Shown here piece after piece: positions 1-64,000 of a stretch of 64,000 nt of DNA. The notes under the pieces are model-generated. The model ran no database searches. It was not told where the DNA came from and was given only the letters and a program-made list of their open reading frames with translations. Position 1 is the stretch's first letter. The number at the start of each line of letters is the position of its first letter. A program made the position numbers and the translations under genes. Origin of the DNA: an uncultured virus (IMG/VR IMGVR_UViG_3300023172_002538) (Duplodnaviria; Heunggongvirae; Uroviricota; Caudoviricetes); the IMG/VR virus record IMGVR_UViG_3300023172_002538; one strand, written 5' to 3'.

Positions 1-309
1 GAACTTGAAGACAAATTTATCAATCTCGCGTTTCGTGGAAACGATGTGCAGGGTCTTACGAGAGACGAAGTACGAAAGTATATTCGCCATATTGCTGATC
101 GGCGCTTGCTTCAGCTTGGACTCAAAACTAAGTTCAGACAAAAAGACAATCCTCTACCTTGGCTTGACTGGGTACTTAACGGAGCATCACATGACAACTT
201 CTTTGAAAAGCGAGTCACTGAATACTCAGTAGTAGGCATGGAAGGTGACTGGGGTTGGGACGAAGAATCTGAAGTCTGTAGTCTAGATAATGTGGGGTGT
301 GCGGCATAA
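1..309 (+). CDS. nrdB: Ribonucleotide reductase class Ia beta subunit, C-terminal part (truncated by window start)
   Basis: Frame 1 is open from base 1: ELEDKFINLAF...VRKYIRHIADRRLLQLGL...NPLPWL...HDNFFEKRVTEY, the typical R2 C-terminus. Confidence 0.93.
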   Translation, partial: ELEDKFINLAFRGNDVQGLTRDEVRKYIRHIADRRLLQLGLKTKFRQKDNPLPWLDWVLNGASHDNFFEKRVTEYSVVGMEGDWGWDEESEVCSLDNVGCAA

Positions 310-443
310 TGGAAGAGTACGAATATTCTTTAGTTTGTTATTTCTGTGAGGCTAAAGTAATTCTTACTGTATGTGACAGCGAAGAAAAGCCTCGTGCTTG
401 TCCAATGTGTGGAACAGAATGTGAAACAGACTGGGAAGAATGA
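309..443 (+). CDS. Small zinc-ribbon protein (44 aa)
   Basis: Not in the ORF track. Reads MEEYEYSLVCYFCEAK...KPRACPMCGTECETDWEE with two CxxC pairs. Overlaps the nrdB stop (TAATG) and the next start (ATGA). Confidence 0.75.
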   Translation: MEEYEYSLVCYFCEAKVILTVCDSEEKPRACPMCGTECETDWEE

Positions 444-2038
444 AGCCACACTTTTCGATATTTGAAGGTGGGCACGATCCCAACTTCACCATCTTTGATC
501 CTAATACCAAAAAGTTCTACATCTATGAGTTAGAACGAATTCTTGGCATCAAAAATTATCACATTCAAAGACCTCTGCGAGCCGCAGGACAAAAACAATA
601 TTATCATGCAGTTAGATTTGGCGTAGAACATGCATACGAGAATTATGGCATTGCTAACGATTTTGAATGGCTTTATCATAAATCGATAGCAATGAATGAG
701 TCCTTCTGGGACAGAGATCAGATTAAATGGAAGCATTGTAAGTTAAATAGAGTGCATCACCATGACGCACATGCGTGGTGTGGCTATGCACAATCACCTT
801 TTGAAAAGTGCGCAGTCATATCTTGGGACGGTAAAGGTGATGACACTTCGTTTCGTACATGTGAGTTTAGCAAGTGGCATCAAAGGCACACGAGCAATCA
901 ACACTTTAAACACTCAGAAGTCTATACTCGTGCCGGTCACCTTTGTAAGATATTCAAAGACACTCACACTCTAAGTATCGCCGGTAAGTTTATGGGACTA
1001 AGCGCATACGGTGAAATAGATCAAGAATATTATGATTACTTTAGATGGCGTATGCGGACAGGCTATGGCTATCATAAAACCAACGCATTGGATGCGGGGA
1101 TCGATCTAGCATTTAACGAAGATTTTGCGTATAAAGTAGAGTCGGTGTACGAGCACCGCAAAGCATTTAACATAGCATACACTGCACAAAAAGCCTTAGA
1201 AGATGATATTCTAGAGTGGATTGACAAGAACTATATTCATACAATTCGCGATTATGACAACAACCTGATTCTCACTGGCGGCACTGCGTTAAACGTTTTG
1301 GTTAATGAGAAAATCAAGCGAGCGTTTCCAGGCATCAATGTTTTTGTTCCACCTAACTGTGGCGACAGCGGTCAAAGTTTCGGTGCTATGATGTGGCATC
1401 TGACCGAAGAAGAAATCTTCCAAGAAAAAGTTCGATGCGAGTTTATGGGTCCTCCTCTGTGGGACTACAAACAAATTCCTATATACATCAAGAAAAGAGG
1501 CGCCACACAGATCAACATATCTGACATTGCGCAACTGCTCAGAGAGCAAAAGATTATTGGCATCTGTCAGGGCAACATGGAGTGTGGACCTCGTGCATTG
1601 GGCAATCGTTCTATTCTATGTGATGCTTCGAATCTACACGCAAAAGATATTCTGAACGCAAAGGTCAAGTTCAGAGAATGGTTTAGACCATTCGCTCCTG
1701 TGTGCAAGAAAGAAGATGCACACAAGTATTTCTACTCACCGTCTTTCGATAACATGGAGATGATGCAGTTCATTGCAGACGTAAAGCCAGAGTATCGAAA
1801 AGAATTTCCTGCAATTACACACATTGATAATACAGCCAGACTACAAGTAGTCACACCTGAATTCAACGAGCCGCTATATAATATCTTAGATGCGTTCGAT
1901 GGAGTTTTGATTAACACGTCATTCAATGTTCAAGGTAAGCCTATACTAAATAGTATGAAAGAGGCGATGAACGTACTTGACAACACAGGACTCGATCACG
2001 TGGTTGTTGAATATGAAGGTGACTACTGGCTGTTTTAA
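440..2038 (+). CDS. Carbamoyltransferase, NodU/CmcH/TobZ family (copy 1)
   Basis: Kae1-like motifs HHDAHA, WDGKGD, TGGTALNVLVN and C-terminal ECGPRALGNRS, REWFRPFAP, HIDNTARLQ, NTSFN. Confidence 0.93.
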   Translation: MKPHFSIFEGGHDPNFTIFDPNTKKFYIYELERILGIKNYHIQRPLRAAGQKQYYHAVRFGVEHAYENYGIANDFEWLYHKSIAMNESFWDRDQIKWKHCKLNRVHHHDAHAWCGYAQSPFEKCAVISWDGKGDDTSFRTCEFSKWHQRHTSNQHFKHSEVYTRAGHLCKIFKDTHTLSIAGKFMGLSAYGEIDQEYYDYFRWRMRTGYGYHKTNALDAGIDLAFNEDFAYKVESVYEHRKAFNIAYTAQKALEDDILEWIDKNYIHTIRDYDNNLILTGGTALNVLVNEKIKRAFPGINVFVPPNCGDSGQSFGAMMWHLTEEEIFQEKVRCEFMGPPLWDYKQIPIYIKKRGATQINISDIAQLLREQKIIGICQGNMECGPRALGNRSILCDASNLHAKDILNAKVKFREWFRPFAPVCKKEDAHKYFYSPSFDNMEMMQFIADVKPEYRKEFPAITHIDNTARLQVVTPEFNEPLYNILDAFDGVLINTSFNVQGKPILNSMKEAMNVLDNTGLDHVVVEYEGDYWLF

Positions 2039-2484
2039 TGTGGCATTATAAAAATTTACACTACGATCCAAGTGAAGACGAACTACAAGATTACGTAGGT
2101 TTCGTTTATCGCATCACTGAACTTGATACTGGTAAGAAGTATATTGGTAAAAAGTTTTTTTGGGCAACGAGAAAGTTGCCACCCTTAAAAGGTCAGAAAC
2201 GAAAGCGTACTAAACGTACGATTTCAGACTGGCAAGATTACTTCGGCAGTTCCGAAGAACTCAAGCAACTTGTAGAAAAGAAAGGTCACGATGCTTACCA
2301 CCGAGAAATACTTCGGCTGTGTAAGACTAAGGGCGAATGTTCTTACTACGAAGCCAAGCTACAGTTCGAATACGATGTATTGCTTCGTGACGATTATTAC
2401 AATGAGTTTATAGGTTGTAAAATTCACTCAAAACATTTGAAGAGAGACGATGGGCAATATAGCGGCGGCACACTGGGGTCATGA
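2038..2484 (+). CDS. GIY-YIG (Seg-like) endonuclease
   Basis: GFVYRIT...KKYIGKK and WQDYFGSS motifs, typical of free-standing GIY-YIG proteins in T4-like phages. Confidence 0.8.
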   Translation: MWHYKNLHYDPSEDELQDYVGFVYRITELDTGKKYIGKKFFWATRKLPPLKGQKRKRTKRTISDWQDYFGSSEELKQLVEKKGHDAYHREILRLCKTKGECSYYEAKLQFEYDVLLRDDYYNEFIGCKIHSKHLKRDDGQYSGGTLGS

Positions 2485-4222
2485 TTCCGCAATCTGTTTT
2501 TATAAAGCCGACACTCAAACATTTCACACCGTTGAAATGGAAAAGTTGTCTGGTATTAAGCATTTTCGTGGGCATGGCAGACATCATCAAACTGTAGACT
2601 GGCTGAAAAAAGTTTTAAAAGTTGCAGAAGAAGAATTTGGTATCGAAAATGACTTCGATACTTTTATCATTGGTTCCTGCGATAAGTATCTAGATCCAGA
2701 ACTTCATGAATTTAATTCTGGATTAAAAGTCAATCCTAAGCACGTCAGAGAAGTATTCAACGTTCGTGAATTCAAAGTAGCATATCGACATCATGCGGGT
2801 CATGCGTGGTGTGGAGTTGCGCAGTCTCCATGGGCGGGTAAAAAGTGTGCTGTGTTTACACACGATGCTGGTGGCGATGACGGTCATACATTCATGTGGA
2901 AACACGTTAACAATATTTGCATATCTAAACAAACCCCTCACTGGCACAACCCTCCTGACAGAGCGTATTTTGGTCGCTATTACACTGCATCATCTTGTCA
3001 TGGTGTACATGATATTGCTTCTAAGACGGAACAGTCTTTAGACATTGCTGGTAAAGTAATGGGAGCGGCGGCATATGGCAGGCAATCATCGCCGTGGTAT
3101 ATTGTGGGGCAAAGGCTCTATAAAGAAGATCCTGATACGATTGAATGGATTAATCCCATGGCAAATTTCTTTAAAGCTTGGTACTTGCAGACACAAGAAG
3201 AATTAGAGGCAAAGGGAATTCGTGGTTACAAGAATGGTAAACAGTATCTTAATAAAATTATTGCTGAATCGCCTGAGCAATTTAATCCATATGAATTTTG
3301 GACATCACCGCTTGGTTTAACTTGGAGAGAACAGACTGATATTGCATTGGGAATTCAGCATCAACACGAAAGAGAAGTCGTAGCGTTTGTCAAAAAGCAT
3401 CGAGATTTTATTCGAAAGTGTGACAACAAACTTGTCATATCTGGTGGATGCGCGTTGAATCTTCTCACAAATAAAAGAATACAAGAAGAATTAGAAATTG
3501 AAGTTTATGTTCCACCAAACGCCCATGATTGTGGGCTGCCTTTTGGATTTCTTATTCAACATTTAGCAGAGATTGGCAACGATGTGTGGAAACGTGGCGT
3601 CGATATTACATACTCTGGTCCAAAACTTCATGATAGACATGAGCTTGACAAATACAAAAAACAGTATTATCATGAAGAGATTACAATTTCTGATTTTGCA
3701 AAACTTTTGAGAGATGATGAAATCATTGGTTTCATGCAAGGCGGTGGAGAAGTAGGAGCTAGGGCTTTAGGCAATCGATCCATTCTATGTGATCCAAAAG
3801 GCTTTGATAAGAAAGACAAAGTGAATATTGTAAAGCGGCGAGAACCTTATCGACCCTTTGCTCCAATGTGCCGTTACGAAGACGCTGAAAAATATTTTGA
3901 AGCATACAGTTACGAGAATCTTGCGTACATGAATTTTGCTGTAACGACTCGGGCTGAATATGTGGAAGAACTTGCGGCTGTCACTCACGTTGATGGCACA
4001 GCAAGATTGCAGACGGTGACACGAGACCAGAACAAATTCATACATGATTTGCTAACAGAATTTGATGGTGTTTTATTGAACACTTCTTTCAATGTTCAAG
4101 GCAAGCCAATACTAAATACATTAGAAGAAGCATTTATAGTACTAGACAAAACGGCACTCGACGGAGTGGTGTACTTAGATGATGATGAAAAACTGTGGCT
4201 TTTCAGATCAAAAAAAGCATAA
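2450..4222 (+). CDS. Carbamoyltransferase, NodU/CmcH/TobZ family (copy 2)
   Basis: GHDSA, HHAGHA, HDAGGD, SGGCALN, GARALGNRS, REPYRPFAP, HVDGTARLQ, NTSFN. Confidence 0.93.
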   Translation: MGNIAAAHWGHDSAICFYKADTQTFHTVEMEKLSGIKHFRGHGRHHQTVDWLKKVLKVAEEEFGIENDFDTFIIGSCDKYLDPELHEFNSGLKVNPKHVREVFNVREFKVAYRHHAGHAWCGVAQSPWAGKKCAVFTHDAGGDDGHTFMWKHVNNICISKQTPHWHNPPDRAYFGRYYTASSCHGVHDIASKTEQSLDIAGKVMGAAAYGRQSSPWYIVGQRLYKEDPDTIEWINPMANFFKAWYLQTQEELEAKGIRGYKNGKQYLNKIIAESPEQFNPYEFWTSPLGLTWREQTDIALGIQHQHEREVVAFVKKHRDFIRKCDNKLVISGGCALNLLTNKRIQEELEIEVYVPPNAHDCGLPFGFLIQHLAEIGNDVWKRGVDITYSGPKLHDRHELDKYKKQYYHEEITISDFAKLLRDDEIIGFMQGGGEVGARALGNRSILCDPKGFDKKDKVNIVKRREPYRPFAPMCRYEDAEKYFEAYSYENLAYMNFAVTTRAEYVEELAAVTHVDGTARLQTVTRDQNKFIHDLLTEFDGVLLNTSFNVQGKPILNTLEEAFIVLDKTALDGVVYLDDDEKLWLFRSKKA

Positions 4223-4225
4223 ATA
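4218..4225 (+). promoter_or_regulatory. T4-type late promoter variant (CATAAATA)
   Basis: One mismatch to TATAAATA, ~30 nt upstream of the ATG at 4255. Confidence 0.55.
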
Positions 4226-4254
4226 ATTTAATAACTCAATCGATGTGGTAATCC

Positions 4255-4944
4255 ATGCTCAAGTTTTCTAATTACATTCAACAACTCGACGAAGGCGTCA
4301 ACGATCCCGCAATCTTCAAAGCAATCTTTCTTGCGGGTGGTCCTGGTTCGGGTAAGTCGTTTATCGTGGGCAAGACTGGTCTCACTTCTATGGGATACAG
4401 AGTCGTTAACTCAGACGATGCATTTGAAGCGGCTATGAAGAAAGCTGGCATGGAGATGAGTCCTGATAATATCTTTTCTGTCAAGGGTCAAGAACTTCGT
4501 GGTAAAGCAAAGCGTCTCACATCAACAAGACAAGCTGGTTACATCAAAGGTCGTCTTGGTCTTGTGATCGACGGCACTGGTAAAGATCCAGACAAGATCG
4601 CAACGCAAGCACAGAAACTTAAAGCACTTGGCTACGACACTGCAATGATCTTTGTTAATACTGATATGGACACAGCCCTTGAGCGCAATCGACAACGTGA
4701 ACGATCACTGCCAGACAAAGAAGTAGAAGAGTATTGGAAAGCTGTCCAACGCAATGTGGGCAAGTTTCAACGTATGTTTGGTAAGCCAAACTTTCTTGTA
4801 GTAGACAACTCAGCGGGTAAGAACTACGAGAAAGAAACGCTACGTGCTTATCGTGACGCTACTAAATTCACTCAGAAGCCTGTGGAGAATGCCAAGGCGA
4901 AGAAGTGGATTGAAGACGAAAAAGCGAAAGCAAAAAGAACTTGA
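4255..4944 (+). CDS. Zeta-toxin-like / AAA_33 P-loop kinase, probable internal head protein
   Basis: Walker A LAGGPGSGKS, VVNSD, LVIDGT, RNRQRERS. The N-terminus MLKFSNYIQQLDE resembles T4-like head-targeting propeptides. Confidence 0.8.
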   Translation: MLKFSNYIQQLDEGVNDPAIFKAIFLAGGPGSGKSFIVGKTGLTSMGYRVVNSDDAFEAAMKKAGMEMSPDNIFSVKGQELRGKAKRLTSTRQAGYIKGRLGLVIDGTGKDPDKIATQAQKLKALGYDTAMIFVNTDMDTALERNRQRERSLPDKEVEEYWKAVQRNVGKFQRMFGKPNFLVVDNSAGKNYEKETLRAYRDATKFTQKPVENAKAKKWIEDEKAKAKRT

Positions 4945-4969
4945 CAAAACCGAAATTAACGTGTACAAT
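4941..4969 (+). promoter_or_regulatory. sigma70-type early promoter
   Basis: TTGACA (4941-4946), 17-nt spacer, TACAAT (4964-4969), upstream of the ORF at 5020. Confidence 0.8.
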
Positions 4970-5019
4970 AAGCTTGTGCGCGTCAGGGTAAGAATATATA
5001 CTGAATAAGGTGAAACATT

Positions 5020-5457
5020 ATGGCGATCACTTCTAAAAGATTAGAAATCTTTGAAATACTAGAAAAGTTCGAACAGGCTAAGAATAAGCAAGAGCGAGTA
5101 AAAGTATTGAGACAGAACGATATTATGCCTCTGCTAGATGTACTGCGAGGCACATTCGATGAAGCAATTCAATGGAATCTTCCAGGTGGTACGCCTCCGT
5201 ACACACCTAGCTCTGAAGAGTCACCTCCTTCGACTCTTCTCAGACATCATCGCAACTTCAAATATTTCGTCAAAGGTTTGCGCGAAAGTAGCAAGCTTGG
5301 CCCTATTCGTCGCGAGCGTATGTTTATCGATATGCTCGAGGCGGTACACCCACGAGATGCAGAAATTCTCATCTCAATGATCAATAAGAAGAGCCCTGTG
5401 AAAGGATTAACTAAGACAGTCGTAAAGGAGGCATTCCCAGAGTTAATCTCAGCATGA
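5020..5457 (+). CDS. Conserved hypothetical protein of T4-like phages
   Basis: 145 aa with WNLPGGTPPY and RRERMFIDMLEAVHPRDAEIL patterns seen in T4-like marine phages; AAGGTG RBS. Confidence 0.7.
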   Translation: MAITSKRLEIFEILEKFEQAKNKQERVKVLRQNDIMPLLDVLRGTFDEAIQWNLPGGTPPYTPSSEESPPSTLLRHHRNFKYFVKGLRESSKLGPIRRERMFIDMLEAVHPRDAEILISMINKKSPVKGLTKTVVKEAFPELISA

Positions 5458-5493
5458 TTATGATCCAAGTAAACTAAAAAAGGAACATTGCCT

Positions 5494-5664
5494 ATGGTAG
5501 AATCCAATCAAATTGAACGCTTGAGGAAAGACTCAAGAGAACTTGGACATTACATTCATAAATTGCAAAAAAGAGGTAAGACAGATATTGCCTATAAAAT
5601 GGCTAAGAAACAATCGTTTTTAGAAGCCGCAATATCGCAAGTCGAAACTCGCTTAAGGGGGTGA
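5494..5664 (+). CDS. Small basic hypothetical protein (56 aa)
   Basis: Not in the ORF track. MVESNQIERLRKDSRELGHYIHKLQKRGK... with an AAGGAA RBS. Confidence 0.7.
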   Translation: MVESNQIERLRKDSRELGHYIHKLQKRGKTDIAYKMAKKQSFLEAAISQVETRLRG

Positions 5665-5731
5665 TCCTTATCTAAGGTGAGCCTCGGCAACGGGGCTCAT
5701 CACTTTAGATTGGACTACTAGGAAAAAACAT

Positions 5732-5968
5732 ATGCCGCTGTACACAATGAAGAACACAACCACCGGAGAAGTTAAAGACATGATGATGTCTATCTCTGCG
5801 ATGGAAGAAATGAGAGCCACAGGAGACTGGACACAAGTCATCGGTGCACCAAATCTCGTTACACACACAGGTAACATGATTAACAAGACTTCAGGCGATT
5901 GGAAAGATCATCTTAAAAATATCAAGAAAGCCTCTGGTACTCGTGTAAAAAATTCTATTAATGTATGA
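5732..5968 (+). CDS. FmdB-like small protein
   Basis: MPLYTMKNTTTGEV N-terminus and WKDHLKNIKK C-terminus, in its usual position before phoH; lacks cysteines. Confidence 0.6.
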   Translation: MPLYTMKNTTTGEVKDMMMSISAMEEMRATGDWTQVIGAPNLVTHTGNMINKTSGDWKDHLKNIKKASGTRVKNSINV

Positions 5969-6666
5969 TGACAAATAAACAGCGGAACGAGTCGATGCAT
6001 ATTCGAATCGACGATCTCATTACAATTGATCCTATCACTGATCGCCAAAAGCATGCCTTTGATGCATGGAGAGATGGCGACAACATGGCTCTAGTTGGCA
6101 CAGCAGGTACAGGCAAAACATTTCTTGCCATGTATCTCGCACTAGAAGAAGTGATGGATAAAAGTTCGCCTTACGAATCAGTCAAAATTATTCGATCAGT
6201 TGTACCCACACGTGATGTTGGCTATCTGCCTGGTACGATTGAAGAAAAACTCAACGCATATACAGGACCATATCGAGCAATCGCATCTGAGTTGTTTGAT
6301 GGAGATGCTGGTGCGTACGACAAGCTTGTACACAACAAATATATAAGCTTTGAGTCAACGTCATATATTCGTGGTGTGACGTTCGACAATTCTATTGTAA
6401 TTGTGGATGAAATGCAGAACTTAAATTTTCATGAATTAGATTCTGTTATGACAAGGATTGGTCATTGTTCTAAAATCATTTTCTGTGGCGACTACTACCA
6501 ATCTGACTTTAGATCCGAAAACGATAAGAAAGGTATAAATATCTTTCTACAGATAGTTGAACAACTGAAGCACTTTTCTGTGATCAGTTTCAACTGGGAA
6601 GATATAGTAAGAAGTGGTCTTGTAAGAGACTACATCATGACAAAAGAATGGATGGAGATCCGATGA
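5965..6666 (+). CDS. phoH: PhoH-family ATPase
   Basis: GTAGTGKT, GYLPGTIEEK, YIRGVTF, IVDEMQN, GDYYQSD, DIVRSGLV. Confidence 0.95.
   Translation: MMTNKQRNESMHIRIDDLITIDPITDRQKHAFDAWRDGDNMALVGTAGTGKTFLAMYLALEEVMDKSSPYESVKIIRSVVPTRDVGYLPGTIEEKLNAYTGPYRAIASELFDGDAGAYDKLVHNKYISFESTSYIRGVTFDNSIVIVDEMQNLNFHELDSVMTRIGHCSKIIFCGDYYQSDFRSENDKKGINIFLQIVEQLKHFSVISFNWEDIVRSGLVRDYIMTKEWMEIR
6534..6541 (+). promoter_or_regulatory. T4-type late promoter TATAAATA
   Basis: Exact consensus inside the phoH 3' end, ~120 nt upstream of the lysozyme gene and the coupled glycan cluster. Confidence 0.65.
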
Positions 6667-7109
6667 ACAGAGAAGCAGTTTACGAACAATTAAAAATAGA
6701 CGAAGGAGTCGAGTATGTCATCTACAACGATCACCTCGGTTACCCCACGTTTGGAGTTGGTCACCTTATCCTCGAAAGTGACCCGGAACACGGACAACCA
6801 GTTGGTACTGGAGTTACGGAAGAACGAGTTAAGGAGTGTTTTGACCACGACCTCGACCTCGCCATCGGAGAGTGTGAACACTTATACGGCGCAGGGGAAT
6901 TTGGAGACCTACCAGACGAGGTCCAGCAAATCTTGGTTAATATGATGTTTAACATGGGTCGTACCCGACTGAGCAAATTTAAGAATTTCAACGCCGCTAT
7001 TGCAGAAGGCGATTGGAAACGTGCCGCCGTTGAAGGGCGTGACAGTCTTTGGTATCGTCAGGTCACTAATCGCGCGGAAAGACTAATGGAGCGAATGGAG
7101 AACGTTTGA
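6663..7109 (+). CDS. Phage lysozyme (T4L-like glycoside hydrolase)
   Basis: LKIDEG...YNDHLGYPTFGVGHL, NMMFNMG, DSLWYRQVTNRA. Start placed at ATG 6663 behind GGAG. Confidence 0.9.
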   Translation: MNREAVYEQLKIDEGVEYVIYNDHLGYPTFGVGHLILESDPEHGQPVGTGVTEERVKECFDHDLDLAIGECEHLYGAGEFGDLPDEVQQILVNMMFNMGRTRLSKFKNFNAAIAEGDWKRAAVEGRDSLWYRQVTNRAERLMERMENV

Positions 7110-7111
7110 TC

Positions 7112-7288
7112 ATGGCTAAGTACAGCCGATTTGATTCCCGAAACAAAAAGCGTAACAATCATAAAAATCGTTACTTAGATAGAACCAATGCAAAAGGCAA
7201 GAAGCGTCAATTCAAAGACGATTATACTACCGAGCAGTGGTCAGAAAAGTACGCAATGGAGAAAGCAATCTCGATTGACTTATATTAG
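7112..7288 (+). CDS. Small basic hypothetical protein
   Basis: MAKYSRFDSRNKKRNNHK...; fills the gap in the operon. Confidence 0.6.
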   Translation: MAKYSRFDSRNKKRNNHKNRYLDRTNAKGKKRQFKDDYTTEQWSEKYAMEKAISIDLY

Positions 7289-8149
7289 ATGAACTTTGAA
7301 CTGTATCATGATCCCATAAAGAAACACCCTTATCTCTTCACCTACGGCACAGAAGTCGATTGGAGAGGTACTCCTGGAGTTGGGGATATACTTTTTGGAT
7401 TAAATGCAGTTCATATGATGGTTCATCTAATACGCAAGCGCCGTCCGCTTGAGCAGATGACGATGAATGTTTTTTGGGAACATCCTGAAGATCACTTACA
7501 TCACTTCGAAGATCCTGAAACAATCATCGAGCGAGCCGAGTATCTTCATAATTTTTATTATGACAAAGACGCAGTGAAGATGAACCACATCTTTGACTCC
7601 ACTGACCACGAGATCACTAAACTACGGCACAGAGGATTTCAACGACAACGAAGTCCTCTCGCTGTTCTTGACGGTATCCCTTCTTGGGTATTTCGCGAAG
7701 ATGTTTGGACTGATCCAGTAGAAAACAAAGTTGTCTTTTGGCGACCTTTGTTCAACGCAGAAACTCCACGTGGCTGGAAACGAACTTTCTTTCCCGAAGA
7801 CTGGGAAAAGATTATTCACATTTTAGAAATGAAAGGCTTTAATCTCGTTGAACTAACGTATCGCACACCAGTTCGTGAAGCCATGTATCACATACGCACC
7901 TGTCGTTTCTGTATCTTCTATGATGGTATGTGGCAGTACATTGCTCGCAATCTGTGCAAGCCTGTCATTGCGCTTGGTGATAGCGGCATACTTGAAGTAC
8001 ACAATCCACAGGGCGTTCACTTTCTCAAGCCACACATGCCAGAGAATGATTTTTACGCATACATAGATAAACTTCCAAACATACTTTCGCACATGGATCA
8101 GAGAGCGAATCGTTATAAAAAGAAAATATTAGGTGAAATATATGGGTGA
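7289..8149 (+). CDS. Putative glycosyltransferase (GT-B-like)
   Basis: GVGDILF N-terminal motif and CRFCIFYDGMWQYIARNLCKPVIAL, reminiscent of GT9-like C-termini; first gene of the glycan cluster. Confidence 0.5.
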   Translation: MNFELYHDPIKKHPYLFTYGTEVDWRGTPGVGDILFGLNAVHMMVHLIRKRRPLEQMTMNVFWEHPEDHLHHFEDPETIIERAEYLHNFYYDKDAVKMNHIFDSTDHEITKLRHRGFQRQRSPLAVLDGIPSWVFREDVWTDPVENKVVFWRPLFNAETPRGWKRTFFPEDWEKIIHILEMKGFNLVELTYRTPVREAMYHIRTCRFCIFYDGMWQYIARNLCKPVIALGDSGILEVHNPQGVHFLKPHMPENDFYAYIDKLPNILSHMDQRANRYKKKILGEIYG

Positions 8150-9113
8150 CATAAAGATTGACAGAGCAGTGATTGAAGTACAAGGAGCGTGTAACTTTGA
8201 TTGCTCAATGTGTCCTCAAGACAAACGTGAAGGTGGTCGTCATAAAGACTTTCTTACAAAGATGTCGTTGCTTGAGTTTGAGACCTACGTAGCAGACTGT
8301 AAGAAACACGGACTGCGCGTTGTCAATCTAGATGGCTCAGGTGAAGCAACTATCAATCGCAATCTGCCCGAGTACATTAAGATTGTCAAGAAGTATGACG
8401 CACAAGCAGTAATCTTCTCTAACGGATTTAAAATGCATGGTCAGTTCATGCGTGACTGTGTAGATGCTGGTCTTGACTTTTTTCGATTCTCTTTCATTGG
8501 TTCTACGCCCGAAGACTATGACAAGTGGATGTACAACACACGCGGTAGTAACTATCATTTGATCAAGAAGAACATCAAAGAGATGATTGACTACGTGAAA
8601 GAATCTGGTTCAAGTTGTGTTGTCGAGACGTACCATCTAATTACAGACAATGCAAACCTCGAGACAGAGTTAGAAAATTACAAGAAGATTGTCGAAGAGC
8701 TTGGTTGCAAAACAGAAATCTGGAAGATGCATAACTGGTCTGGTGCATGGGACATCGGAGAGAATGCTCGCAAAGGAAAGGTGAAGACTTGTGGAAGACC
8801 TTTTAGTCCCGATGTCGTTATTCGTGCTGGCGGTCTTGACGGTAAAAGAGGTGCTGTTCATCCTTGCTGTCAAGTACTGGGACGAGACGAAGAAGCCGTT
8901 CTCGGACACTGTTCAGAAAACACAATCGAAGAAGTTATCCGAGGACCAGAGTACTCGGCCCTAAGAGAGTCACATCGTACGGGTGACTATCCAGACTACT
9001 GCAAGAATTGTGATTTTCTTCTTGACGATCCTGAAGTATTAGTGTATACTAACAATGATCGCGACTTACACAAAATGATTGGAACAGAGTTCAACTTAGA
9101 TGATTACCGATAA
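8142..9113 (+). CDS. Radical SAM protein with SPASM/twitch domain
   Basis: CNFDCSMC, GSGEA, FSNG; C-terminal CGRPF...HPCC...CKNC. Confidence 0.9.
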   Translation: MGDIKIDRAVIEVQGACNFDCSMCPQDKREGGRHKDFLTKMSLLEFETYVADCKKHGLRVVNLDGSGEATINRNLPEYIKIVKKYDAQAVIFSNGFKMHGQFMRDCVDAGLDFFRFSFIGSTPEDYDKWMYNTRGSNYHLIKKNIKEMIDYVKESGSSCVVETYHLITDNANLETELENYKKIVEELGCKTEIWKMHNWSGAWDIGENARKGKVKTCGRPFSPDVVIRAGGLDGKRGAVHPCCQVLGRDEEAVLGHCSENTIEEVIRGPEYSALRESHRTGDYPDYCKNCDFLLDDPEVLVYTNNDRDLHKMIGTEFNLDDYR

Positions 9114-9723
9114 GCCAGAAGTATGGATGATTGCAATCACGGGTAATCCCATATCAGAATATTATAAAGAGTATTGCACTCCCAGCTGGACCAAACACGG
9201 GTTCAAGGTCAATCACTTCGAAGCGAAGACGCCCAAAGACCTTGAGACAGAAGAGTGCAACTTTCTTCCGTTTCGAATGAAGCACAGCTATTCGCGTAAT
9301 CTTGATGTAGAGTTTACTGAAACAGAAAAGGCTGTTTGGTATAGTCACTACTATGCATGGAAGAAATGCTGGGACGAACAGACGCCTTTTATTGTTGCAG
9401 AACATGATGCGCTTCTTCGAAAGGACGTGGACCCTAAAGCGTATCTCACAAACATGACCTGTCTGTGTCATGACGAACGTATCAACAAAAACGGTGAAGT
9501 TTATGGTCGGGCTAAGTTAGCTGGCGGAGCGTACTATCTAACGCCTTATGCCGCAAGAGAACTGATGCGTATTCGTCATCACAAAAAAATCATCTACAAC
9601 TCTGATGCATGGATTCATAGAACGTGTGACAAGTTTGGTAGATGGAGAGAAGGTACGTGTATGCAGTATAAGAATGAAGATGTAGGCGTAACAATTGAAC
9701 ACAATCATCCAGGTAAATCATGA
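9100..9723 (+). CDS. GT25-like glycosyltransferase
   Basis: EKAVWYSHYYAW, VAEHDA, GAYYLTPYAA, NSD motifs. Confidence 0.7.
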   Translation: MITDKPEVWMIAITGNPISEYYKEYCTPSWTKHGFKVNHFEAKTPKDLETEECNFLPFRMKHSYSRNLDVEFTETEKAVWYSHYYAWKKCWDEQTPFIVAEHDALLRKDVDPKAYLTNMTCLCHDERINKNGEVYGRAKLAGGAYYLTPYAARELMRIRHHKKIIYNSDAWIHRTCDKFGRWREGTCMQYKNEDVGVTIEHNHPGKS

Positions 9724-10511
9724 AAAGACTCATATATCAAGTTTGCTTAGGCAAAGCGAAAAACTCTGCTCTTTATTCGAAGTGCATTCAGTCAGTAGCA
9801 GAGTATTGTTGGAAGAATGAAATCGATCACATCGTACAAACTACGCCTAAATTAAAAATAGCGCCTGATCCGTTTATGTCGAATCGTAGTAAAGAAGCGA
9901 CTGCGAATCATGGTGGCTTTCTTCCTATCTACGAGAAAGAAAATGCGTTTGATTTGCTAGATGAATATGATCAGATTGCAATCATTGATGCTGACATCTA
10001 CATTCGCGAAGGCTCACCAAACATCTTCGATGACTTTGGTACTGAACACGCCTTTGGTGCAGTCTGTGAACGTGAGATGCCAATTCAAGATTGGTATAAA
10101 CAAAAGATTGTTAACTACTCGCATATGCAGTATGCTCAACTGCAAAGCAACAGAACTGATTTCAAGCCCAACACGCTTGGATTTGAATTTTTTAATATGG
10201 GTATGATCTTACTGAACTGCGCTAAGTTCAAACCATATCTCAAGGGACAGACAGCAAAACAGTTTATCGAACGTGCTGAGTTTATGGATTTTGTGAACGG
10301 CAGAGGCGCATGGAAATGGAGTACTGACCAGACGTTACTTAACTTTTTTCTGAAGAAATACGATGTGCCTACAATGCACATGGACGCTAAATGGAACGGT
10401 CTATATACTGCACACAAAGACATTAAAGACTGTCATTTCGTTCACTTCTTTCTGAAAGACAAGCTACCAGATCGAGGTGAGAACGTCGAGGAGCTGATGG
10501 CGCAAATATGA
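9720..10511 (+). CDS. GT-A glycosyltransferase (GT8/GT34-like)
   Basis: IIDADI (DxD), FFNMGMIL, TDQTLLN, KWNG, HFVHF. Confidence 0.8.
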   Translation: MKRLIYQVCLGKAKNSALYSKCIQSVAEYCWKNEIDHIVQTTPKLKIAPDPFMSNRSKEATANHGGFLPIYEKENAFDLLDEYDQIAIIDADIYIREGSPNIFDDFGTEHAFGAVCEREMPIQDWYKQKIVNYSHMQYAQLQSNRTDFKPNTLGFEFFNMGMILLNCAKFKPYLKGQTAKQFIERAEFMDFVNGRGAWKWSTDQTLLNFFLKKYDVPTMHMDAKWNGLYTAHKDIKDCHFVHFFLKDKLPDRGENVEELMAQI

Positions 10512-11614
10512 GTTATGAAGAAAAGACTCAAAAGTACAGTACATGGGGTGACAAGTATCTACAACATACGGACGTGCTGTACTCGATTCAGTATGAAGAG
10601 AAATTCAAGCCTATCAACGTTCAGTTATCGCTGTGCGAAATCTGTGATAGCGACTGCCCGTTCTGTTCTGTTGCGGCTCGTCCACTAAAAAGTTACATCC
10701 CATGGCCTAAGTTGGTCAAGATGATGGAAGACTTTAAGACACTCGGCGCTAAAGCAGTTGAGATCACCGGTGGTGGTAATCCTATGCTGTATCGTGACAA
10801 AGAGCATAAGAAGAATATCACAGACGTAGTAGAGTTATGCGGTCAACTTGGCTTTGATGTGGGTATCATTACCAACAGCGAAAACATCGAGCGACATCTT
10901 AATGAGCGAGCGTTCAAGTGGCTCAACTGGATTCGAATCAGTCTGATTAAACTTGACGAAGGTAAGAATCCCGAAGATTATGATTTCGGATCATTCCCTC
11001 GTGATAAGATCGGTCTGTCGTATATTATTTACGACGGCACTGGCGGTGTACCTGACGAACTGTCTCGCACAAAGAAGCCGTATATTGGCACTACGAAAGA
11101 GTCGATTCAAAAGATTGCTCGACTGATCGAACTAAATCCCGAAGTTAAGTTCTGTCGTATCGCAGGCAATGCGTTGGTTGATGGCTATCAGACAGAGATT
11201 CAGAACAAGTGGCGACCTGTGATCGAAGAGATCGACAGTCTGTCAAAGTTTTTTATCAAAGACATCTGGGACGCAACACGACCTTTCGAAGAGGGCTGTT
11301 ACGTTGGCTTGACTCGACCATATATCGCACCACATCCAGATGGCGGTGATTATCAAGTGTATATGTGCACGAGTCACGTGTTAGAAGATCGTACGTACAA
11401 GCTGGAATTTTCGCTTGGTAGTATTGACAACGTAGTCGAAATATGGGATAATGCTAATCTGAAGTACTCTATGAATGGATATCCGTATGAAGTAAGAGAC
11501 AACAAAGGCAAGTGTTGGGATAAGGCTTGCGGTACTTGTTTGTATTACAACAACAATCGGTTGCTTCATACAGTAGCACAACGAATGGACCTCGACGATA
11601 GGAATTTTGCATAA
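10508..11614 (+). CDS. Radical SAM protein
   Basis: CDSDCPFC, ITGGGNP, ITNS; C-terminal cysteines CYVG...YMC...CGTC. Confidence 0.88.
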   Translation: MSYEEKTQKYSTWGDKYLQHTDVLYSIQYEEKFKPINVQLSLCEICDSDCPFCSVAARPLKSYIPWPKLVKMMEDFKTLGAKAVEITGGGNPMLYRDKEHKKNITDVVELCGQLGFDVGIITNSENIERHLNERAFKWLNWIRISLIKLDEGKNPEDYDFGSFPRDKIGLSYIIYDGTGGVPDELSRTKKPYIGTTKESIQKIARLIELNPEVKFCRIAGNALVDGYQTEIQNKWRPVIEEIDSLSKFFIKDIWDATRPFEEGCYVGLTRPYIAPHPDGGDYQVYMCTSHVLEDRTYKLEFSLGSIDNVVEIWDNANLKYSMNGYPYEVRDNKGKCWDKACGTCLYYNNNRLLHTVAQRMDLDDRNFA

Positions 11615-12193
11615 ATGTTTGACAAGCATTATTATGAAAGCAACAACTACACCAACTACTTAGATCGACAAGATCGCTACATTCGCCTCGCAGAAGAGGT
11701 CAGCGACTTTCTAAGTAAGATGAACCTACTACAAGAGCCAGTGCTTGACTTTGGCTGTGCAGTGGGTTTTTTGCTTAAGGGACTTGAAGGACGAAATCTA
11801 GATTGTTATGGCGTAGACATTTCAGAGTGGGCACTAGAGAAAGCACGTGAGCGTGGTCATGACGTAAGAAGTGAAGTTGACTGGCTTAAAAAGCATGGTG
11901 TTGTGTTTGGGCTCGACGTGTTCGAACACATGAACTATGACGATCTGGAAGCGTTCTTTAAAAAGATTAAGACAAAAGCAATTGTTTTTCGTATGCCTGT
12001 CTGTGCCAATCCAGGTGAAGACTATGTGCTAGAATGTTCTCGCGTTGATCCTACTCATGTAGTTCGCTGGACAAAGGCTATGTGGCGTGAGTTTTTTCGT
12101 ACGTTCGGTTTTCTCAGTGTCGAGTTAAATCTTTCTACTATATACAACAGCGAAGGTGTTTACTCTGGTATTGCATTGAGACATGAGTACTAA
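11615..12193 (+). CDS. Class I SAM-dependent methyltransferase
   Basis: VLDFGCAVG, GVDIS, DVFEH, DPTH. Confidence 0.88.
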   Translation: MFDKHYYESNNYTNYLDRQDRYIRLAEEVSDFLSKMNLLQEPVLDFGCAVGFLLKGLEGRNLDCYGVDISEWALEKARERGHDVRSEVDWLKKHGVVFGLDVFEHMNYDDLEAFFKKIKTKAIVFRMPVCANPGEDYVLECSRVDPTHVVRWTKAMWREFFRTFGFLSVELNLSTIYNSEGVYSGIALRHEY

Positions 12194-12725
12194 CTATAAA
12201 ATAGAGCAACTGATCACTGAGGAAGAAAGAAAAGAACTTAGAAATTTATTTGACACACTTGATCCTCAACTTGCTCATCAAGACTATAATCTTTTTGATG
12301 TAGACAAACGTGATCTACATCCTAAGCAGTGGAATGACACCATTCAAAAGATTTCTGCAAGAGGTGAAAGTAAAGGTCTTACTACTCATGCTCATTATTT
12401 TATAAAGTATGAAAAAGATGCGTTTACCAGAATACACACAGACGATGATAAAGTCATAAAATTAACAATCATCACCATGATAGAAACAAAAGATTTAATT
12501 GGTGGTGGTAGTTTGATTTATGATAAATACAATAGGAAGCCGAGACCCGCATTTAAATATGCGAAAAGAACCGGTAATGGTCACGGTCCATATGGAAGAG
12601 ACATTATACCGGTAATCGTAGAAACAAAGGATGGTGAATCGATGATCTACGACGGCAAAACTCTGCACGGTGTTACGCAGGTTCAACAAGGACATAGACT
12701 AGTATTAGTGAGTTGGTTTAAATGA
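12183..12725 (+). CDS. 2OG-Fe(II) oxygenase
   Basis: HTD...GGG...LHGVTQV...RLVLVSW (HxD...H...R). Confidence 0.85.
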   Translation: MSTNYKIEQLITEEERKELRNLFDTLDPQLAHQDYNLFDVDKRDLHPKQWNDTIQKISARGESKGLTTHAHYFIKYEKDAFTRIHTDDDKVIKLTIITMIETKDLIGGGSLIYDKYNRKPRPAFKYAKRTGNGHGPYGRDIIPVIVETKDGESMIYDGKTLHGVTQVQQGHRLVLVSWFK

Positions 12726-13411
12726 CAGAGATTTTTGACTCAGACGGTTACGGAAATATTTTAGATTCCGACGGCAACATCCAGTACATCTTTGAATCAG
12801 ATGGCTGGTACATGTACGATTCGGACGGTCTTTTAGTTCTTGCACCTGTTCAAGATTTTGACTCTGGTGTGGTTCCGGCAGATTCTGCCGATAGCATTTT
12901 TGTAGAATGGCCTAAAACTTATATTGCACACAGAGGCAATCTTTACGGACCTAATCCTGAACTAGAGAATACAATTCCACATATTGACTCTGCGATGGGT
13001 CAAGGATTTCACGTTGAGGTTGATGTTTGGAATATCAACGGAACCATGGTTCTGGGTCACGATCAGCCAAGAGATAGTGACATTCTTTCAAATTATGTCA
13101 CAGACAACTTCTTTATCAATCGCTCAAATCGGCTGTTAATTCATTGTAAGAATGCCGAAGCTTTATGTCACATGATGGGTTTAACATCGACGCATGGTCC
13201 TGCATTTGAATATTTTTTCCACGATAGTGATGCTTATACATTAACATCACAGTCGAGTATCGTTGCATATCCTAATAAACCTTGTCCTCTCCACGTCGAT
13301 GTAACTCCTACAACAATTGCGATGATGCCCGAAAGACACAACACAGACACCACAGACTTCAAAAAAATCTGTACAGACTACCCAGTGAGATATCGCGACA
13401 CCAGTTCTTAG
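12722..13411 (+). CDS. GDPD/PI-PLC-like phosphodiesterase with acidic DSD-repeat N-terminal extension
   Basis: IAHRGN, EN, VEVDVW, LGHD, IHCKN, FFHD, ICTDYP. Confidence 0.8.
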   Translation: MTEIFDSDGYGNILDSDGNIQYIFESDGWYMYDSDGLLVLAPVQDFDSGVVPADSADSIFVEWPKTYIAHRGNLYGPNPELENTIPHIDSAMGQGFHVEVDVWNINGTMVLGHDQPRDSDILSNYVTDNFFINRSNRLLIHCKNAEALCHMMGLTSTHGPAFEYFFHDSDAYTLTSQSSIVAYPNKPCPLHVDVTPTTIAMMPERHNTDTTDFKKICTDYPVRYRDTSS

Positions 13412-13413
13412 AC

Positions 13414-14775
13414 ATGATAAAGCTTATATTATTTGATCTTGATGGAGTATTAATCGACGCTAAAGACATTCATTACCGAACGCTAAATGATGCGCTCGGT
13501 AGTGTTGGCGACTACACCATCACGCCCGAAGAGCATCTTAACATCTATGACGGTCACAAGACACGTCAGAAGTTGGACATGCTCACCAAAAATAAAAACC
13601 TGCCTCTTGAAGCACATGACTTTGTTTATACCCGCAAGCAAGAACTTACGCTAAACGAGATTCGGCTACTCAAGCAACAGTCACACATCGTAGAACTATT
13701 CCAAAGATTGGATGTAAATGGTTATAAAATTGGCGTCTGTTCTAACAGCATTCGCTCAACTGTACTAACAGCCCTAGCCAAGACTGATCTGATCGAGTAT
13801 TGCTCTGTCATCATTTCAAATGAAGACGTAAAGAACAGCAAGCCTCATCCAGAGATGTACTGGAAGGCTATGTCGATGATGAACTGTTTGCCCGAAGAGA
13901 CGATTATTGTCGAAGACTCACCACCCGGACTGCTGGCGGCTGAACGTTCTAGAGCCAAATATATAAGAGTAACAGATCCGTCGCAAGTGACGGTCGAGAA
14001 TATCATGCCTAAGATTAATGGAGAACCAATTGTGAACAAGTGGAAAGATGAAAAGTTGAACGTGCTGATTCCTATGGCGGGTGCGGGTTCTCGATTCGCT
14101 GAAGCAGGCTACACTTTTCCTAAGCCTTTGATTCAAGTTAACGACAAGCCTATGATTCAAGTTGTTGTAGAGAATCTTGGTCTTGATGCAAACTACATCT
14201 TTGTTGTGCAGAAGAGTCATCGTGAGCAGTACAATCTGGACACGATGCTTGGTCTCATCTCACCGAACTGCAAAGTTGTTGAAGTCGATGGTATCACAGA
14301 AGGTGCGGCATGTACTGCGCTACTTGCAAAAGAGTACATTGACAATGACGCGCCTCTGTTTTTTGCAAACAGCGACCAGTATGTTGAGTGGGATCCAGTC
14401 GAGTTTATGTACAAGATGCAAGAAACGCAAGCAGATGGCGGTATCGTCACGTTCAAAGCAACTCATCCCAAATGGTCGTTTGCTAAAGTAGATGACAAAG
14501 GCTTTGTGACTGAGGTTGCAGAGAAAAATCCTATCAGCGATAACGCAACAGTAGGCTACTACTATTGGAAACGTGGTGCTGACTTTGTAAAGTATGCAGA
14601 GCAGATGATCGAAAGAGATGTACGTGTTAACAACGAATTCTATGTCTGTCCAGTGTTTAATCAAGCCATCGAAGACTGCAAGAATATTCGTATTCATGAA
14701 GCAGAAAAGATGTGGGGACTTGGAACACCCGAAGACTTAGAGTACTATCTAAAGAACTTCGACAATGAGATTTGA
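13414..14775 (+). CDS. Bifunctional HAD phosphatase plus nucleotidyltransferase
   Basis: N-terminal FDLDGVLID, KPHPEMY, VEDS; C-terminal IPMAGAGSRF...PKPLI, NSDQ, LGTPEDL. True start is likely ATG 13414. Confidence 0.9.
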   Translation: MIKLILFDLDGVLIDAKDIHYRTLNDALGSVGDYTITPEEHLNIYDGHKTRQKLDMLTKNKNLPLEAHDFVYTRKQELTLNEIRLLKQQSHIVELFQRLDVNGYKIGVCSNSIRSTVLTALAKTDLIEYCSVIISNEDVKNSKPHPEMYWKAMSMMNCLPEETIIVEDSPPGLLAAERSRAKYIRVTDPSQVTVENIMPKINGEPIVNKWKDEKLNVLIPMAGAGSRFAEAGYTFPKPLIQVNDKPMIQVVVENLGLDANYIFVVQKSHREQYNLDTMLGLISPNCKVVEVDGITEGAACTALLAKEYIDNDAPLFFANSDQYVEWDPVEFMYKMQETQADGGIVTFKATHPKWSFAKVDDKGFVTEVAEKNPISDNATVGYYYWKRGADFVKYAEQMIERDVRVNNEFYVCPVFNQAIEDCKNIRIHEAEKMWGLGTPEDLEYYLKNFDNEI

Positions 14776-15427
14776 TGAGCCTAAAGACTGGGAGTTACAT
14801 CCAGGCGATACTTTCTATCAGAAGTTTAAGAGTAGAGGCGAACTCTATTCGATGACTCTTCCTGACTGGGAGATTGCAGAGAAATATCTTGATCGCAAGC
14901 GAGGCTGTCTTGATATCGGTGGACACATTGGTACAACCGCATTGCGTTATGCAAACAACTTCGAACAAGTCTATTCGTTCGAACCTCTTTATCACGAGAT
15001 AATGAATCGAAACCTGAGCCACGTCACTAACATCGAAGTATATCCTTATGCTGTTTCAGATGCAGACGAAGAGATGACAATGATCATGCGCTCAGGTAAT
15101 ACTGGTCTGTCTTTAATTCTTACAGATGAAACACGGCACTATAAAAATAGATCGGGTTACAATCCTAAAGAAATCAAGATGGAAACAAGAGTAGTAGACG
15201 ATTACTATTTCGCAGAGATCGATTTCATTAAGATTGATACAGAAGGCTTTGTACTACGTCCTCTTAAGGGAATGCTACATACACTTGAAGAGAACGATTG
15301 GCCTTTGCTTCAGATTGAATTTAATAATTTGAATCAGAACACAGCAGAGTGCTTTGCTCTGTTGAAAGATTTAAAATACGAGCAAGTCGATCAGTTTCAT
15401 GTAGATCATTTTTTTCGGCGAGTTTAA
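14765..15427 (+). CDS. FkbM-family methyltransferase
   Basis: LDIGGHIG, SFEP, IDFIKIDTEG. Confidence 0.9.
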   Translation: MRFDEPKDWELHPGDTFYQKFKSRGELYSMTLPDWEIAEKYLDRKRGCLDIGGHIGTTALRYANNFEQVYSFEPLYHEIMNRNLSHVTNIEVYPYAVSDADEEMTMIMRSGNTGLSLILTDETRHYKNRSGYNPKEIKMETRVVDDYYFAEIDFIKIDTEGFVLRPLKGMLHTLEENDWPLLQIEFNNLNQNTAECFALLKDLKYEQVDQFHVDHFFRRV

Positions 15428-15429
15428 TC

Positions 15430-16170
15430 ATGAGAGTCGCAGTCTGTATTTCTGGTGCTTGTGTAAGCAAGAATCCTAATACCACCCTTCAAAAAAATCT
15501 AAGCAGAGTTAGACGATTCTTTCCTGATTATGATTATCATTTTGCTACATGGTCTGGATTTCAAGAGACGTTTGAAAACAACTTTCCCGAAGAAACCGCA
15601 CACTACTATCCTGAGCCTGATATAGGCTATCATCCTTACTTTGACATTCCTGAATCATTATGGGAATCAAGTCGCTTTCGCGAAGTAAAAGCCTTCATTC
15701 AAAGAGGTGGCATACCTCGACGCGAATGGACTTCACATCACACAAAACAACACTTGATTCATGCTTGGCTATGTGATAAGATAAAAGATGATTATGATGT
15801 AATCGTACGTGCGCGATTCGACACGTGGATCTACGAACATGCAGATTTTATACCGTACGTGATTGATACGTATGAAAAGAATCGCATCAATTCGTTTTCT
15901 GCTACGAAGCAACAACATTTCGATAAGTTGCGGCAGTTCGACACTAAGCCAGGTGGCAGACATCATAACTGGATTGTAGATCAGTTAATTATGCATCCGA
16001 TGAGTTTTATCGACAGAGCCTATGTTGATAGGCTACACGAAGAAAAACGCTTGCATCCCGCAGAGATGGGTTGGTATCAAGTATTGAGCAAGCCTAATGG
16101 AAGCACACATCGATGCTTTGATGGTTGGGTGAATCACGATAAAAACGTTTTGGAAAAATTCTTTAAATGA
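15430..16170 (+). CDS. Putative glycan-modifying protein (paralog of 20396-21187)
   Basis: MRVAVCISG, HHTKQHLIH, YDVIVRARFD, LHPAEMGWYQ. Confidence 0.55.
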   Translation: MRVAVCISGACVSKNPNTTLQKNLSRVRRFFPDYDYHFATWSGFQETFENNFPEETAHYYPEPDIGYHPYFDIPESLWESSRFREVKAFIQRGGIPRREWTSHHTKQHLIHAWLCDKIKDDYDVIVRARFDTWIYEHADFIPYVIDTYEKNRINSFSATKQQHFDKLRQFDTKPGGRHHNWIVDQLIMHPMSFIDRAYVDRLHEEKRLHPAEMGWYQVLSKPNGSTHRCFDGWVNHDKNVLEKFFK

Positions 16171-16850
16171 AGAAGATCATACTACAACATTGGACAGGAC
16201 CTCTGGGTGAACTAGAAGAGCGTTCAAAAGCAAACATCGAAGAGTATGCTAAGTTCTGCGGTGCAGACTATCAGTTGATATCTGGTAACGTGTTTAGAAA
16301 ACATCTATCAGCACCATGCCAAAAGATGATAATGCTTGACCCGCAGTTTGATGAGTACGATATGGTCGTCATGATGGACATCGATATGTTCACTCGTAAG
16401 GGCATGACGAAGAACATCTTTACAGATGATACAGGCATTGGTCGTCACTTCGGCATTCAGCCTTCGTTACGTCAGAAACTCTATCAGAGATTTCCCTTGC
16501 TCGGCGACACTCGATATCCGTATTGGGGTGGATCTATCTATCGTCTAGACAAAGACATTCGTAAGAAGCTTCGAATTCATATGGTAGATTGGGAGATGGA
16601 TCATTTTAATAACAACTACGAAGACGAAGGCATTATGCACCGTCTCGCAATCAAAGCAAATCTCAAAGAAACGCCAGATGTCTATCTCGACGAAGACAAG
16701 TGGAATCGGTCGTCGTTCGAAGAGAATGTAAGTGACGGATATATAATCCACGTAAGGCGTAAGATGAAGAACACGCCTGGCAGACCATCGCCAAAGCAAG
16801 ACAAGATTTTGAACTATAGAAAATTAGTGGAGAAGGGAATTCTAGAATGA
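16167..16850 (+). CDS. GT-A glycosyltransferase
   Basis: YAKFCGADY, MMDIDM (DxD), EDEG, KWN. Confidence 0.7.
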   Translation: MKKIILQHWTGPLGELEERSKANIEEYAKFCGADYQLISGNVFRKHLSAPCQKMIMLDPQFDEYDMVVMMDIDMFTRKGMTKNIFTDDTGIGRHFGIQPSLRQKLYQRFPLLGDTRYPYWGGSIYRLDKDIRKKLRIHMVDWEMDHFNNNYEDEGIMHRLAIKANLKETPDVYLDEDKWNRSSFEENVSDGYIIHVRRKMKNTPGRPSPKQDKILNYRKLVEKGILE

Positions 16851-17782
16851 AAGTAGTGATTACAGGAATGGCAGGTTTTATTGGCTTTCATACTGCCCTT
16901 CGATTTCAACAAGCTGGTTATGAAGTACAAGGCTTTGACAACTTCAATAGCTACTATGATCCTCAACTTAAGTACAAGAGAGTAGGTAAGTTAAACGTTG
17001 ATCATGGAATTATTTGCCCGAACTGTGATCTGAAAAGAAAAGACGATTTTGCAGGCTGGCTAAAAAGAAGCAAGCCCGATCTTGTAGTTCATCTCGGTGC
17101 CATGGCAGGCGTTCGATACTCTATGGAGAATCCACAAGAGTACATCGACAACAACGTAACAGGTACTCTGAATCTAATTCAAGCCTGCGAAGAAGCGGGT
17201 GTCGAAAACGTCATCTATGCTTCAACTTCTTGTGTGATGCACGGCAACGATTTACCATGGAAAGAAGATGACTATCTGTATCAGCAGATCAATCCGTATG
17301 GCTATACGAAGTGCATCAACGAGTCGCAGTTTGCCATCTCTAAAATTCCCAATGCTGTCGGCATGAGATTCTTTACAGTCTATGGTCCGTGGGGTCGACC
17401 TGACATGGCGTTATTCGACTTTACAAAGAACATCCTTGCGGATAAAGAAATCACGCTATTTAACTACGGTGACATGAAGCGAGACTTTACATACATCGAC
17501 GATATCGTACAGGGCATTTGGCTTGTGTCACAGAATATGACACCACGCGACATGTACAACATCGGCTATGGCAAGCAAGTCGAACTAGAAAGATTTGTAA
17601 CAGCAATCGAAACGTCTCTGGGCAAGAAGGCTATTAAAGCGTATGGTCCGAAACATCCTGCTGATGCAACAGAGACTTGGAGCGACACAACGAAACTTCA
17701 GAAACTTGGTTACAATCCTTCTACGCCAATCGAAGAGGGCGTTGACAACTTTGTGAAATGGTATATGGAGCACTACTCGTGA
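16847..17782 (+). CDS. NAD-dependent nucleotide-sugar epimerase (UDP-glucuronate 4-epimerase-like)
   Basis: ITGMAGFIG, AMAGVRYS, YASTS, YGYTK, RFFTVYGPWGRPDMA, RDFTYIDD. Confidence 0.92.
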   Translation: MKVVITGMAGFIGFHTALRFQQAGYEVQGFDNFNSYYDPQLKYKRVGKLNVDHGIICPNCDLKRKDDFAGWLKRSKPDLVVHLGAMAGVRYSMENPQEYIDNNVTGTLNLIQACEEAGVENVIYASTSCVMHGNDLPWKEDDYLYQQINPYGYTKCINESQFAISKIPNAVGMRFFTVYGPWGRPDMALFDFTKNILADKEITLFNYGDMKRDFTYIDDIVQGIWLVSQNMTPRDMYNIGYGKQVELERFVTAIETSLGKKAIKAYGPKHPADATETWSDTTKLQKLGYNPSTPIEEGVDNFVKWYMEHYS

Positions 17783-18624
17783 AGAATGTAATTTATCAGT
17801 ATTGGGACGGCAACGTTCGACCTAGCGCACAGTACGGCTCTGACTGTATGCGTGAATATGCAGAGCGAATTGGTGCTGAGTATGTGTTCGATAGAAATGC
17901 ACAGTTCGGTAAGAAGTATGGATTAGGAAGAGTAACCCCTTATTATGGATGTTTTAAGCCCGTCTTCGACGACAAATATCTTGATTACGATAATGTTCTG
18001 TTTTGCGATACTGATATATTTCCAGTCGATGGACTAGAAGAGAGCGTTTTCGAATCATTTACTGGTGAACTGGGTATGGGTCAAGAGCCTTTACAGCCGC
18101 AGTATCGCTACGACAAAAAGTTGAACAAGCAGTGCAATTCGAAAACCGAAGAACACTGGGCTAAACTGGTGACAGAAAAGTACGGCTGTGATTTGCCACG
18201 CGACGATCAGAATCGTCTACTTGTATTCAACTCAGGCGTTGTGTTATACTCTAATGCAGGCTTACGCAAATGCCGTGAGCAGTTTAAGCCGTTTCAAGAA
18301 TATGTGCAGTTAGTCGACCGGGATCCAATCTGTGGTGGTAAAGTGTATGGTACTGACCAAGGCTATCTACACGCAATGGCTATGTCGATGGACATTGATT
18401 TCGTTGAGTTAGATACAGAATGGAATAGATGCGTAACGTGGGATCCATATGACAACGGCAATTCATTTGCAAGAACAGCAGTTGATCCAAAAACAAAAAA
18501 GACTAAGTTTGTACATATTCAGATGAGAGGCGCAGACAATCAGTCTGATAAATGGCATTGGACTGTCGCGAATAAGCCTAAGTCTGAATGGACACAAATG
18601 CAAAATGGTACCATGATACGATGA
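17779..18624 (+). CDS. GT-A glycosyltransferase
   Basis: YAERIGAEY, CDTDI, FNSGVVL, TDQGYL, EWN; GTG start overlapping the upstream stop. Confidence 0.75.
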   Translation: MKNVIYQYWDGNVRPSAQYGSDCMREYAERIGAEYVFDRNAQFGKKYGLGRVTPYYGCFKPVFDDKYLDYDNVLFCDTDIFPVDGLEESVFESFTGELGMGQEPLQPQYRYDKKLNKQCNSKTEEHWAKLVTEKYGCDLPRDDQNRLLVFNSGVVLYSNAGLRKCREQFKPFQEYVQLVDRDPICGGKVYGTDQGYLHAMAMSMDIDFVELDTEWNRCVTWDPYDNGNSFARTAVDPKTKKTKFVHIQMRGADNQSDKWHWTVANKPKSEWTQMQNGTMIR

Positions 18625-19184
18625 ATTTTTTTGAGTACGAAGACTACGACGATTATGTCAAGCATCAAAAGAAGTGGTATGCGTTGAAGCTGGGCAAGAT
18701 CGTATATGTCAAGTCTGACACCATTAAACAGATCGTAGAGAATAAGCCTTTTGCATCTAGTGTTCTGTGTCACGGTACTCGATCAGGTGAAGAACAACGT
18801 CTGTTTCAAGCACTAGTGCCCTCAGCGAAAGTTGTAGGCTCTGAAATTGGTGATGGCTGTGAGCAATTTCCTATGACTGTTCAATGGGACTTCAATAACA
18901 AGAATCCTGATTGGGTAGGAAAGTTTGATATCGTATACACGAATGCATTTGATCATTGCATCACTCCTGTCAAGACACTTAAAGTTTGGAGAGACCAGCT
19001 TACTCCGAGCGGCAGACTCTTTGTTGAATATGCCGAGAATCGTTCTAACGTTTCAGAATCAGATCCTATGGGTGCGACAAACGAAGAGGTGCGTGGCTTT
19101 ATCAAAGAGGCTGGAATGAAGGTAGTCTTAGAGTTGACGAAAGATATTAAACATCGAGGTAGAGTCTTTGTCTGTGAGAAGTAA
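18621..19184 (+). CDS. Putative SAM-dependent methyltransferase
   Basis: LCHGTRSG, GSEI, FDIVYTNAFDH, LTPSGRLFV. Confidence 0.75.
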   Translation: MNFFEYEDYDDYVKHQKKWYALKLGKIVYVKSDTIKQIVENKPFASSVLCHGTRSGEEQRLFQALVPSAKVVGSEIGDGCEQFPMTVQWDFNNKNPDWVGKFDIVYTNAFDHCITPVKTLKVWRDQLTPSGRLFVEYAENRSNVSESDPMGATNEEVRGFIKEAGMKVVLELTKDIKHRGRVFVCEK

Positions 19185-19698
19185 AATATTTTGTATAGGT
19201 CTGTCTCGTACTGGCACTACCAGCTTCAGTGACTTCATGGCTCGCTGTGGCTATAACATCTTACATTATCCAAATGAGACGCAACTGTTCGGTGGATTTG
19301 GTGATGGTGCGAGCGACATACCCGTTGTACTGCACTACAAGAAACTTGACAAGATGTTTCCTAAGTCAAAGTTTATCTACACGATTCGGGACAACTGGGC
19401 TGATGCTGTAGAGCCTTACTTCTTGCGCAAGAAAGGGCGTGTGAATCAGGCATCGGCTCAGTTAGAGATTCGAAGACAGGTATATGGTAGTGTTGACTGG
19501 AATCGTGAACTGTATACAAATGCGTATACTAAACACGATGAAGACGTACGAGAGTACTTCAAAGATCGTCCTGATGATCTGTTGATTCTTGATATCATTG
19601 GCGGTGATCCTGTAAGCAAAGTTACAGACTTTCTTGGTATTGAAACTAAACTAACAGAGTTCCCAAAATCTAATTCGCGAGAGAAAACTTGGAAATGA
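19168..19698 (+). CDS. Sulfotransferase-family protein
   Basis: IFCIGLSRTGTTS (PAPS-binding loop), SDIP, FPKSKFIYTIR, YFKDRPDDLL, FP-x-x-N. Confidence 0.85.
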   Translation: MSVRSKIFCIGLSRTGTTSFSDFMARCGYNILHYPNETQLFGGFGDGASDIPVVLHYKKLDKMFPKSKFIYTIRDNWADAVEPYFLRKKGRVNQASAQLEIRRQVYGSVDWNRELYTNAYTKHDEDVREYFKDRPDDLLILDIIGGDPVSKVTDFLGIETKLTEFPKSNSREKTWK

Positions 19699-20399
19699 AT
19701 GACGCATATGTGATCACATTACAAGACAATGAGATGTCGAATGAGTGTGCAGACAAGCTTATCGAATCTTCCCGATCGGTAAATAACGAGTTCGAAATCA
19801 CCAAGTTCGATGCAATCGTTCCCGAGCGGGTAATTTCTTTAATGCAGTTGCACAATCTCAAGTGGAACTATCCTATGTCAGAGCCTGTGCTTGACATGCA
19901 GACAGGACTGTGGAAGCATCCCTATGTTACTGCTGTGACTGAAAAGCGCATTGCTTGTTTTCTGTCTCACTATCTTCTGTGGCAAAAGTGTGCGAAGGGT
20001 AAAGAAGGTATGTTCATCTTCGAACATGATGCAGAGTTTATCGAGCGAGTAGACGTGGCTCTGCTAAATCAAAGTTCTTTTGATATCATTGCATTGAACG
20101 ATCCACGAGGTGCAACTCGTAAGTCTTCTGAATACTATCAGGCTGTCAAACTAAAACTGCCCGAGAAAGTTGTGCCTGTGCCCAAGATCGATCAAGATCA
20201 GATTCCTCAAGGTCTGCCTGGCAACTCTGCATACTTTATTAAGCCAGAAGGTGCTGTCAAACTGCTCCGTCTAGTCAATGAGTACGGCGCTTGGCCTAAT
20301 GATGCAATTATGTGCCGCCAGCTAATGCCTAAGAAACTAGGCATTGTTACAATGTTCAATACAAAAGTGCAAGGCGTTGAATCGACTACAACGTTATGA
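19695..20399 (+). CDS. GT25-like glycosyltransferase
   Basis: AYVITL, IACFLSHYLLW, FEHDA, AYFIKPEGA, PND. Confidence 0.8.
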   Translation: MNDAYVITLQDNEMSNECADKLIESSRSVNNEFEITKFDAIVPERVISLMQLHNLKWNYPMSEPVLDMQTGLWKHPYVTAVTEKRIACFLSHYLLWQKCAKGKEGMFIFEHDAEFIERVDVALLNQSSFDIIALNDPRGATRKSSEYYQAVKLKLPEKVVPVPKIDQDQIPQGLPGNSAYFIKPEGAVKLLRLVNEYGAWPNDAIMCRQLMPKKLGIVTMFNTKVQGVESTTTL

Positions 20400-21187
20400 A
20401 AATAGGCGTCTTCGTTGCAGGTCAAATTCGAAATGATTTCGATGACGCGAGATACTGTCTCGATCTTTTAGAGAATGGATTTCCCACCGCGGAGTTCAAG
20501 TATCTGGTATGGGACTATGAAGTTGAGCAACATCGAAGACTGCTGAACACGATCTCACTGGGTGATTTAGAAAAGATATCTAACTTTGACATTCACTACA
20601 GTCCATATCTGGACAATCCTACCGCCAGCGAACATTATCAGTACAAGAAAAAACTGAAGAATCCAAACGAACGGCATCTGCATCAAACAAAGCAGATGCT
20701 ACTGCACGATCATCTGATGCAGTTACACGGATCAAAGTACGATGTAGTTGTTCGTGTTCGATGGGACACCTGGGTTTCTCCTCTAATAGACTTTACATCG
20801 TATGCAAAAGAATGCTATAATAACTCCTGTGTAATTTCTATAAACACTCGATCTGATTATTGGGATGATCTTCTGCACATAGGCGAAGATCACGGCACTC
20901 ATGCGCCGCATATCAAACATAGAAGACCTGATGGCACGATTGACGCGCCGATATGCTTTGATATGTTTCAAGATCAAGGTCTGATACTGCATCGAAGCGA
21001 CGATTGGAACAGCGAGTTTGTGCAGACACTACATAAAGAAAAGAAACTACTAGCCGCAGAGTTTGGCTGGTGGCAGATATGCGTTGAAGGCACAAGTCAT
21101 CATCGATGGAAACACTATGATGGTGGTGCAGGGCTTTCAAGGTCTGTTCGACAGGCTGATCGAGAAAAAGTGAGAATGATATTTTGA
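20396..21187 (+). CDS. Putative glycan-modifying protein (paralog of 15430-16170)
   Basis: MKIGVFVAGQIR, HQTKQMLLH, YDVVVRVRWD, LLAAEFGWWQ. Confidence 0.55.
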   Translation: MKIGVFVAGQIRNDFDDARYCLDLLENGFPTAEFKYLVWDYEVEQHRRLLNTISLGDLEKISNFDIHYSPYLDNPTASEHYQYKKKLKNPNERHLHQTKQMLLHDHLMQLHGSKYDVVVRVRWDTWVSPLIDFTSYAKECYNNSCVISINTRSDYWDDLLHIGEDHGTHAPHIKHRRPDGTIDAPICFDMFQDQGLILHRSDDWNSEFVQTLHKEKKLLAAEFGWWQICVEGTSHHRWKHYDGGAGLSRSVRQADREKVRMIF

Positions 21188-21828
21188 AATCATATGTAAT
21201 TACAATCATGTCTGAGCCAAGGTCTGTTGAGAGTGCGCAACGTTGCATTGACTCAATGCCTGACTACAACATTGAGATGTTTCCTGCAATCACACCAAAA
21301 GATAATCCGTTTAAGATTGCAGAGAAAAAAGGCATACCGATTGATCTATTCAAAGAGGGATACTCGCGCATCGAAAACTGCGTATCCGCCTTTCTTTCTC
21401 ACCACTCGCTATGGGAGAAGTGCTACGAAGAAAAGACTGAGTACCAAATCTTTGAGCATGATGCAGTATGTACTAATAACATTCCAAAGTTTATACCGTA
21501 TCAAGGATGTATCTCGCTAGGTGCTCCTAGCTATGGACGATTCCAAACGCCGATGAAAATTGGTGTTGGACCACTAACGAGTAAAAGATACTTTCCCGGT
21601 GCTCATGCTTATCGTCTTAAACCTGTTGGTGCTAAGACTTTATTGCAACGAGCAAAGACAGATGCTAGACCTACTGACATTTATTTGAATGCAGATTACT
21701 TTCCTTGGCTTGAGGAGTACTATCCTTGGCCAGTGGTTGTAAAAGAGTCTTTCACTACAATTCAACGACTAGAGGGCTGTGTTGCAAAGCACGGCTATAA
21801 TGGTGGCTATGAAATCCTTACCGTCTAA
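21184..21828 (+). CDS. GT25-like glycosyltransferase
   Basis: SYVITI, AFLSHHSLW, FEHDA, HAYRLKP, PTD. Confidence 0.8.
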   Translation: MKSYVITIMSEPRSVESAQRCIDSMPDYNIEMFPAITPKDNPFKIAEKKGIPIDLFKEGYSRIENCVSAFLSHHSLWEKCYEEKTEYQIFEHDAVCTNNIPKFIPYQGCISLGAPSYGRFQTPMKIGVGPLTSKRYFPGAHAYRLKPVGAKTLLQRAKTDARPTDIYLNADYFPWLEEYYPWPVVVKESFTTIQRLEGCVAKHGYNGGYEILTV

Positions 21829-22477
21829 TGAGCGATGTTTTATCACGGGATGTGATGAAAAAACTGAATGGCAACTTAAGTGGTTTTTAGAGAACTATCT
21901 TAAGCATAACAAGACGCCGATTGTATTTGCTGACTTTGGTGTTAGCGAAGAGATGCGAACTTGGATTTGGCAAGTGAGTGCCTTTGCTGATATCATTGAG
22001 ATTCCGAAGCAACGTGTTGGCGGTTGGTTTTACAAGCCCATTGCAATGTTAGCCTCTCCTTGCACAGAGACATGCTGGATTGATACTGACATTGAAGTGC
22101 TTGGTGATATGTCTGGTATCTTTAAGTATGTTGAAGACAACAAGATCGGCATGGTCGAAGACAAGCCTTGGAGTAAACGTCGAGGCGAAAAATGGCACAA
22201 CTCTGGTGTCATAGCCATTCGTGGTAAGCCAGCGATGTTGCACAAATGGGCTAATGAGTGTCGTGGTAAACCTAACGTTGGAGATCAAGAAGTTCTACAC
22301 AGTATCGTGAATCTAAATCCTCTGATGCGACTGACACACATCTCGGACATACCGAATATATACAATTGGCTTCGCATTCAAATTATCGACGGCGAAGATT
22401 CTCCTAACAAGCTGGCTATGCATTGGACTGGTCAGAAAGGCAATGACGTGATACGGAAGAAGATGTATAATGGGTAA
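21809..22477 (+). CDS. GT-A glycosyltransferase (GT8-like)
   Basis: FITGCD, ADFG, WIDTD (DxD), HNSGV, GDQEVL, MHWTG. Confidence 0.75.
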   Translation: MKSLPSNERCFITGCDEKTEWQLKWFLENYLKHNKTPIVFADFGVSEEMRTWIWQVSAFADIIEIPKQRVGGWFYKPIAMLASPCTETCWIDTDIEVLGDMSGIFKYVEDNKIGMVEDKPWSKRRGEKWHNSGVIAIRGKPAMLHKWANECRGKPNVGDQEVLHSIVNLNPLMRLTHISDIPNIYNWLRIQIIDGEDSPNKLAMHWTGQKGNDVIRKKMYNG

Positions 22478-23219
22478 AGTAATTCATGTATTAGGTAACG
22501 GCGACAAGGCTCACTACTACAATCGCGAGAAGCGCGAGGGTATGAAACTGCTGTGCAATATGCCGCCGTTTGAAATGGATCCTAAAGAAGTCTACGCAAC
22601 ATGCATGGTTGACTTTAAGATGATGATGGCGCTGACTGAAGGGTCTATCAAGCTTGATCAGTACGAATGGGTGCTCGGTACTCGTCCTCGTATTTGGATG
22701 TATGAGCGTAGCACGTTCTATCTAAAGTATGCGAGCCGAGTGAGAGAATTCTATACACACGTGCCTAAGTACGCTGGAAATGCGACTAACTTTAACTGTG
22801 GTCACATGGCAGTTCACTATGCGGCGAATAAGCACAAAGCCGATGAGATCCACATGTACGGATTCGATACCATCTTCGATTTCAACATGCGGAGTGTGAC
22901 AGACTTGGTGCTGTCGAGTGATCGTGGCGATACTAACAACTATCGTTTGTTGAACAACTGGCGTCCGATCTGGAGAGATATCTTCCGTGAGTTCAAGAAC
23001 ACCAAGTTCGTTCTTCATCACAACCACGACAGCCTGAAGATTCCAAAGCTTGACAACGTTGAAGTGAAAGTGTATAATGATAAGATGTCTGCAACTCAGA
23101 AACGTAGAGATGAAAGTGATATCAGCGATGGACGTGGCATGGAAGTGCCTATTAACACTGCACCGCTCAATCGTAAAGCGAGACGTGCACAAGAAGCAAT
23201 TCAACGCAAGGCAAAATAA
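22470..23219 (+). CDS. Hypothetical protein with sialyltransferase/MptE-like motif layout
   Basis: VLGNG...CN...D...NCGHMAV...IHMYGFD. Confidence 0.5.
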   Translation: MGKVIHVLGNGDKAHYYNREKREGMKLLCNMPPFEMDPKEVYATCMVDFKMMMALTEGSIKLDQYEWVLGTRPRIWMYERSTFYLKYASRVREFYTHVPKYAGNATNFNCGHMAVHYAANKHKADEIHMYGFDTIFDFNMRSVTDLVLSSDRGDTNNYRLLNNWRPIWRDIFREFKNTKFVLHHNHDSLKIPKLDNVEVKVYNDKMSATQKRRDESDISDGRGMEVPINTAPLNRKARRAQEAIQRKAK

Positions 23220-23902
23220 TGTTTGAACATGTTGGTGTAGACCTAGGTTATGATGATCTAGAGTCTAACACAAGTGAATCTGGCAGATTATACGAAACAC
23301 CAGACGGCGTAAAGTATCCGTCTATTACTACTGTTCTTTCGATTCTGTCGCAAGACGCTATTCAAGCGTGGCGTAGACGTGTCGGTGAAGAAGAGGCTAA
23401 TCGTATATCTTCACGTGCCTCTAAACGCGGCACGGCTGTTCATGCTATTGTCGAAGACTATCTCAACAACGTCGAAGACTATAAAGAAAAATATCCTCTT
23501 AACATCATCGACAATTTTCTACCTCTGAAAAAAATCCTAGATACACGTATTGGTAAGATATACGCACAAGAAGTTCCGATGTTCTCTCATCACTTGAGAG
23601 TTGCTGGTCGAGTTGACTGTGTTGCTGAGTTTGACGGTGTGTTGTCAATCATTGATTTTAAAACATCACGCAAACTTAAGCAGAAAAAATATATCGAAAA
23701 CTACTTTATGCAGGAGTCTGCATATGCTATAATGTTCGAAGAAAGAACTGGCATGCCTATCACGCAACTGGTGACATTGATCGCAGTTGATGATGAACAG
23801 CCACAGGTCTTTATCGAACATCGTGATAACTGGACAAAACCCTTGATAGAAACTATTGAGAAGTATGAAGCGAGGCAACGTAGAAAAAATGGCAAACGTT
23901 GA
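23219..23902 (+). CDS. PD-(D/E)XK exonuclease of T4-like phages
   Basis: YPSITTVL, RGTAVH, AGRVDC, IIDFKTS, YFMQESAYA. Confidence 0.88.
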   Translation: MFEHVGVDLGYDDLESNTSESGRLYETPDGVKYPSITTVLSILSQDAIQAWRRRVGEEEANRISSRASKRGTAVHAIVEDYLNNVEDYKEKYPLNIIDNFLPLKKILDTRIGKIYAQEVPMFSHHLRVAGRVDCVAEFDGVLSIIDFKTSRKLKQKKYIENYFMQESAYAIMFEERTGMPITQLVTLIAVDDEQPQVFIEHRDNWTKPLIETIEKYEARQRRKNGKR

Positions 23903-24227
23903 AGAAAAAACTGTATACGATAACTTTATCGGTCAGAAAGCAAAAGACAATCGACCTGCTACTCTAGCAGAATTCCTTGATGAAGATGAAGATGCTATCT
24001 TCGAAGAGCCGTGGCAAGAACACTGGCAGGGCATGCCTGAGTTTGAGCAAGACGAAAACAAACCCTACAAGACGATCAACGTACACTTTCGTACCAAAGA
24101 AGACTACGAAGAGTTTGCGAAGATTATCGAACAGCCTTTGACTACAAAAACAAAGTCGATCTGGCATCCACGTCTAGAAATTACCAAAAACGCACTCATG
24201 CGTTGGATTGAGGAGAACGATGACTAA
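23889..24227 (+). CDS. Small acidic protein coupled to the TAGT-like gene
   Basis: WQGMPEFEQ...VHFRTKEDYEEF...TKSIWHP; overlaps the start of the next gene. Confidence 0.6.
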   Translation: MANVEEKTVYDNFIGQKAKDNRPATLAEFLDEDEDAIFEEPWQEHWQGMPEFEQDENKPYKTINVHFRTKEDYEEFAKIIEQPLTTKTKSIWHPRLEITKNALMRWIEENDD

Positions 24228-25155
24228 TCCAAGATATCCAGTTTATATCATTTCGAAAGGGCGTCACGAGTCGATGTTTACATCGCGCTCGTTGGCGCGT
24301 ATGAAAGTACCGCACTACATTGCAATTGAGCCACAAGATGAAGCAAATTACGAACAAGCACTGGACAATTTTGGGATACGGGAATTTGTTACTCTATTGG
24401 TTGCACCTTTCTCTAATCACGGTGATGGTCCTGGGCGGGCTAGAAACTGGTGTTGGGATCACTCAATAGAACTTGGTGCAAAGCGACACTGGGTTCTTGA
24501 TGACAACATTCAAGACTTCTATCGTCTGCACCGAAATCTTCGTGTTCGTGTTGAGTCTGGTGTTTGCTTCCGTGTCATGGAAGACTTTGTTGATCGATAC
24601 ACTAACGTAAAGATCGCTGGTCCTCAGTATCGATTCTTCTGCGCACCTAATCAGAAGTATCCGCCTTATGTGGCGAACACACGTATCTACTCGTGTCTGT
24701 TAATCGAGAATGATTGCAAGCATCGCTGGCGTGGTCGTTACAACGAAGACACTGATATCTGTCTGCGTGTTCTCAAAGACGGCGACTGCACCGTACAGTT
24801 CAATGCGTTTCTACAAGGCAAAGCCGCAACGCAGACTGTCAAGGGTGGTAACTCTACTGAGTTTTATCACAAAGAAGTTGGCTACGATCCTAAGACTGGC
24901 GAAGCACTCAAAGCAGACGATCTACTTGAAGTAAAAGATAGATACAATGTGGTCGGTACGGTCGCTAAGTCTCAGATGCTTGTTGACATGCATCCTGACG
25001 TGGCAAAGATGGTGTGGCGATATGGTCGATGGCACCATCACGTGAACTATGATCCGTTTAAGAAAAACAAGTTAGTGTTTAAAGAAGGCATCGAAGTGCC
25101 GAAGGGTGTAAACAACTACGGCATGAAGCTAGTAACAAACTGGGGTGTTGAGTGA
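24220..25155 (+). CDS. TET-associated (TAGT)/GREB1-like glycosyltransferase, candidate DNA base glycosyltransferase
   Basis: YPVYIISKGR, IEPQD, ARNWCW, WVLDDNI, RIYSCLLI, GRYNEDTDIC, KGGNS. Confidence 0.75.
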   Translation: MTNPRYPVYIISKGRHESMFTSRSLARMKVPHYIAIEPQDEANYEQALDNFGIREFVTLLVAPFSNHGDGPGRARNWCWDHSIELGAKRHWVLDDNIQDFYRLHRNLRVRVESGVCFRVMEDFVDRYTNVKIAGPQYRFFCAPNQKYPPYVANTRIYSCLLIENDCKHRWRGRYNEDTDICLRVLKDGDCTVQFNAFLQGKAATQTVKGGNSTEFYHKEVGYDPKTGEALKADDLLEVKDRYNVVGTVAKSQMLVDMHPDVAKMVWRYGRWHHHVNYDPFKKNKLVFKEGIEVPKGVNNYGMKLVTNWGVE

Positions 25156-25697
25156 ATGTAAAAGAAGCAACTAAAGAGTTGCATGATAAGGTAGAAGAAA
25201 CGGTCTTTGCACAAAGACTACTCAGCGGCGACTATGACGAAGATGATTATGTGCGCTATCTAAATGCGCAGTATGTCATCTTTGATGCCATGGAAAATCA
25301 TTTCGAATATCGTATTCCTAATGACGCACTGCATCGTTGCGAAGCTATCGAAAAGGACTTGATGTCTCTTGGTAAAAGACCTTCTCGTTTGATTACTCCT
25401 TACTCTGCTTGTCGTTATGCTGATTACATTCTAGGCGTAAATGAGTGGAGCGAAGAGCAACGCAATTCGCACGTCTATCTTAACTATCTTGGCATGATGT
25501 TTGGTGGTAGCATTGTTTCGAAAGGAGTGCCTACGCCAGGACACATGTATAAATTTGAGTCACGTCAAGAATGTATTAAAAACATACGTGAACTAGACCT
25601 CGATGTAAATCAAGTAAAAGAAGGTTTTCGATATCAGATCGAACTAATGGAAGAGCTAGAGAGAATCAAGCATGTCTCTAAAGAACAGACTGATTGA
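25152..25697 (+). CDS. Heme oxygenase (HemO/Ho1-like)
   Basis: KEATKELHDKVE (proximal His), YVRYL, HVYLNYLGMMFGG. Confidence 0.85.
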   Translation: MNVKEATKELHDKVEETVFAQRLLSGDYDEDDYVRYLNAQYVIFDAMENHFEYRIPNDALHRCEAIEKDLMSLGKRPSRLITPYSACRYADYILGVNEWSEEQRNSHVYLNYLGMMFGGSIVSKGVPTPGHMYKFESRQECIKNIRELDLDVNQVKEGFRYQIELMEELERIKHVSKEQTD

Positions 25698-26316
25698 AGT
25701 TACTAATCAGATGCAGGAAATCATCCTGCGTCAGCCTGGTGTCAAGCCGATGGACACTGAAGACTTTGGTTGGGAAAACTATCGATGGTCAGGTGATAAG
25801 TTTCGTCTAGCGCACATCGAACGATTCTTTGAAGCAGGCTTGCTTGTAGCCCATGTCACATGTTTTCCACATGAAGGAGATGCCGCACCCATCTTTGGCT
25901 TTGATGTAGTTGGTAGCGAGAAGACTGGTAAGATTGGTGGTGCATTTCTAGACTACTCACCCGTTCTGTATGATACCAAATGGCACGATACTGAATGGAA
26001 CTCTGATCGTATTCTGCCCGAGTGGGCTACGGTGTTCTCTGATGACTTCATTGCTCTCCGTCCACACGAAGATGAATACGAGCCGTTCTTTGAGCTATCG
26101 CTGACTAAGTTCGAAGAGTACTTTAATGCACTTGATACCTCAGTACACGTCGATACGCCTGCCGCCAAAGCACTGGTCATCGAGCGACAGAACGAGTACT
26201 GCGAGAAACAAGCGTCCAATCCCCGGACCTACGCCGCTCTGAAGCACAAGATTGGTGCTGAGAGAGCGAGGTATTTCATGACTGAGATACTTTTCCCCAA
26301 AATCGTAAGTATTTGA
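25672..26316 (+). CDS. Ferredoxin-dependent bilin reductase (PcyA/PcyX-like)
   Basis: FRLAHIE, HVTCFP, PIFGFD, FLDYSP, LPEWATVFS, QNEYCEKQASNPRT; coupled to the heme oxygenase. Confidence 0.85.
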   Translation: MSLKNRLIEVTNQMQEIILRQPGVKPMDTEDFGWENYRWSGDKFRLAHIERFFEAGLLVAHVTCFPHEGDAAPIFGFDVVGSEKTGKIGGAFLDYSPVLYDTKWHDTEWNSDRILPEWATVFSDDFIALRPHEDEYEPFFELSLTKFEEYFNALDTSVHVDTPAAKALVIERQNEYCEKQASNPRTYAALKHKIGAERARYFMTEILFPKIVSI

Positions 26317-26349
26317 TTTCCTTACTTATTCTAAAAAGTTCTAAACATA

Positions 26350-26433
26350 TAGCAAAATAGTCTAAAAAAGCTGTTGACTTTTCTCCAGATCCTGCGATAA
26401 TTACCATGTAATTGAGAGATAGGAGAAATTGTT
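26350..26433 (+). promoter_or_regulatory. Early promoter module, copy A
   Basis: A-tract upstream element, TTGACT (26374), 16-nt spacer, TG-n-GATAAT (26396), AGGAG RBS. Confidence 0.75.
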
Positions 26434-26691
26434 ATGGCTAGAATTATTTACCAAACTGAGTTTGATCGCGAAGGTCTTGAGAACGAGATTGACTTCAAAC
26501 AGGCTCTTCGAATCATCAAAGGTTTCATGGGTACTGAAGATACTCTTGCCGCTCTTAAAGGTTTTGAGGAGCGTTACGAGAAAGCTGAAATCGATACTTA
26601 CGAAGCTTATGATTGGCGATATGAGATATTCTCTTATAATCTTCTGGTCGAAGGTTTCTCTAAGTTGTTTGCGCCTAAGGAGGTCGCTTAA
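26434..26691 (+). CDS. Hypothetical early protein (85 aa)
   Basis: Directly follows the promoter and RBS. Confidence 0.75.
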   Translation: MARIIYQTEFDREGLENEIDFKQALRIIKGFMGTEDTLAALKGFEERYEKAEIDTYEAYDWRYEIFSYNLLVEGFSKLFAPKEVA

Positions 26692-26876
26692 TGTTTAAAA
26701 TGCCTACTTATGTTTGGAATCCGTACTCAGTCGAGTTCACCAAGTACGGTAAGCGAGTTACTGAGACTCTGCGTTACCTTGATGTTGTCGGCGAACCTCG
26801 CCGTCGAATTGGTGACTCTGTGACAGTTCGTGTCAACAAAGAAAAGCGTATTGGTATTATTATGGGAGTAGAGTAA
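26691..26876 (+). CDS. Hypothetical early protein (61 aa)
   Basis: AGGAGG RBS and TAATG coupling. Confidence 0.7.
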   Translation: MFKMPTYVWNPYSVEFTKYGKRVTETLRYLDVVGEPRRRIGDSVTVRVNKEKRIGIIMGVE

Positions 26877-27052
26877 TGAGTGAAGTAAAGTGGTACTGCC
26901 GCGGTGCGGCTGGTGAGTACGTCTTGGACGTTGTTGAGTCTCTGGCTGATGGTATGATCGATGAAGATCAGTTCATCGCCAAACTGAGTCAGTTTGGTCT
27001 GTCTCCTCAGGAGATCATGGACGTGTTCGCTGAGGACGTGTTAGGGGTTTAA
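26876..27052 (+). CDS. Hypothetical early protein (58 aa)
   Basis: Not in the ORF track. MSEVKWYCRGAAGEYVLDVVESL...; TAATG coupling and GGAG RBS. Confidence 0.65.
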   Translation: MSEVKWYCRGAAGEYVLDVVESLADGMIDEDQFIAKLSQFGLSPQEIMDVFAEDVLGV

Positions 27053-27059
27053 GTTTTTT

Positions 27060-27220
27060 GATGGGGATGTGCTTTCGAAAATTGCTACTGATTGCTATGT
27101 GGCACTACCCCATCTTTTTTACAGAGCAGGAGACTGAAAACAGTAGGTCGGCCTGTAGCGAGGGTTAACAACCTTGCGAGTAGGTTTTGCCAGTCCCTAT
27201 CTAACCCAATACTGGCACCA
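27060..27220 (+). ncRNA. Candidate structured non-coding RNA region
   Basis: Intergenic; several complementary stems, a possible H-type pseudoknot and a 3' ACCA. See findings. Confidence 0.35.
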
Positions 27221-27240
27221 TCTTTTCGGTTATATTCTTA

Positions 27241-27323
27241 GAACAAAAAAGTCTAAAAAAAGTGTTGACAGACTGACTAAATTCTGAGATAATTACTGCG
27301 TAAGTTAGAGAGAGGCTTTGATT
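27241..27323 (+). promoter_or_regulatory. Early promoter module, copy B
   Basis: AGTCTAAAAAA upstream element, TTGACA (27265), 17-nt spacer, TG-n-GATAAT (27288), GAGG RBS. Confidence 0.8.
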
Positions 27324-27824
27324 ATGAAACTTGTTATCCAAACCCAATTCTGCGAGAACTACGGCGCCCATGACTGGGACGGTAAGGGCGAGTGTCCGCA
27401 GTACTGGAAGTTCAAAGGCGGCGAAACTTATATCGTCGATGTGACCCTGCAAGAAGCGCAGGACAAGTCGTTCTATGCGCGTGTCGCGAAGTGCATTGAG
27501 CACTCTTCAAACTACTCTAAGGAGTACATCATTGGTGAGACTCTGGTCGATGATATCGACTTTAAAGAGTCGGATCACTGCGATGAGTGGGAATCTCCCA
27601 TTTACTGCGCTCTCATGTCAGACCGTGACGAACTCATGTGCAAGCAGATTGCACGTAAGTACAACATGGATGCGACTCCGTTCGGTGAGCGTTCTTGGTC
27701 TCAAAACGAAGAGGGTCGCTCTGAAATGCGACTCCTCACCTTCGAAGATATCGATGTATTAGAACAATACTTCGCAAAGAAAGAGGCGGCAGGAGAATTG
27801 GCGCCTCTTCCGGAGGTGGCATGA
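27324..27824 (+). CDS. Hypothetical early protein
   Basis: MKLVIQTQFCENYGAHDWDGKGECPQYWKFKGG, a phage-type N-terminus directly after the promoter. Confidence 0.75.
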   Translation: MKLVIQTQFCENYGAHDWDGKGECPQYWKFKGGETYIVDVTLQEAQDKSFYARVAKCIEHSSNYSKEYIIGETLVDDIDFKESDHCDEWESPIYCALMSDRDELMCKQIARKYNMDATPFGERSWSQNEEGRSEMRLLTFEDIDVLEQYFAKKEAAGELAPLPEVA

Positions 27825-27964
27825 GAGACTGGTTACAAGTTGGCATTTACGCCACTGCTCTTGCGATAATTGTTTTTATGGTTGGATGGTACGTTTACTT
27901 TGTCTGGAGTGACTGTCTAGCCGATCATTCGTTTCTGACTTGTGCAAGAATGTTAGGGAGATAA
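27821..27964 (+). CDS. Small membrane protein (47 aa)
   Basis: Not in the ORF track. MRDWLQVGIYATALAIIVFMVGWYVYFVW..., GGAGG RBS, ATGA overlap. Confidence 0.65.
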   Translation: MRDWLQVGIYATALAIIVFMVGWYVYFVWSDCLADHSFLTCARMLGR

Positions 27965-27965
27965 A

Positions 27966-28235
27966 ATGATGGGTACTTCTTTACAAGGCTACGTTTCTGC
28001 TACATATCAACAGTTGGTCGAGATTCTTGGTCAGCCCACGTACTCAAATCCTTCTGCTGACGGTAAAGTAAATACTGAGTGGGAGTTGATGTCTGAGTAT
28101 GGACCTGTTACAATCTATGATTGGAAAGATTACGATGGCGGCGAGTTTTCTCGCTCGGGCGTTAAGTATCAGTGGCATGTCGGTGGTAAAAACATGCAAG
28201 CACTATTTTATGTTGAAGGTTTGTTGGGTTTGTAA
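27966..28235 (+). CDS. Conserved phage hypothetical protein
   Basis: TSLQG...KVNTEW...TIYDWK...WHVGG pattern. Confidence 0.7.
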   Translation: MMGTSLQGYVSATYQQLVEILGQPTYSNPSADGKVNTEWELMSEYGPVTIYDWKDYDGGEFSRSGVKYQWHVGGKNMQALFYVEGLLGL

Positions 28236-28864
28236 TGCAGTCTGATCTAAACGATGAAAATTTTTTCTGGGGTGGCGTTGCGTGTGTCATCATTCTGTTC
28301 ACCGCCATAGTCGCTAGTTTCATTTACGACTTGCCAAGCGGTACTGCCACTCCTGAAGAACCAGTTAACCCTCCGGTTCAAGAGGTGCCTCTCTCATCTC
28401 TCTCTCAGCCTCTTGAACCGGAGGTCTCTAAATACAATGAGAGAGAACTTGAGTGTCTAGCACTTAACTCGTACTTTGAATCGAGAAATCAATCCGTTGC
28501 TGGACAAATTGCTGTTGCTCAAGTGGTGTTGAATCGAGTGAACAGTCCTCGATTTCCGAACACTATCTGTGATGTGATTCAACAAGGGCCCACGTATACA
28601 AACTGGAAAGGCAACGAACTGCCTGTGCGTAACAAGTGTCACTTCTCTTGGTGGTGTGATGGCTTGAGTGATATACCGAAAGACAAAGAAACGTATGCTT
28701 CGATTCTAAGTCTGGTTACCACAATTGCTGAAGAGGAGCCTATTGACATTACAAACGGAAGTCTGTATTATCATGCAGACTATTCTAGCCCTTGGTGGAT
28801 AAATAGTTTCACTCAAACAATGGTGATTGACGATCATGTCTTCTACAGAGAAAAAGACGATTAA
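28235..28864 (+). CDS. SleB-like cell wall hydrolase (Hydrolase_2) with N-terminal TM anchor
   Basis: CLALNSYFESR, AVAQVVLNRV...FPNTICDVI, CHFSW, SLYYHADY, IDDHVFY. Confidence 0.9.
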   Translation: MQSDLNDENFFWGGVACVIILFTAIVASFIYDLPSGTATPEEPVNPPVQEVPLSSLSQPLEPEVSKYNERELECLALNSYFESRNQSVAGQIAVAQVVLNRVNSPRFPNTICDVIQQGPTYTNWKGNELPVRNKCHFSWWCDGLSDIPKDKETYASILSLVTTIAEEEPIDITNGSLYYHADYSSPWWINSFTQTMVIDDHVFYREKDD

Positions 28865-28976
28865 CAATCTGGTCGCAAAACACGCTCGCAAATTCAATCG
28901 GGCACAGGTGATGGCGGACCGCAAAAAAGCGGCTCGCCTTGGTTACATTAAACATAAAGGAAAAGACTATGAGTAG
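28836..28976 (+). CDS. Small basic protein (46 aa)
   Basis: Not in the ORF track. MSSTEKKTINNLVAKHARKFNRAQVMADRKKAARLGYIKHKGKDYE; bridges the hydrolase and thyX. Confidence 0.55.
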   Translation: MSSTEKKTINNLVAKHARKFNRAQVMADRKKAARLGYIKHKGKDYE

Positions 28977-29664
28977 AGTGGCACTTGTGGGTATGACAAC
29001 GCCCAGTGCGTCCACTGGCTGTAACACTGCGAATGAATTGATTGCATACGCGGCTCGTGTGAGTAATCCAGCCAATCAAAACAACGATGTTACCGCGGCT
29101 AAACTGTTACGCTACCTGATTCGTGAGAATCATTGGTCACCTTTTGAAATGGTGTCAGTCACTATGGAGATTAAAACCACTCGTGACATTTCTCGCCAGA
29201 TCATTCGTCATAGGTCTTTTTCGTTTCAGGAGTTCAGTCAACGCTATGCTGTGAGCGACAATTTCATTACACGTGAGGCTCGCTTGCAAGATCCTAAGAA
29301 TCGACAAAACTCGATTGAGCTAGAGGACACAGAGGACTTTGGCAAAGGCGGCAATAAAACACAGCAAGAACGTCTGTACGAAAACTGGAATATGAAGCAA
29401 CGCGATGTGATCAACAAAGCGAATGAAGTGTACAAGTGGGCACTTGATAATGGCATTGCAAAAGAGCAAGCACGTGCTGTACTGCCCGAAGGTAACACTG
29501 AGACTACGCTGTACATGGCTGGTACGCTTCGTTCGTGGCTACATTACTGTGAACTGCGTCGAGCAAACGGTACGCAGAAAGAGCATATGGTTGTAGCAGA
29601 GCAGTGCTGGGAAATTCTCAAACAACATTTCCCTGATATTGCAAAGGCAGTAGAGGAGTTGTAA
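28969..29664 (+). CDS. thyX: Flavin-dependent thymidylate synthase
   Basis: AARVS, HWSPFE, RHRSFSFQEFSQRY (RHRx7S), EQARAVLP. Confidence 0.95.
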   Translation: MSRVALVGMTTPSASTGCNTANELIAYAARVSNPANQNNDVTAAKLLRYLIRENHWSPFEMVSVTMEIKTTRDISRQIIRHRSFSFQEFSQRYAVSDNFITREARLQDPKNRQNSIELEDTEDFGKGGNKTQQERLYENWNMKQRDVINKANEVYKWALDNGIAKEQARAVLPEGNTETTLYMAGTLRSWLHYCELRRANGTQKEHMVVAEQCWEILKQHFPDIAKAVEEL

Positions 29665-29813
29665 TGAACGGTAAGAAAGCCAAGCTGATGCGTAAAGTTG
29701 GTAAGGTTGAACGCAAAGATAAAAAGATGTATAATAGTCTGACAGACGACGAAAAGAAACTTTTGTCTGACGTATACAAATTTTCAATCACTAGGAAAGT
29801 ACCTAAAGAATGA
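29664..29813 (+). CDS. Small basic hypothetical protein (49 aa)
   Basis: Not in the ORF track. MNGKKAKLMRK..., GAGGAG RBS, overlaps both neighbours. Confidence 0.65.
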   Translation: MNGKKAKLMRKVGKVERKDKKMYNSLTDDEKKLLSDVYKFSITRKVPKE

Positions 29814-30397
29814 ATGTCTTTTATCTGCATCCCGACCCTATCGTTTGTGCCGAACAGCACTGCGATAAACATGTTGTTAAAATGTTGGTCGAGTATGCCC
29901 AGTTAATGTCCACTGCACACCGAGTGCTAGATGGCGAACTCTGGTATGGTAGATCAACTGCGGGTCGCAAGATTCAGCGATACTTTCATCCAGATCCCAC
30001 CATGAATCAAGAGCTATATAAAGCTTGTCACATCAATCATCCGTCTGCTAAGTGGGTACGTTACTCATCTGCAAACTATGGATGGTTGTATGACATGTGG
30101 ACGGCACTACACTGTGAGTATGAACATCGTTATGGTAGAACCCACGAGTCGTATCGAAAGTTGAATTATCATCTTCTTCTACCACCCGAAAAGTTCTCTA
30201 GTGAAGGCTTCACTGAGCCGACACCGGCGATGAACCATTACCCACAATGTATTGTCGAAGGTGATTCAGTAACATCGTATCGCAATTACTACATTGAAGC
30301 CAAGTCTGACTTTGCTCGATGGACTAATCGCGATGCCCCAGATTGGTGGAATACGCATGAGTGGAAAAGGGAGCAAACCGAGACCGTTCTCGGTTGA
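29810..30397 (+). CDS. Pyrimidine-dimer DNA glycosylase-like protein (DenV-like)
   Basis: MNVFYL...HCDKHVVKM...Q..STAH, HINHPS..W, EY..RY..TH, YRNYY. Confidence 0.8.
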   Translation: MNVFYLHPDPIVCAEQHCDKHVVKMLVEYAQLMSTAHRVLDGELWYGRSTAGRKIQRYFHPDPTMNQELYKACHINHPSAKWVRYSSANYGWLYDMWTALHCEYEHRYGRTHESYRKLNYHLLLPPEKFSSEGFTEPTPAMNHYPQCIVEGDSVTSYRNYYIEAKSDFARWTNRDAPDWWNTHEWKREQTETVLG

Positions 30398-30521
30398 TCG
30401 CAAAGTGTTTGAAAGTAATTGGGACAAAATCTTCGCTGTAAAGCAGAGTCATCAAGACGCTCCTACTGACGAAGAGAAAAGTAAAAAGAAAGAGCAGGCA
30501 CAGGACCCTAGAAATGGCTAG
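30357..30521 (+). CDS. Small conserved phage protein
   Basis: MSGKGSKPRPFSVDRKVFESNWDKIF. Confidence 0.65.
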   Translation: MSGKGSKPRPFSVDRKVFESNWDKIFAVKQSHQDAPTDEEKSKKKEQAQDPRNG

Positions 30522-30741
30522 AGATCCTTTAGAAATTAGTAACTACTGGTCTGATGACAGTACGCTTGAATCGATTGTTCTCAAAGATAACGATGGTTAT
30601 TTTATTGAGATTTATCGAGACACTATACTGGTCGCGATTTTACGTGAGGGTCTAACTTCATTAGGCAAAGCCGAAGAAGTAGCAGAAAACGCTGTTATTG
30701 AAAACGTATGGACTGAAGATCGATATGCCGAAACGCGCTAA
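30514..30741 (+). CDS. Hypothetical protein
   Basis: 75-aa ORF overlapping both neighbours. Confidence 0.6.
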   Translation: MARDPLEISNYWSDDSTLESIVLKDNDGYFIEIYRDTILVAILREGLTSLGKAEEVAENAVIENVWTEDRYAETR

Positions 30742-31444
30742 GTTTACTCCCAAGAAAAAGAAGACCTTGACTCCCGAACCGAACTGGGAAAAACTAAAGA
30801 AGGCTGAAACTGAAGAAGAACGAATCGCCGCATGGATGGAGTGTGATGCGTATGTGCACACCGAAGTCACTGAGCGCGAGTATCTGCATTCAACTAAAAA
30901 GTGGATTCGTGATCGCAGTGGCTGGGATCATGGAGTCTATGAAGAAGCGATTAAAATTCCAGACGTGTTTCTTGCTACGATTGGCAAGAGCGGTTGGAAA
31001 GCGTATCTACTTGGATACATGCCTGAGAAGGTAAAAGCACAGTTCGAAAAGCAATTGTTTGACATGATCGAAAAGTCAGACAGACTGCGTGAGCAAATGT
31101 TTTATGAACCACCCATTCATCCATCGATTGCTGATCTTGACGATGATCATAAACTTCATCCTACAAAAGTGAAGCAGTGGATTGAGTACTGGAAAAAGTT
31201 TGTGTCTGCGTCGAAGAACGACGACAAACTGACACAAGAACAAATAACCGCGCGTACATACGTGTATAACATGCAGACCTATCTTAAGAGTGGTGTCTGG
31301 CTTGATTCACACTATGGTGAGCGCCGAGAAAACAAAATTGTTCCTGTCTGTATCGCGCCAGCGTATGATAAAGATGGTTGTATTGTAAGAACCAAAGGTA
31401 CATACTACAGAGACATCGGAGCAATTTGGGGAGAAATCGAATGA
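30725..31444 (+). CDS. Hypothetical protein
   Basis: Long ORF upstream of gp33; start placed at ATG 30725. Confidence 0.7.
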   Translation: MPKRAKFTPKKKKTLTPEPNWEKLKKAETEEERIAAWMECDAYVHTEVTEREYLHSTKKWIRDRSGWDHGVYEEAIKIPDVFLATIGKSGWKAYLLGYMPEKVKAQFEKQLFDMIEKSDRLREQMFYEPPIHPSIADLDDDHKLHPTKVKQWIEYWKKFVSASKNDDKLTQEQITARTYVYNMQTYLKSGVWLDSHYGERRENKIVPVCIAPAYDKDGCIVRTKGTYYRDIGAIWGEIE

Positions 31445-31674
31445 CAGTTGGTAGTATAGTTATGACAAAGCCTAAATTTGCGAAGCGAATCGAGGAGATT
31501 GTCAGACTTAAAAATTTAAGTTACATCGATGCCGTGTTGTACTTCTGTGAAAAGAACAACCTTGATGAAGTCGATGTAAAGAAGTTTATTGCAGGTCCGA
31601 TCAAAAGTAAGATCGAGGCTGAGGCTATGAAACTAAACTTTCTGCCACGCGGAAATGAATTACCATTCGAATAG
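31441..31674 (+). CDS. gp33: Late transcription coactivator
   Basis: F..RIEEIV...SYIDAVLYFCEKNNLD...IKSKIEAEAMKLNFL. Confidence 0.9.
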   Translation: MTVGSIVMTKPKFAKRIEEIVRLKNLSYIDAVLYFCEKNNLDEVDVKKFIAGPIKSKIEAEAMKLNFLPRGNELPFE

Positions 31675-31735
31675 AGAACTGCCACATCTCTCTTAAAACT
31701 ATGTGGTTTATATCATTAACTAACTGGAGACTATT

Positions 31736-31987
31736 ATGTCAAAGCAAGCAAAAGTACTCGCCGCATTCATGCAAGGCGAACAACTAACCTCTAAGCAGAT
31801 CGCTTCACGTTTTAGCGTTGCTAACCCAACTGCACTCGTGTCTAGCCTGCGTATGGAAGGTTATCCTGTTTACTTGAACGAGGGTACCAAAGATTCCCGC
31901 GGTCGTGTTCGTGCATCGAAGTATCGTCTTGGTGCTCCGACTCGTGCAGTAATCGCCGCTGGCTATCGTGCTATGGCAGCCGCCTAA
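31736..31987 (+). CDS. Small winged-helix DNA-binding protein
   Basis: LTSKQIASRF...TALVSSLRMEGYPV...YRLG; GGAG RBS. Confidence 0.7.
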   Translation: MSKQAKVLAAFMQGEQLTSKQIASRFSVANPTALVSSLRMEGYPVYLNEGTKDSRGRVRASKYRLGAPTRAVIAAGYRAMAAA

Positions 31988-32007
31988 GTAAATACTTAGG
32001 AAAAGAT

Positions 32008-32031
32008 GAGACCACCGAATGGTGGTCTTTT
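32008..32031 (+). terminator. Rho-independent terminator
   Basis: AGACCACC-GAAT-GGTGGTCT followed by T-run. Confidence 0.7.
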
Positions 32032-32036
32032 CGCTT

Positions 32037-32405
32037 ATGTCAGAAAAGAAAAAAGCGTTATTGCCATATGGCGATAATATAAGCGCACCCGCTATAACGC
32101 TACCTAACACTGAGCTTTTTAAATCTGAGCGTGGGTCTCTCGCTAGAAATTATTTTGAAAACAGAATAGCTCTCTTAAACGAAGAATATAATAAACTATT
32201 GGAGCTGGCGGAAGACAACGAAATGATTTATCAAGCGCAGTACAATTTTGTGCCACGAGTAGGACAGACATATCATCTGTATCGAATCGAAAGTGGTGCA
32301 ATAACTCTAAGTCTGATTGAACCTCAGGCTTGGAACAAAGAGTATCTAGGATCATATCAATTTACTGCGGACTCTATCTGGCAGAAAGTTGACCTAGATG
32401 CATAA
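32037..32405 (+). CDS. DUF2452-like protein
   Basis: LPYG...APAI, coiled segment, YNFVPRVGQTYHLY, LSLIEP..W. Confidence 0.65.
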   Translation: MSEKKKALLPYGDNISAPAITLPNTELFKSERGSLARNYFENRIALLNEEYNKLLELAEDNEMIYQAQYNFVPRVGQTYHLYRIESGAITLSLIEPQAWNKEYLGSYQFTADSIWQKVDLDA

Positions 32406-32428
32406 CACACAACACACAGGAGACTATT

Positions 32429-32650
32429 ATGTCTAATCCATACGAACTTCGTTTTGAAATGTTCAACGTAGCAAAAGATATGCTCGTTGACAGTTTTCAT
32501 TGTGAGAAAGATGACTTGATGCAGAAGTATCACAGTCAAATCGATCAAGGGCAACCAGTAGAGTATCCCACTCTGCCTAAGTACCCATCTTTCGAAGCCA
32601 TCAAAGAGTTGGCTATCGAAATCAATGAGTATGTTTCGAAAACTAAGTAG
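32429..32650 (+). CDS. Conserved small phage protein
   Basis: NPYELRFEM...AKDML...YPS...A.EINEYVS; CAGGAG RBS. Confidence 0.7.
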   Translation: MSNPYELRFEMFNVAKDMLVDSFHCEKDDLMQKYHSQIDQGQPVEYPTLPKYPSFEAIKELAIEINEYVSKTK

Positions 32651-32701
32651 TATAAATAGAAGAGTGAGAAGGTTGACTTTTCACTCTTTTTATAGTATGA
32701 T
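32651..32701 (+). promoter_or_regulatory. Overlapping late promoter, hairpin and sigma70 promoter upstream of gp32
   Basis: TATAAATA 32651-32658; TTGACT 32673, 17-nt spacer, TATGAT 32696; inverted repeat AGAGTGAGAAG/CTTTTCACTCT. Confidence 0.75.
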
Positions 32702-32765
32702 ACTACTCTTACATTATGAATAAAGTGGATAAAACTTAATACACTGTTTATACAAGGAAACACAT

Positions 32766-33674
32766 ATGTCTTTTTCAAATCTCAAGCGTAATCGCAATTC
32801 TATCTCTGACCTCGTCTCTGCCGCAAGCGCAGGTGATGCCCCCACCGAAAAGAAGTCCTACGTCGATGAACGTCAATGGAAGCCCACCGTTGATAAAGCA
32901 GGCAATGGCTACGCTGTTCTGCGTTTTCTACCTGCACCCGAAGGCAACGAACTGCCTTGGGTTCGATACTGGGATCATGGCTTTAAAGGTCCCACTGGTC
33001 AGTGGTATATTGAAAAGTCTTTGACTTCGATTGGTCAGCAAGATCCTGTTGGCGAGCTAAACTCTCGTCTCTGGAACTCTGGTGTAGAGGCTGATAAAGA
33101 AACTGCACGTGCACAGAAGCGCCGTCTTCACTACGTTGCAAACGTTCTTGTCGAATCTGATCCTGCTAACCCTCAGAACGAAGGCAAAGTCTTCCTCTAC
33201 ACGTTCGGTAAGAAAATCTTTGATAAGATCATGGACGTAATGCAACCGCAGTTTCAGGACGAAGATCCAGTCAACCCGTTCGACTTCTGGGAAGGCGCTT
33301 CGTTCAAGCTGAAGATTCGTAACGTCGAAGGCTATCGTAACTATGACAAGTCAGAGTTTGCATCTCCTGCTCCTCTGCTAAATGGTGACGATGGTGAACT
33401 TGAACAGGTCTATGATCAACTCTATGATCTGAACGAGTTTACTGATCCTGCTCAGTACAAGACTTATGATGAACTGAAGGCTCGTCTTGCTCTTGTGCTT
33501 GGTGAGTCTGCTCCTCGCACTGTGAAGGCAGAGAATGATTTAGCAAGCGTTCGTGAGCCAACTCCCATTCGATCAGCAACTCCCGTGGAACCTGAAGTAA
33601 CGGCAGCCAATTTATCGGATGATGGCGAAGAAGATACTCTTTCATACTTTGCGAAACTCGCCGCTGAAGATTGA
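32766..33674 (+). CDS. gp32: Single-stranded DNA-binding protein
   Basis: DERQWKP..DKAGNGYAVLRFLP, GQWYIE, NEGKVFLY.FGKKIFDKI, NPFDFWEGA, YRNYDKSEF, acidic tail. Confidence 0.97.
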   Translation: MSFSNLKRNRNSISDLVSAASAGDAPTEKKSYVDERQWKPTVDKAGNGYAVLRFLPAPEGNELPWVRYWDHGFKGPTGQWYIEKSLTSIGQQDPVGELNSRLWNSGVEADKETARAQKRRLHYVANVLVESDPANPQNEGKVFLYTFGKKIFDKIMDVMQPQFQDEDPVNPFDFWEGASFKLKIRNVEGYRNYDKSEFASPAPLLNGDDGELEQVYDQLYDLNEFTDPAQYKTYDELKARLALVLGESAPRTVKAENDLASVREPTPIRSATPVEPEVTAANLSDDGEEDTLSYFAKLAAED

Positions 33675-33687
33675 TAACTTCGTAATG

Positions 33688-33717
33688 AAAAGGGAGCCTT
33701 TTGGCTCCCTTTTTTTA
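33688..33717. terminator. Bidirectional terminator between convergent operons
   Basis: AAAAGGGAGCC-TTTT-GGCTCCCTTTTTTT. Confidence 0.9.
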
Positions 33718-35298
33718 TGCTCCTGCATAAGCGTCGGCTCGCGATCCGTTTGATTGAGTAGGCTGTGGTAGAGGTGCATCTCCACCACCTGTTGTAGTGT
33801 TGTTCGTAGTTGTTGTTGGAGCATTAGTGTTGTTGATTACAGTGACGTTACCAGACTTTTCACCAACAGAACTCATTGTTCTTTGTTCTACTGCACTACT
33901 AATTGGTATTTCTGCGGCTTGTGTCATTACAGCACTGATCTTGGGTACAGGAGAAGATTTTAAGCCTTCACCAAAGTCAACTTCACTGTAACCATCGAAG
34001 TATCCTTCACCAAGCTTACCACCATTCCACATCTTGTCGAAGATAGGTATTGCAAAAGCGACTGATTTGCCCAACTCTTCAATGTTATCTTGAAAATCGT
34101 CCATATCTGCACTAGCAATCTTATCGATGCCATCACCCAGTCTAAACATTGAATCAGCAAGTTGATCGAATCCTTTTAGATTTGAAACATCAATATCAGA
34201 TAAAACTTTAAGATCGCCTGCAATACGTTCAAATACACTAGGGGTGTTTTCGTCAGTAAACAAAGAACTAACGAAGTTACCAAGACCACTGATCAGTTCA
34301 CCCGCTGTTAGTGCCGTTAGTCCAGCCGCTACAGAAACCGCCGCAGGACCAAAGGCAAGAAGCTTCGACATGCTTATTTCATCTGACGATATTGCCGCAA
34401 GGCCTGCTCCAAGATTAACCATAATATCTCTGAGACCTGATCCATCGGCACCAAGTGCTCCAGCAAGATCAGTTACACCTGCAACTCCAGCAAAGAATGC
34501 ACCAATGCCAACACCGAGTAGCCCTAGTCCAGTAGCCGCTGGACCTGCCATACCAGTTGCACCCAGCAATCCGCCTGTTGCAAGCAATCCACCAAGAACG
34601 GCTAAATCAGCACCAGCAAAAGCACCAAGACCTTCAGCAAGATTGACCATTATATTGCGCAGTGTCGTACCGTCTGCTGAGAGATAACTTGCGGCCGCAT
34701 CACCTGCCGCAAGTCCAGCAAAGAATCCACCGATGCCAGCACCTAGAGCGAACATTCCAAATCCCGCTTTCATTGATTTACCAGGACCAAGAAGTGTACC
34801 CATGACACCACCTGCGGCCATGACACCACCAAGCTTGACTAAGCCGTCGGTGTTCATCTGAGCAAAACCATCTGTAAGTGTTGTCATAACACTCACTAGT
34901 TTGTTCAGATCGGTGTTCATCCATGTAAGTGCTTTGTCACCTGCGGCAAGTCCAGTAAAGAATCCGCCGATGCCAAAGCCAAGTGCAGTCATACCAACGC
35001 CTGCGCCGATTCCTGCTCCAGCTAATTTTCCGAATGAACTACCAAAACTTGATTCTGCGCCTTTCCCACTAGGACCTGGAGGTGGTGTGGGTGAATCACC
35101 AGTCGGTGCTTCTTGGCTTCTCTCAGCCGCTTCTGCTCTTCTCTTTTGCTCTGCCTCTTGCATCGCACGAAAGAAGTCACGAAATCGCTTGTTTGTATCG
35201 ACTTCGGTCCTGAACTGTTCTTTTTGTAGATTGCTAATGTCTTGCAGATACTCTGCATTGAGCATATTCGCTTCTACAATGTCATCAAGTCTGGCCAT
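33715..35298 (-). CDS. Tape measure / gp29-like tail length protein
   Basis: 527 aa, coiled N-terminus, three Gly/Ala-rich hydrophobic repeats, Thr/Asn-rich C-terminus; follows gp26-gp51. Confidence 0.7.
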   Translation of the reverse strand: MARLDDIVEANMLNAEYLQDISNLQKEQFRTEVDTNKRFRDFFRAMQEAEQKRRAEAAERSQEAPTGDSPTPPPGPSGKGAESSFGSSFGKLAGAGIGAGVGMTALGFGIGGFFTGLAAGDKALTWMNTDLNKLVSVMTTLTDGFAQMNTDGLVKLGGVMAAGGVMGTLLGPGKSMKAGFGMFALGAGIGGFFAGLAAGDAAASYLSADGTTLRNIMVNLAEGLGAFAGADLAVLGGLLATGGLLGATGMAGPAATGLGLLGVGIGAFFAGVAGVTDLAGALGADGSGLRDIMVNLGAGLAAISSDEISMSKLLAFGPAAVSVAAGLTALTAGELISGLGNFVSSLFTDENTPSVFERIAGDLKVLSDIDVSNLKGFDQLADSMFRLGDGIDKIASADMDDFQDNIEELGKSVAFAIPIFDKMWNGGKLGEGYFDGYSEVDFGEGLKSSPVPKISAVMTQAAEIPISSAVEQRTMSSVGEKSGNVTVINNTNAPTTTTNNTTTGGGDAPLPQPTQSNGSRADAYAGA

Positions 35299-35473
35299 AT
35301 GACTCTCTTAATTTTTTTTCTTCTTCTAACGCATCCAAGAGCAAAATAAGGTGTACTTCACGCTCCCATGGGATCATCGTTTCTAATTCTGTTAATGAGT
35401 ATTTATGATGCCTCATCAACAAAAAACTCGTTTTATAATGATTAGCTAGAGTTTCATGCGAGAGGCATACTAA
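35285..35473 (-). CDS. gp51: gp51-like baseplate hub assembly frame (reached by -1 frameshift from gp26, or by internal ATG at 35416)
   Basis: Not in the ORF track. LVCLSHETLANHYKTSFLLMRHHKYSLTELETMIPWEREVHLILL, the gp51 signature of marine T4-like phages. Confidence 0.8.
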   Translation of the reverse strand, partial: LVCLSHETLANHYKTSFLLMRHHKYSLTELETMIPWEREVHLILLLDALEEEKKLRESYGQT

Positions 35474-36165
35474 AAAAAATCTTGGATGCCTCTTAATTCA
35501 AGATGAGTATGCTCACCACATTTGTTACAATCAAAATCTAAGTCATACGAGACTTTAGGAATATCAAAAAGAAACTTAGTAATCTTTTCAAACTGTTCTC
35601 GTGTCATCGATTCAAGAAAACGTCGAACAGATTCTGGTGTTTCGTCTGCGATGTCAATTCGTTCATCTTCAGTCATGACTGCATCAAGACTGTTCGCAAG
35701 AATATTGAAACCCATCTCGCCTTCTTCTTTAATATCTTGAAAATCAATATAACTTGGATATCTCATAACAACAGAAATTTTATCATCAAGTTCAATGATA
35801 TTACTTCTGGGCTTTACTTGACCACATGTTACCTGCTCTAAGTCCATTACATATTCATTTTCGTGTTCGCATGACTGACACTTTAGATTGAGATTAATTC
35901 TTTCGCCTACAGATTTAGAACGGAGCTTGATGAATAAGTATTCTAGATCAAATGTTGTCAACGATTGGACCTTTAAGTCCGATTGTACACAAGCCTGAAT
36001 CGTATCTAAAATAGCGTTCATCATCTGGTTGCTGTCTTGTGACTCAGCTGCCAGCATTAAGATTTTTTCTTCTTTTACCAAATACGGTCTAAATTTAACT
36101 CGATCACCTGTTGAAGGGATTTCTAACTCATACTTGGGTGTATCATTCAATACGGGTAATGCCAT
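35470..36165 (-). CDS. gp26: Baseplate hub subunit / assembly chaperone
   Basis: MALP...PKYEL.IPSTG..VKFRPYLVKEEKILM, DLEYLFIKLRSKSVGE, two CxxC, ends GIQDFF. Confidence 0.9.
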   Translation of the reverse strand: MALPVLNDTPKYELEIPSTGDRVKFRPYLVKEEKILMLAAESQDSNQMMNAILDTIQACVQSDLKVQSLTTFDLEYLFIKLRSKSVGERINLNLKCQSCEHENEYVMDLEQVTCGQVKPRSNIIELDDKISVVMRYPSYIDFQDIKEEGEMGFNILANSLDAVMTEDERIDIADETPESVRRFLESMTREQFEKITKFLFDIPKVSYDLDFDCNKCGEHTHLELRGIQDFF

Positions 36166-36179
36166 GATTTAATTCTCCA

Positions 36180-36863
36180 TTAAATATTTGCGCCGATTGT
36201 TCCTAAAACTCCAGTGACTGCTTTCTGAATTTTATTCTTCGGATCTCTGCTCTCACCGTACCAGTAGTGATAAGCAAATTCTACACTTATCTGGCTGATC
36301 TCATTCTGAGATTGATCCGATAATGTTTCGTATGTGACACTTACAGGAAAAGCACGATCAAGTGTCCACGTGTATGTTTTTTCAAGAGGTGTTCCAAGAT
36401 CAATATCAAAACTAAGATTGACTGGACCAAGTTCGATATTTCTGTCGAGAATTGGATAGCTAACGCCTTTCTCTAACTGATGAATCTGAACTTTTTTAGC
36501 GTATCGATCTGGATAGTTGACTTCGAAGCGTCCTTCAATATCATCATATTGTTGCATAGCCAGGGCTTGCCAGCCTTCAAAGTAGTCTCGTGTTTTCTGA
36601 TCGTTCAATACCCGAAATGACATTGTAACATTGGGATTTACAAACCCGTGAACAACTGATTGCTGTGTAGGACCTAGCACTCGCTCAATGCTTGACAACT
36701 GACGTGATGGCAGTGTGACACTGCTACACAGAACACCAAATTCATAAGTGCTTTGTCTTGCAGTCAATGCTGGTAGATAAACATAATATAGATTCGTACG
36801 AGCAAAGCCTCTGCCACCCGTAGCAATACCCTTTAGTTCTTCAACTGATCCTGACTTAAGCAT
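36180..36863 (-). CDS. gp54: Tail tube initiator (gp54/gp19-like)
   Basis: GFARTNLY.V, LC..VTLP, F..WQ, Y...Y..V.I.QL, AFPVSV, V.FAY..W. Confidence 0.7.
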   Translation of the reverse strand: MLKSGSVEELKGIATGGRGFARTNLYYVYLPALTARQSTYEFGVLCSSVTLPSRQLSSIERVLGPTQQSVVHGFVNPNVTMSFRVLNDQKTRDYFEGWQALAMQQYDDIEGRFEVNYPDRYAKKVQIHQLEKGVSYPILDRNIELGPVNLSFDIDLGTPLEKTYTWTLDRAFPVSVTYETLSDQSQNEISQISVEFAYHYWYGESRDPKNKIQKAVTGVLGTIGANI

Positions 36864-37446
36864 TCATTATTCTCCGTGAATCTTTGTAGACTTGACCAGC
36901 AGTACCCTTGTTCCATTGTGCAACGGGTAAGAATGTAGCAATCTCCCACTCAGGTGGTGGAACGTATGCTAATCTACTTTCAACTTGAGTTGTCAAGTAA
37001 TGCTTGAAACATGGCTTGAAGTATTTAAACTTCGCGGCTCGATTCAAATATTCGTACGACACTTCGAACTTGGTCGTTTCATCGTACTTACTGTTGTTCG
37101 TAATGTCCATGAGAGCATCGAGAAACTTAGCACGAAGCGGGATCGGCAGATAGTGAAGGTTCATACCATAAAAACCTTTCTCTGCTGGACCCACTGCAAT
37201 GATCAAAGGAAACGAATCCCAATATGGAAGCGTCTGTCTGTGCTTTGCGTCATAGAAAAACATGTACATCGAACCCGACACAGACTTTGCTTTTGACTGT
37301 ATAGGATCTTCTCGCATCAACTCACGTCGATTGATGTTACGCATGTTCTGCACTTTGCGTCTAAACCACGCACGTGACTCTCTGGTACGTGGCTGAATGC
37401 CCGCACGAAACGCTTCTTGCTCTACTGTCTGAAATAAATTGCTCAT
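36856..37446 (-). CDS. gp2: DNA end protector protein
   Basis: SRAWF, MYMFFYDAKH...LPYWDSFPL, GMNLHYLP..LR, CFKHYL, WEIA.FLP. Confidence 0.92.
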   Translation of the reverse strand: MSNLFQTVEQEAFRAGIQPRTRESRAWFRRKVQNMRNINRRELMREDPIQSKAKSVSGSMYMFFYDAKHRQTLPYWDSFPLIIAVGPAEKGFYGMNLHYLPIPLRAKFLDALMDITNNSKYDETTKFEVSYEYLNRAAKFKYFKPCFKHYLTTQVESRLAYVPPPEWEIATFLPVAQWNKGTAGQVYKDSRRIMNA

Positions 37447-37451
37447 GCGTC

Positions 37452-37459
37452 TATTTATA
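37452..37459 (-). promoter_or_regulatory. T4-type late promoter TATAAATA
   Basis: Exact consensus on the minus strand just upstream of gp2. Confidence 0.75.
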
Positions 37460-38153
37460 CGCCTTTACTGAACAAAAAGTCCTCGTTGTGACGAAGCATT
37501 AACTTATAACCAAGTTTCGACATAAATTGACCGATCTCGATTGCATTGACTAATCCACCCGGTACGTCTTTCAAAATTTCGACCATCACTAAGGGACTAT
37601 GCTTTGATAACGTTTCCTTTGCACCTTCAAGAACTTTTAATTCATGACCCTCTACGTCAATCTTTATAAAATCGACATCGGTAAGTTCTAATCTGTCCAT
37701 AGGCACTACAGTAGACACGAGTTTTTCTTTTTTCTGAGCCAATGGAAGTTCTTCTAAAGAGCAGTGACCGGTGTATCTAGGATAAAACCACGATCTCTTC
37801 ATGTCGATATCGTCACTTAGACCGTGATCGTGTACTGTTACGTTGTTTCGATTCTTCATGTTTTCACGTAAACAATCTCTAATCGGCGTGATTAATTCAA
37901 AAGCATGAACGTGCTGAAATAGTTCTGAAAATCCTTCGGTCATGAAGCCATATGACGCTCCCACGTCTACTGCTATTCTACACTCACTAAGCGTTTCTCT
38001 GAGTGTAGGACAGATCATAAAATCAAAAATGTTTTTATTATAATGCATATAATACTGAGTACCCATCTCAGCACGTTCAGCATAATTTAAAAACGAATTA
38101 GACTCTTCAGTTGCTAGAAGCGTCCAGTCACCTACTTTTTTTGTTTCGTACAT
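37455..38153 (-). CDS. FkbM-family methyltransferase
   Basis: VDVGASYG, HAFE, VDFIKIDVEGHELKVLEGA. Confidence 0.9.
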   Translation of the reverse strand: MYETKKVGDWTLLATEESNSFLNYAERAEMGTQYYMHYNKNIFDFMICPTLRETLSECRIAVDVGASYGFMTEGFSELFQHVHAFELITPIRDCLRENMKNRNNVTVHDHGLSDDIDMKRSWFYPRYTGHCSLEELPLAQKKEKLVSTVVPMDRLELTDVDFIKIDVEGHELKVLEGAKETLSKHSPLVMVEILKDVPGGLVNAIEIGQFMSKLGYKLMLRHNEDFLFSKGV

Positions 38154-38625
38154 TTTTTGTTCTCGTATAGGGTTTAAGCGGCTTCAATGCTTTGGGCATA
38201 ATACCCATTGCCTGAAGAGTCTTTTCTGTCCAAATTTGAAATTCCCAACCTCGATCTTTGGCGTATTCATTCGCCGCTTCCCACTTATTCATGTTCTTGA
38301 TATAAGTGTAGCCTTCGGTAATGTAACGTTTGGTTCGACGATTGCCGACAGGTGGATTTGTTTCTTTTTCGGGCTTTATCTCCACAATAATCGTTCGCCC
38401 TGACTTGTAAACAATCTTTAGATCAACAAAGTATCTATGAATCTTTCTATCAACTTCATATAGATATGGTATGACAGTCTCTTCGCTAGACCACTTTACA
38501 ATTTCGGAGTTATCGTCACACCACTTGAACGCATGTTTTTCCCACAATGATCTGTACACCACGTTCGCGTGATCGCCATGATACTTTGTGGGGTTTTTAA
38601 CTCGATACTTGCCTTTATATGCCAT
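38128..38625 (-). CDS. gp4: Head completion nuclease
   Basis: MAYKGKY...NPTKY.GD...YRSLWE, WSSEE..IPY, HRYFVD, VEIKP, NMNKWEAA. Confidence 0.93.
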   Translation of the reverse strand: MAYKGKYRVKNPTKYHGDHANVVYRSLWEKHAFKWCDDNSEIVKWSSEETVIPYLYEVDRKIHRYFVDLKIVYKSGRTIIVEIKPEKETNPPVGNRRTKRYITEGYTYIKNMNKWEAANEYAKDRGWEFQIWTEKTLQAMGIMPKALKPLKPYTRTKNVRNKKSR

Positions 38626-38633
38626 AAAAACTC

Positions 38634-38641
38634 TATAAATA
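38634..38641 (+). promoter_or_regulatory. T4-type late promoter TATAAATA at the divergence point
   Basis: Exact consensus between gp4 and gp48; a CTAAATA variant faces the other way near 38663-38669. Confidence 0.8.
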
Positions 38642-38679
38642 GATGAACAACAACTCACCCATTATTTAGAGTGTTTTAA

Positions 38680-39942
38680 ATGGCAGATGATATTTACAAC
38701 GTTAAAGTAGGTGACAAGCTAACACCTGAGCAAATACGTCAAGCGGCTGGCGTTGCAGAGCCTAATACAGCAGGCGAAGAAAATGTTCTTGCAGAAGAAA
38801 GTTTGCCCGATGCAGAAAACGAACAAGCAACTGATCCCTCAGTTGAAGCCCTAGAAGCAAATAGAAAATTCAAGTATCCGCTGACTCTTTCTGCCAGTTA
38901 TCCTGCACGTATCATTTTTAAAGCGAAAAAAGTTGAGGGTGTTGATCTAGCCGATAAGATAGGTAGTGGTTTCTCTTCGCTTCTCAAAGGGATTGTGGCA
39001 ACTGGTAGAGCGATCACTGGAATTCCGGCGGACGGGCCAGTCACTGGTGCTATTGCAGATGCAGTGGAACAGGGAAAAAATAACGAAAGCGCAACCGCTT
39101 CAGTGGCTGACCAAGAAGTTGATGCAGAAACAAAACAAGACATTGCTAAATCAGAGAAAGAAGTAGAGCAGTCTTTGATGTCATATGAGAATAAAGGTCC
39201 TGGTGTAACAGTTGGTCAAGTGACTCTTCCTTTGCCTCGAGACTTAAGATTCAGTGATAATGCACAATATGAAACTGCAAATCTTGGTACAATTGGTGGT
39301 TCTCTAGAAGGTGCCCTAGAAGGACAAAATCCATTTGCGGGTGCGACACAGCAAGGGCAGTTTCTTAGAACATCATCTGCTATTGCGGCACAAGCAATTG
39401 CGAAAGGTGTGGGTGAAGCGACAGGTGCGGCAATCGGTGCGGCAGTTGGACGAGGTACAGCGGGTGCTATTGTGGGTACGTCTGTTGCGGGTGGTACGTT
39501 CGATGGAATGTCACCTGCTGTGCGAAGTGCAACACGTATTGCTACTGCTGTCAACCAAAGAACGCTGTTTTCTCAAGTCAACATTCGAAACTTTGCTTTT
39601 GCTTTCAAAATGATTGCGAACAACGAGCAGGAAGCCCGAGAAATTAAAAACATCGTAAAGTTCTTTCGACAAGAACTATATCCTGAAAAGATTCCATTAG
39701 GTGAATCTGGTGTGCCTCTCGGCTTTAAATTTCCCAACATGTTTGAGATCGATATCAAGAACAGATTTGGTGAGAATCCTGCATTTAAAATACAGAGATG
39801 TTACTTGAGAGATATTCAGACTTCTTTTAATGCTACTGCGGCTGGTATGCACACTGATGGTCAGTTTATCGAAGTAGATATATCATTATCGTTTCAGGAG
39901 ATTGTTGCACTCGATAAAGCGAAAGTTAGGGACGGTTACTAA
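38680..39942 (+). CDS. gp48: Baseplate tail tube cap
   Basis: KYPL, LPLP, N...LF..V.IRNFAFAFKM..NNEQEA..I..IVKFFR..LYP, FP..F.I, LSFQE. Confidence 0.8.
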   Translation: MADDIYNVKVGDKLTPEQIRQAAGVAEPNTAGEENVLAEESLPDAENEQATDPSVEALEANRKFKYPLTLSASYPARIIFKAKKVEGVDLADKIGSGFSSLLKGIVATGRAITGIPADGPVTGAIADAVEQGKNNESATASVADQEVDAETKQDIAKSEKEVEQSLMSYENKGPGVTVGQVTLPLPRDLRFSDNAQYETANLGTIGGSLEGALEGQNPFAGATQQGQFLRTSSAIAAQAIAKGVGEATGAAIGAAVGRGTAGAIVGTSVAGGTFDGMSPAVRSATRIATAVNQRTLFSQVNIRNFAFAFKMIANNEQEAREIKNIVKFFRQELYPEKIPLGESGVPLGFKFPNMFEIDIKNRFGENPAFKIQRCYLRDIQTSFNATAAGMHTDGQFIEVDISLSFQEIVALDKAKVRDGY

Positions 39943-40697
39943 TGTCAAATTATTTTGAAAATTTTCCAAAGGTTCTCTACTTATTTGGTAATGAACAAGA
40001 GCCAGTACTCTTTCAGCAGTTGACACAATACGTTGATCTCATCGATGCAATTCGTGATGATAACGGCGCATACATTGAATATGAAATTCGTGACGGAGAT
40101 AGACCAGACACTCTTTCATATAGACTTTATGGCAAGAGTGAGTATGATTGGACATTCTTTTTAATGAATGAAAGACTGCGTGAAGTGGGCTGGCCAAAAA
40201 GCACAAAACAAGTTTATGAGTATGCTCAGAATACTCTTTTTCCAAACTACACAGCCAAACTTGGTTTTCAAGAAAGAGACAGTGCTGACGCAAGAACGTT
40301 TGCAACAAAATATCCTGCAGGACAAGACGTACTGATCCAAGGATCTAGTGGCGTAATCATAAGAAAGAATGTAGATATAGGTGAATTCACAATTTCTTCT
40401 GACAGTGATATCACAGGTAAAACTGCTATTACATACGACGATGGCACCAATCTATATGCACTTTCTGGTATAACCTATGAGTATCAGGGAACGCATCACT
40501 ACGAAGATGACTCAGAAAATTGGGTTGATTTTTTCTATCAAACTGATTCTGCTGTAGGTGGTCGCGGAAAAATACCGATTACTAATCTTGAGTTTTTGCT
40601 TCAACAAAATGAAGAAGCTAAAAAAATTCGTGTAATTAAAAAAGAGTACATTGAGAAAGTAGTAGGCGAATTTAAGCGATTGCTTGAGAGGGTTTAA
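39942..40697 (+). CDS. gp53: Baseplate wedge subunit
   Basis: YFENFPKV.Y, YEIRDGDRPDTLSYRLYG...W.FFLMN, WP, HHYE, NE..KKIRVIK. Confidence 0.88.
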   Translation: MSNYFENFPKVLYLFGNEQEPVLFQQLTQYVDLIDAIRDDNGAYIEYEIRDGDRPDTLSYRLYGKSEYDWTFFLMNERLREVGWPKSTKQVYEYAQNTLFPNYTAKLGFQERDSADARTFATKYPAGQDVLIQGSSGVIIRKNVDIGEFTISSDSDITGKTAITYDDGTNLYALSGITYEYQGTHHYEDDSENWVDFFYQTDSAVGGRGKIPITNLEFLLQQNEEAKKIRVIKKEYIEKVVGEFKRLLERV

Positions 40698-42061
40698 TGG
40701 CTCAAAATCAATCTCAGTTTGGTCTATTAGAAGCGTCACTCATTCTTTCGTCTGTTAAAGACGAAGACAAGGTCGTTGATGTTCGCGCTAATATAATTGA
40801 AATAGACTTTTACGAAAATCTATACAAGCCTTATGTCGATGCACACATTGTTCTTATCGACGATTTTGGCTTGAAAGACACACTATCTATTCAAGGCACA
40901 GAAAGACTTAAACTGGTTTTGGGCGATGCTGAAAAACCAGAAGAGCCTATGATAGTAAAGTATTTCTTTTTCTCACAGATTGTCGATACGAAAAAAATGA
41001 ACGAAAGAGCAGAATTGCTTTCGATCAATCTGGTAGAAGAGCATCTTTATGTTGACTCAATTAAACAGTTCAGTCGCTCCTACACAGATACACTAGAAAA
41101 CATTATTGGAACGATTTCTGAGAACGAGTTGGGCAAGGAAGTCGTAGCACAATTCTTTGAAGGATCAATACAAGGCATTCGAAAAATACTAGTGCCTTAC
41201 ATGAGTCCATTAGAAGCAATTCAGTGGATTCGTGACCGTGCTACGACTCGCACAGGCTCGCCGATCTTTCTGTACGCATCTTTGTATGCTGATCGTCTCA
41301 TTCTGTCTGATCTAGACAGTCTGCTAAAAGAGGATGTAATTAACGACAAACTGCCTTTGCGATACAGTGCCGCAATCAATTCAGCACCAGACACGGATGA
41401 TAATCTACGACCTTATTATGAAATCATGTCATTCCGTGAAGCAAATTCTGAGAACGCACAGGCGATGTATGAAAATGGTGCAATTGGATCATACTATGCA
41501 AACATCGACGCTGGTACAGGAGTCGTAGTCGGCAGTCATGTAACGATCCGAGATATCGTTGACGATTTCTATTCGTCAGAAACCATTTCGCCCGATACAG
41601 TGCAGAGCATCTTTGATCCCTCGCTAGAGATTGGAGGTAAGCTGGCGGACGAATATAACTCGGTACACATTCATCAAATATTTTCAAGTGGCACATACAA
41701 TCAGTTCAAGAGCTACCACGACGAAACGTCGATCCTTGATGATAACAATACGATCATAGAATCAAGATTGAAGATCAAGAACAAAATCATTCGAATGATT
41801 CTGAAAAAGAATATCATCGATATTGGAATGAACGGCTCTCTTTTCTTTCAAGGTGCTGTGCCAGTTGGTAAGAAGATACGAGTGTTATTTCTCAACTCAA
41901 ACGTTGAGGGAGATGAAAAAGACGCATTGAAGCAGATCGATAAGAGAAAATCTGGAGACTATTTGATATTGGCTATAAATCATAAGTTGATAAGTGAAAA
42001 ACACACGTCAGTATTGCGACTCACCAAGTTGGGTGATCTGCCTCGGAACTTTAAACTATGA
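40697..42061 (+). CDS. Baseplate hub protein (gp27-like)
   Basis: Lies between gp53 and gp5; YENLYKPY, P.MSPLEAIQWI, SGDYLILAINH. Confidence 0.6.
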   Translation: MAQNQSQFGLLEASLILSSVKDEDKVVDVRANIIEIDFYENLYKPYVDAHIVLIDDFGLKDTLSIQGTERLKLVLGDAEKPEEPMIVKYFFFSQIVDTKKMNERAELLSINLVEEHLYVDSIKQFSRSYTDTLENIIGTISENELGKEVVAQFFEGSIQGIRKILVPYMSPLEAIQWIRDRATTRTGSPIFLYASLYADRLILSDLDSLLKEDVINDKLPLRYSAAINSAPDTDDNLRPYYEIMSFREANSENAQAMYENGAIGSYYANIDAGTGVVVGSHVTIRDIVDDFYSSETISPDTVQSIFDPSLEIGGKLADEYNSVHIHQIFSSGTYNQFKSYHDETSILDDNNTIIESRLKIKNKIIRMILKKNIIDIGMNGSLFFQGAVPVGKKIRVLFLNSNVEGDEKDALKQIDKRKSGDYLILAINHKLISEKHTSVLRLTKLGDLPRNFKL

Positions 42062-42927
42062 ACATTCTAAGACCCATACAAAAAGAATACTACGGCGATG
42101 ACTATCGTTGGTTCTTTGGTACGGTTGTAAATGCTCATCCGCCAGCAGGTCTTGAAGGGCGTGTGAAAGTGCGTATTTACGGAGTGCACAATCCCGTCAC
42201 AGACGAAATACCAGAGCGTGATCTTCCATGGGCACAAGTCTTACTGCCCACAACTGAAGGTGGTTCATCTGGCATCGGTCGTATTCCACAACTACAATCT
42301 GGGTCATTTGTGTTCGGTGTTTTTCTTGATGGTATCTCATCTCAGATTCCGTTGATTCTTGGATCTGTGCCTAGAGTCGAATTTCCTACTGCTATTCAAA
42401 GTGGTCGTAACATTTCGTTCGAAGACAAGTTTGAGTATAATCAAGAAAGACTCCAGAATGTTATCATAACACCTTTGAAAGATGATCGTGAAGAAAGTCC
42501 TGGAGTTGGTCTTCGCCGCCAGCAATCGATGAAATTTTTCATTGATAACGGATACGAAGTTATTCACGCCGCGGCTATAACGGGTGCGATAGAGGCTGTG
42601 TCAGGCTTTGAAACTTATGACGATGACACTACGTCTGACACCATTGGTATTTTAAAATGGAAGAACACTACAGAAGTTGGTAGTCGCTTTGTCGATCTAT
42701 TAAATTTCGCTGTTAGATTTTCTCCTAGCTCTGACTGGAGACCATTTTCTTTACAATTGCAGTTTGTTCTTTACGAATTGAGAACAAGATTCAACTTGGT
42801 AAATAGTAAATTGATAGTAACCACAAACATTAAAGACGCGAGTGCTATCATCAATCGCGATTACATCAAAGGAACTAATCAGTCCGATAGACTTGCACAA
42901 AGAGCATACGATGAGGTCACTTCATAA
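42058..42927 (+). CDS. gp5 N-terminal OB-fold fused to a tail-lysozyme-like domain
   Basis: WFFGTVV...GRVKVRIYGVH...DLPWAQV..P, VFGVFLDG..Q.PLILGS; C-terminal GILKW...R...QLQFVLYEL. Confidence 0.85.
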   Translation: MNILRPIQKEYYGDDYRWFFGTVVNAHPPAGLEGRVKVRIYGVHNPVTDEIPERDLPWAQVLLPTTEGGSSGIGRIPQLQSGSFVFGVFLDGISSQIPLILGSVPRVEFPTAIQSGRNISFEDKFEYNQERLQNVIITPLKDDREESPGVGLRRQQSMKFFIDNGYEVIHAAAITGAIEAVSGFETYDDDTTSDTIGILKWKNTTEVGSRFVDLLNFAVRFSPSSDWRPFSLQLQFVLYELRTRFNLVNSKLIVTTNIKDASAIINRDYIKGTNQSDRLAQRAYDEVTS

Positions 42928-44882
42928 TGGTATCTAAAATCGAAGCAGGACAGACTCTTGTAAATAAGGCAGCCAAGACAGCCAAAGAAAAATTGGCTGA
43001 AGAAGTAAGCACTCAGGCTTCTTCGATTGACACGTCACAACTTGAAGCTACTGCAACAAAAGCCGCTGGTGATCTAAAGAATTCGCTAGAAACGACAGCG
43101 GGTAGTATTGCTGGTCAAGTTGAGGGCGGTGTAAAAAGCCTTTCTTCAAAGTTCGATAAGTTTCAAGATAAACTGAATAATCCTGAGGCTACCGTTGAAG
43201 GTCTTGTAGATGATGGTATCGAAAGTCTTGAAGGTATGGCAACAGACTTCGTTCAAGATCAGATTTCAAAGTTTACGTCCAAGTTTGCGTCAACTGTTGA
43301 GGTTGTGTTCAGCGAGCCAGACTCAAATGGAATTGTGTTTCCTATCGAAGCATCGCTCGATGCAGAAGGTGGTATTTCAGGCACAGTAGCCGCAGTGCTA
43401 CAGTTGATCACAGGTTTAGGCGTTGACACGGGCAATCTACAAAAAGCGATTGTAGAGGGTAGTCCTCAAGGCATTCTCGATGCGGGTAAAGATGTGCTGT
43501 CGGGTAAGATGGGCGCATTTGACGGAGCGTCTGCAATTAAGTCTCTTACCGATACTGCAATAACAAGTGTTACCAATGAAATAGAATCAAAAGTTGGTAG
43601 CGCACTGGCTAAAGCAAGCAATCTAAACACAGCCATTAAATCAATTACAGACGTTGACTCTAATGGTGAGATTACCATTAGCAGTGTTGCCGACGTAGTT
43701 TCTAGTAGAATCACTGCAGGAAATACTGACAGTGCAGAATTCAATACAGGCATTTTGAAGAATAAGACAAATCCTTTGGCTGATTTAGAAAATACGCTGA
43801 AAGATTCGAAGAACATCAAACAGAATCTAGAAGGCGCCAAATCAGACTTTGAGAATTTGTCTGGTGGAAAAGACGGCGATGCAGTGCTTAGTTCTGTGAC
43901 AGGTGCCGCGGGATCACGTGCAAGTTATAACAAGAAAGGTGAAGAGTATCGCTCACTAGTAAAAACACGTGTCGCAAAAGGCTCTGAAACAGGTGTCGTT
44001 CAAGGTATCAGTACAGAAATTCTTACTGACGTAAAAGAACAGATAAAAGATTTTGCACCCAAGTTAACAAGCGAAGATGTCAATAACGTTATTAACTGGT
44101 CACAAGGCAGTGCTGATGAAATTTCTAAAGCGGTGCGATTGCTTTTTGACAAGACAGGTAAGCCAATTGACACGATACGTCAGTTTATAAAAACTATCGA
44201 TACAACGATTGAAAACGCAACCAGAGTGTCGCCCGAAGATGCTGTGTTTAATGAACCTTACGTTATTGGTGAATATGAGGCAGAGTGGAAAAAGGGAGAT
44301 GGAAATCCTAGATTCCCTTATGTTTCTTCTATCGAAGAGTTACAGGCTGAACTGCGCAACATTAAACGAGATGTAACAGAAGCAGTTATACATTGGACAG
44401 AAACTCACACCGATAAAAACATAGGATCTGAAGAAATCAATAAATATCATCTGGAGTTAGGACTTGATGGAATAGGCTATCACTATGTCATTCGTCGAGA
44501 CGGTTCATTGCAAAGAGCAAGACCTGTCAACACAAAGGGTCAACACGCACCCATTAACAATCATGACGAAAGAAGTATAGGTATTGTATTCGTTGGTGGA
44601 ATTAACGTTCCGTCTGGCACACCTAATCCCGAAAACTTTTTGTCTTCGCAGTCATTGACCCGTAGCCAGCTTAACACATTCGATCACTTTTGTCGAGCAT
44701 TTTATGCAGTATTTCCTGGTGGTCAAATCATTGGTCACAACGAGATCGATGAAGAAGAAGTTGATCCTGGCTTTGAAGTCATCAACTACGTTGAAAACGT
44801 TTTTGGAAAGACTTCAAAATTTACCGACATATTGAATCAAGCACCACTGACAGTTGACGAGATATTAAGCAATGACGAATAA
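42927..44882 (+). CDS. Virion-associated protein with C-terminal N-acetylmuramoyl-L-alanine amidase (Amidase_2)
   Basis: VIHWT, IGYHYVIRRDG..Q..RP...GQH, SIGIVFVGG, IIGHNE; long helical low-complexity N-terminus. Confidence 0.85.
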   Translation: MVSKIEAGQTLVNKAAKTAKEKLAEEVSTQASSIDTSQLEATATKAAGDLKNSLETTAGSIAGQVEGGVKSLSSKFDKFQDKLNNPEATVEGLVDDGIESLEGMATDFVQDQISKFTSKFASTVEVVFSEPDSNGIVFPIEASLDAEGGISGTVAAVLQLITGLGVDTGNLQKAIVEGSPQGILDAGKDVLSGKMGAFDGASAIKSLTDTAITSVTNEIESKVGSALAKASNLNTAIKSITDVDSNGEITISSVADVVSSRITAGNTDSAEFNTGILKNKTNPLADLENTLKDSKNIKQNLEGAKSDFENLSGGKDGDAVLSSVTGAAGSRASYNKKGEEYRSLVKTRVAKGSETGVVQGISTEILTDVKEQIKDFAPKLTSEDVNNVINWSQGSADEISKAVRLLFDKTGKPIDTIRQFIKTIDTTIENATRVSPEDAVFNEPYVIGEYEAEWKKGDGNPRFPYVSSIEELQAELRNIKRDVTEAVIHWTETHTDKNIGSEEINKYHLELGLDGIGYHYVIRRDGSLQRARPVNTKGQHAPINNHDERSIGIVFVGGINVPSGTPNPENFLSSQSLTRSQLNTFDHFCRAFYAVFPGGQIIGHNEIDEEEVDPGFEVINYVENVFGKTSKFTDILNQAPLTVDEILSNDE

Positions 44883-46335
44883 GTTAGACGATCTTCAAGG
44901 TAGAATTAACAAGCTTGGCGAGGGTCAAGAAGAAACTGTTGGCGTACCAAACGAAGGCTTTGCAGACGCATCAGGAGAATATCCTAATCGTGATTACTTT
45001 TTTGGCACGAGCGTAAATAAAGCCGCAACGGGCGAAAAGATCAATAATCTTGACTTGGGTGGTGGAGACTTTGGTGTTCCACTAGATGTGCCTGATCAAA
45101 AGCCATCACAATATCCTTACAATCAAGTGCAAGAAACGCCTTCTGGTCATGTCATTGAGATTGACGATACGCCGGGTGGTGAGCGCGTACTGTTCAAGCA
45201 TCGTACAGGTGCTGGTATTGAGATGCGAGCAGATGGTTCTGTTGTCATATCATCTAAGTCACAACGAGTAGAAGTGACGCAGGGAGACGCTACTACTATC
45301 GTCGAAGGAGAGGGAACACTTGTTTACAAAGGTAATGTTAATCTACGTATCGACGGTGATTTTAATGTGGATGTTGGCGGTAACTATAACCTTAATGTTG
45401 CCGGCGACAAAAAAGAAGAAATCAAAGGGCGTCACACCAAAGTAGTTAATCGCGATCAGAACTATACGATTCGTGGTTCACGGAGCGAGCAAGTTGTTGA
45501 GATGGCGACATCTACTGTTCTTGGCGATCAGAATCTAATTACTGCGGGCGATCTGAACCAGTTTACTCAAGGCACTACTGAAATTCTGGCAGGACAGAAT
45601 TTGATCACTACTGCTGTGAATGAATGGGTAGCCGCATCGTCTACTGCAAACATCACTGCACGTCATGTGAGTATGATTGGTCACAAAGGAACAATTGGTG
45701 GACCTTTGCTCGATCACTATGGCAAGACATACGGTGGTTTTCCTGCAGGTATTACACAACTTGCTACGTTCTACGGTTCACTCGTTGGTCGAGCGGTAGA
45801 AGCATTTCATGCAGACTATGCAATGTTTGCTTCGGGAGCAGGATTTTCTGTAAGTGCAGGAAAGGCGGCTACAGCACTTAAAGCAATTGCATTGGGTGAC
45901 GCACTGCCGCCTATTCCTGTGCCGCCTAAGCCTCCGATTATGCCTTTTATTCCACTACCGTCAACTGCACCAATTCCTAATCCAGCGATTGTAGAGTTGC
46001 AGTTGTCATCGAGCAACTACGGTGTGCGCAACGTAGCAGTTGATCCTAAATTAAAGGATAAGATACTTAAGTCTGATGATTATAAAGAACTCTTTAATTT
46101 CGATCCCACGATACATGAAGTTCGTTCGAAATTGCGTGATCCTCAACACTTCAACAACGGTGGGTTTACAAGTTATCTCGTGTCACAGGGTAAACTCAAC
46201 AAAGACTTTAAAAAGAACATACCCAAGAACATCGGTCGATCTGCATCAAAGCAGGGAACGATTCGATTTGGTACCAACTTAATTGGTAATAATCCTGCAG
46301 AAAACAGAAGCAAGCGATTCAGAGTGAATAAGTAA
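44872..46335 (+). CDS. gp5 C-terminal beta-helix spike
   Basis: YPYNQVQETPSGHVIEIDDTPGGER...HRTG and 8-residue V-x-G-[DN] repeats. Confidence 0.85.
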   Translation: MTNKLDDLQGRINKLGEGQEETVGVPNEGFADASGEYPNRDYFFGTSVNKAATGEKINNLDLGGGDFGVPLDVPDQKPSQYPYNQVQETPSGHVIEIDDTPGGERVLFKHRTGAGIEMRADGSVVISSKSQRVEVTQGDATTIVEGEGTLVYKGNVNLRIDGDFNVDVGGNYNLNVAGDKKEEIKGRHTKVVNRDQNYTIRGSRSEQVVEMATSTVLGDQNLITAGDLNQFTQGTTEILAGQNLITTAVNEWVAASSTANITARHVSMIGHKGTIGGPLLDHYGKTYGGFPAGITQLATFYGSLVGRAVEAFHADYAMFASGAGFSVSAGKAATALKAIALGDALPPIPVPPKPPIMPFIPLPSTAPIPNPAIVELQLSSSNYGVRNVAVDPKLKDKILKSDDYKELFNFDPTIHEVRSKLRDPQHFNNGGFTSYLVSQGKLNKDFKKNIPKNIGRSASKQGTIRFGTNLIGNNPAENRSKRFRVNK

Positions 46336-47072
46336 TGAAGATATTAGTTGATCCACAATATAATCCAGAGTTTGAGTCTACCATCACTTCAGCGACTAAA
46401 CTAGGTCCCGGCATCACATGTGCTAAGTTTTTGGGCGCACGTGGTTCTCGTACACAGTTTGAGAAGTTGTATGCACAAGGATTTTTTGGTGCGCCTGATC
46501 TAAAGCAGATTGCACGTAATCTTGTGCTACACGCAAACGCAATGAAGACTGTAATTGGTAACATAACATTCGGACAGCATCGACTAATTGTGTCTGAAGG
46601 CATCTACGAGCCAAATCCAAAATTTGAGATACAAGAAATACCAGCAGGCTCAAAAGATCAAGCAAAGAAACTCGCACGTGAAAACGATGGTGGTTCTTTT
46701 GGTAAAGGACCTGATGGATGGATCGCACGTATTCCGTTATATGTTGGTGAACGACCCAGTGGTGGTAGCGTAAATGATCTAAGAAGAACAGGACGTGCAA
46801 TCGTATATCAGTTGATTGATAAGAACGGCAAGACTGATCCACGCAAGACGTTTGATCTAGCCGTGTTCTGGAAAGACTACATTGACTACGACAAACTGAC
46901 CCTTGACTATGATACATTTGATCCAAACGGTGACTTGACTTGTCAGATTGTGTTGGAAATGCCCGAGGTTCCATCCAGCTACGATGTCTCTTATTCTTAT
47001 AACGTTGAGACAACATATAACGGTGAACTTCAGACTAAAAACGAACTGCTTGAAATTCTTCCTGAAGAATAA
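46335..47072 (+). CDS. Hypothetical baseplate-region protein, possibly degenerate peptidase M15-like
   Basis: TKL...IT.AKF, IARNL, IVSEG.Y, GRAIVY, YDKLTLDY; follows the gp5 C-terminal gene. Confidence 0.45.
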   Translation: MKILVDPQYNPEFESTITSATKLGPGITCAKFLGARGSRTQFEKLYAQGFFGAPDLKQIARNLVLHANAMKTVIGNITFGQHRLIVSEGIYEPNPKFEIQEIPAGSKDQAKKLARENDGGSFGKGPDGWIARIPLYVGERPSGGSVNDLRRTGRAIVYQLIDKNGKTDPRKTFDLAVFWKDYIDYDKLTLDYDTFDPNGDLTCQIVLEMPEVPSSYDVSYSYNVETTYNGELQTKNELLEILPEE

Positions 47073-47080
47073 TATAAATA
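47073..47080 (+). promoter_or_regulatory. T4-type late promoter TATAAATA
   Basis: Exact consensus upstream of gp25. Confidence 0.8.
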
Positions 47081-47105
47081 AACGAAAAAGGTTTTTAGGT
47101 TCACA

Positions 47106-47867
47106 ATGGCTAAAAAGTTTTCTACAGAAGATGGCAATCTAGACACGAGTATTCGCGTTGTTAAAAATCGTGACTACTCGGACCTTGACTTGTCTCTAAA
47201 TGCCAGAACGCCAACTTCTGATGGAGATGTTTTTAAAAAGACTGACGCGGCTTCTGTAAAGCAAGCTGTCAAGAATTTGTTGATGACGAACAGATTCGAA
47301 AAGCCGTATCGTCCTAATTACGGTGCTGATCTTGGCGGTCTTTTATTTGAATTGATGGATGAAGATACTGGTGAAGAAATCATCGGTAAAATCAAGAGCG
47401 CGATTCAACGTTATGAGCCTAGAGCTAAAGTATTAAATGTTAAAGTTGTAGCAACACCAGATTACAATAACGTATCAGTAGTAGTTGAGTTTAGAGTAGT
47501 CGCCACTGGATTAGTTGAAACATTAAAAGTTTCTCTCAATCCTTCGACGCCGACTGAAATTCCTTCACTGCCGATTACGACTGAGCCGTTCATTATTTAC
47601 AATGATATTATTAGAGGGGAAAATGGTGATCGTCTAGCAACTTATCGTGGCGATCTAGTTAAGCGTGATTTGGTAATACCGCCTCCTGATGCATTGCTGA
47701 CAGATCCAGATTCGGACATGATCTTTGCACTGTTTAACGGCTTTATTGAAGGCGTGTTGTTGATTGACTCTGATCTTCTAGAAGGTATTCTTACTGTGCC
47801 TGATGAAGATCAGATTTCACTACAGAACGGTGTAGACTTCTTGCTACCAGAACAAGTTATCGATTAA
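47106..47867 (+). CDS. gp25: Baseplate wedge subunit with ~110-aa C-terminal extension
   Basis: YSDLDL, SVKQAVKNLLMT..FEKPYRP.YG, LLFE, I.RYEPRA. Confidence 0.9.
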   Translation: MAKKFSTEDGNLDTSIRVVKNRDYSDLDLSLNARTPTSDGDVFKKTDAASVKQAVKNLLMTNRFEKPYRPNYGADLGGLLFELMDEDTGEEIIGKIKSAIQRYEPRAKVLNVKVVATPDYNNVSVVVEFRVVATGLVETLKVSLNPSTPTEIPSLPITTEPFIIYNDIIRGENGDRLATYRGDLVKRDLVIPPPDALLTDPDSDMIFALFNGFIEGVLLIDSDLLEGILTVPDEDQISLQNGVDFLLPEQVID

Positions 47868-47879
47868 TCGGAGTAAAAA

Positions 47880-49664
47880 ATGGCGACTACCATTAAGTCA
47901 ACAGAACTAGATTTTAACACGATCAAGAACAACTTGAAACTGTTCTTGGCACAGAAACCGGAGTTTGCGGACTACAACTTCGAAGCATCTGGCTTGTCAA
48001 ATCTATTGGATGTACTCGCCTATAATACGCACTACAATGCACTGATGGCAAACTTTGCTCTGAACGAATCGTTTCTGAGTTCTGCTCAATTGAGATCGTC
48101 GCTCGTTGGTCTTGCTGGAGGCTTGGGTTATAACGTCGGCTCAAGAAAAGCTTCGTTTGCAGTGGTAAATCTAAGCATCACGAATAACGATAATCCATCT
48201 TCAATGACCATTCCTTCTGGTACAAAATTCACTACGACAATTAACAGCAAAAGTTATACTTTTCAAACACGAGATGCACTCATTGCACTCGCTGATGGCA
48301 CAGGCGTTTATCAGTTTACGTTAAATGGTAATCGAAATATTCCTATCTATGAAGGCGTGACAAAACGTAAGACGTTTATTGCGGGCCCGTCAAGTGAGAA
48401 CGACACCTATGTAATTCCTGTTAAGAACCTTGATCTTGACACTGTAATCGTACGTGTGTACGATAGTGTCACATCTAATCGATACGATCAATACATTAAT
48501 ATTTTTGACACAACCACAATTGATGAAACGTCACGAATCTACGTCATGAAAGAATCGCCCAACGGCTACTATGAATTGACATTTGGTAATGGCGTTCGTC
48601 TTGGTCGATTCCCTCAAGCAGGTGACAAGATCGAAGTCATTTACTCTGCTGTTGCTGGACCAGAAGCAAATGGTGGTAAAACGTTTGTTCCCACAACAAC
48701 CATTGACGGAAAAACAGTAAACGTCACTACGGTTTCTGTATCTTCAGCTGGTTCGTTTAAGGAAGAAATTGAGTCTATTCGAAAGAATGCTCCTTTTCAA
48801 TGGGCAGCCCAGAATAGAATGGTGACATCACAAGACTATGCCGCACTCATTAGACGAAACTTTTCTAATGTGGTAGGTGACATTAAAGCGTGGGGTGGTG
48901 AAGATAATATACCTGCTGATTATGGTTCAGTGTATCTGTCAATCGTGTTCAACACAGAGGATGACGTGGTGATTGAGAACACGAAAAGTGACATCACTGC
49001 ACTTGCTGACGATTTGTCGATTGCCTCGTTTGATGTTAAATTCACAGATCCTGTCGAAACATTCCTTGAAGTTGCCACAGTATTTCAATTTAATCCACAA
49101 TTAACATCACTAGATCAAACAACAGTTGAAAATCAAGTGTTGGCGGCGATGCAGAATTATTTCGACACAAGCACAGGTGGATTTAATCAGTCTTTCCGTC
49201 GTTCTAATATGCTAACAGATATCGACGCTTCAGACGATTCGATTTTGTCGAGTAGGGCTGATATTAAGATGCAAGCTAGATTCGTACCAAACGGTTCTCC
49301 ATCACAAACAATTTTTTACTCTTCTGCAATTTCTGTTCCAGATGATGCAACTTATATCATACAGTCAGATCCATTTAATTTTAGAAGCAAAGTTTGTGTC
49401 TTAAGAAATCGTCTCGATTCTAATATTATGGAAATTATCGAAATTGCCACAGGAAATCCTTTGATTGACAACATCGGTACGTACGATGCTATAAACGGAA
49501 CAATTACATTGCTTAACTTTACTGGCACTATTTTAAATGGCGCATACATTAGAGTTGTGGCAACACCTGCGAATCCATCTGTGATTAGCCCTTTGAGAAA
49601 TAACATTGTTCGTTATGATAATCAAGCATCACGTGCACGTGCAGTTATCACAGATACGTTATAA
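47880..49664 (+). CDS. gp6: Baseplate wedge subunit
   Basis: LDFNTIK..L, DYNFEASGL..LLDVLAYNTHY, NESFLSSAQLRSS, FGNG, QNRMVT..DY, WGGED. Confidence 0.95.
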   Translation: MATTIKSTELDFNTIKNNLKLFLAQKPEFADYNFEASGLSNLLDVLAYNTHYNALMANFALNESFLSSAQLRSSLVGLAGGLGYNVGSRKASFAVVNLSITNNDNPSSMTIPSGTKFTTTINSKSYTFQTRDALIALADGTGVYQFTLNGNRNIPIYEGVTKRKTFIAGPSSENDTYVIPVKNLDLDTVIVRVYDSVTSNRYDQYINIFDTTTIDETSRIYVMKESPNGYYELTFGNGVRLGRFPQAGDKIEVIYSAVAGPEANGGKTFVPTTTIDGKTVNVTTVSVSSAGSFKEEIESIRKNAPFQWAAQNRMVTSQDYAALIRRNFSNVVGDIKAWGGEDNIPADYGSVYLSIVFNTEDDVVIENTKSDITALADDLSIASFDVKFTDPVETFLEVATVFQFNPQLTSLDQTTVENQVLAAMQNYFDTSTGGFNQSFRRSNMLTDIDASDDSILSSRADIKMQARFVPNGSPSQTIFYSSAISVPDDATYIIQSDPFNFRSKVCVLRNRLDSNIMEIIEIATGNPLIDNIGTYDAINGTITLLNFTGTILNGAYIRVVATPANPSVISPLRNNIVRYDNQASRARAVITDTL

Positions 49665-49667
49665 ATA
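49660..49667 (+). promoter_or_regulatory. T4-type late promoter TATAAATA
   Basis: Exact consensus upstream of gp8. Confidence 0.8.
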
Positions 49668-49691
49668 GAACATCGTTAAAGAGAATTACTT

Positions 49692-51068
49692 ATGCCAGCA
49701 TCCGCAACTAACAGTATGAGAGAACACTTATTGACTCTGTTTAAAGCAGATGTTGATAGTTCGTCTCCACCTTATCATATAGGAATTGCTAGATCAGATC
49801 CCGTCGGTCCTGCTGATGGAATTACTGAGACGACTGTGGGCTCGCAATTCAATCAGGAAAAGTTTAGACACACGTTGCAGTCAGTCAAAATTATGAGTAA
49901 TGCATCGTATGTAATTCCTGTTGTTAATTGGGAAAGTGGAGAAGTGTATGAAGCATACGATAACAATAATCCGTTTCAGACAAATTTCTACGTAATTAAC
50001 AGTGCCCGTGAAGTGTTCTTGTGTCTTGAGCAAGGTCGCTTGGATGATGGCAGTATTCAGCCTGCATTTACTGAGCCTACTTCTTTTCAAGCAAAGAATC
50101 AAGCAAAGTCTTTTAGAACGAGTGATGGCTATCTTTGGCGTTTCATGTACACGATCAGTAACTTTGCGGCTGGTAGTTTTCAGACAAGACAGTATGCACC
50201 AGTCAAGCAAATTGTAGACACAGGAACCACAATTCCTGAAGAGATTCAACAACTGAATTTGCAAGATAGTGCTATTGGCGGACAGATTCTAGGCGTTATC
50301 ATTGACAGTGGTGGTGATAATTATACGAACCCTACACTTACGTTCACAGGAAATGGTGCGGGCGCTCGATTCGTTGCTGATATTTTTGACAACAGAATCG
50401 TAAATGTAAGATGTGACTCAAACGGTATTGGTGGATTCTTGCACGGTGCTGACTATGACTATGCATCGATCATTGTTACAGATCCAGGCGGTGGTTCAGG
50501 AGCATCTTTGAGGCCCGTAATTGCACCCAGAGTAGGACTTGGCGCAGATCCAGTTCGTGATCTTAAGTGTCGCCAACTCATGCTACAGACCGATTTTATT
50601 GGTCGTGAAGAAAACACTATCGTAGCCAATGATTGCGAGTTTTATCAAGTTGGTATTATCAAGGGCTTAACACGATACGGTACTGATTCTGCATTTAATG
50701 GAAATACAGGACAAGTCTCAAAAATCTTGACCGTAAACGAAGTCACCGGCGCTTGGGTAGAAGGTGATACTTTTTCTAATGCTGAAGAAACAATCACTGG
50801 TAAAATTCTCTATCTAGATACACAGACTCTTTATTACTATCAAGACGTTGAAACAGGATTCGAAAGACCTCAAGCGGCTAACGGCTCTTTCGTTGCTGGA
50901 ATGGCATTGACCAATGAGCAAGGTGGCACAGCAACGATTACAGGTGTTGTTAATCCCGATGTTGACGCATATTCAGGTGAAATTTTATACATAAATACAC
51001 TTGAAGATGGAGTCACTCGGGAAGCAGATCAAACCGAAGACATTAGAATAGTTATTCAATTAGGATAA
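49692..51068 (+). CDS. gp8: Baseplate wedge subunit
   Basis: VIP..NW.SG..Y..YD, FYVIN...VFLCL, DGYLWRFMYTI, YSGEILYI, R..DQTEDIRIVIQ. Confidence 0.9.
   Translation: MPASATNSMREHLLTLFKADVDSSSPPYHIGIARSDPVGPADGITETTVGSQFNQEKFRHTLQSVKIMSNASYVIPVVNWESGEVYEAYDNNNPFQTNFYVINSAREVFLCLEQGRLDDGSIQPAFTEPTSFQAKNQAKSFRTSDGYLWRFMYTISNFAAGSFQTRQYAPVKQIVDTGTTIPEEIQQLNLQDSAIGGQILGVIIDSGGDNYTNPTLTFTGNGAGARFVADIFDNRIVNVRCDSNGIGGFLHGADYDYASIIVTDPGGGSGASLRPVIAPRVGLGADPVRDLKCRQLMLQTDFIGREENTIVANDCEFYQVGIIKGLTRYGTDSAFNGNTGQVSKILTVNEVTGAWVEGDTFSNAEETITGKILYLDTQTLYYYQDVETGFERPQAANGSFVAGMALTNEQGGTATITGVVNPDVDAYSGEILYINTLEDGVTREADQTEDIRIVIQLG
50990..50997 (+). promoter_or_regulatory. Late promoter variant CATAAATA
   Basis: One mismatch, ~75 nt upstream of the ORF at 51072. 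Confidence 0.45.
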
Positions 51069-51071
51069 AAA

Positions 51072-54000
51072 ATGGCTACAGAATTTACATCCAATACGCT
51101 ATCTGGTATTTACTCAGATGATTTTAATGAGGATAACAATTTTCATCAAATCCTCTTTAACAATGGTCGCGCTCTTCAAGCGCGGGAGCTAACACAGCTT
51201 CAATCAATCATCTTTCAAGAATTAGCCAGATTTGGTAAGAACGTCTTTAAAGAAGGCGCTGTAGTCAATACAGGCGGTATGGCTGTTAATGCCAACATTG
51301 ACTATATTAAAGTCTCGGCTGTAAATGCTGGCGGTGCATTCGCAGACATTCCTATTGGCACTGTTTTTAAGAACACAAGCACCGGCTTAGAAGCAAAAGT
51401 ACTAGATGTAAAACCCAGAAATGTTGACGATGGATTTGTTCTTGATACGCTTTATGTACAGTATGTAAATTCTGGTGGCACTACAAATTCACAATTTGGT
51501 GATGGTGATGTGCTGTTCGATCAGTCTGGTGGTGGCTATCAGATCACTACCGAAATTCCTAATGCTACGGGTAAAGGAGTCAGGTTCACTATAGGTGAGG
51601 GCGATTTCTTTGTTCTTGGTCACTTTGTTCACACTGTTGAACAATCGATCATTCTGTCTCCTTATACACAATCAGCAACAACGACGATTGGTTTTAAAGT
51701 TATTCAAGATGTTGTTACTGTCAATGATGATGTCAATTTATTCGACAATGCAAATGGTATTGTCAATACGGCATCTCCTGGTGCAGATCGTTTAAGAATT
51801 AGACTACAACTTACTGAACTGAGTAAGATAACCGAGAACGACACCTTCGTATTCGTCTGCAACATTGAGAATTCAAAAATCGTTGAGCAAGTCAAAGAGA
51901 TTGACGCTTACAACACTGTCAACGATTTGATTGCACAAAGAACGTTTGAAGAGTCTGGTAACTATGTAGTTGAACCATTCGTTGCAAGTGTTGATGAAGG
52001 TACTTTCGTGTATCTTGATTCTAGTTTTGATTTAATTTTATCATCTGGAATGGCATATGTCAACGGTTATCGTGTTGAAAAAATTGCACCAACTCGCTTA
52101 AAAGTACCTAAGCCTAAGACAACTGAAACAGTAGAAAACGATGTTATTCCTGTTACCTATGGTAACTATCTACTTGCAGACAGTCAGCGTGGTTTGATGG
52201 GTGGTCAATTTCACGATAATGTATATGAGTTTTATGATGACTTTGCTGGTCCTGCTTCAGGCACTTCACTAGGTTCTGCAAGAATTAGACAGGTGGAGAA
52301 AGCCGACGGTAACTATCGAGTTTATGTCTATGACGTACGGATCGATTCGGACAAGTCGTTAAGAGATGCCAAAGTACTTGCGAATACTACATCTGACAAA
52401 TGGAGCTTAAAGCTTGAAGATAATGGTGCACACTTATATGCATCAACTCAAGATAACAATCTTTTGTTCCCGCTGTCCCGTCCTCGTCCTGAGTCTTTTT
52501 CTGATATTGTATTGACGAAACAAAGACTGCAAGAATTTATTGTAGCCGATGGTAGTGGTGTTCTTACATTAAACACTCTGCCTGTAGGACAATCATATGT
52601 CGATACAACTCTATGGATCGTTGCTGACTCTGCGGCTATTTCACACACCGTATTAACACCTACGAACAGTGGTCGAGATGTGCAAATTTCGGGCGCAATT
52701 CCAGGCGATACTTACTCTGTTCTGTGCTATGTTCAAAAGACAGGCACACGAAAAGCTAAGACTGACACTTTCGTCAATGGCGGAAAACTTACAGTAGCAT
52801 ACGATTCAGCGGCTAGACAATACTACTATCAATTTCCATACGTCGATGTGCATGAAGTAAGGAACGTTAATGTAACCAACATCGATGGACGCGATATGTC
52901 AGGCGATGTCCGTTTAGATTGTGGTATACGTGATAATTACTATGCAAAGAGTAGACTGATTCTGAATGGTGATTACGATAGTGTTCCCACAACATTGCAC
53001 GTCGATTACTCTTACTATGCACGTGGTGGCGGTGGTGATTTTTATGACGCTACTTCTTATCCAGATAACATAATATTTGCTAATAATATTGGTGGTGTCG
53101 TAGATCAAATTCAGCAAGACGGTACTGTAATTAATATTGCTAACTATCTCGACTTTAGACCCGACGAAACGTCTGGTGCTTTTAGTGCTTTTGAACTTCC
53201 TAGAAATGGGAGCAACATTACAGCGGATGTTAGTTATTGGTTACCAAGAGCAGATAAAGTTATTCTGACTCAAGAGGGTGAAGTTCAAGTTCTGATGGGT
53301 CAACCAGCAGGCAATCCACAGTACAAGCCAACTCCAGACAATACGCTTGAACTTGCCAAAATCTTAATAAACGGCAATATGCATGCCTTTGATGACTTGC
53401 GTATTACACCTGTCGAGCATCGACGCTATACGATGGCTGACATTGCAAAACTTGAGGCAAAGGTCGATGAGTTACAAGAATACACCGATCTGAGTCTTTT
53501 AGAACTTGAGCAAAAATTGTTTGCGGCACTTGACAGTGTTGGTAATGCAAGAGCCGAGTGTTGCAATCTCTGTGATGATCACTCGGATCAGACGGGTGCG
53601 GATACGAACAATCCCGATTACTCTGCATCTCTGGATCCAGAAAACAAATTGATTCGTCCTACATTTGATGAGAACAACATTCGACTTATTATCGACACTT
53701 CACTTTCTTCGGGAATTGTTAAGAAGGGCGATAATGTCTATCTGACACATGACTCAGAAGCTTGGGCAACTCAGGATCTTGCTTCTACTACTGTTAAAGT
53801 TAATCCATTTGGATTGGTTGATAACGTAGGCACACTGAAGCTATCTCCCACTTCTGACGAGTGGAAAGATCCAGCACGTGCTGATCGTGCTGTGCCTGGT
53901 CAAGGTCGTCTTGATCGTAGACAAGCATATCTATGGAACAACTGGACTTGGAACTGGGCAGGTCGTTCTGCTGAAGACCTCGAATATTGGAATCCTTACT

Positions 54001-56543
54001 TTGATAACTCGATTATTGGGATTCGTCGAAGAAGGCTCGTTGAGCTAAGAGAGCGTTATTATTCTGGTCGAAATCAGGTCTCTCGATTCAGTGGTCGATT
54101 TGTGTCACGAGTTGTGCCTTCTGACACTCTACGTCAAGCAGTTGGCAATCGTGTTATCGATGTTGCATTGATTCCCTGGATGCGCTCTAGAAAGATTTAT
54201 TTCCACGCTAAGGGATTGAAGCCAAACACTAGACATTATCCTTTCTTTGATGGGAAAGAAGTTTCTGAATGGTGTCGTGAAGAGCCTGCATTCTTGATGT
54301 GGTCTGATCGTGATGATCAAACTGATCCACAAACTAGTTATTGGACAGACGAACATCCTGATGGACAATCGCAGTTGATTTCTGACGCGAACGGTGAAAT
54401 CATTGGTTCTTTCTGGATTCCAAACCCCGCAATAGAATGGAACGTCAGAGCGACAGATCGAGAAACACAGTATAAATCACCAAATTTTTATTTTAGAGCA
54501 GGCATTCGCGAATTCAAATTACTAGACACCAGTGTTAATGATTGGGGTCGAGCAGATAGTAAGTGCTTTGCATACTATGCGGCTGTTGGTGCAATCTGGC
54601 ATCACTGGAATAATTTGATTACGACTAGACCTTGGGGTTACTGGTGGCCATTGTCGTACTGGGTTCACTGGGCTCAGATTTACAGTCCAAAAGAACTCAG
54701 AAATACACTCGATCAAATACGATCATCGGCTATAAATCTTGTTGATCCTAAATTGTCAGGTCTCTATGGTCCTGCGCAAGCTGGACTATCAGCGGCAGCT
54801 CTTACTGGCCTTGATGCAAATGGTCAAATGTCGCAGATTCTTTCTGACTACATTGACGTTGATGCAAATCAGTTTGCAGAAGGATCACCAGCTACTACTA
54901 TTACAGCGCCACAGAATCCTATGGCACAAACATTTTTCGTTGACAATCAGTTTGGCGTTACACTGACAAGTCTGCAACTGTACTTCAAAGCAAAAGATGA
55001 CACGCTTCCTGTTCAGATTCATTTGCGTCCTGTTATTAACGGTAAGCCTGCACACAACGAAATTGTTCCTGATTCTCAAGTTGTTTTGAAATCGAGTCAG
55101 GTTAGAGTTGTTGGTGAAGATCCTACGTTGGCTGTTATTCAAGAGCGTCCCACAACGTTTACGTTCGATGAGCCAGTCTATCTGAAGCCTTGGACATCGT
55201 ACGCAATTGTTGTGACTTCACAGTCGACCGACTATGAACTGTTTAGTTCTAGAACATTGCTACCCGTATTCGGTTCAACTTCGCGAATCACATCGACGCA
55301 GAATGCTCCCGGAGCATTGTATCTGCCTCAGAACGGTCTTTCTTGGATCGAAGCAAAGGATCAGGATCTGATGTATGTTTTGAATCGTGCGAAGTTTGAT
55401 CTTGGTGGTGGTAGTTTGATTCTGAAAAATGCACCGTTACCTCCAAAACTTCTTGGTCAAGCTGATCCGACAAAACAATCGCCGAAGCCAAATATTGAAA
55501 CATTTGCAGGAACGAGAAAAATCTACGTGCATCACGCTAATCATGGTTTAGAACCAGGCGATCTTTGTAGACTCGACAGTGTTGCTAGTCTTGACTTTGG
55601 CGTAAGCGGCTATGCAGGTAGCATTGAAGGTTCTGGTGTATTCACTAATTCAAGTTCAATCGTATCGTACATCGAAGGAGCACACACAGTGGACTCTGTT
55701 GATGTGAATGGTTACTCATTCACTTATGATGTCTTACATCCAGTAGAAACATCATCAGGTCTCGGTAGTAGTCATAAAACATTATCCAGACGCAACGCTA
55801 TCTTTAGCACCGCGATGCCTACAATCGAAACTGTAGTTCCGAACTTTACATCAATCGATGCTGGAGCTAAGTGGTCAGAAGGCAAGATGTTGTCGAGTAC
55901 TAGAATCAATGCGGCTGGACGATGGAGCCAAGATGCGGATTACTCTAGAGTCACATTGATGCAAAACATCGACTTCGACACTCCAAAGGCTATTTACAAT
56001 CTAGCGGCTGAGGAAGCGAATTTCGGTGCTGGAGTCAGATCAGTATACTTCAAGCTTGATTTGAAAACATCGAATGATTATGTTTCACCTATCGTCGATA
56101 TGCAGAGAGCATCTTTGACGCTTGCTGGATTCAAGCTTGACAATCCAACCGTAACACCAGGAATTATCTCAGTCGATGAGACAAATCCGACTTCAGGAAC
56201 AACGGGTTCGAAGCACATTACAACACCTGTATTCCTCGAACAAGATGCTGTAGGCATTGATGTCAGAGCGTTAGTAAATATTCCTAATGATGCTGATATC
56301 TTGTGTTACTACAGAACTGCTGGTGCAGACGAAAATATACAAGATAAGTATTGGATATATCAGGAGAAAGTTGATAATATCCCATACGACAATTCTCAAG
56401 TATATCGAGATGCACAATGGTTGCCTGGTGGTCTAGGTGGTACTCTGAAGCCATTTAATCAAGCACAGTTTAAGTTTGTGTTTGTGGGTGGCGATAGAGC
56501 ACCCTCTATTAAGAACCTGAGATACAGATATCTGGCAGTGTAA
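51072..56543 (+). CDS. Large virion structural protein (VrlC/DUF4815-like)
   Basis: Y.DDF....FHQILF..GRALQARELTQLQSI, PGADRL, RTFEESGNY.V.PF, RRYTMADI..LE, PMAQTF.V. Confidence 0.88.
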   Translation: MATEFTSNTLSGIYSDDFNEDNNFHQILFNNGRALQARELTQLQSIIFQELARFGKNVFKEGAVVNTGGMAVNANIDYIKVSAVNAGGAFADIPIGTVFKNTSTGLEAKVLDVKPRNVDDGFVLDTLYVQYVNSGGTTNSQFGDGDVLFDQSGGGYQITTEIPNATGKGVRFTIGEGDFFVLGHFVHTVEQSIILSPYTQSATTTIGFKVIQDVVTVNDDVNLFDNANGIVNTASPGADRLRIRLQLTELSKITENDTFVFVCNIENSKIVEQVKEIDAYNTVNDLIAQRTFEESGNYVVEPFVASVDEGTFVYLDSSFDLILSSGMAYVNGYRVEKIAPTRLKVPKPKTTETVENDVIPVTYGNYLLADSQRGLMGGQFHDNVYEFYDDFAGPASGTSLGSARIRQVEKADGNYRVYVYDVRIDSDKSLRDAKVLANTTSDKWSLKLEDNGAHLYASTQDNNLLFPLSRPRPESFSDIVLTKQRLQEFIVADGSGVLTLNTLPVGQSYVDTTLWIVADSAAISHTVLTPTNSGRDVQISGAIPGDTYSVLCYVQKTGTRKAKTDTFVNGGKLTVAYDSAARQYYYQFPYVDVHEVRNVNVTNIDGRDMSGDVRLDCGIRDNYYAKSRLILNGDYDSVPTTLHVDYSYYARGGGGDFYDATSYPDNIIFANNIGGVVDQIQQDGTVINIANYLDFRPDETSGAFSAFELPRNGSNITADVSYWLPRADKVILTQEGEVQVLMGQPAGNPQYKPTPDNTLELAKILINGNMHAFDDLRITPVEHRRYTMADIAKLEAKVDELQEYTDLSLLELEQKLFAALDSVGNARAECCNLCDDHSDQTGADTNNPDYSASLDPENKLIRPTFDENNIRLIIDTSLSSGIVKKGDNVYLTHDSEAWATQDLASTTVKVNPFGLVDNVGTLKLSPTSDEWKDPARADRAVPGQGRLDRRQAYLWNNWTWNWAGRSAEDLEYWNPYFDNSIIGIRRRRLVELRERYYSGRNQVSRFSGRFVSRVVPSDTLRQAVGNRVIDVALIPWMRSRKIYFHAKGLKPNTRHYPFFDGKEVSEWCREEPAFLMWSDRDDQTDPQTSYWTDEHPDGQSQLISDANGEIIGSFWIPNPAIEWNVRATDRETQYKSPNFYFRAGIREFKLLDTSVNDWGRADSKCFAYYAAVGAIWHHWNNLITTRPWGYWWPLSYWVHWAQIYSPKELRNTLDQIRSSAINLVDPKLSGLYGPAQAGLSAAALTGLDANGQMSQILSDYIDVDANQFAEGSPATTITAPQNPMAQTFFVDNQFGVTLTSLQLYFKAKDDTLPVQIHLRPVINGKPAHNEIVPDSQVVLKSSQVRVVGEDPTLAVIQERPTTFTFDEPVYLKPWTSYAIVVTSQSTDYELFSSRTLLPVFGSTSRITSTQNAPGALYLPQNGLSWIEAKDQDLMYVLNRAKFDLGGGSLILKNAPLPPKLLGQADPTKQSPKPNIETFAGTRKIYVHHANHGLEPGDLCRLDSVASLDFGVSGYAGSIEGSGVFTNSSSIVSYIEGAHTVDSVDVNGYSFTYDVLHPVETSSGLGSSHKTLSRRNAIFSTAMPTIETVVPNFTSIDAGAKWSEGKMLSSTRINAAGRWSQDADYSRVTLMQNIDFDTPKAIYNLAAEEANFGAGVRSVYFKLDLKTSNDYVSPIVDMQRASLTLAGFKLDNPTVTPGIISVDETNPTSGTTGSKHITTPVFLEQDAVGIDVRALVNIPNDADILCYYRTAGADENIQDKYWIYQEKVDNIPYDNSQVYRDAQWLPGGLGGTLKPFNQAQFKFVFVGGDRAPSIKNLRYRYLAV

Positions 56544-56776
56544 TGAGCAGATATGTACCTGTGAAGGGGCACTCTGGCTTAGTTCGTGACACATATTCCA
56601 ACGCATTGATTAACACCAATGCTCAGGAGATCGAACAAGCCAGAGAGCGTAAACGCCTCCGTCAACTTGAAAAAGCCCAAAAACAATCACTTGAACAAAA
56701 GGTAGAGACTATCGAAAAGGATCTGGATGAAATAAAAAGTATGTTGAAAGACTTGATCCACAATTCTTATAAATAA
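56543..56776 (+). CDS. Small coiled-coil protein
   Basis: VKGHSGLVRD..SNALIN followed by a heptad-rich C-terminus; usual neighbour of VrlC-like genes. Confidence 0.75.
   Translation: MSRYVPVKGHSGLVRDTYSNALINTNAQEIEQARERKRLRQLEKAQKQSLEQKVETIEKDLDEIKSMLKDLIHNSYK
56768..56775 (+). promoter_or_regulatory. T4-type late promoter TATAAATA
   Basis: Exact consensus ~35 nt upstream of the 2080-aa gene. Confidence 0.8.
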
Positions 56777-56808
56777 AGAATAATTGTTTTTGTGCTGTCG
56801 GAAAATTA

Positions 56809-59800
56809 ATGTCTTATCGTCCTCTCAAACACTTAAATGAAGGTGCGTTCAAAGAGCTACTGACTTCTGAAGAAGACTATCTGGCTTATCGAGCGGGTGT
56901 TCATTTAAGTAAAATGACAACAAGTGATTTGTCTGCGCTTTCTACTAACGCGGCAGGCGAACTTGTTGGTACGTTTGAAGACACTTTTTATACCTCTGGT
57001 CTAGGTCCCATTCCTGGCTCGACAATTACTCGCACAATTGCGATTACTCATGCATCTGATCCTGCTGGATCAACGCACACTTCTACGTTTGGTGCTTTCA
57101 CGCCTTTACCCACTGTTGTTTATGTGGGAGACACAATTGAACTAACAATTCAAGGCACAGCGACAAACACAGGCATTGGATTTGAAGAGATTGAATATCA
57201 GTTAGGTATTTCTGGTAGCGCGGCTATAGGAACTATTACTACGACTCCTTCGCCAGCGGCAACGAGTACGAGTGCAAACGGTCGAGAAGTATCGTGGGAA
57301 AATTATCCTGACGGCAATCTTAGCGGTTCTTATCAAGTCACGTGGTCTATTCCGATTACCGATGATGGCGTAATCAACTTCACACTCAACGGTACTACTA
57401 CTGATTTTCAAAACAGTGTTGTAAGTTCTACCGATGCTGAAGTGCTACCTTCTGTTCGTGTAGAGCCACAGTTGAAGCCAACTACTTCGGCTACACTGTA
57501 TGAATTATATCAGAACGATGCGAATGTAGCAACCATCGACAACGACAATGCTCTAAAAAGAAATCCACTCTATTGGGATCGAACTGCAACGCCTGCTGGC
57601 TTGAAAGAAATGAGCGATGCAGAACTCGATATTGTAGTTCAAAGACTTCTTTTAAAAATCTTTGCAAACGATCTTCCCGGTCAGTATCGCCTTGCTACAG
57701 TATCTCCGGGCGCACAGTGGTCAGAGTTTATCGCAGATGTATTTGAAGACACTCGTGGTGACGGTTCACTTGTTACTTATTCTATCTGGGTCAAAACAAC
57801 CGCAACAGTTCCGACAGTAGTTAAACCTATTTCGCCTTTACGTCAACCGTTGACTAACAAGTTTCAAGGTATAAAGGATCTTAATGATTTAGAACTTGAA
57901 ATGACTTTCGGCGAACGAATGAAGCAGGTTATTCAAGACACTGGCATTGGTAAGTATCAACTTCGATCTTCTGCTGACGGACCACCTACAGATCCAGGTA
58001 CGTGGGAAGCACGTGGTAGTGCAATCGATACAAACCTAACTTACGAATCTGAAACGGCTTATATTTCAACCGATTCGTATGATATTAACTACGCTTCGCA
58101 GTATCAAGGTTCATATGTTCCTGATTACATAGGCGAGTACATTGACACATACGAATCCAACTATCTTGGTGAATACGGCGCTACTTATACATCATCTTAT
58201 ACTGGCAATTACGAGGCTACGTACATCGGTACGTTTAGTGGTGATTACGCGCAGAGTTATATAGGCGATTATCTTCTTGAGTACGCTCAATCTTATGAGA
58301 GTGGTTATGAAGGTGAATATGTTCCCAATTATTCGGGTCTTACTGTTGAAGAGCAGTACACGACCATTTACGAAGCTGAGGACGCGATTGAATTTTATGC
58401 GTCAGCATACGCAGAACTTTATGGTGATCTTCCTGTAATTTATACGGGCAACTATGTTACTCAGTACGTCGAGGAAGTTTATACAGGTAACTTTACGGAA
58501 CTGTATGTCGGCGATTACGTCATAGACTATAGTGGTAACTTTACAGAAAATTACATCGATGATGTCTATACAGGTAACTATATTGACGTATACACTGGCG
58601 ACTACACAGAAAATTATGAAGGCAACTTTACCGTTAACTATATTCAAACTGAATATGCCGGTAACTTTACACAGCCGTACACTGGTGATTTTACAGCCGC
58701 ATACTCTACGTCTTATGCAGTTACTTACGCACAAGAAAACTATACTGGTAACTATCAATCAGATTATGCTTCTGAATATCAAGTGCCTTACACAGGCGAC
58801 TTCTTAGCCACTTATATTCAGTTGATTTACGGTGGTAATTTCATCGAACAATACAGCGGTGACTTTACTGCAACTTATGCGGGCAACTTTACCGAAACTT
58901 ATACTCAAGCCCAATATACTGGTAACTACTTGTCACAGTACGCTGGCAACTATCAGTCTGATTATTCTGGCGATTATATTGGAACTTATGAGCAACAGAC
59001 TTACACGGGTAACTATATTTCTGATTACACGGGTAACTATCAGTCTCAGTATTCTGGTGACTTTACTGCCACTTATGCTCAAGCACAATACACAGGTGAC
59101 TTCATTGTAAGTTACTCTGGTGACTTTATTGCTACATTCCAAGGACAGTATGAAGGCAATTATCAGTCTCAATACACTGGTAACTTCTTACAGGACTATA
59201 CTGGTAACTTTATTCAAGGTTTTGAAGGACAATATCAAGGTAACTATCAAGTCAACTATGACGGTAATTACATTTCGGACTATGTTACTGCTAGTTACAC
59301 AGGCGACTTCTTGGCTGTTTATTCGGGCAACTTTGTAGAAACGTTCGAAGGTCAGTACACTGGTAACTATCTTTCGACGTATGCTGGCAACTATACTTCA
59401 GATTACGTCGGCGATTTTGTTCAGACATTCCAAGGGCAATATGTCACTGTTTACGAAGAGCCGTATACCGGTAACTTTGTAAACACATTTATTTCTGCTG
59501 ACTATACAGGCGATTACATCTCGCAATACGAGAGTAATTTCTTGCAAGCGTATTCTGGTAATTACGTCTCACTTTATGTGCAAGCCAACTATACTGGCAA
59601 CTTCGCGGCTCAATATACTGGCGACTTTACCGCAAACTATCAAGGCGATTTTCTAACTACATTCGTTGATGCGAACTACACTGGTAACTATGCTTCGGAT
59701 TATGTTCGTGCGTCTTATACCGGTAACTTCCTAGCCACATATTCTGGCGATTTTCTTGCCTCTTATACCGGTGACTTTGTTACAACGTTCGTTGATGCGA

Positions 59801-62800
59801 ACTATACTGGTAACTATGTTAGTCAATATTTGGGGACTCGGAATGTAACTTATTCGGGTAACTACATTTCGAATTACGCACAGGCGAACTATACGGGTAA
59901 CTTCCTTGCAACATTCGTTGATGCAAACTACACAGGCAACTTCCTAGTAACTTATGCTGGCGACTTTACTGCTACATTCCAAGGGCAGTATCAAGGTGAC
60001 TATGAGTCGGGCTATGCTGGCTCATTCGTCGCTCGATATACTGGTGACTTCTTAGGAACATTCCAGGGTCAATATGTTGGTGATTTCTTAGCCAACTATG
60101 ATGGCAACTTTATTGCAAATTACGCTGGCGACTTCCTTGCTACGTTCCAAGGGCAGTATGTTGGTGACTATGTTGGTCAGTATACAAGACAAATCAACGT
60201 AGGCTATACAGGAAGCTTTCTGGCGACATTCCAGGGACAGTACACAGGTTCGTTTTCTCAAACTTATGTAGGGACTTACACAGGCACATATGTCGGTAAC
60301 TACACTGGTACATATGTCGGAAACTATGCTGGTGCTTATGTATCGGCGGCAGCCACTTATCAAGGTGGCTACGCCGGTGCTGCCGCTTGGACATCGTACT
60401 TCTTCAGTCTTAGTTCTCCTCGTTATTACTGGTATACGACACAAGCAAGATTTGCTTTTCCCGTAAACCGTTGGTTTTATTGGAATAATTCATTTCAATC
60501 ATTGGCGAGCATTGCCAATGACGGATTAGTTCCCTTTTTTAGTCGCGGTTTTGAATATGAAGCGGGTACCATACAATATCAGACAGGATCGTCTTTAAGC
60601 ACTCTCCGCAACTATTACAATATCAGACGCCGGTCAATTTTTGGTGGCTCAACATACACTGGCGGATATACCGGCGGTGGCGGCACTTATACAGGAACAT
60701 ATGTTGGTTCGATTCAGCAAACCTATACTGGCTCGATTCAACAGTCGTACGATGGTAATTATATTGGCTCTGTTAACATAACATTCGTTGACGCAAACTA
60801 TACTGGTGACTATCTTGGTCAGTATATACGAGCAATTAATCAAAGTTACACAAGTGTGTTCCAACAAACATTCGTTGATGCAAACTACACTGGTAACTTT
60901 ATTGTTAATTATTCAGGCGATTATGTTTCTCGTTATACGGGCAACTTCCTTGCAACGTTCGTTGATGCAAACTACTCTGGTAACTTCTTAGCGACATATA
61001 CCGGCAACTATACTGGTGTATATGTTGGTAGCTTCCTTGCAACGTTTGTTGATGCAAACTATGTGGGTAACTATGTTTCGAACTATACCGGTGACTTCTT
61101 AGGAACGTTCCAGGGTCAGTACGTTGGTGATTTCTTAGCAACATTCCAAGGTCAGTATCAAGGCGATTTTATTGCGAACTACGTTGCAACGTTCGAACAA
61201 AATTACACTGGTGACTTCCTTGCTACGTTCCAAGGCCAGTATCTGGGTAACTTTGTAACGCCTTATACTGGCAACTATATTTCAAATTATGCTGGCGACT
61301 TTACGGCGGCGTATACTGGAAACTATGTTGGCGATTTCTTAGCCACGTTCCAGGGACAATATCTGGGTAACTTTACTGTACAATATACCGGTAATTATCT
61401 GAGTCAATATACTTCTGATTTCTTAGCCACGTTCCAGGGACAGTATGTCGGTGATTACATTTCGAACTATAATGCAGACTTCAATACTCAGTATCAGTCA
61501 AACTTTACGGCAACGTTCCAGGGTCAGTACATTGGTGATTTCTTAGCAACATACACTGGCACTTATGACACAATATATGTTCAAGCCGACTACACTGGTA
61601 ACTTCGTCACAACATACAGTGGTGATTATATCTCTGATTACACCGGTGACTTTACTGCCAACTTCGTTTCACAGCAATACACTGGTGATTATATCTCTGA
61701 TTACACTGGTAACTTTGCAGTAACGTATACTGGTAATTATCTCGGCGATTACGTTTCGCGATACACTGGCGACTACGTTGGAAATTACGCCGATCAAGTG
61801 TACGGTGGTGACTTTACTCAAGTCTATACTGGCGACTTTACGAATAACTACGTTGGCGATTATATTTCTACATACGCTCAAGCAGATTATTCTGGTAACT
61901 ACGTATCAAATTATCAGGGTAACTTCACGGCGCAGTTCGAAGGTCAATACGTAGGCAACTTCTTAGAAGATTATACGGGCGACTTTACAGCTATTTACTC
62001 TGGTGACTTCCTTCAAGGATTTGCTGGTCAATACGAAGGTAATTATATTACTCCGTATACCGGTGATTATATTTCAGCCTATACTGGTGATTTTCTTGCA
62101 ACGTTTGAAGGTCAATATGTTGGCGATTTCATCGTACAATACACTGGTAACTTCATCGAAACTTATGAAGCAGACTTCGTACAAGATTTTGAAGGTCAGT
62201 ATACTGGTAACTATCAGTCTGACTATACTGGCGATTATGTCGCAATTTATACTGGTGACTTCTTACAGATTTTCCAAGGGCAATATGTCGGCGATTACGT
62301 AAAAGCATATATCGGCAATTATCAGTCAGCCTATACGGGCGATTTCGTATCGATATTTGAAGGTCAGTACACCGGTGATTATCTGTCTGATTACACTGGT
62401 AACTATCAAGCAAATTATTCAGGCGACTATCTGTCTAACTTCGAAGGTCAGTACACTGGTGACTTTATCGTAACATACACAGGCAATTACGAAGTAGACT
62501 ACACGGGCGACTTTGTTGAATCATACACCCAAGATTATGAGCAAGACTACATAGAAGATTATGTTGCTCAAGAAGCATACGTAACGGCTTATGCTGGAAA
62601 CTACACTCCAACATACGAAACAGTTTATACTGGTGATTATACTCCTGATTACGAAGGTCCATCGGGCGACTATTTAGGAACCTATCTTTCGAATTACACT
62701 GAAGAGTTGTATGCGCAAGAGTTTACGGTTGACTACATATCATTAGACTATACGAGAAATCGCGAAGAAAGTTACACTGGTGATTCTTATATAGAAACGT

Positions 62801-63051
62801 ACACAACTGATTTCGAATCAAGTACTGATTACGCCACTTATTTGGGCGGTGATGATAATGAAGAATATGTAGGAACATTTGAGGGCGCGGGAGATGCAGA
62901 AGTTTATGGTGGTTCTCCTTATGAAGGATCTAGTTACGTATCTGATTACAATCGAGTAGTTACCATCGCAGAAGCATATTTGGATGACGCTAAATTAACA
63001 TCAACACCAGTAACAATTGAGACATTTACATTATACGTACGTGTTGCTTAA
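56809..63051 (+). CDS. Giant Tyr/Gly tetrapeptide-repeat protein, probable virion fibre with mirror-matched arms
   Basis: ~420-aa non-repetitive N-terminus, then [YF]xG[ND]/[YF]xxx repeats either side of a ~90-aa unique central domain; late promoter; structural context. Confidence 0.8.
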   Translation: MSYRPLKHLNEGAFKELLTSEEDYLAYRAGVHLSKMTTSDLSALSTNAAGELVGTFEDTFYTSGLGPIPGSTITRTIAITHASDPAGSTHTSTFGAFTPLPTVVYVGDTIELTIQGTATNTGIGFEEIEYQLGISGSAAIGTITTTPSPAATSTSANGREVSWENYPDGNLSGSYQVTWSIPITDDGVINFTLNGTTTDFQNSVVSSTDAEVLPSVRVEPQLKPTTSATLYELYQNDANVATIDNDNALKRNPLYWDRTATPAGLKEMSDAELDIVVQRLLLKIFANDLPGQYRLATVSPGAQWSEFIADVFEDTRGDGSLVTYSIWVKTTATVPTVVKPISPLRQPLTNKFQGIKDLNDLELEMTFGERMKQVIQDTGIGKYQLRSSADGPPTDPGTWEARGSAIDTNLTYESETAYISTDSYDINYASQYQGSYVPDYIGEYIDTYESNYLGEYGATYTSSYTGNYEATYIGTFSGDYAQSYIGDYLLEYAQSYESGYEGEYVPNYSGLTVEEQYTTIYEAEDAIEFYASAYAELYGDLPVIYTGNYVTQYVEEVYTGNFTELYVGDYVIDYSGNFTENYIDDVYTGNYIDVYTGDYTENYEGNFTVNYIQTEYAGNFTQPYTGDFTAAYSTSYAVTYAQENYTGNYQSDYASEYQVPYTGDFLATYIQLIYGGNFIEQYSGDFTATYAGNFTETYTQAQYTGNYLSQYAGNYQSDYSGDYIGTYEQQTYTGNYISDYTGNYQSQYSGDFTATYAQAQYTGDFIVSYSGDFIATFQGQYEGNYQSQYTGNFLQDYTGNFIQGFEGQYQGNYQVNYDGNYISDYVTASYTGDFLAVYSGNFVETFEGQYTGNYLSTYAGNYTSDYVGDFVQTFQGQYVTVYEEPYTGNFVNTFISADYTGDYISQYESNFLQAYSGNYVSLYVQANYTGNFAAQYTGDFTANYQGDFLTTFVDANYTGNYASDYVRASYTGNFLATYSGDFLASYTGDFVTTFVDANYTGNYVSQYLGTRNVTYSGNYISNYAQANYTGNFLATFVDANYTGNFLVTYAGDFTATFQGQYQGDYESGYAGSFVARYTGDFLGTFQGQYVGDFLANYDGNFIANYAGDFLATFQGQYVGDYVGQYTRQINVGYTGSFLATFQGQYTGSFSQTYVGTYTGTYVGNYTGTYVGNYAGAYVSAAATYQGGYAGAAAWTSYFFSLSSPRYYWYTTQARFAFPVNRWFYWNNSFQSLASIANDGLVPFFSRGFEYEAGTIQYQTGSSLSTLRNYYNIRRRSIFGGSTYTGGYTGGGGTYTGTYVGSIQQTYTGSIQQSYDGNYIGSVNITFVDANYTGDYLGQYIRAINQSYTSVFQQTFVDANYTGNFIVNYSGDYVSRYTGNFLATFVDANYSGNFLATYTGNYTGVYVGSFLATFVDANYVGNYVSNYTGDFLGTFQGQYVGDFLATFQGQYQGDFIANYVATFEQNYTGDFLATFQGQYLGNFVTPYTGNYISNYAGDFTAAYTGNYVGDFLATFQGQYLGNFTVQYTGNYLSQYTSDFLATFQGQYVGDYISNYNADFNTQYQSNFTATFQGQYIGDFLATYTGTYDTIYVQADYTGNFVTTYSGDYISDYTGDFTANFVSQQYTGDYISDYTGNFAVTYTGNYLGDYVSRYTGDYVGNYADQVYGGDFTQVYTGDFTNNYVGDYISTYAQADYSGNYVSNYQGNFTAQFEGQYVGNFLEDYTGDFTAIYSGDFLQGFAGQYEGNYITPYTGDYISAYTGDFLATFEGQYVGDFIVQYTGNFIETYEADFVQDFEGQYTGNYQSDYTGDYVAIYTGDFLQIFQGQYVGDYVKAYIGNYQSAYTGDFVSIFEGQYTGDYLSDYTGNYQANYSGDYLSNFEGQYTGDFIVTYTGNYEVDYTGDFVESYTQDYEQDYIEDYVAQEAYVTAYAGNYTPTYETVYTGDYTPDYEGPSGDYLGTYLSNYTEELYAQEFTVDYISLDYTRNREESYTGDSYIETYTTDFESSTDYATYLGGDDNEEYVGTFEGAGDAEVYGGSPYEGSSYVSDYNRVVTIAEAYLDDAKLTSTPVTIETFTLYVRVA
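58050..62960 (+). repeat. Coding 12/24-nt periodic repeat region
   Basis: Recurring TAYACNGGYRAY and ACRTTCCARGGNCARTA units, interrupted at ~60388-60651. Confidence 0.9.
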
Positions 63052-63066
63052 AATATGGAGTAAATT

Positions 63067-63546
63067 ATGGCAAAGTATGAGTACTTAGATAATGCATTTT
63101 GGGAAGCAGAAGATCGCTCAATCGTAAAATGCATTAGGCTAACTACGCTTGAAGGTCAAGAAGGCAAGAAGAAAAAAGACGTTATGGAGTTTCGCAAGAT
63201 TCGTCCTGATGGCTCTGAATGCCCTCACTATAAAGAAGTGGTAACAAAAGTAGGCATTCCAAAGATTGATGAGAATACTGCTGAACGTAAAGAAAGAAAA
63301 GAGCGTGAAGTAAGAGAAAAACGCGCTCATCACGAGCAAAAGAAAAAGACTGCTGAACTAGAGCAACTTTTCAATCTTAAGCTTCAAGCCTTTGAAATTG
63401 AAGAGATTAAAAATTCTGAAGATCGTGTATTACGTGGCAAGATTCGTAGAGCGCAAAATGTAGTAGAAATGAATGCGTTGTGTGCAGTTTTGATCGCAAA
63501 AGAATTGGGCTATTATGGAGACAAAGATGACGCAGGAGCCAACTAA
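63067..63546 (+). CDS. Hypothetical protein with coiled-coil centre
   Basis: 159 aa, GGAG RBS, directly after the fibre gene. Confidence 0.75.
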   Translation: MAKYEYLDNAFWEAEDRSIVKCIRLTTLEGQEGKKKKDVMEFRKIRPDGSECPHYKEVVTKVGIPKIDENTAERKERKEREVREKRAHHEQKKKTAELEQLFNLKLQAFEIEEIKNSEDRVLRGKIRRAQNVVEMNALCAVLIAKELGYYGDKDDAGAN

Positions 63547-64000
63547 GGGTTACGTAATCGTTGCGTCACGGCGAAGTTTCTTTTATGTGTCTGCACTTAA
63601 TTTGATGGAATCAATTCGCGATTTTTATCCTGATGCAAATATCTGTCTAGTCTGTGAAGAAAAGTTTCTTGATGATCGAGGACGAAAACTCGCCAACGAA
63701 ATAATTTTCTGTAACGATCACAAGCGAGCCAAACTTTGGGGCATGGCAAAGTCTCCATGGGATATTACATTCTATATTGACGCAGACACAGAAGTCGAGC
63801 ATGAAGACATTGAACATGTCTTTGGCGAACTGAATGGCTATGATGTCATGTACACTGGTCTTCCCGAAGAACGTTCTTACTGTTATGCAGAACTGAAGTT
63901 TCCTGGTGGTCAATTCGAACTGTGTGGGGCAGTGTGTCTGTATGACATGCGCAATCCATTAGTGCGCGAGTTTATGTGGGACTGGTATGATCTGACTGTT
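63527..64000 (+). CDS. GT-A glycosyltransferase (truncated by window end)
   Basis: Not in the ORF track. MTQEPTKGYVIVAS...SIRDFYPDANICL...RAKLWGMAKSPWDITFYIDADT (DxD); open to base 64000. Confidence 0.75.
   Translation, partial: MTQEPTKGYVIVASRRSFFYVSALNLMESIRDFYPDANICLVCEEKFLDDRGRKLANEIIFCNDHKRAKLWGMAKSPWDITFYIDADTEVEHEDIEHVFGELNGYDVMYTGLPEERSYCYAELKFPGGQFELCGAVCLYDMRNPLVREFMWDWYDLTV

Follow-up and report, generated by a model that had tools for sequence, protein, structure and literature searches.

Repeat-built fibre shafts are well established, the adenovirus triple beta-spiral being one of them. In phage T4, the crystal structure of gp37 reportedly revealed a fold-back needle at the tip of the long tail fibre, formed by D10-D11. 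According to the available sections of PMC6957217, D10 consists of residues 811-881 together with residues 1010-1026, which brings the outgoing and returning stretches of chain side by side and leaves the receptor-binding tip where the chain turns, and glycines pack on the aromatic residues of neighbouring strands, as with G921 and F970. A different shaft is the gp5C prism of T4, in which, according to the accessible part of PMC3004832, position a is Gly, b is Asn or Asp, g is Val and h is polar. The RBPseg atlas of tail fibres names gp37-like needle tips as C-terminal modules, and its main text, as far as it is available, nowhere uses ‘hairpin’, ‘antiparallel’ or ‘folds back’ (PMC12143355).

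Here, we describe a 2080-aa protein encoded in a 64,000-nucleotide stretch of DNA (the window) from an uncultured T4-like phage of the Caudoviricetes (IMG/VR IMGVR_UViG_3300023172_002538). As in the gp37 needle, its chain would run out to a putative receptor-binding tip and come back antiparallel, presumably within one chain. In gp37, a linear fibre folds back over roughly its final 200 residues, whereas here the fold-back would cover the entire shaft, with both termini at the base. Seven His-bound iron ions hold the gp37 needle together, whereas here the register would reside in an octapeptide pairing code; neither His nor a His-x-His motif occurs in the arms, tip or C-tail, and the iron sites of gp37 are absent because the arms lack histidine. 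Searches with Pfam, PHROG and phmmer against PDB sequences found no similarity to gp37 or its collar domain. The original prediction likened the protein to a hugely extended gp37 needle; the likeness holds for the antiparallel fold-back, does not extend to the iron sites or to sequence, and remains an analogy.

The arms also resemble T4 gp5C (Gp5_C, PF06715; VxGxxxxx) in being built of an octapeptide whose position a is Gly, b Asn or Asp, g hydrophobic and h polar, with three octapeptides as the natural period. They differ from it in having an aromatic residue instead of Val at g, another aromatic at c, and a half-unit inserted once per three octapeptides. Moreover, the partner strands would be antiparallel and come from the two arms of one chain, whereas those of gp5C are parallel and come from three chains. 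Parallel, in-register, three-start strands of the gp5C kind were considered and rejected, the partner detected being the other arm, antiparallel, with Gly opposite an aromatic residue and not opposite Gly.

The gene and its surroundings

The region originally singled out (58552-62451) corresponds to aa 582-1881 of the 2080-aa ORF; the features of the whole gene are given in Table 1. The two arms are of near equal length (760 vs 764 aa). The left arm contains 23.8% Y+F, no His, and 80 D+E vs 4 K+R; the tip has 8 K+R vs 3 D+E. An identical locus (L002) continues past the 3′ edge of the window. There, L002:18181-18534 matches phrog_3304, ‘L-shaped tail fiber protein assembly’, a chaperone-like family (PHROG, E 1.6e-12), and, downstream of it, L002:19729-21258 matches tail-fibre PHROGs and appears to be another fibre gene; no family was found in profile scans of the first three ORFs 3′ of the fibre gene in this locus.

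Table 1. Features of the fibre gene and its neighbours (positions in the window).
Feature	Position	Strand	Basis
T4-like baseplate genes gp5, gp25, gp6, wedge, preceding the DUF4815 gene	38680-51068		Pfam, PHROG scans
DUF4815/phrog_358 structural protein (1823 aa) and phrog_473 virion protein (77 aa), upstream	51072..56776	+	Pfam, PHROG scans
Whole gene (P0001), 2080-aa putative fold-back fibre protein	56809..63051	+	ORF listing, translation
N-terminal domain, aa 1-423, presumed attachment end	56809..58077	+	Conserved in ~100 homologues
Ig-like/pilin-type beta-sandwich inserted in N-domain, aa 84-221	57058..57471	+	VIA-align
Left (outgoing) arm, aa 424-1183, 760 aa, Y/F-led octapeptide lattice	58078..60357	+	Tokenisation, register statistics, composition
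Left-arm registered core, aa 545-1176	58441-60336	+	Register statistics
Central tip domain, aa 1184-1282, 99 aa, aromatic-rich, basic, hypervariable	60358..60654	+	Identity comparison, alignment A1
Right (returning) arm, aa 1283-2046, 764 aa	60655..62946	+	Mirror register, covariation, Asn/Asp complementarity
Right-arm registered core, aa 1294-1917	60688-62559	+	Mirror register with left arm
Conserved C-terminal tail, aa 2047-2080, 34 aa, ending ...TLYVRVA	62947..63048	+	Identity comparison
Downstream ORFs: 159 aa, then one running off the window	63067..64000	+	

Like other long phage fibre shafts, the protein is elongated, repeat-built, beta-rich and putatively receptor-binding, and it is encoded beside baseplate and chaperone genes; in usual fibres the variable receptor-binding part is C-terminal, whereas here it lies mid-sequence. 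The features by which phage tail fibres are classed were found together, namely a position in the tail/baseplate module, a chaperone gene nearby and a variable part, and a virion fibre is the best reading of the gene product on present sequence grounds. The whole protein belongs to no Pfam or PHROG family, and phmmer found no relative among PDB sequences (best E 0.79, to an unrelated plant protein). The architecture had not been recognised from any described phage fibre family, and none of these families is known to use a pairing code at this scale.

Repeat lattice

When the protein is tokenised by cutting at each Y or F, the tetrapeptide lattice reported earlier is recovered, together with its two kinds of irregularity, the 5-residue units and the extra Gly-containing tetrapeptides. 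The lattice stands; the tetrapeptide as the unit does not, the true unit being the octapeptide [YF]-x-G-[ND]-[FY]-h-small-x. Its consensus, in the order g-h-a-b-c-d-e-f, is [YF]-T-G-[ND]-[FY]-[LVIT]-[AGS]-[TND]. Among octads selected by a pattern demanding G at a (142 in the window protein and 287 in its homologue L007), where Gly at a is hence no finding, g is Y/F in 100%, h is T in 44-55%, b is N/D in 75-82% and c is F/Y. Three octapeptides and one half-unit of four or five residues make a super-repeat of 28/29 aa, which is why six tetrapeptides so often separate the markers. Levels of 12/13, 20/21 and 28/29 residues are all present, with a spacing of exactly three octapeptides dominant. The informative features are the mirrored irregular spacings and the complementarity of type, rather than the six-unit spacing.

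Mirror register of the two arms

The arms were anchored at the 7-mers YVSAAAT (1177) and YTGGGGT (1287), and aa 545-1176, reversed, were compared with aa 1294-1917 (154 units each). A recount of the outward spacings over 23 levels gave 6,6,6,4,2,6,6,2,6,6,4,6,4,4,6,4,6,6,6,6,6,6, identical to the earlier list, and an additional level at 553/1906 brings the left-arm marker levels to 24. Twenty-one of these 24 face the complementary type (FxGQ vs 5-mer) and none faces its own. The remaining three, all 5-mers on the left, face plain tetrapeptides (YVRAS/YTGN, YVTAS/YTGN and YVEEV/YTQD). The statement that each of 23 marker pairs sets a 5-mer against an FxGQ tetrapeptide was therefore largely right, failing for 2/23, in which the partner is YTGN. 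The innermost match, of eight tetrapeptides and the facing pair YTRQINVG/YIRAINQS, was recovered as described, and the register extends right up to the 7-mers that flank the 99-aa central domain.

The best other shift gives 16 coincidences in the mirror orientation and, among 121 shifts, 11 in the direct orientation. When blocks of the right arm were shuffled, 0/200,000 arrangements reached 21 (maximum 19); when marker types were shuffled at fixed positions, again 0/200,000 did, the exact chance being 1/203,490. The proposed comparison of the marker string with shuffled controls thus places the mirror register above all shuffles of both types. No inverted repeats were found in the DNA of the gene, which is not a DNA palindrome.

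Covariation and pairing of Asn with Asp

Covariation between the arms had been predicted to be anti-diagonal, and it is: over 52 full levels, z averages 4.2 along the anti-diagonal a+b=22, compared with at most 2.0 on other anti-diagonals and at most 1.6 on every diagonal, and the strongest couplings (z = 22, 14, 12 and 9) all lie on a+b=22. At position b, the mirrored pairs (n=156) comprise 137 N:D or D:N, no N:N and one D:D, whereas off-register pairs (n=312) include 85 D:D, 76 N:N, 64 D:N and 49 N:D. A blind scan of offsets singles out one offset, with complementary against like pairs at 47:0 in the window, 48:0 in L005, 108:1 in L007 and 21:0 plus 42:0 in L017; every other offset is mixed. 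Asn accordingly stands opposite Asp at mirrored kinks in 47/47 cases in the window and in 48/48, 108/109 and 63/63 in these relatives. Part of this signal is a position-specific consensus (N,D,D on the left and N,N,D on the right), and deviations from it co-vary too.

Homologues and coordinated length change

In L007 (3237 aa, with arms of ~2 x 1340 aa), the register holds over 45 levels, of which 40 are complementary, none is like and five face tetrapeptides other than FxGQ; both arms have gained ~21 extra levels, a mirrored 2-unit spacing among them. L017 (>3015 aa) has 10 + 15 complementary levels, none like, and 6 + 1 unpaired. One of its arms carries an unpaired globular insertion of 226 aa, beyond which the register resumes with ~4 units of slack. 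Levels without a visible marker on one arm thus number 3/24 in the window, 5/45 in L007 and seven in L017. Overall, markers stand opposite markers in 85 cases vs opposite ordinary units in eight, and G-containing units face non-G units in 453 pairs, vs 57 like-with-like (23 A-A, 34 B-B). Three relatives have the special octapeptide YTRxINxx in both arms, at matching levels; L007 has it in neither.

The history of the repeats points the same way. The repeat-similarity matrices of the two L007 arms correlate in the mirror register only, with r = 0.514, duplication-related repeats being non-independent data points; 0/20,000 permutations reach this value, shifted registers give at most 0.27 and reversed order -0.04. 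In either arm of L007, the highest similarity falls on the level pairs 34/38, 25/27, 35/39 and 32/36. The corresponding r is 0.467 in the window protein (reached by 0/20,000 permutations; reversed order -0.03). It had been suggested that a change of length would need coordinated changes in both arms, and the paired levels of L007 and L017 and the matched duplications bear this out. Mirror register was not demonstrated in distant members of the family (P0003-P0098 and C48C1), which have few G[ND] sites and in which the scan was confounded, and the design may therefore be confined to this subfamily.

From these sequence comparisons, it is near certain that the two arms pair antiparallel in fixed register, as the original prediction held; shuffles, paired length changes, covariation and the Asn/Asp code all support it. 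It is very improbable that each arm instead forms an independent beta-solenoid, the mirror pattern being a by-product of repeat evolution or composition. A low-confidence AF2 monomer model and weak Foldseek matches to FapC, CsgA and beta-helices lean towards such a solenoid, which would leave unexplained the mirrored irregular spacings with their complementary types, the 47:0 to 108:1 Asn/Asp complementarity at a single offset, the anti-diagonal covariation and the duplication of the same levels in both arms. There is, besides, no DNA-level inverted repeat able to copy a pattern, and a single solenoid would not accommodate coils of 12/13, 20/21 and 28/29 residues. An independent solenoid of constant coil and neighbour-only contacts is ruled against by the varied levels and the strong inter-arm couplings.

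Conserved ends and a variable centre

The tip is only 41.4% identical to that of L005, whereas all other regions (N-domain, both arms and C-tail) are 85-91% identical. The N-domain is 86.8% identical to that of L005 and 61.5% to that of L007; the C-tail, at 91.2% and 70.6%, is as conserved, and its ending recurs in the C48C1 homologue and in the consensus of alignment A2. The tip keeps a conserved frame, AWT.YF, YYW and YY.[IV]RRR (alignment A1), and its HMM matches this subfamily, P0075 and P0083 only.

These identities bear on whether the arms pair within or between chains. The left arm of one chain might instead lie on a neighbouring chain’s right arm, as it would in a D3 hexamer or an antiparallel dimer; the rod would then be twice as long, each end bearing N-domains and C-tails, and the variable domains would sit at its middle. 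Such an antiparallel homo-oligomer predicts the mirror register, the anti-diagonal covariation, the Asn/Asp code and the matched duplications equally well; we nevertheless regard it as improbable. It would put a hypervariable basic domain in the middle of the rod and conserved domains at its ends, whereas a fibre that binds a receptor and is attached at one end needs the reverse; the register runs up to the 7-mers around a small 99-aa domain, as would be expected if that domain had been inserted where a hairpin turns; and the known precedent, the gp37 needle, is intrachain, according to the portion of PMC6957217 at hand. None of the arguments against interchain pairing is decisive. Pairing within the chain is favoured because the termini are conserved and the centre hypervariable, a purely biological argument, and the sequence signals fit both arrangements.

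Proposed fold

The gene product is probably a virion fibre in which the chain forms a single giant hairpin. Of the fold-back hairpin originally put forward, the antiparallel pairing of the arms stands, and its intrachain nature is kept as the best reading. The conserved N-domain would sit at the baseplate end, and the chain would extend outward for ~760 residues to a basic, fast-evolving tip of 99 residues at the turn, a likely receptor binder. It would then come back for ~764 residues, antiparallel to the outgoing arm, and its conserved 34-residue tail would end beside the N-domain.

The pairing would be dyad-symmetric, with g opposite e (Tyr/Phe over a small residue), a opposite c (Gly under Phe/Tyr), b opposite b (Asn across from Asp), d opposite h and f opposite f. 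A half-unit g-h-a-b occurs in both arms at the same level, usually after three octapeptides, and exactly one half-unit of each pair is longer by a residue, [FY]x[DQ]A[NDQ] facing FxGQ, which is read here as a beta-bulge. The aromatic/small checkerboard on one face of the ribbon must presumably be buried by oligomerisation, for which a trimer is assumed by analogy. On balance, we lean towards viewing the arms as a fold class of their own, a self-complementary beta-ribbon with a residue-coded register, whose length evolves only by mirrored, matched duplications or deletions. If this is true, the register code (Asn/Asp, aromatic/Gly or Ala, one bulge per paired half-unit) would be comparable to base pairing in a nucleic-acid hairpin, and nature would have produced one programmable hairpin rod in several lengths, namely the 2080-, 3237- and >3015-aa forms.

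A length of ~200 nm was originally estimated, which is valid only for a fully extended ribbon and is an upper bound, a wound gp5C-like form being much shorter. In that form, which we consider possible though unlikely, the hairpin pairing is real, the arms wind into a triangular beta-helical prism with an octapeptide on each face and three to the turn, and one chain or three contribute outgoing and returning strands that interleave as antiparallel faces; by arithmetic, the fibre would measure ~25-90 nm, vs ~200-250 nm when extended. The octapeptide preferences at g, h, b (N/D 75-82%) and c recall the description of the gp5C prism in the available text of PMC3004832, and the commonest spacing is exactly three octapeptides. 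The phage’s own gp5C-like ORF, which weakly matches Gp5_trimer_C and Gp5_C, shows G-D-F/G-N-Y octads as well. Winding is opposed by the Gp5_C profile, which matches none of the arm fragments even at E<=10, nor the whole protein at E<=0.01, and by geometry: the faces of gp5C run parallel and in register, whereas in these arms Gly is opposite an aromatic across an antiparallel dyad, and the two kinks are therefore offset by two residues. One half-unit per turn would also move the corner phase by 60 degrees, and levels of one or two octapeptides occur. A low-confidence AF2 model with short strands and a 28-aa period would suit the prism and is too poor to count.

Structure models

That AF2 model, of aa 1015-1457 from single sequence, is poor (pLDDT 46, pTM 0.35); its better-scored left arm has two short strands per 28 residues, and the weak Foldseek matches for it were beta-solenoids, all at E>=0.06. 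Taken at face value, it would speak for a solenoid rather than a flat ribbon. The N-domain, modelled by AF2 from a 49-row alignment, reached a pLDDT of 90.5, and Foldseek gave no convincing match over the whole domain. Its Ig-like insert is a weak functional clue because the fold is common: in a wide VIA-align search it matches 3kpt_A with Z 9.2 (rmsd 3.0 over 124 aa), and many pilin and cohesin Ig-like domains match at Z 8-9.

Organization of the fibre gene and its product

Cutting the fibre protein at every Tyr or Phe gives the segments listed in the table, together with the Y/F-led units from which the original prediction had read a lattice of tetrapeptides. The units stand, but the true repeat is the octapeptide [YF]-x-G-[ND] + [FY]-h-small-x and not the tetrapeptide. 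Three octapeptides and one half-unit make up a super-repeat of 28/29 aa, and the half-unit has two forms, the 4-residue FxGQ and a 5-mer (FVDAN and YAQAN are examples). In composition, the arms are approximately 24% Tyr + Phe, lack His and Cys, and are strongly acidic, with 80 (left) and 94 (right) Asp + Glu versus 4 and 6 Lys + Arg (174 versus 10 for both arms together, 58078-62946); the 99-aa central domain is basic (8 Lys + Arg, 3 Asp + Glu). Glu, Asp and Gln are more abundant in the outer levels of the arms than in the inner ones, a level being the mirrored position of a half-unit marker (FxGQ or 5-mer) counted outward from the central domain. The two minus-strand ORFs inside the arms are most likely a by-product of the repetitive codon pattern and not genes.

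The N-domain is predicted to fold with confidence (pLDDT 90.5). The sole part of it with structural neighbours in Foldseek and VIA-align is an Ig-like insertion at aa 84-221, a sandwich that VIA-align matches to 3kpt_A (Z 9.2, rmsd 3.0, 124 aa); Foldseek searches of the PDB and BFVD with the N-domain model gave only TM ≤0.21, and a search of the ESM Atlas with the N-domain found nothing (best score 0.76).

Features of the window discussed in the text, in nucleotides unless marked as residues (aa)
Feature	Position	Strand	Length	Remarks
Fibre gene	56809..63051	+	2080 aa	ORF
N-domain	aa 1-423			non-repetitive; from cutting at every Tyr/Phe
Left arm	aa 424-1183		760 aa	from cutting at every Tyr/Phe
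Central domain	aa 1184-1282		99 aa	aromatic-rich; from cutting at every Tyr/Phe
Right arm	aa 1283-2046		764 aa	from cutting at every Tyr/Phe
C-tail	C-terminal end of the 2080-aa protein		34 aa	
ORFs inside the repeat arms	58402-58758, 60088-60444	-	118 aa each	
T4-type baseplate genes	upstream of the fibre gene			tube cap, gp53-like, split gp5, gp25, gp6, wedge protein
gp5-like part 1	42058-46335 (three ORFs)		289 aa	OB domain + phage lysozyme
gp5-like part 2	42058-46335 (three ORFs)		651 aa	Amidase_2 domain
gp5-like part 3	42058-46335 (three ORFs)		487 aa	gp5C beta-helix, VxG[ND] octads visible
Nol-like carbamoyltransferases	440-2038, 2450-4222			two genes
Radical SAM protein	10508-11614			
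HAD hydrolase fused to nucleotidyltransferase	13282-14775			

Mirror register of the two arms

The arms were anchored at the 7-mers YVSAAAT and YTGGGGT, and the reversed stretch aa 545-1176 was compared with aa 1294-1917, each of 154 units. It had been claimed that 5-mers on one arm face extra tetrapeptides on the other. A marker of the opposite type is indeed faced at 21 of the 24 left-arm levels and one of the same type at none, the remaining three left 5-mers opposing plain tetrapeptides (YTGN twice, YTQD once). The outward spacings that had been counted by hand over 23 levels are reproduced exactly (6,6,6,4,2,6,6,2,6,6,4,6,4,4,6,4,6,6,6,6,6,6). The second-best shift in the mirror orientation gives 16 coincidences, and the direct orientation gives 11 at best among 121 shifts. 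None of 200,000 block shuffles of the right arm reached 21 (maximum 19), and none of 200,000 shuffles of marker type with positions fixed was fully complementary, for which the exact chance is 1 in 203,490. The mirror register is confirmed as an observation.

A palindrome in the DNA was considered as the origin of the mirror and is ruled out, since the gene contains 0 inverted repeats; it holds 27 families of diverged direct repeats.

A pairing code at the level of residues

Covariation between the arms was analysed on 52 full levels, 16 from the fibre protein and 36 from the 3237-aa form encoded at the related locus L007, aligned over 24 positions of each arm; mutual information was scored against shuffled levels. 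It is concentrated at the anti-diagonal a+b=22, as antiparallel arms had been predicted to show: the mean z there is 4.2, compared with ≤2.0 on the other anti-diagonals and ≤1.6 on any diagonal, and the four strongest couplings (z = 22, 14, 12 and 9) all lie on it. With the octapeptide positions lettered g-h-a-b-c-d-e-f, this register sets g opposite e (Tyr/Phe against small), a opposite c (Gly against Phe/Tyr) and d opposite h, with b and f each facing their own kind, a pattern that, as read from sequence, is that of a dyad-symmetric antiparallel ribbon.

The code is clearest at position b. On the anti-diagonal, 137 of the 156 b-b pairs are Asn:Asp or Asp:Asn, none is Asn:Asn and one is Asp:Asp, whereas the 312 pairs off it include 85 D:D, 76 N:N, 64 D:N and 49 N:D. 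A blind scan of unit offsets gives, at one singular offset, complementary to alike ratios of 47:0 for the fibre protein, 48:0 for the 2078-aa form (L005) and 108:1 for L007; for the form at L017 the ratio is 21:0 before an inserted domain and 42:0 after it. The remaining offsets are mixed (e.g. 23:15 and 11:18). It should be noted that part of the Asn/Asp signal is the complementary consensus of the arms (left N,D,D; right N,N,D); deviations from this consensus also co-vary, as measured by z-scores.

At the level of whole units, a unit containing G faces one lacking it in 453 cases and like faces like in 57 (23 A-A, 34 B-B), and a marker lies opposite a marker in 85 cases and opposite an ordinary unit in eight. 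The octapeptide YTRxINxx occurs at the same level in both arms of three relatives and is absent from both arms of L007. By register arithmetic, a pair of 4-residue half-units would keep register; the constant pairing of four residues with five therefore adds one extra residue to exactly one strand per level, which we infer to be a β-bulge.

Relatives and natural length variants

The fibre protein belongs to no Pfam or PHROG family and has no relative among PDB sequences; searches of Pfam with the arms, the tip and the C-terminal part at E ≤10 gave nothing meaningful. A metagenomic protein search returned 95 homologues between 1145 and 3118 aa long and a further one of 3756 aa, which have in common the N-domain, arms with the Y/F lattice and the C-terminal ending. 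Among 50,697 phage records, tblastn with the N-domain found Phage C48C1 only (Kyanoviridae, OQ984149), and the whole protein gave local matches of 29-30% to C48C1 and to a ‘structural protein’ of S-RIM2. The S-RIM2 protein is not of the tetrapeptide type. The C48C1 homologue (3347 aa, L021:1821-11864) is annotated ‘hypothetical protein’, has approximately 146 tetrapeptide units in an unbroken run and shares the ending ...TLYVRVA; its neighbours are annotated tail assembly chaperone and L-shaped tail fiber protein assembly. No obvious mirror pattern was seen in its arms, nor were clear mirrored markers seen in the token strings of C48C1 and the wider family (P0003-P0098), for which an exact i+j scan of G[ND] sites is confounded by within-arm periodicity and few sites. 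Matches to the tip-domain HMM are confined to the present subfamily and two wider-family members, P0075 and P0083.

Within the subfamily, scans with the N-domain found identical 2080-aa copies at L001-L003 and L015, the 2078-aa form at L005, L006 and L011 (N-domain identity 87%), the 3237-aa form at L007/L014 with a variant at L013 (60%), and a form of >3015 aa at L017 that runs off its contig (47%). The original prediction held that a change in length would need coordinated change in both arms, and L007 bears this out. Its arms have approximately 300 units (approximately 1340 aa) each, and register is kept at all 45 levels, of which 40 are complementary and none of like type, five left 5-mers opposing YTGN, FIGL or FIGA. 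The inner 150 units carry the same marker pattern as the fibre protein; beyond this, both arms have approximately 21 additional levels, with irregular two-unit spacing at the same level of each.

The repeat-identity matrices of the left and right arms of L007 are correlated only in the mirror register (r = 0.514, against a maximum of 0.313 in 20,000 permutations), compared with ≤0.27 in shifted registers and -0.04 in reversed order. For the fibre protein, r = 0.467 (0 of 20,000 permutations as high), with -0.18 to 0.28 for shifts and -0.03 for reversed order. The level pairs of highest similarity in L007 coincide between the arms (34/38, 25/27, 35/39 and 32/36; identity for 34/38 is 96% left and 92% right), so that blocks of levels have been duplicated at mirrored places. 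These are two- and four-level blocks at levels 25-28 and 34-41 (L007:6545-16258), and their presence in both arms implies that compensatory duplication took place twice, independently. Documented examples of compensatory repeat evolution in proteins are rare, and the natural 2080/3237-aa pair, in which length was altered by matched duplications, would be one.

The L017 form (L017:649-9694) has 10 and 15 complementary levels, none of like type, and six and one unpaired. Its right arm alone contains a 226-aa non-repeat, Trp/Asn-rich globular domain (aa 2332-2557), beyond which both the mirror register and the Asn/Asp pairing are taken up again with approximately four units of slack; this domain may form a knob at the side of the shaft.

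One chain or two

That the arms pair antiparallel in fixed register, the core of the original prediction, is now argued for by the mirror markers, the anti-diagonal covariation, the Asn/Asp code and the length variants, and we regard it as almost certain. The partners could belong to one chain or to different chains, and the sequence signals fit both equally and cannot separate them. The pattern of conservation does bear on the choice. Between the 2080- and 2078-aa forms, identity is 85-91% in the N-domain, both halves of both arms and the C-tail, versus 41% in the central domain; towards L007, it is 61-71% in the conserved parts and 34% in the centre. In a fibre fixed at one end, the conserved attachment parts are expected to lie together and the receptor binder, which diversifies, to occupy the free end. 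Both would follow from a hairpin with its variable domain in mid-sequence. Because the termini are conserved and the centre variable, fold-back within one chain is favoured, and we consider it probable; pairing between different chains, against which this pattern speaks, is improbable. At 760 and 764 aa, the arms match in length, and the register reaches the linkers of the small central domain. The interpretation as a whole is supported in its core at the sequence level, and is strengthened by the residue-level code and the natural length variants.

Geometry of the shaft

The octapeptide signature of the arms is, at the motif level, the same as that of the triangular β-helix of T4 gp5C, which, according to PMC3004832, has Gly at a and Asn/Asp at b, a hydrophobic residue at g and a polar one at h; the arms differ from gp5C in giving no profile match and in their strand arrangement. 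The phage's own gp5C-like ORF has G-D-F and G-N-Y octads. Given this signature, the three octapeptides of a level could form a single turn of a prism, with the paired strands wound about it, for a length of roughly 25-90 nm by arithmetic. Alternatively, the ribbon might extend axially and bury its aromatic/small face within an oligomer, by analogy with the gp37 needle, which by arithmetic would give approximately 250 nm for this protein and approximately 440 nm for L007. The approximately 200 nm proposed originally is thus an upper-range estimate, of the right order for an extended ribbon and too long for a wound one.

Structure prediction gave models of low confidence. AF2 in single-sequence mode on the tip-centred aa 1015-1457 returned pLDDT 46 and pTM 0.35 (centre <30), and Foldseek against the PDB with this low-confidence model found nothing at E ≤0.001; a low-confidence complex model of three copies of aa 1073-1400 (5-row alignment) had ipSAE 0.00 and 0.00, with partner pLDDT <50.

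Comparison with known fibres

The T4 gp37 needle is the nearest analogue in function, with which fold-back from the tip would be common. According to PMC6957217, the gp37 chain returns from the tip, domain D10 consists of residues 811-881 and 1010-1026, and seven iron ions are bound. However, the fibre protein has neither the iron-binding His motifs of the needle nor sequence similarity to it, and so is not a member of that family. Full-text searches of the openly accessible literature turned up neither this family nor any fibre described as a hairpin over its whole shaft, and the text of the RBPseg atlas contains none of the terms ‘hairpin’, ‘antiparallel’ and ‘folds back’. We place the protein among phage fibres, with a probable fold-back topology, its architecture and code being novel.

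If correct, this would be the first phage fibre with its entire shaft as a single out-and-back hairpin, with the receptor-binding domain in mid-gene and both termini at the baseplate; the annotation of such genes, and the location of host-range determinants in uncultured T4-like phages, would change accordingly. Sequence alone makes the code (Asn:Asp, aromatic:Gly, one bulge per level) unusually readable, so that register, length and the effects of mutations are directly testable, and it might provide a design rule for long, register-defined β-ribbon nanofibres.

Genomic context

Between the baseplate genes and the fibre gene lie genes for a 1823-aa DUF4815 protein and a small virion protein. 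The gp5-like cell-puncturing protein is divided among three ORFs. Downstream context was taken from L002, a locus identical to that of the window. In the region 3′ of the fibre gene (window 63067-64000, L002:16259-21258), the first three ORFs (159, 249 and 226 aa) have no Pfam or PHROG family; beyond them are a gene similar to phrog_3304, ‘L-shaped tail fiber protein assembly’ (E 1.6e-12), a 383-aa unassigned ORF and another fibre gene. From sequence and gene context, the protein is best predicted to be a fibre of the tail or baseplate whose tip would bind the receptor. The baseplate region gave no blastn match among the 50,697 phage records, and psbA was not found in one related record (estimated 41% complete). 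At the other end of the window (440-14775) lies a cluster of probable modification or auxiliary genes, members of which are included in the table.
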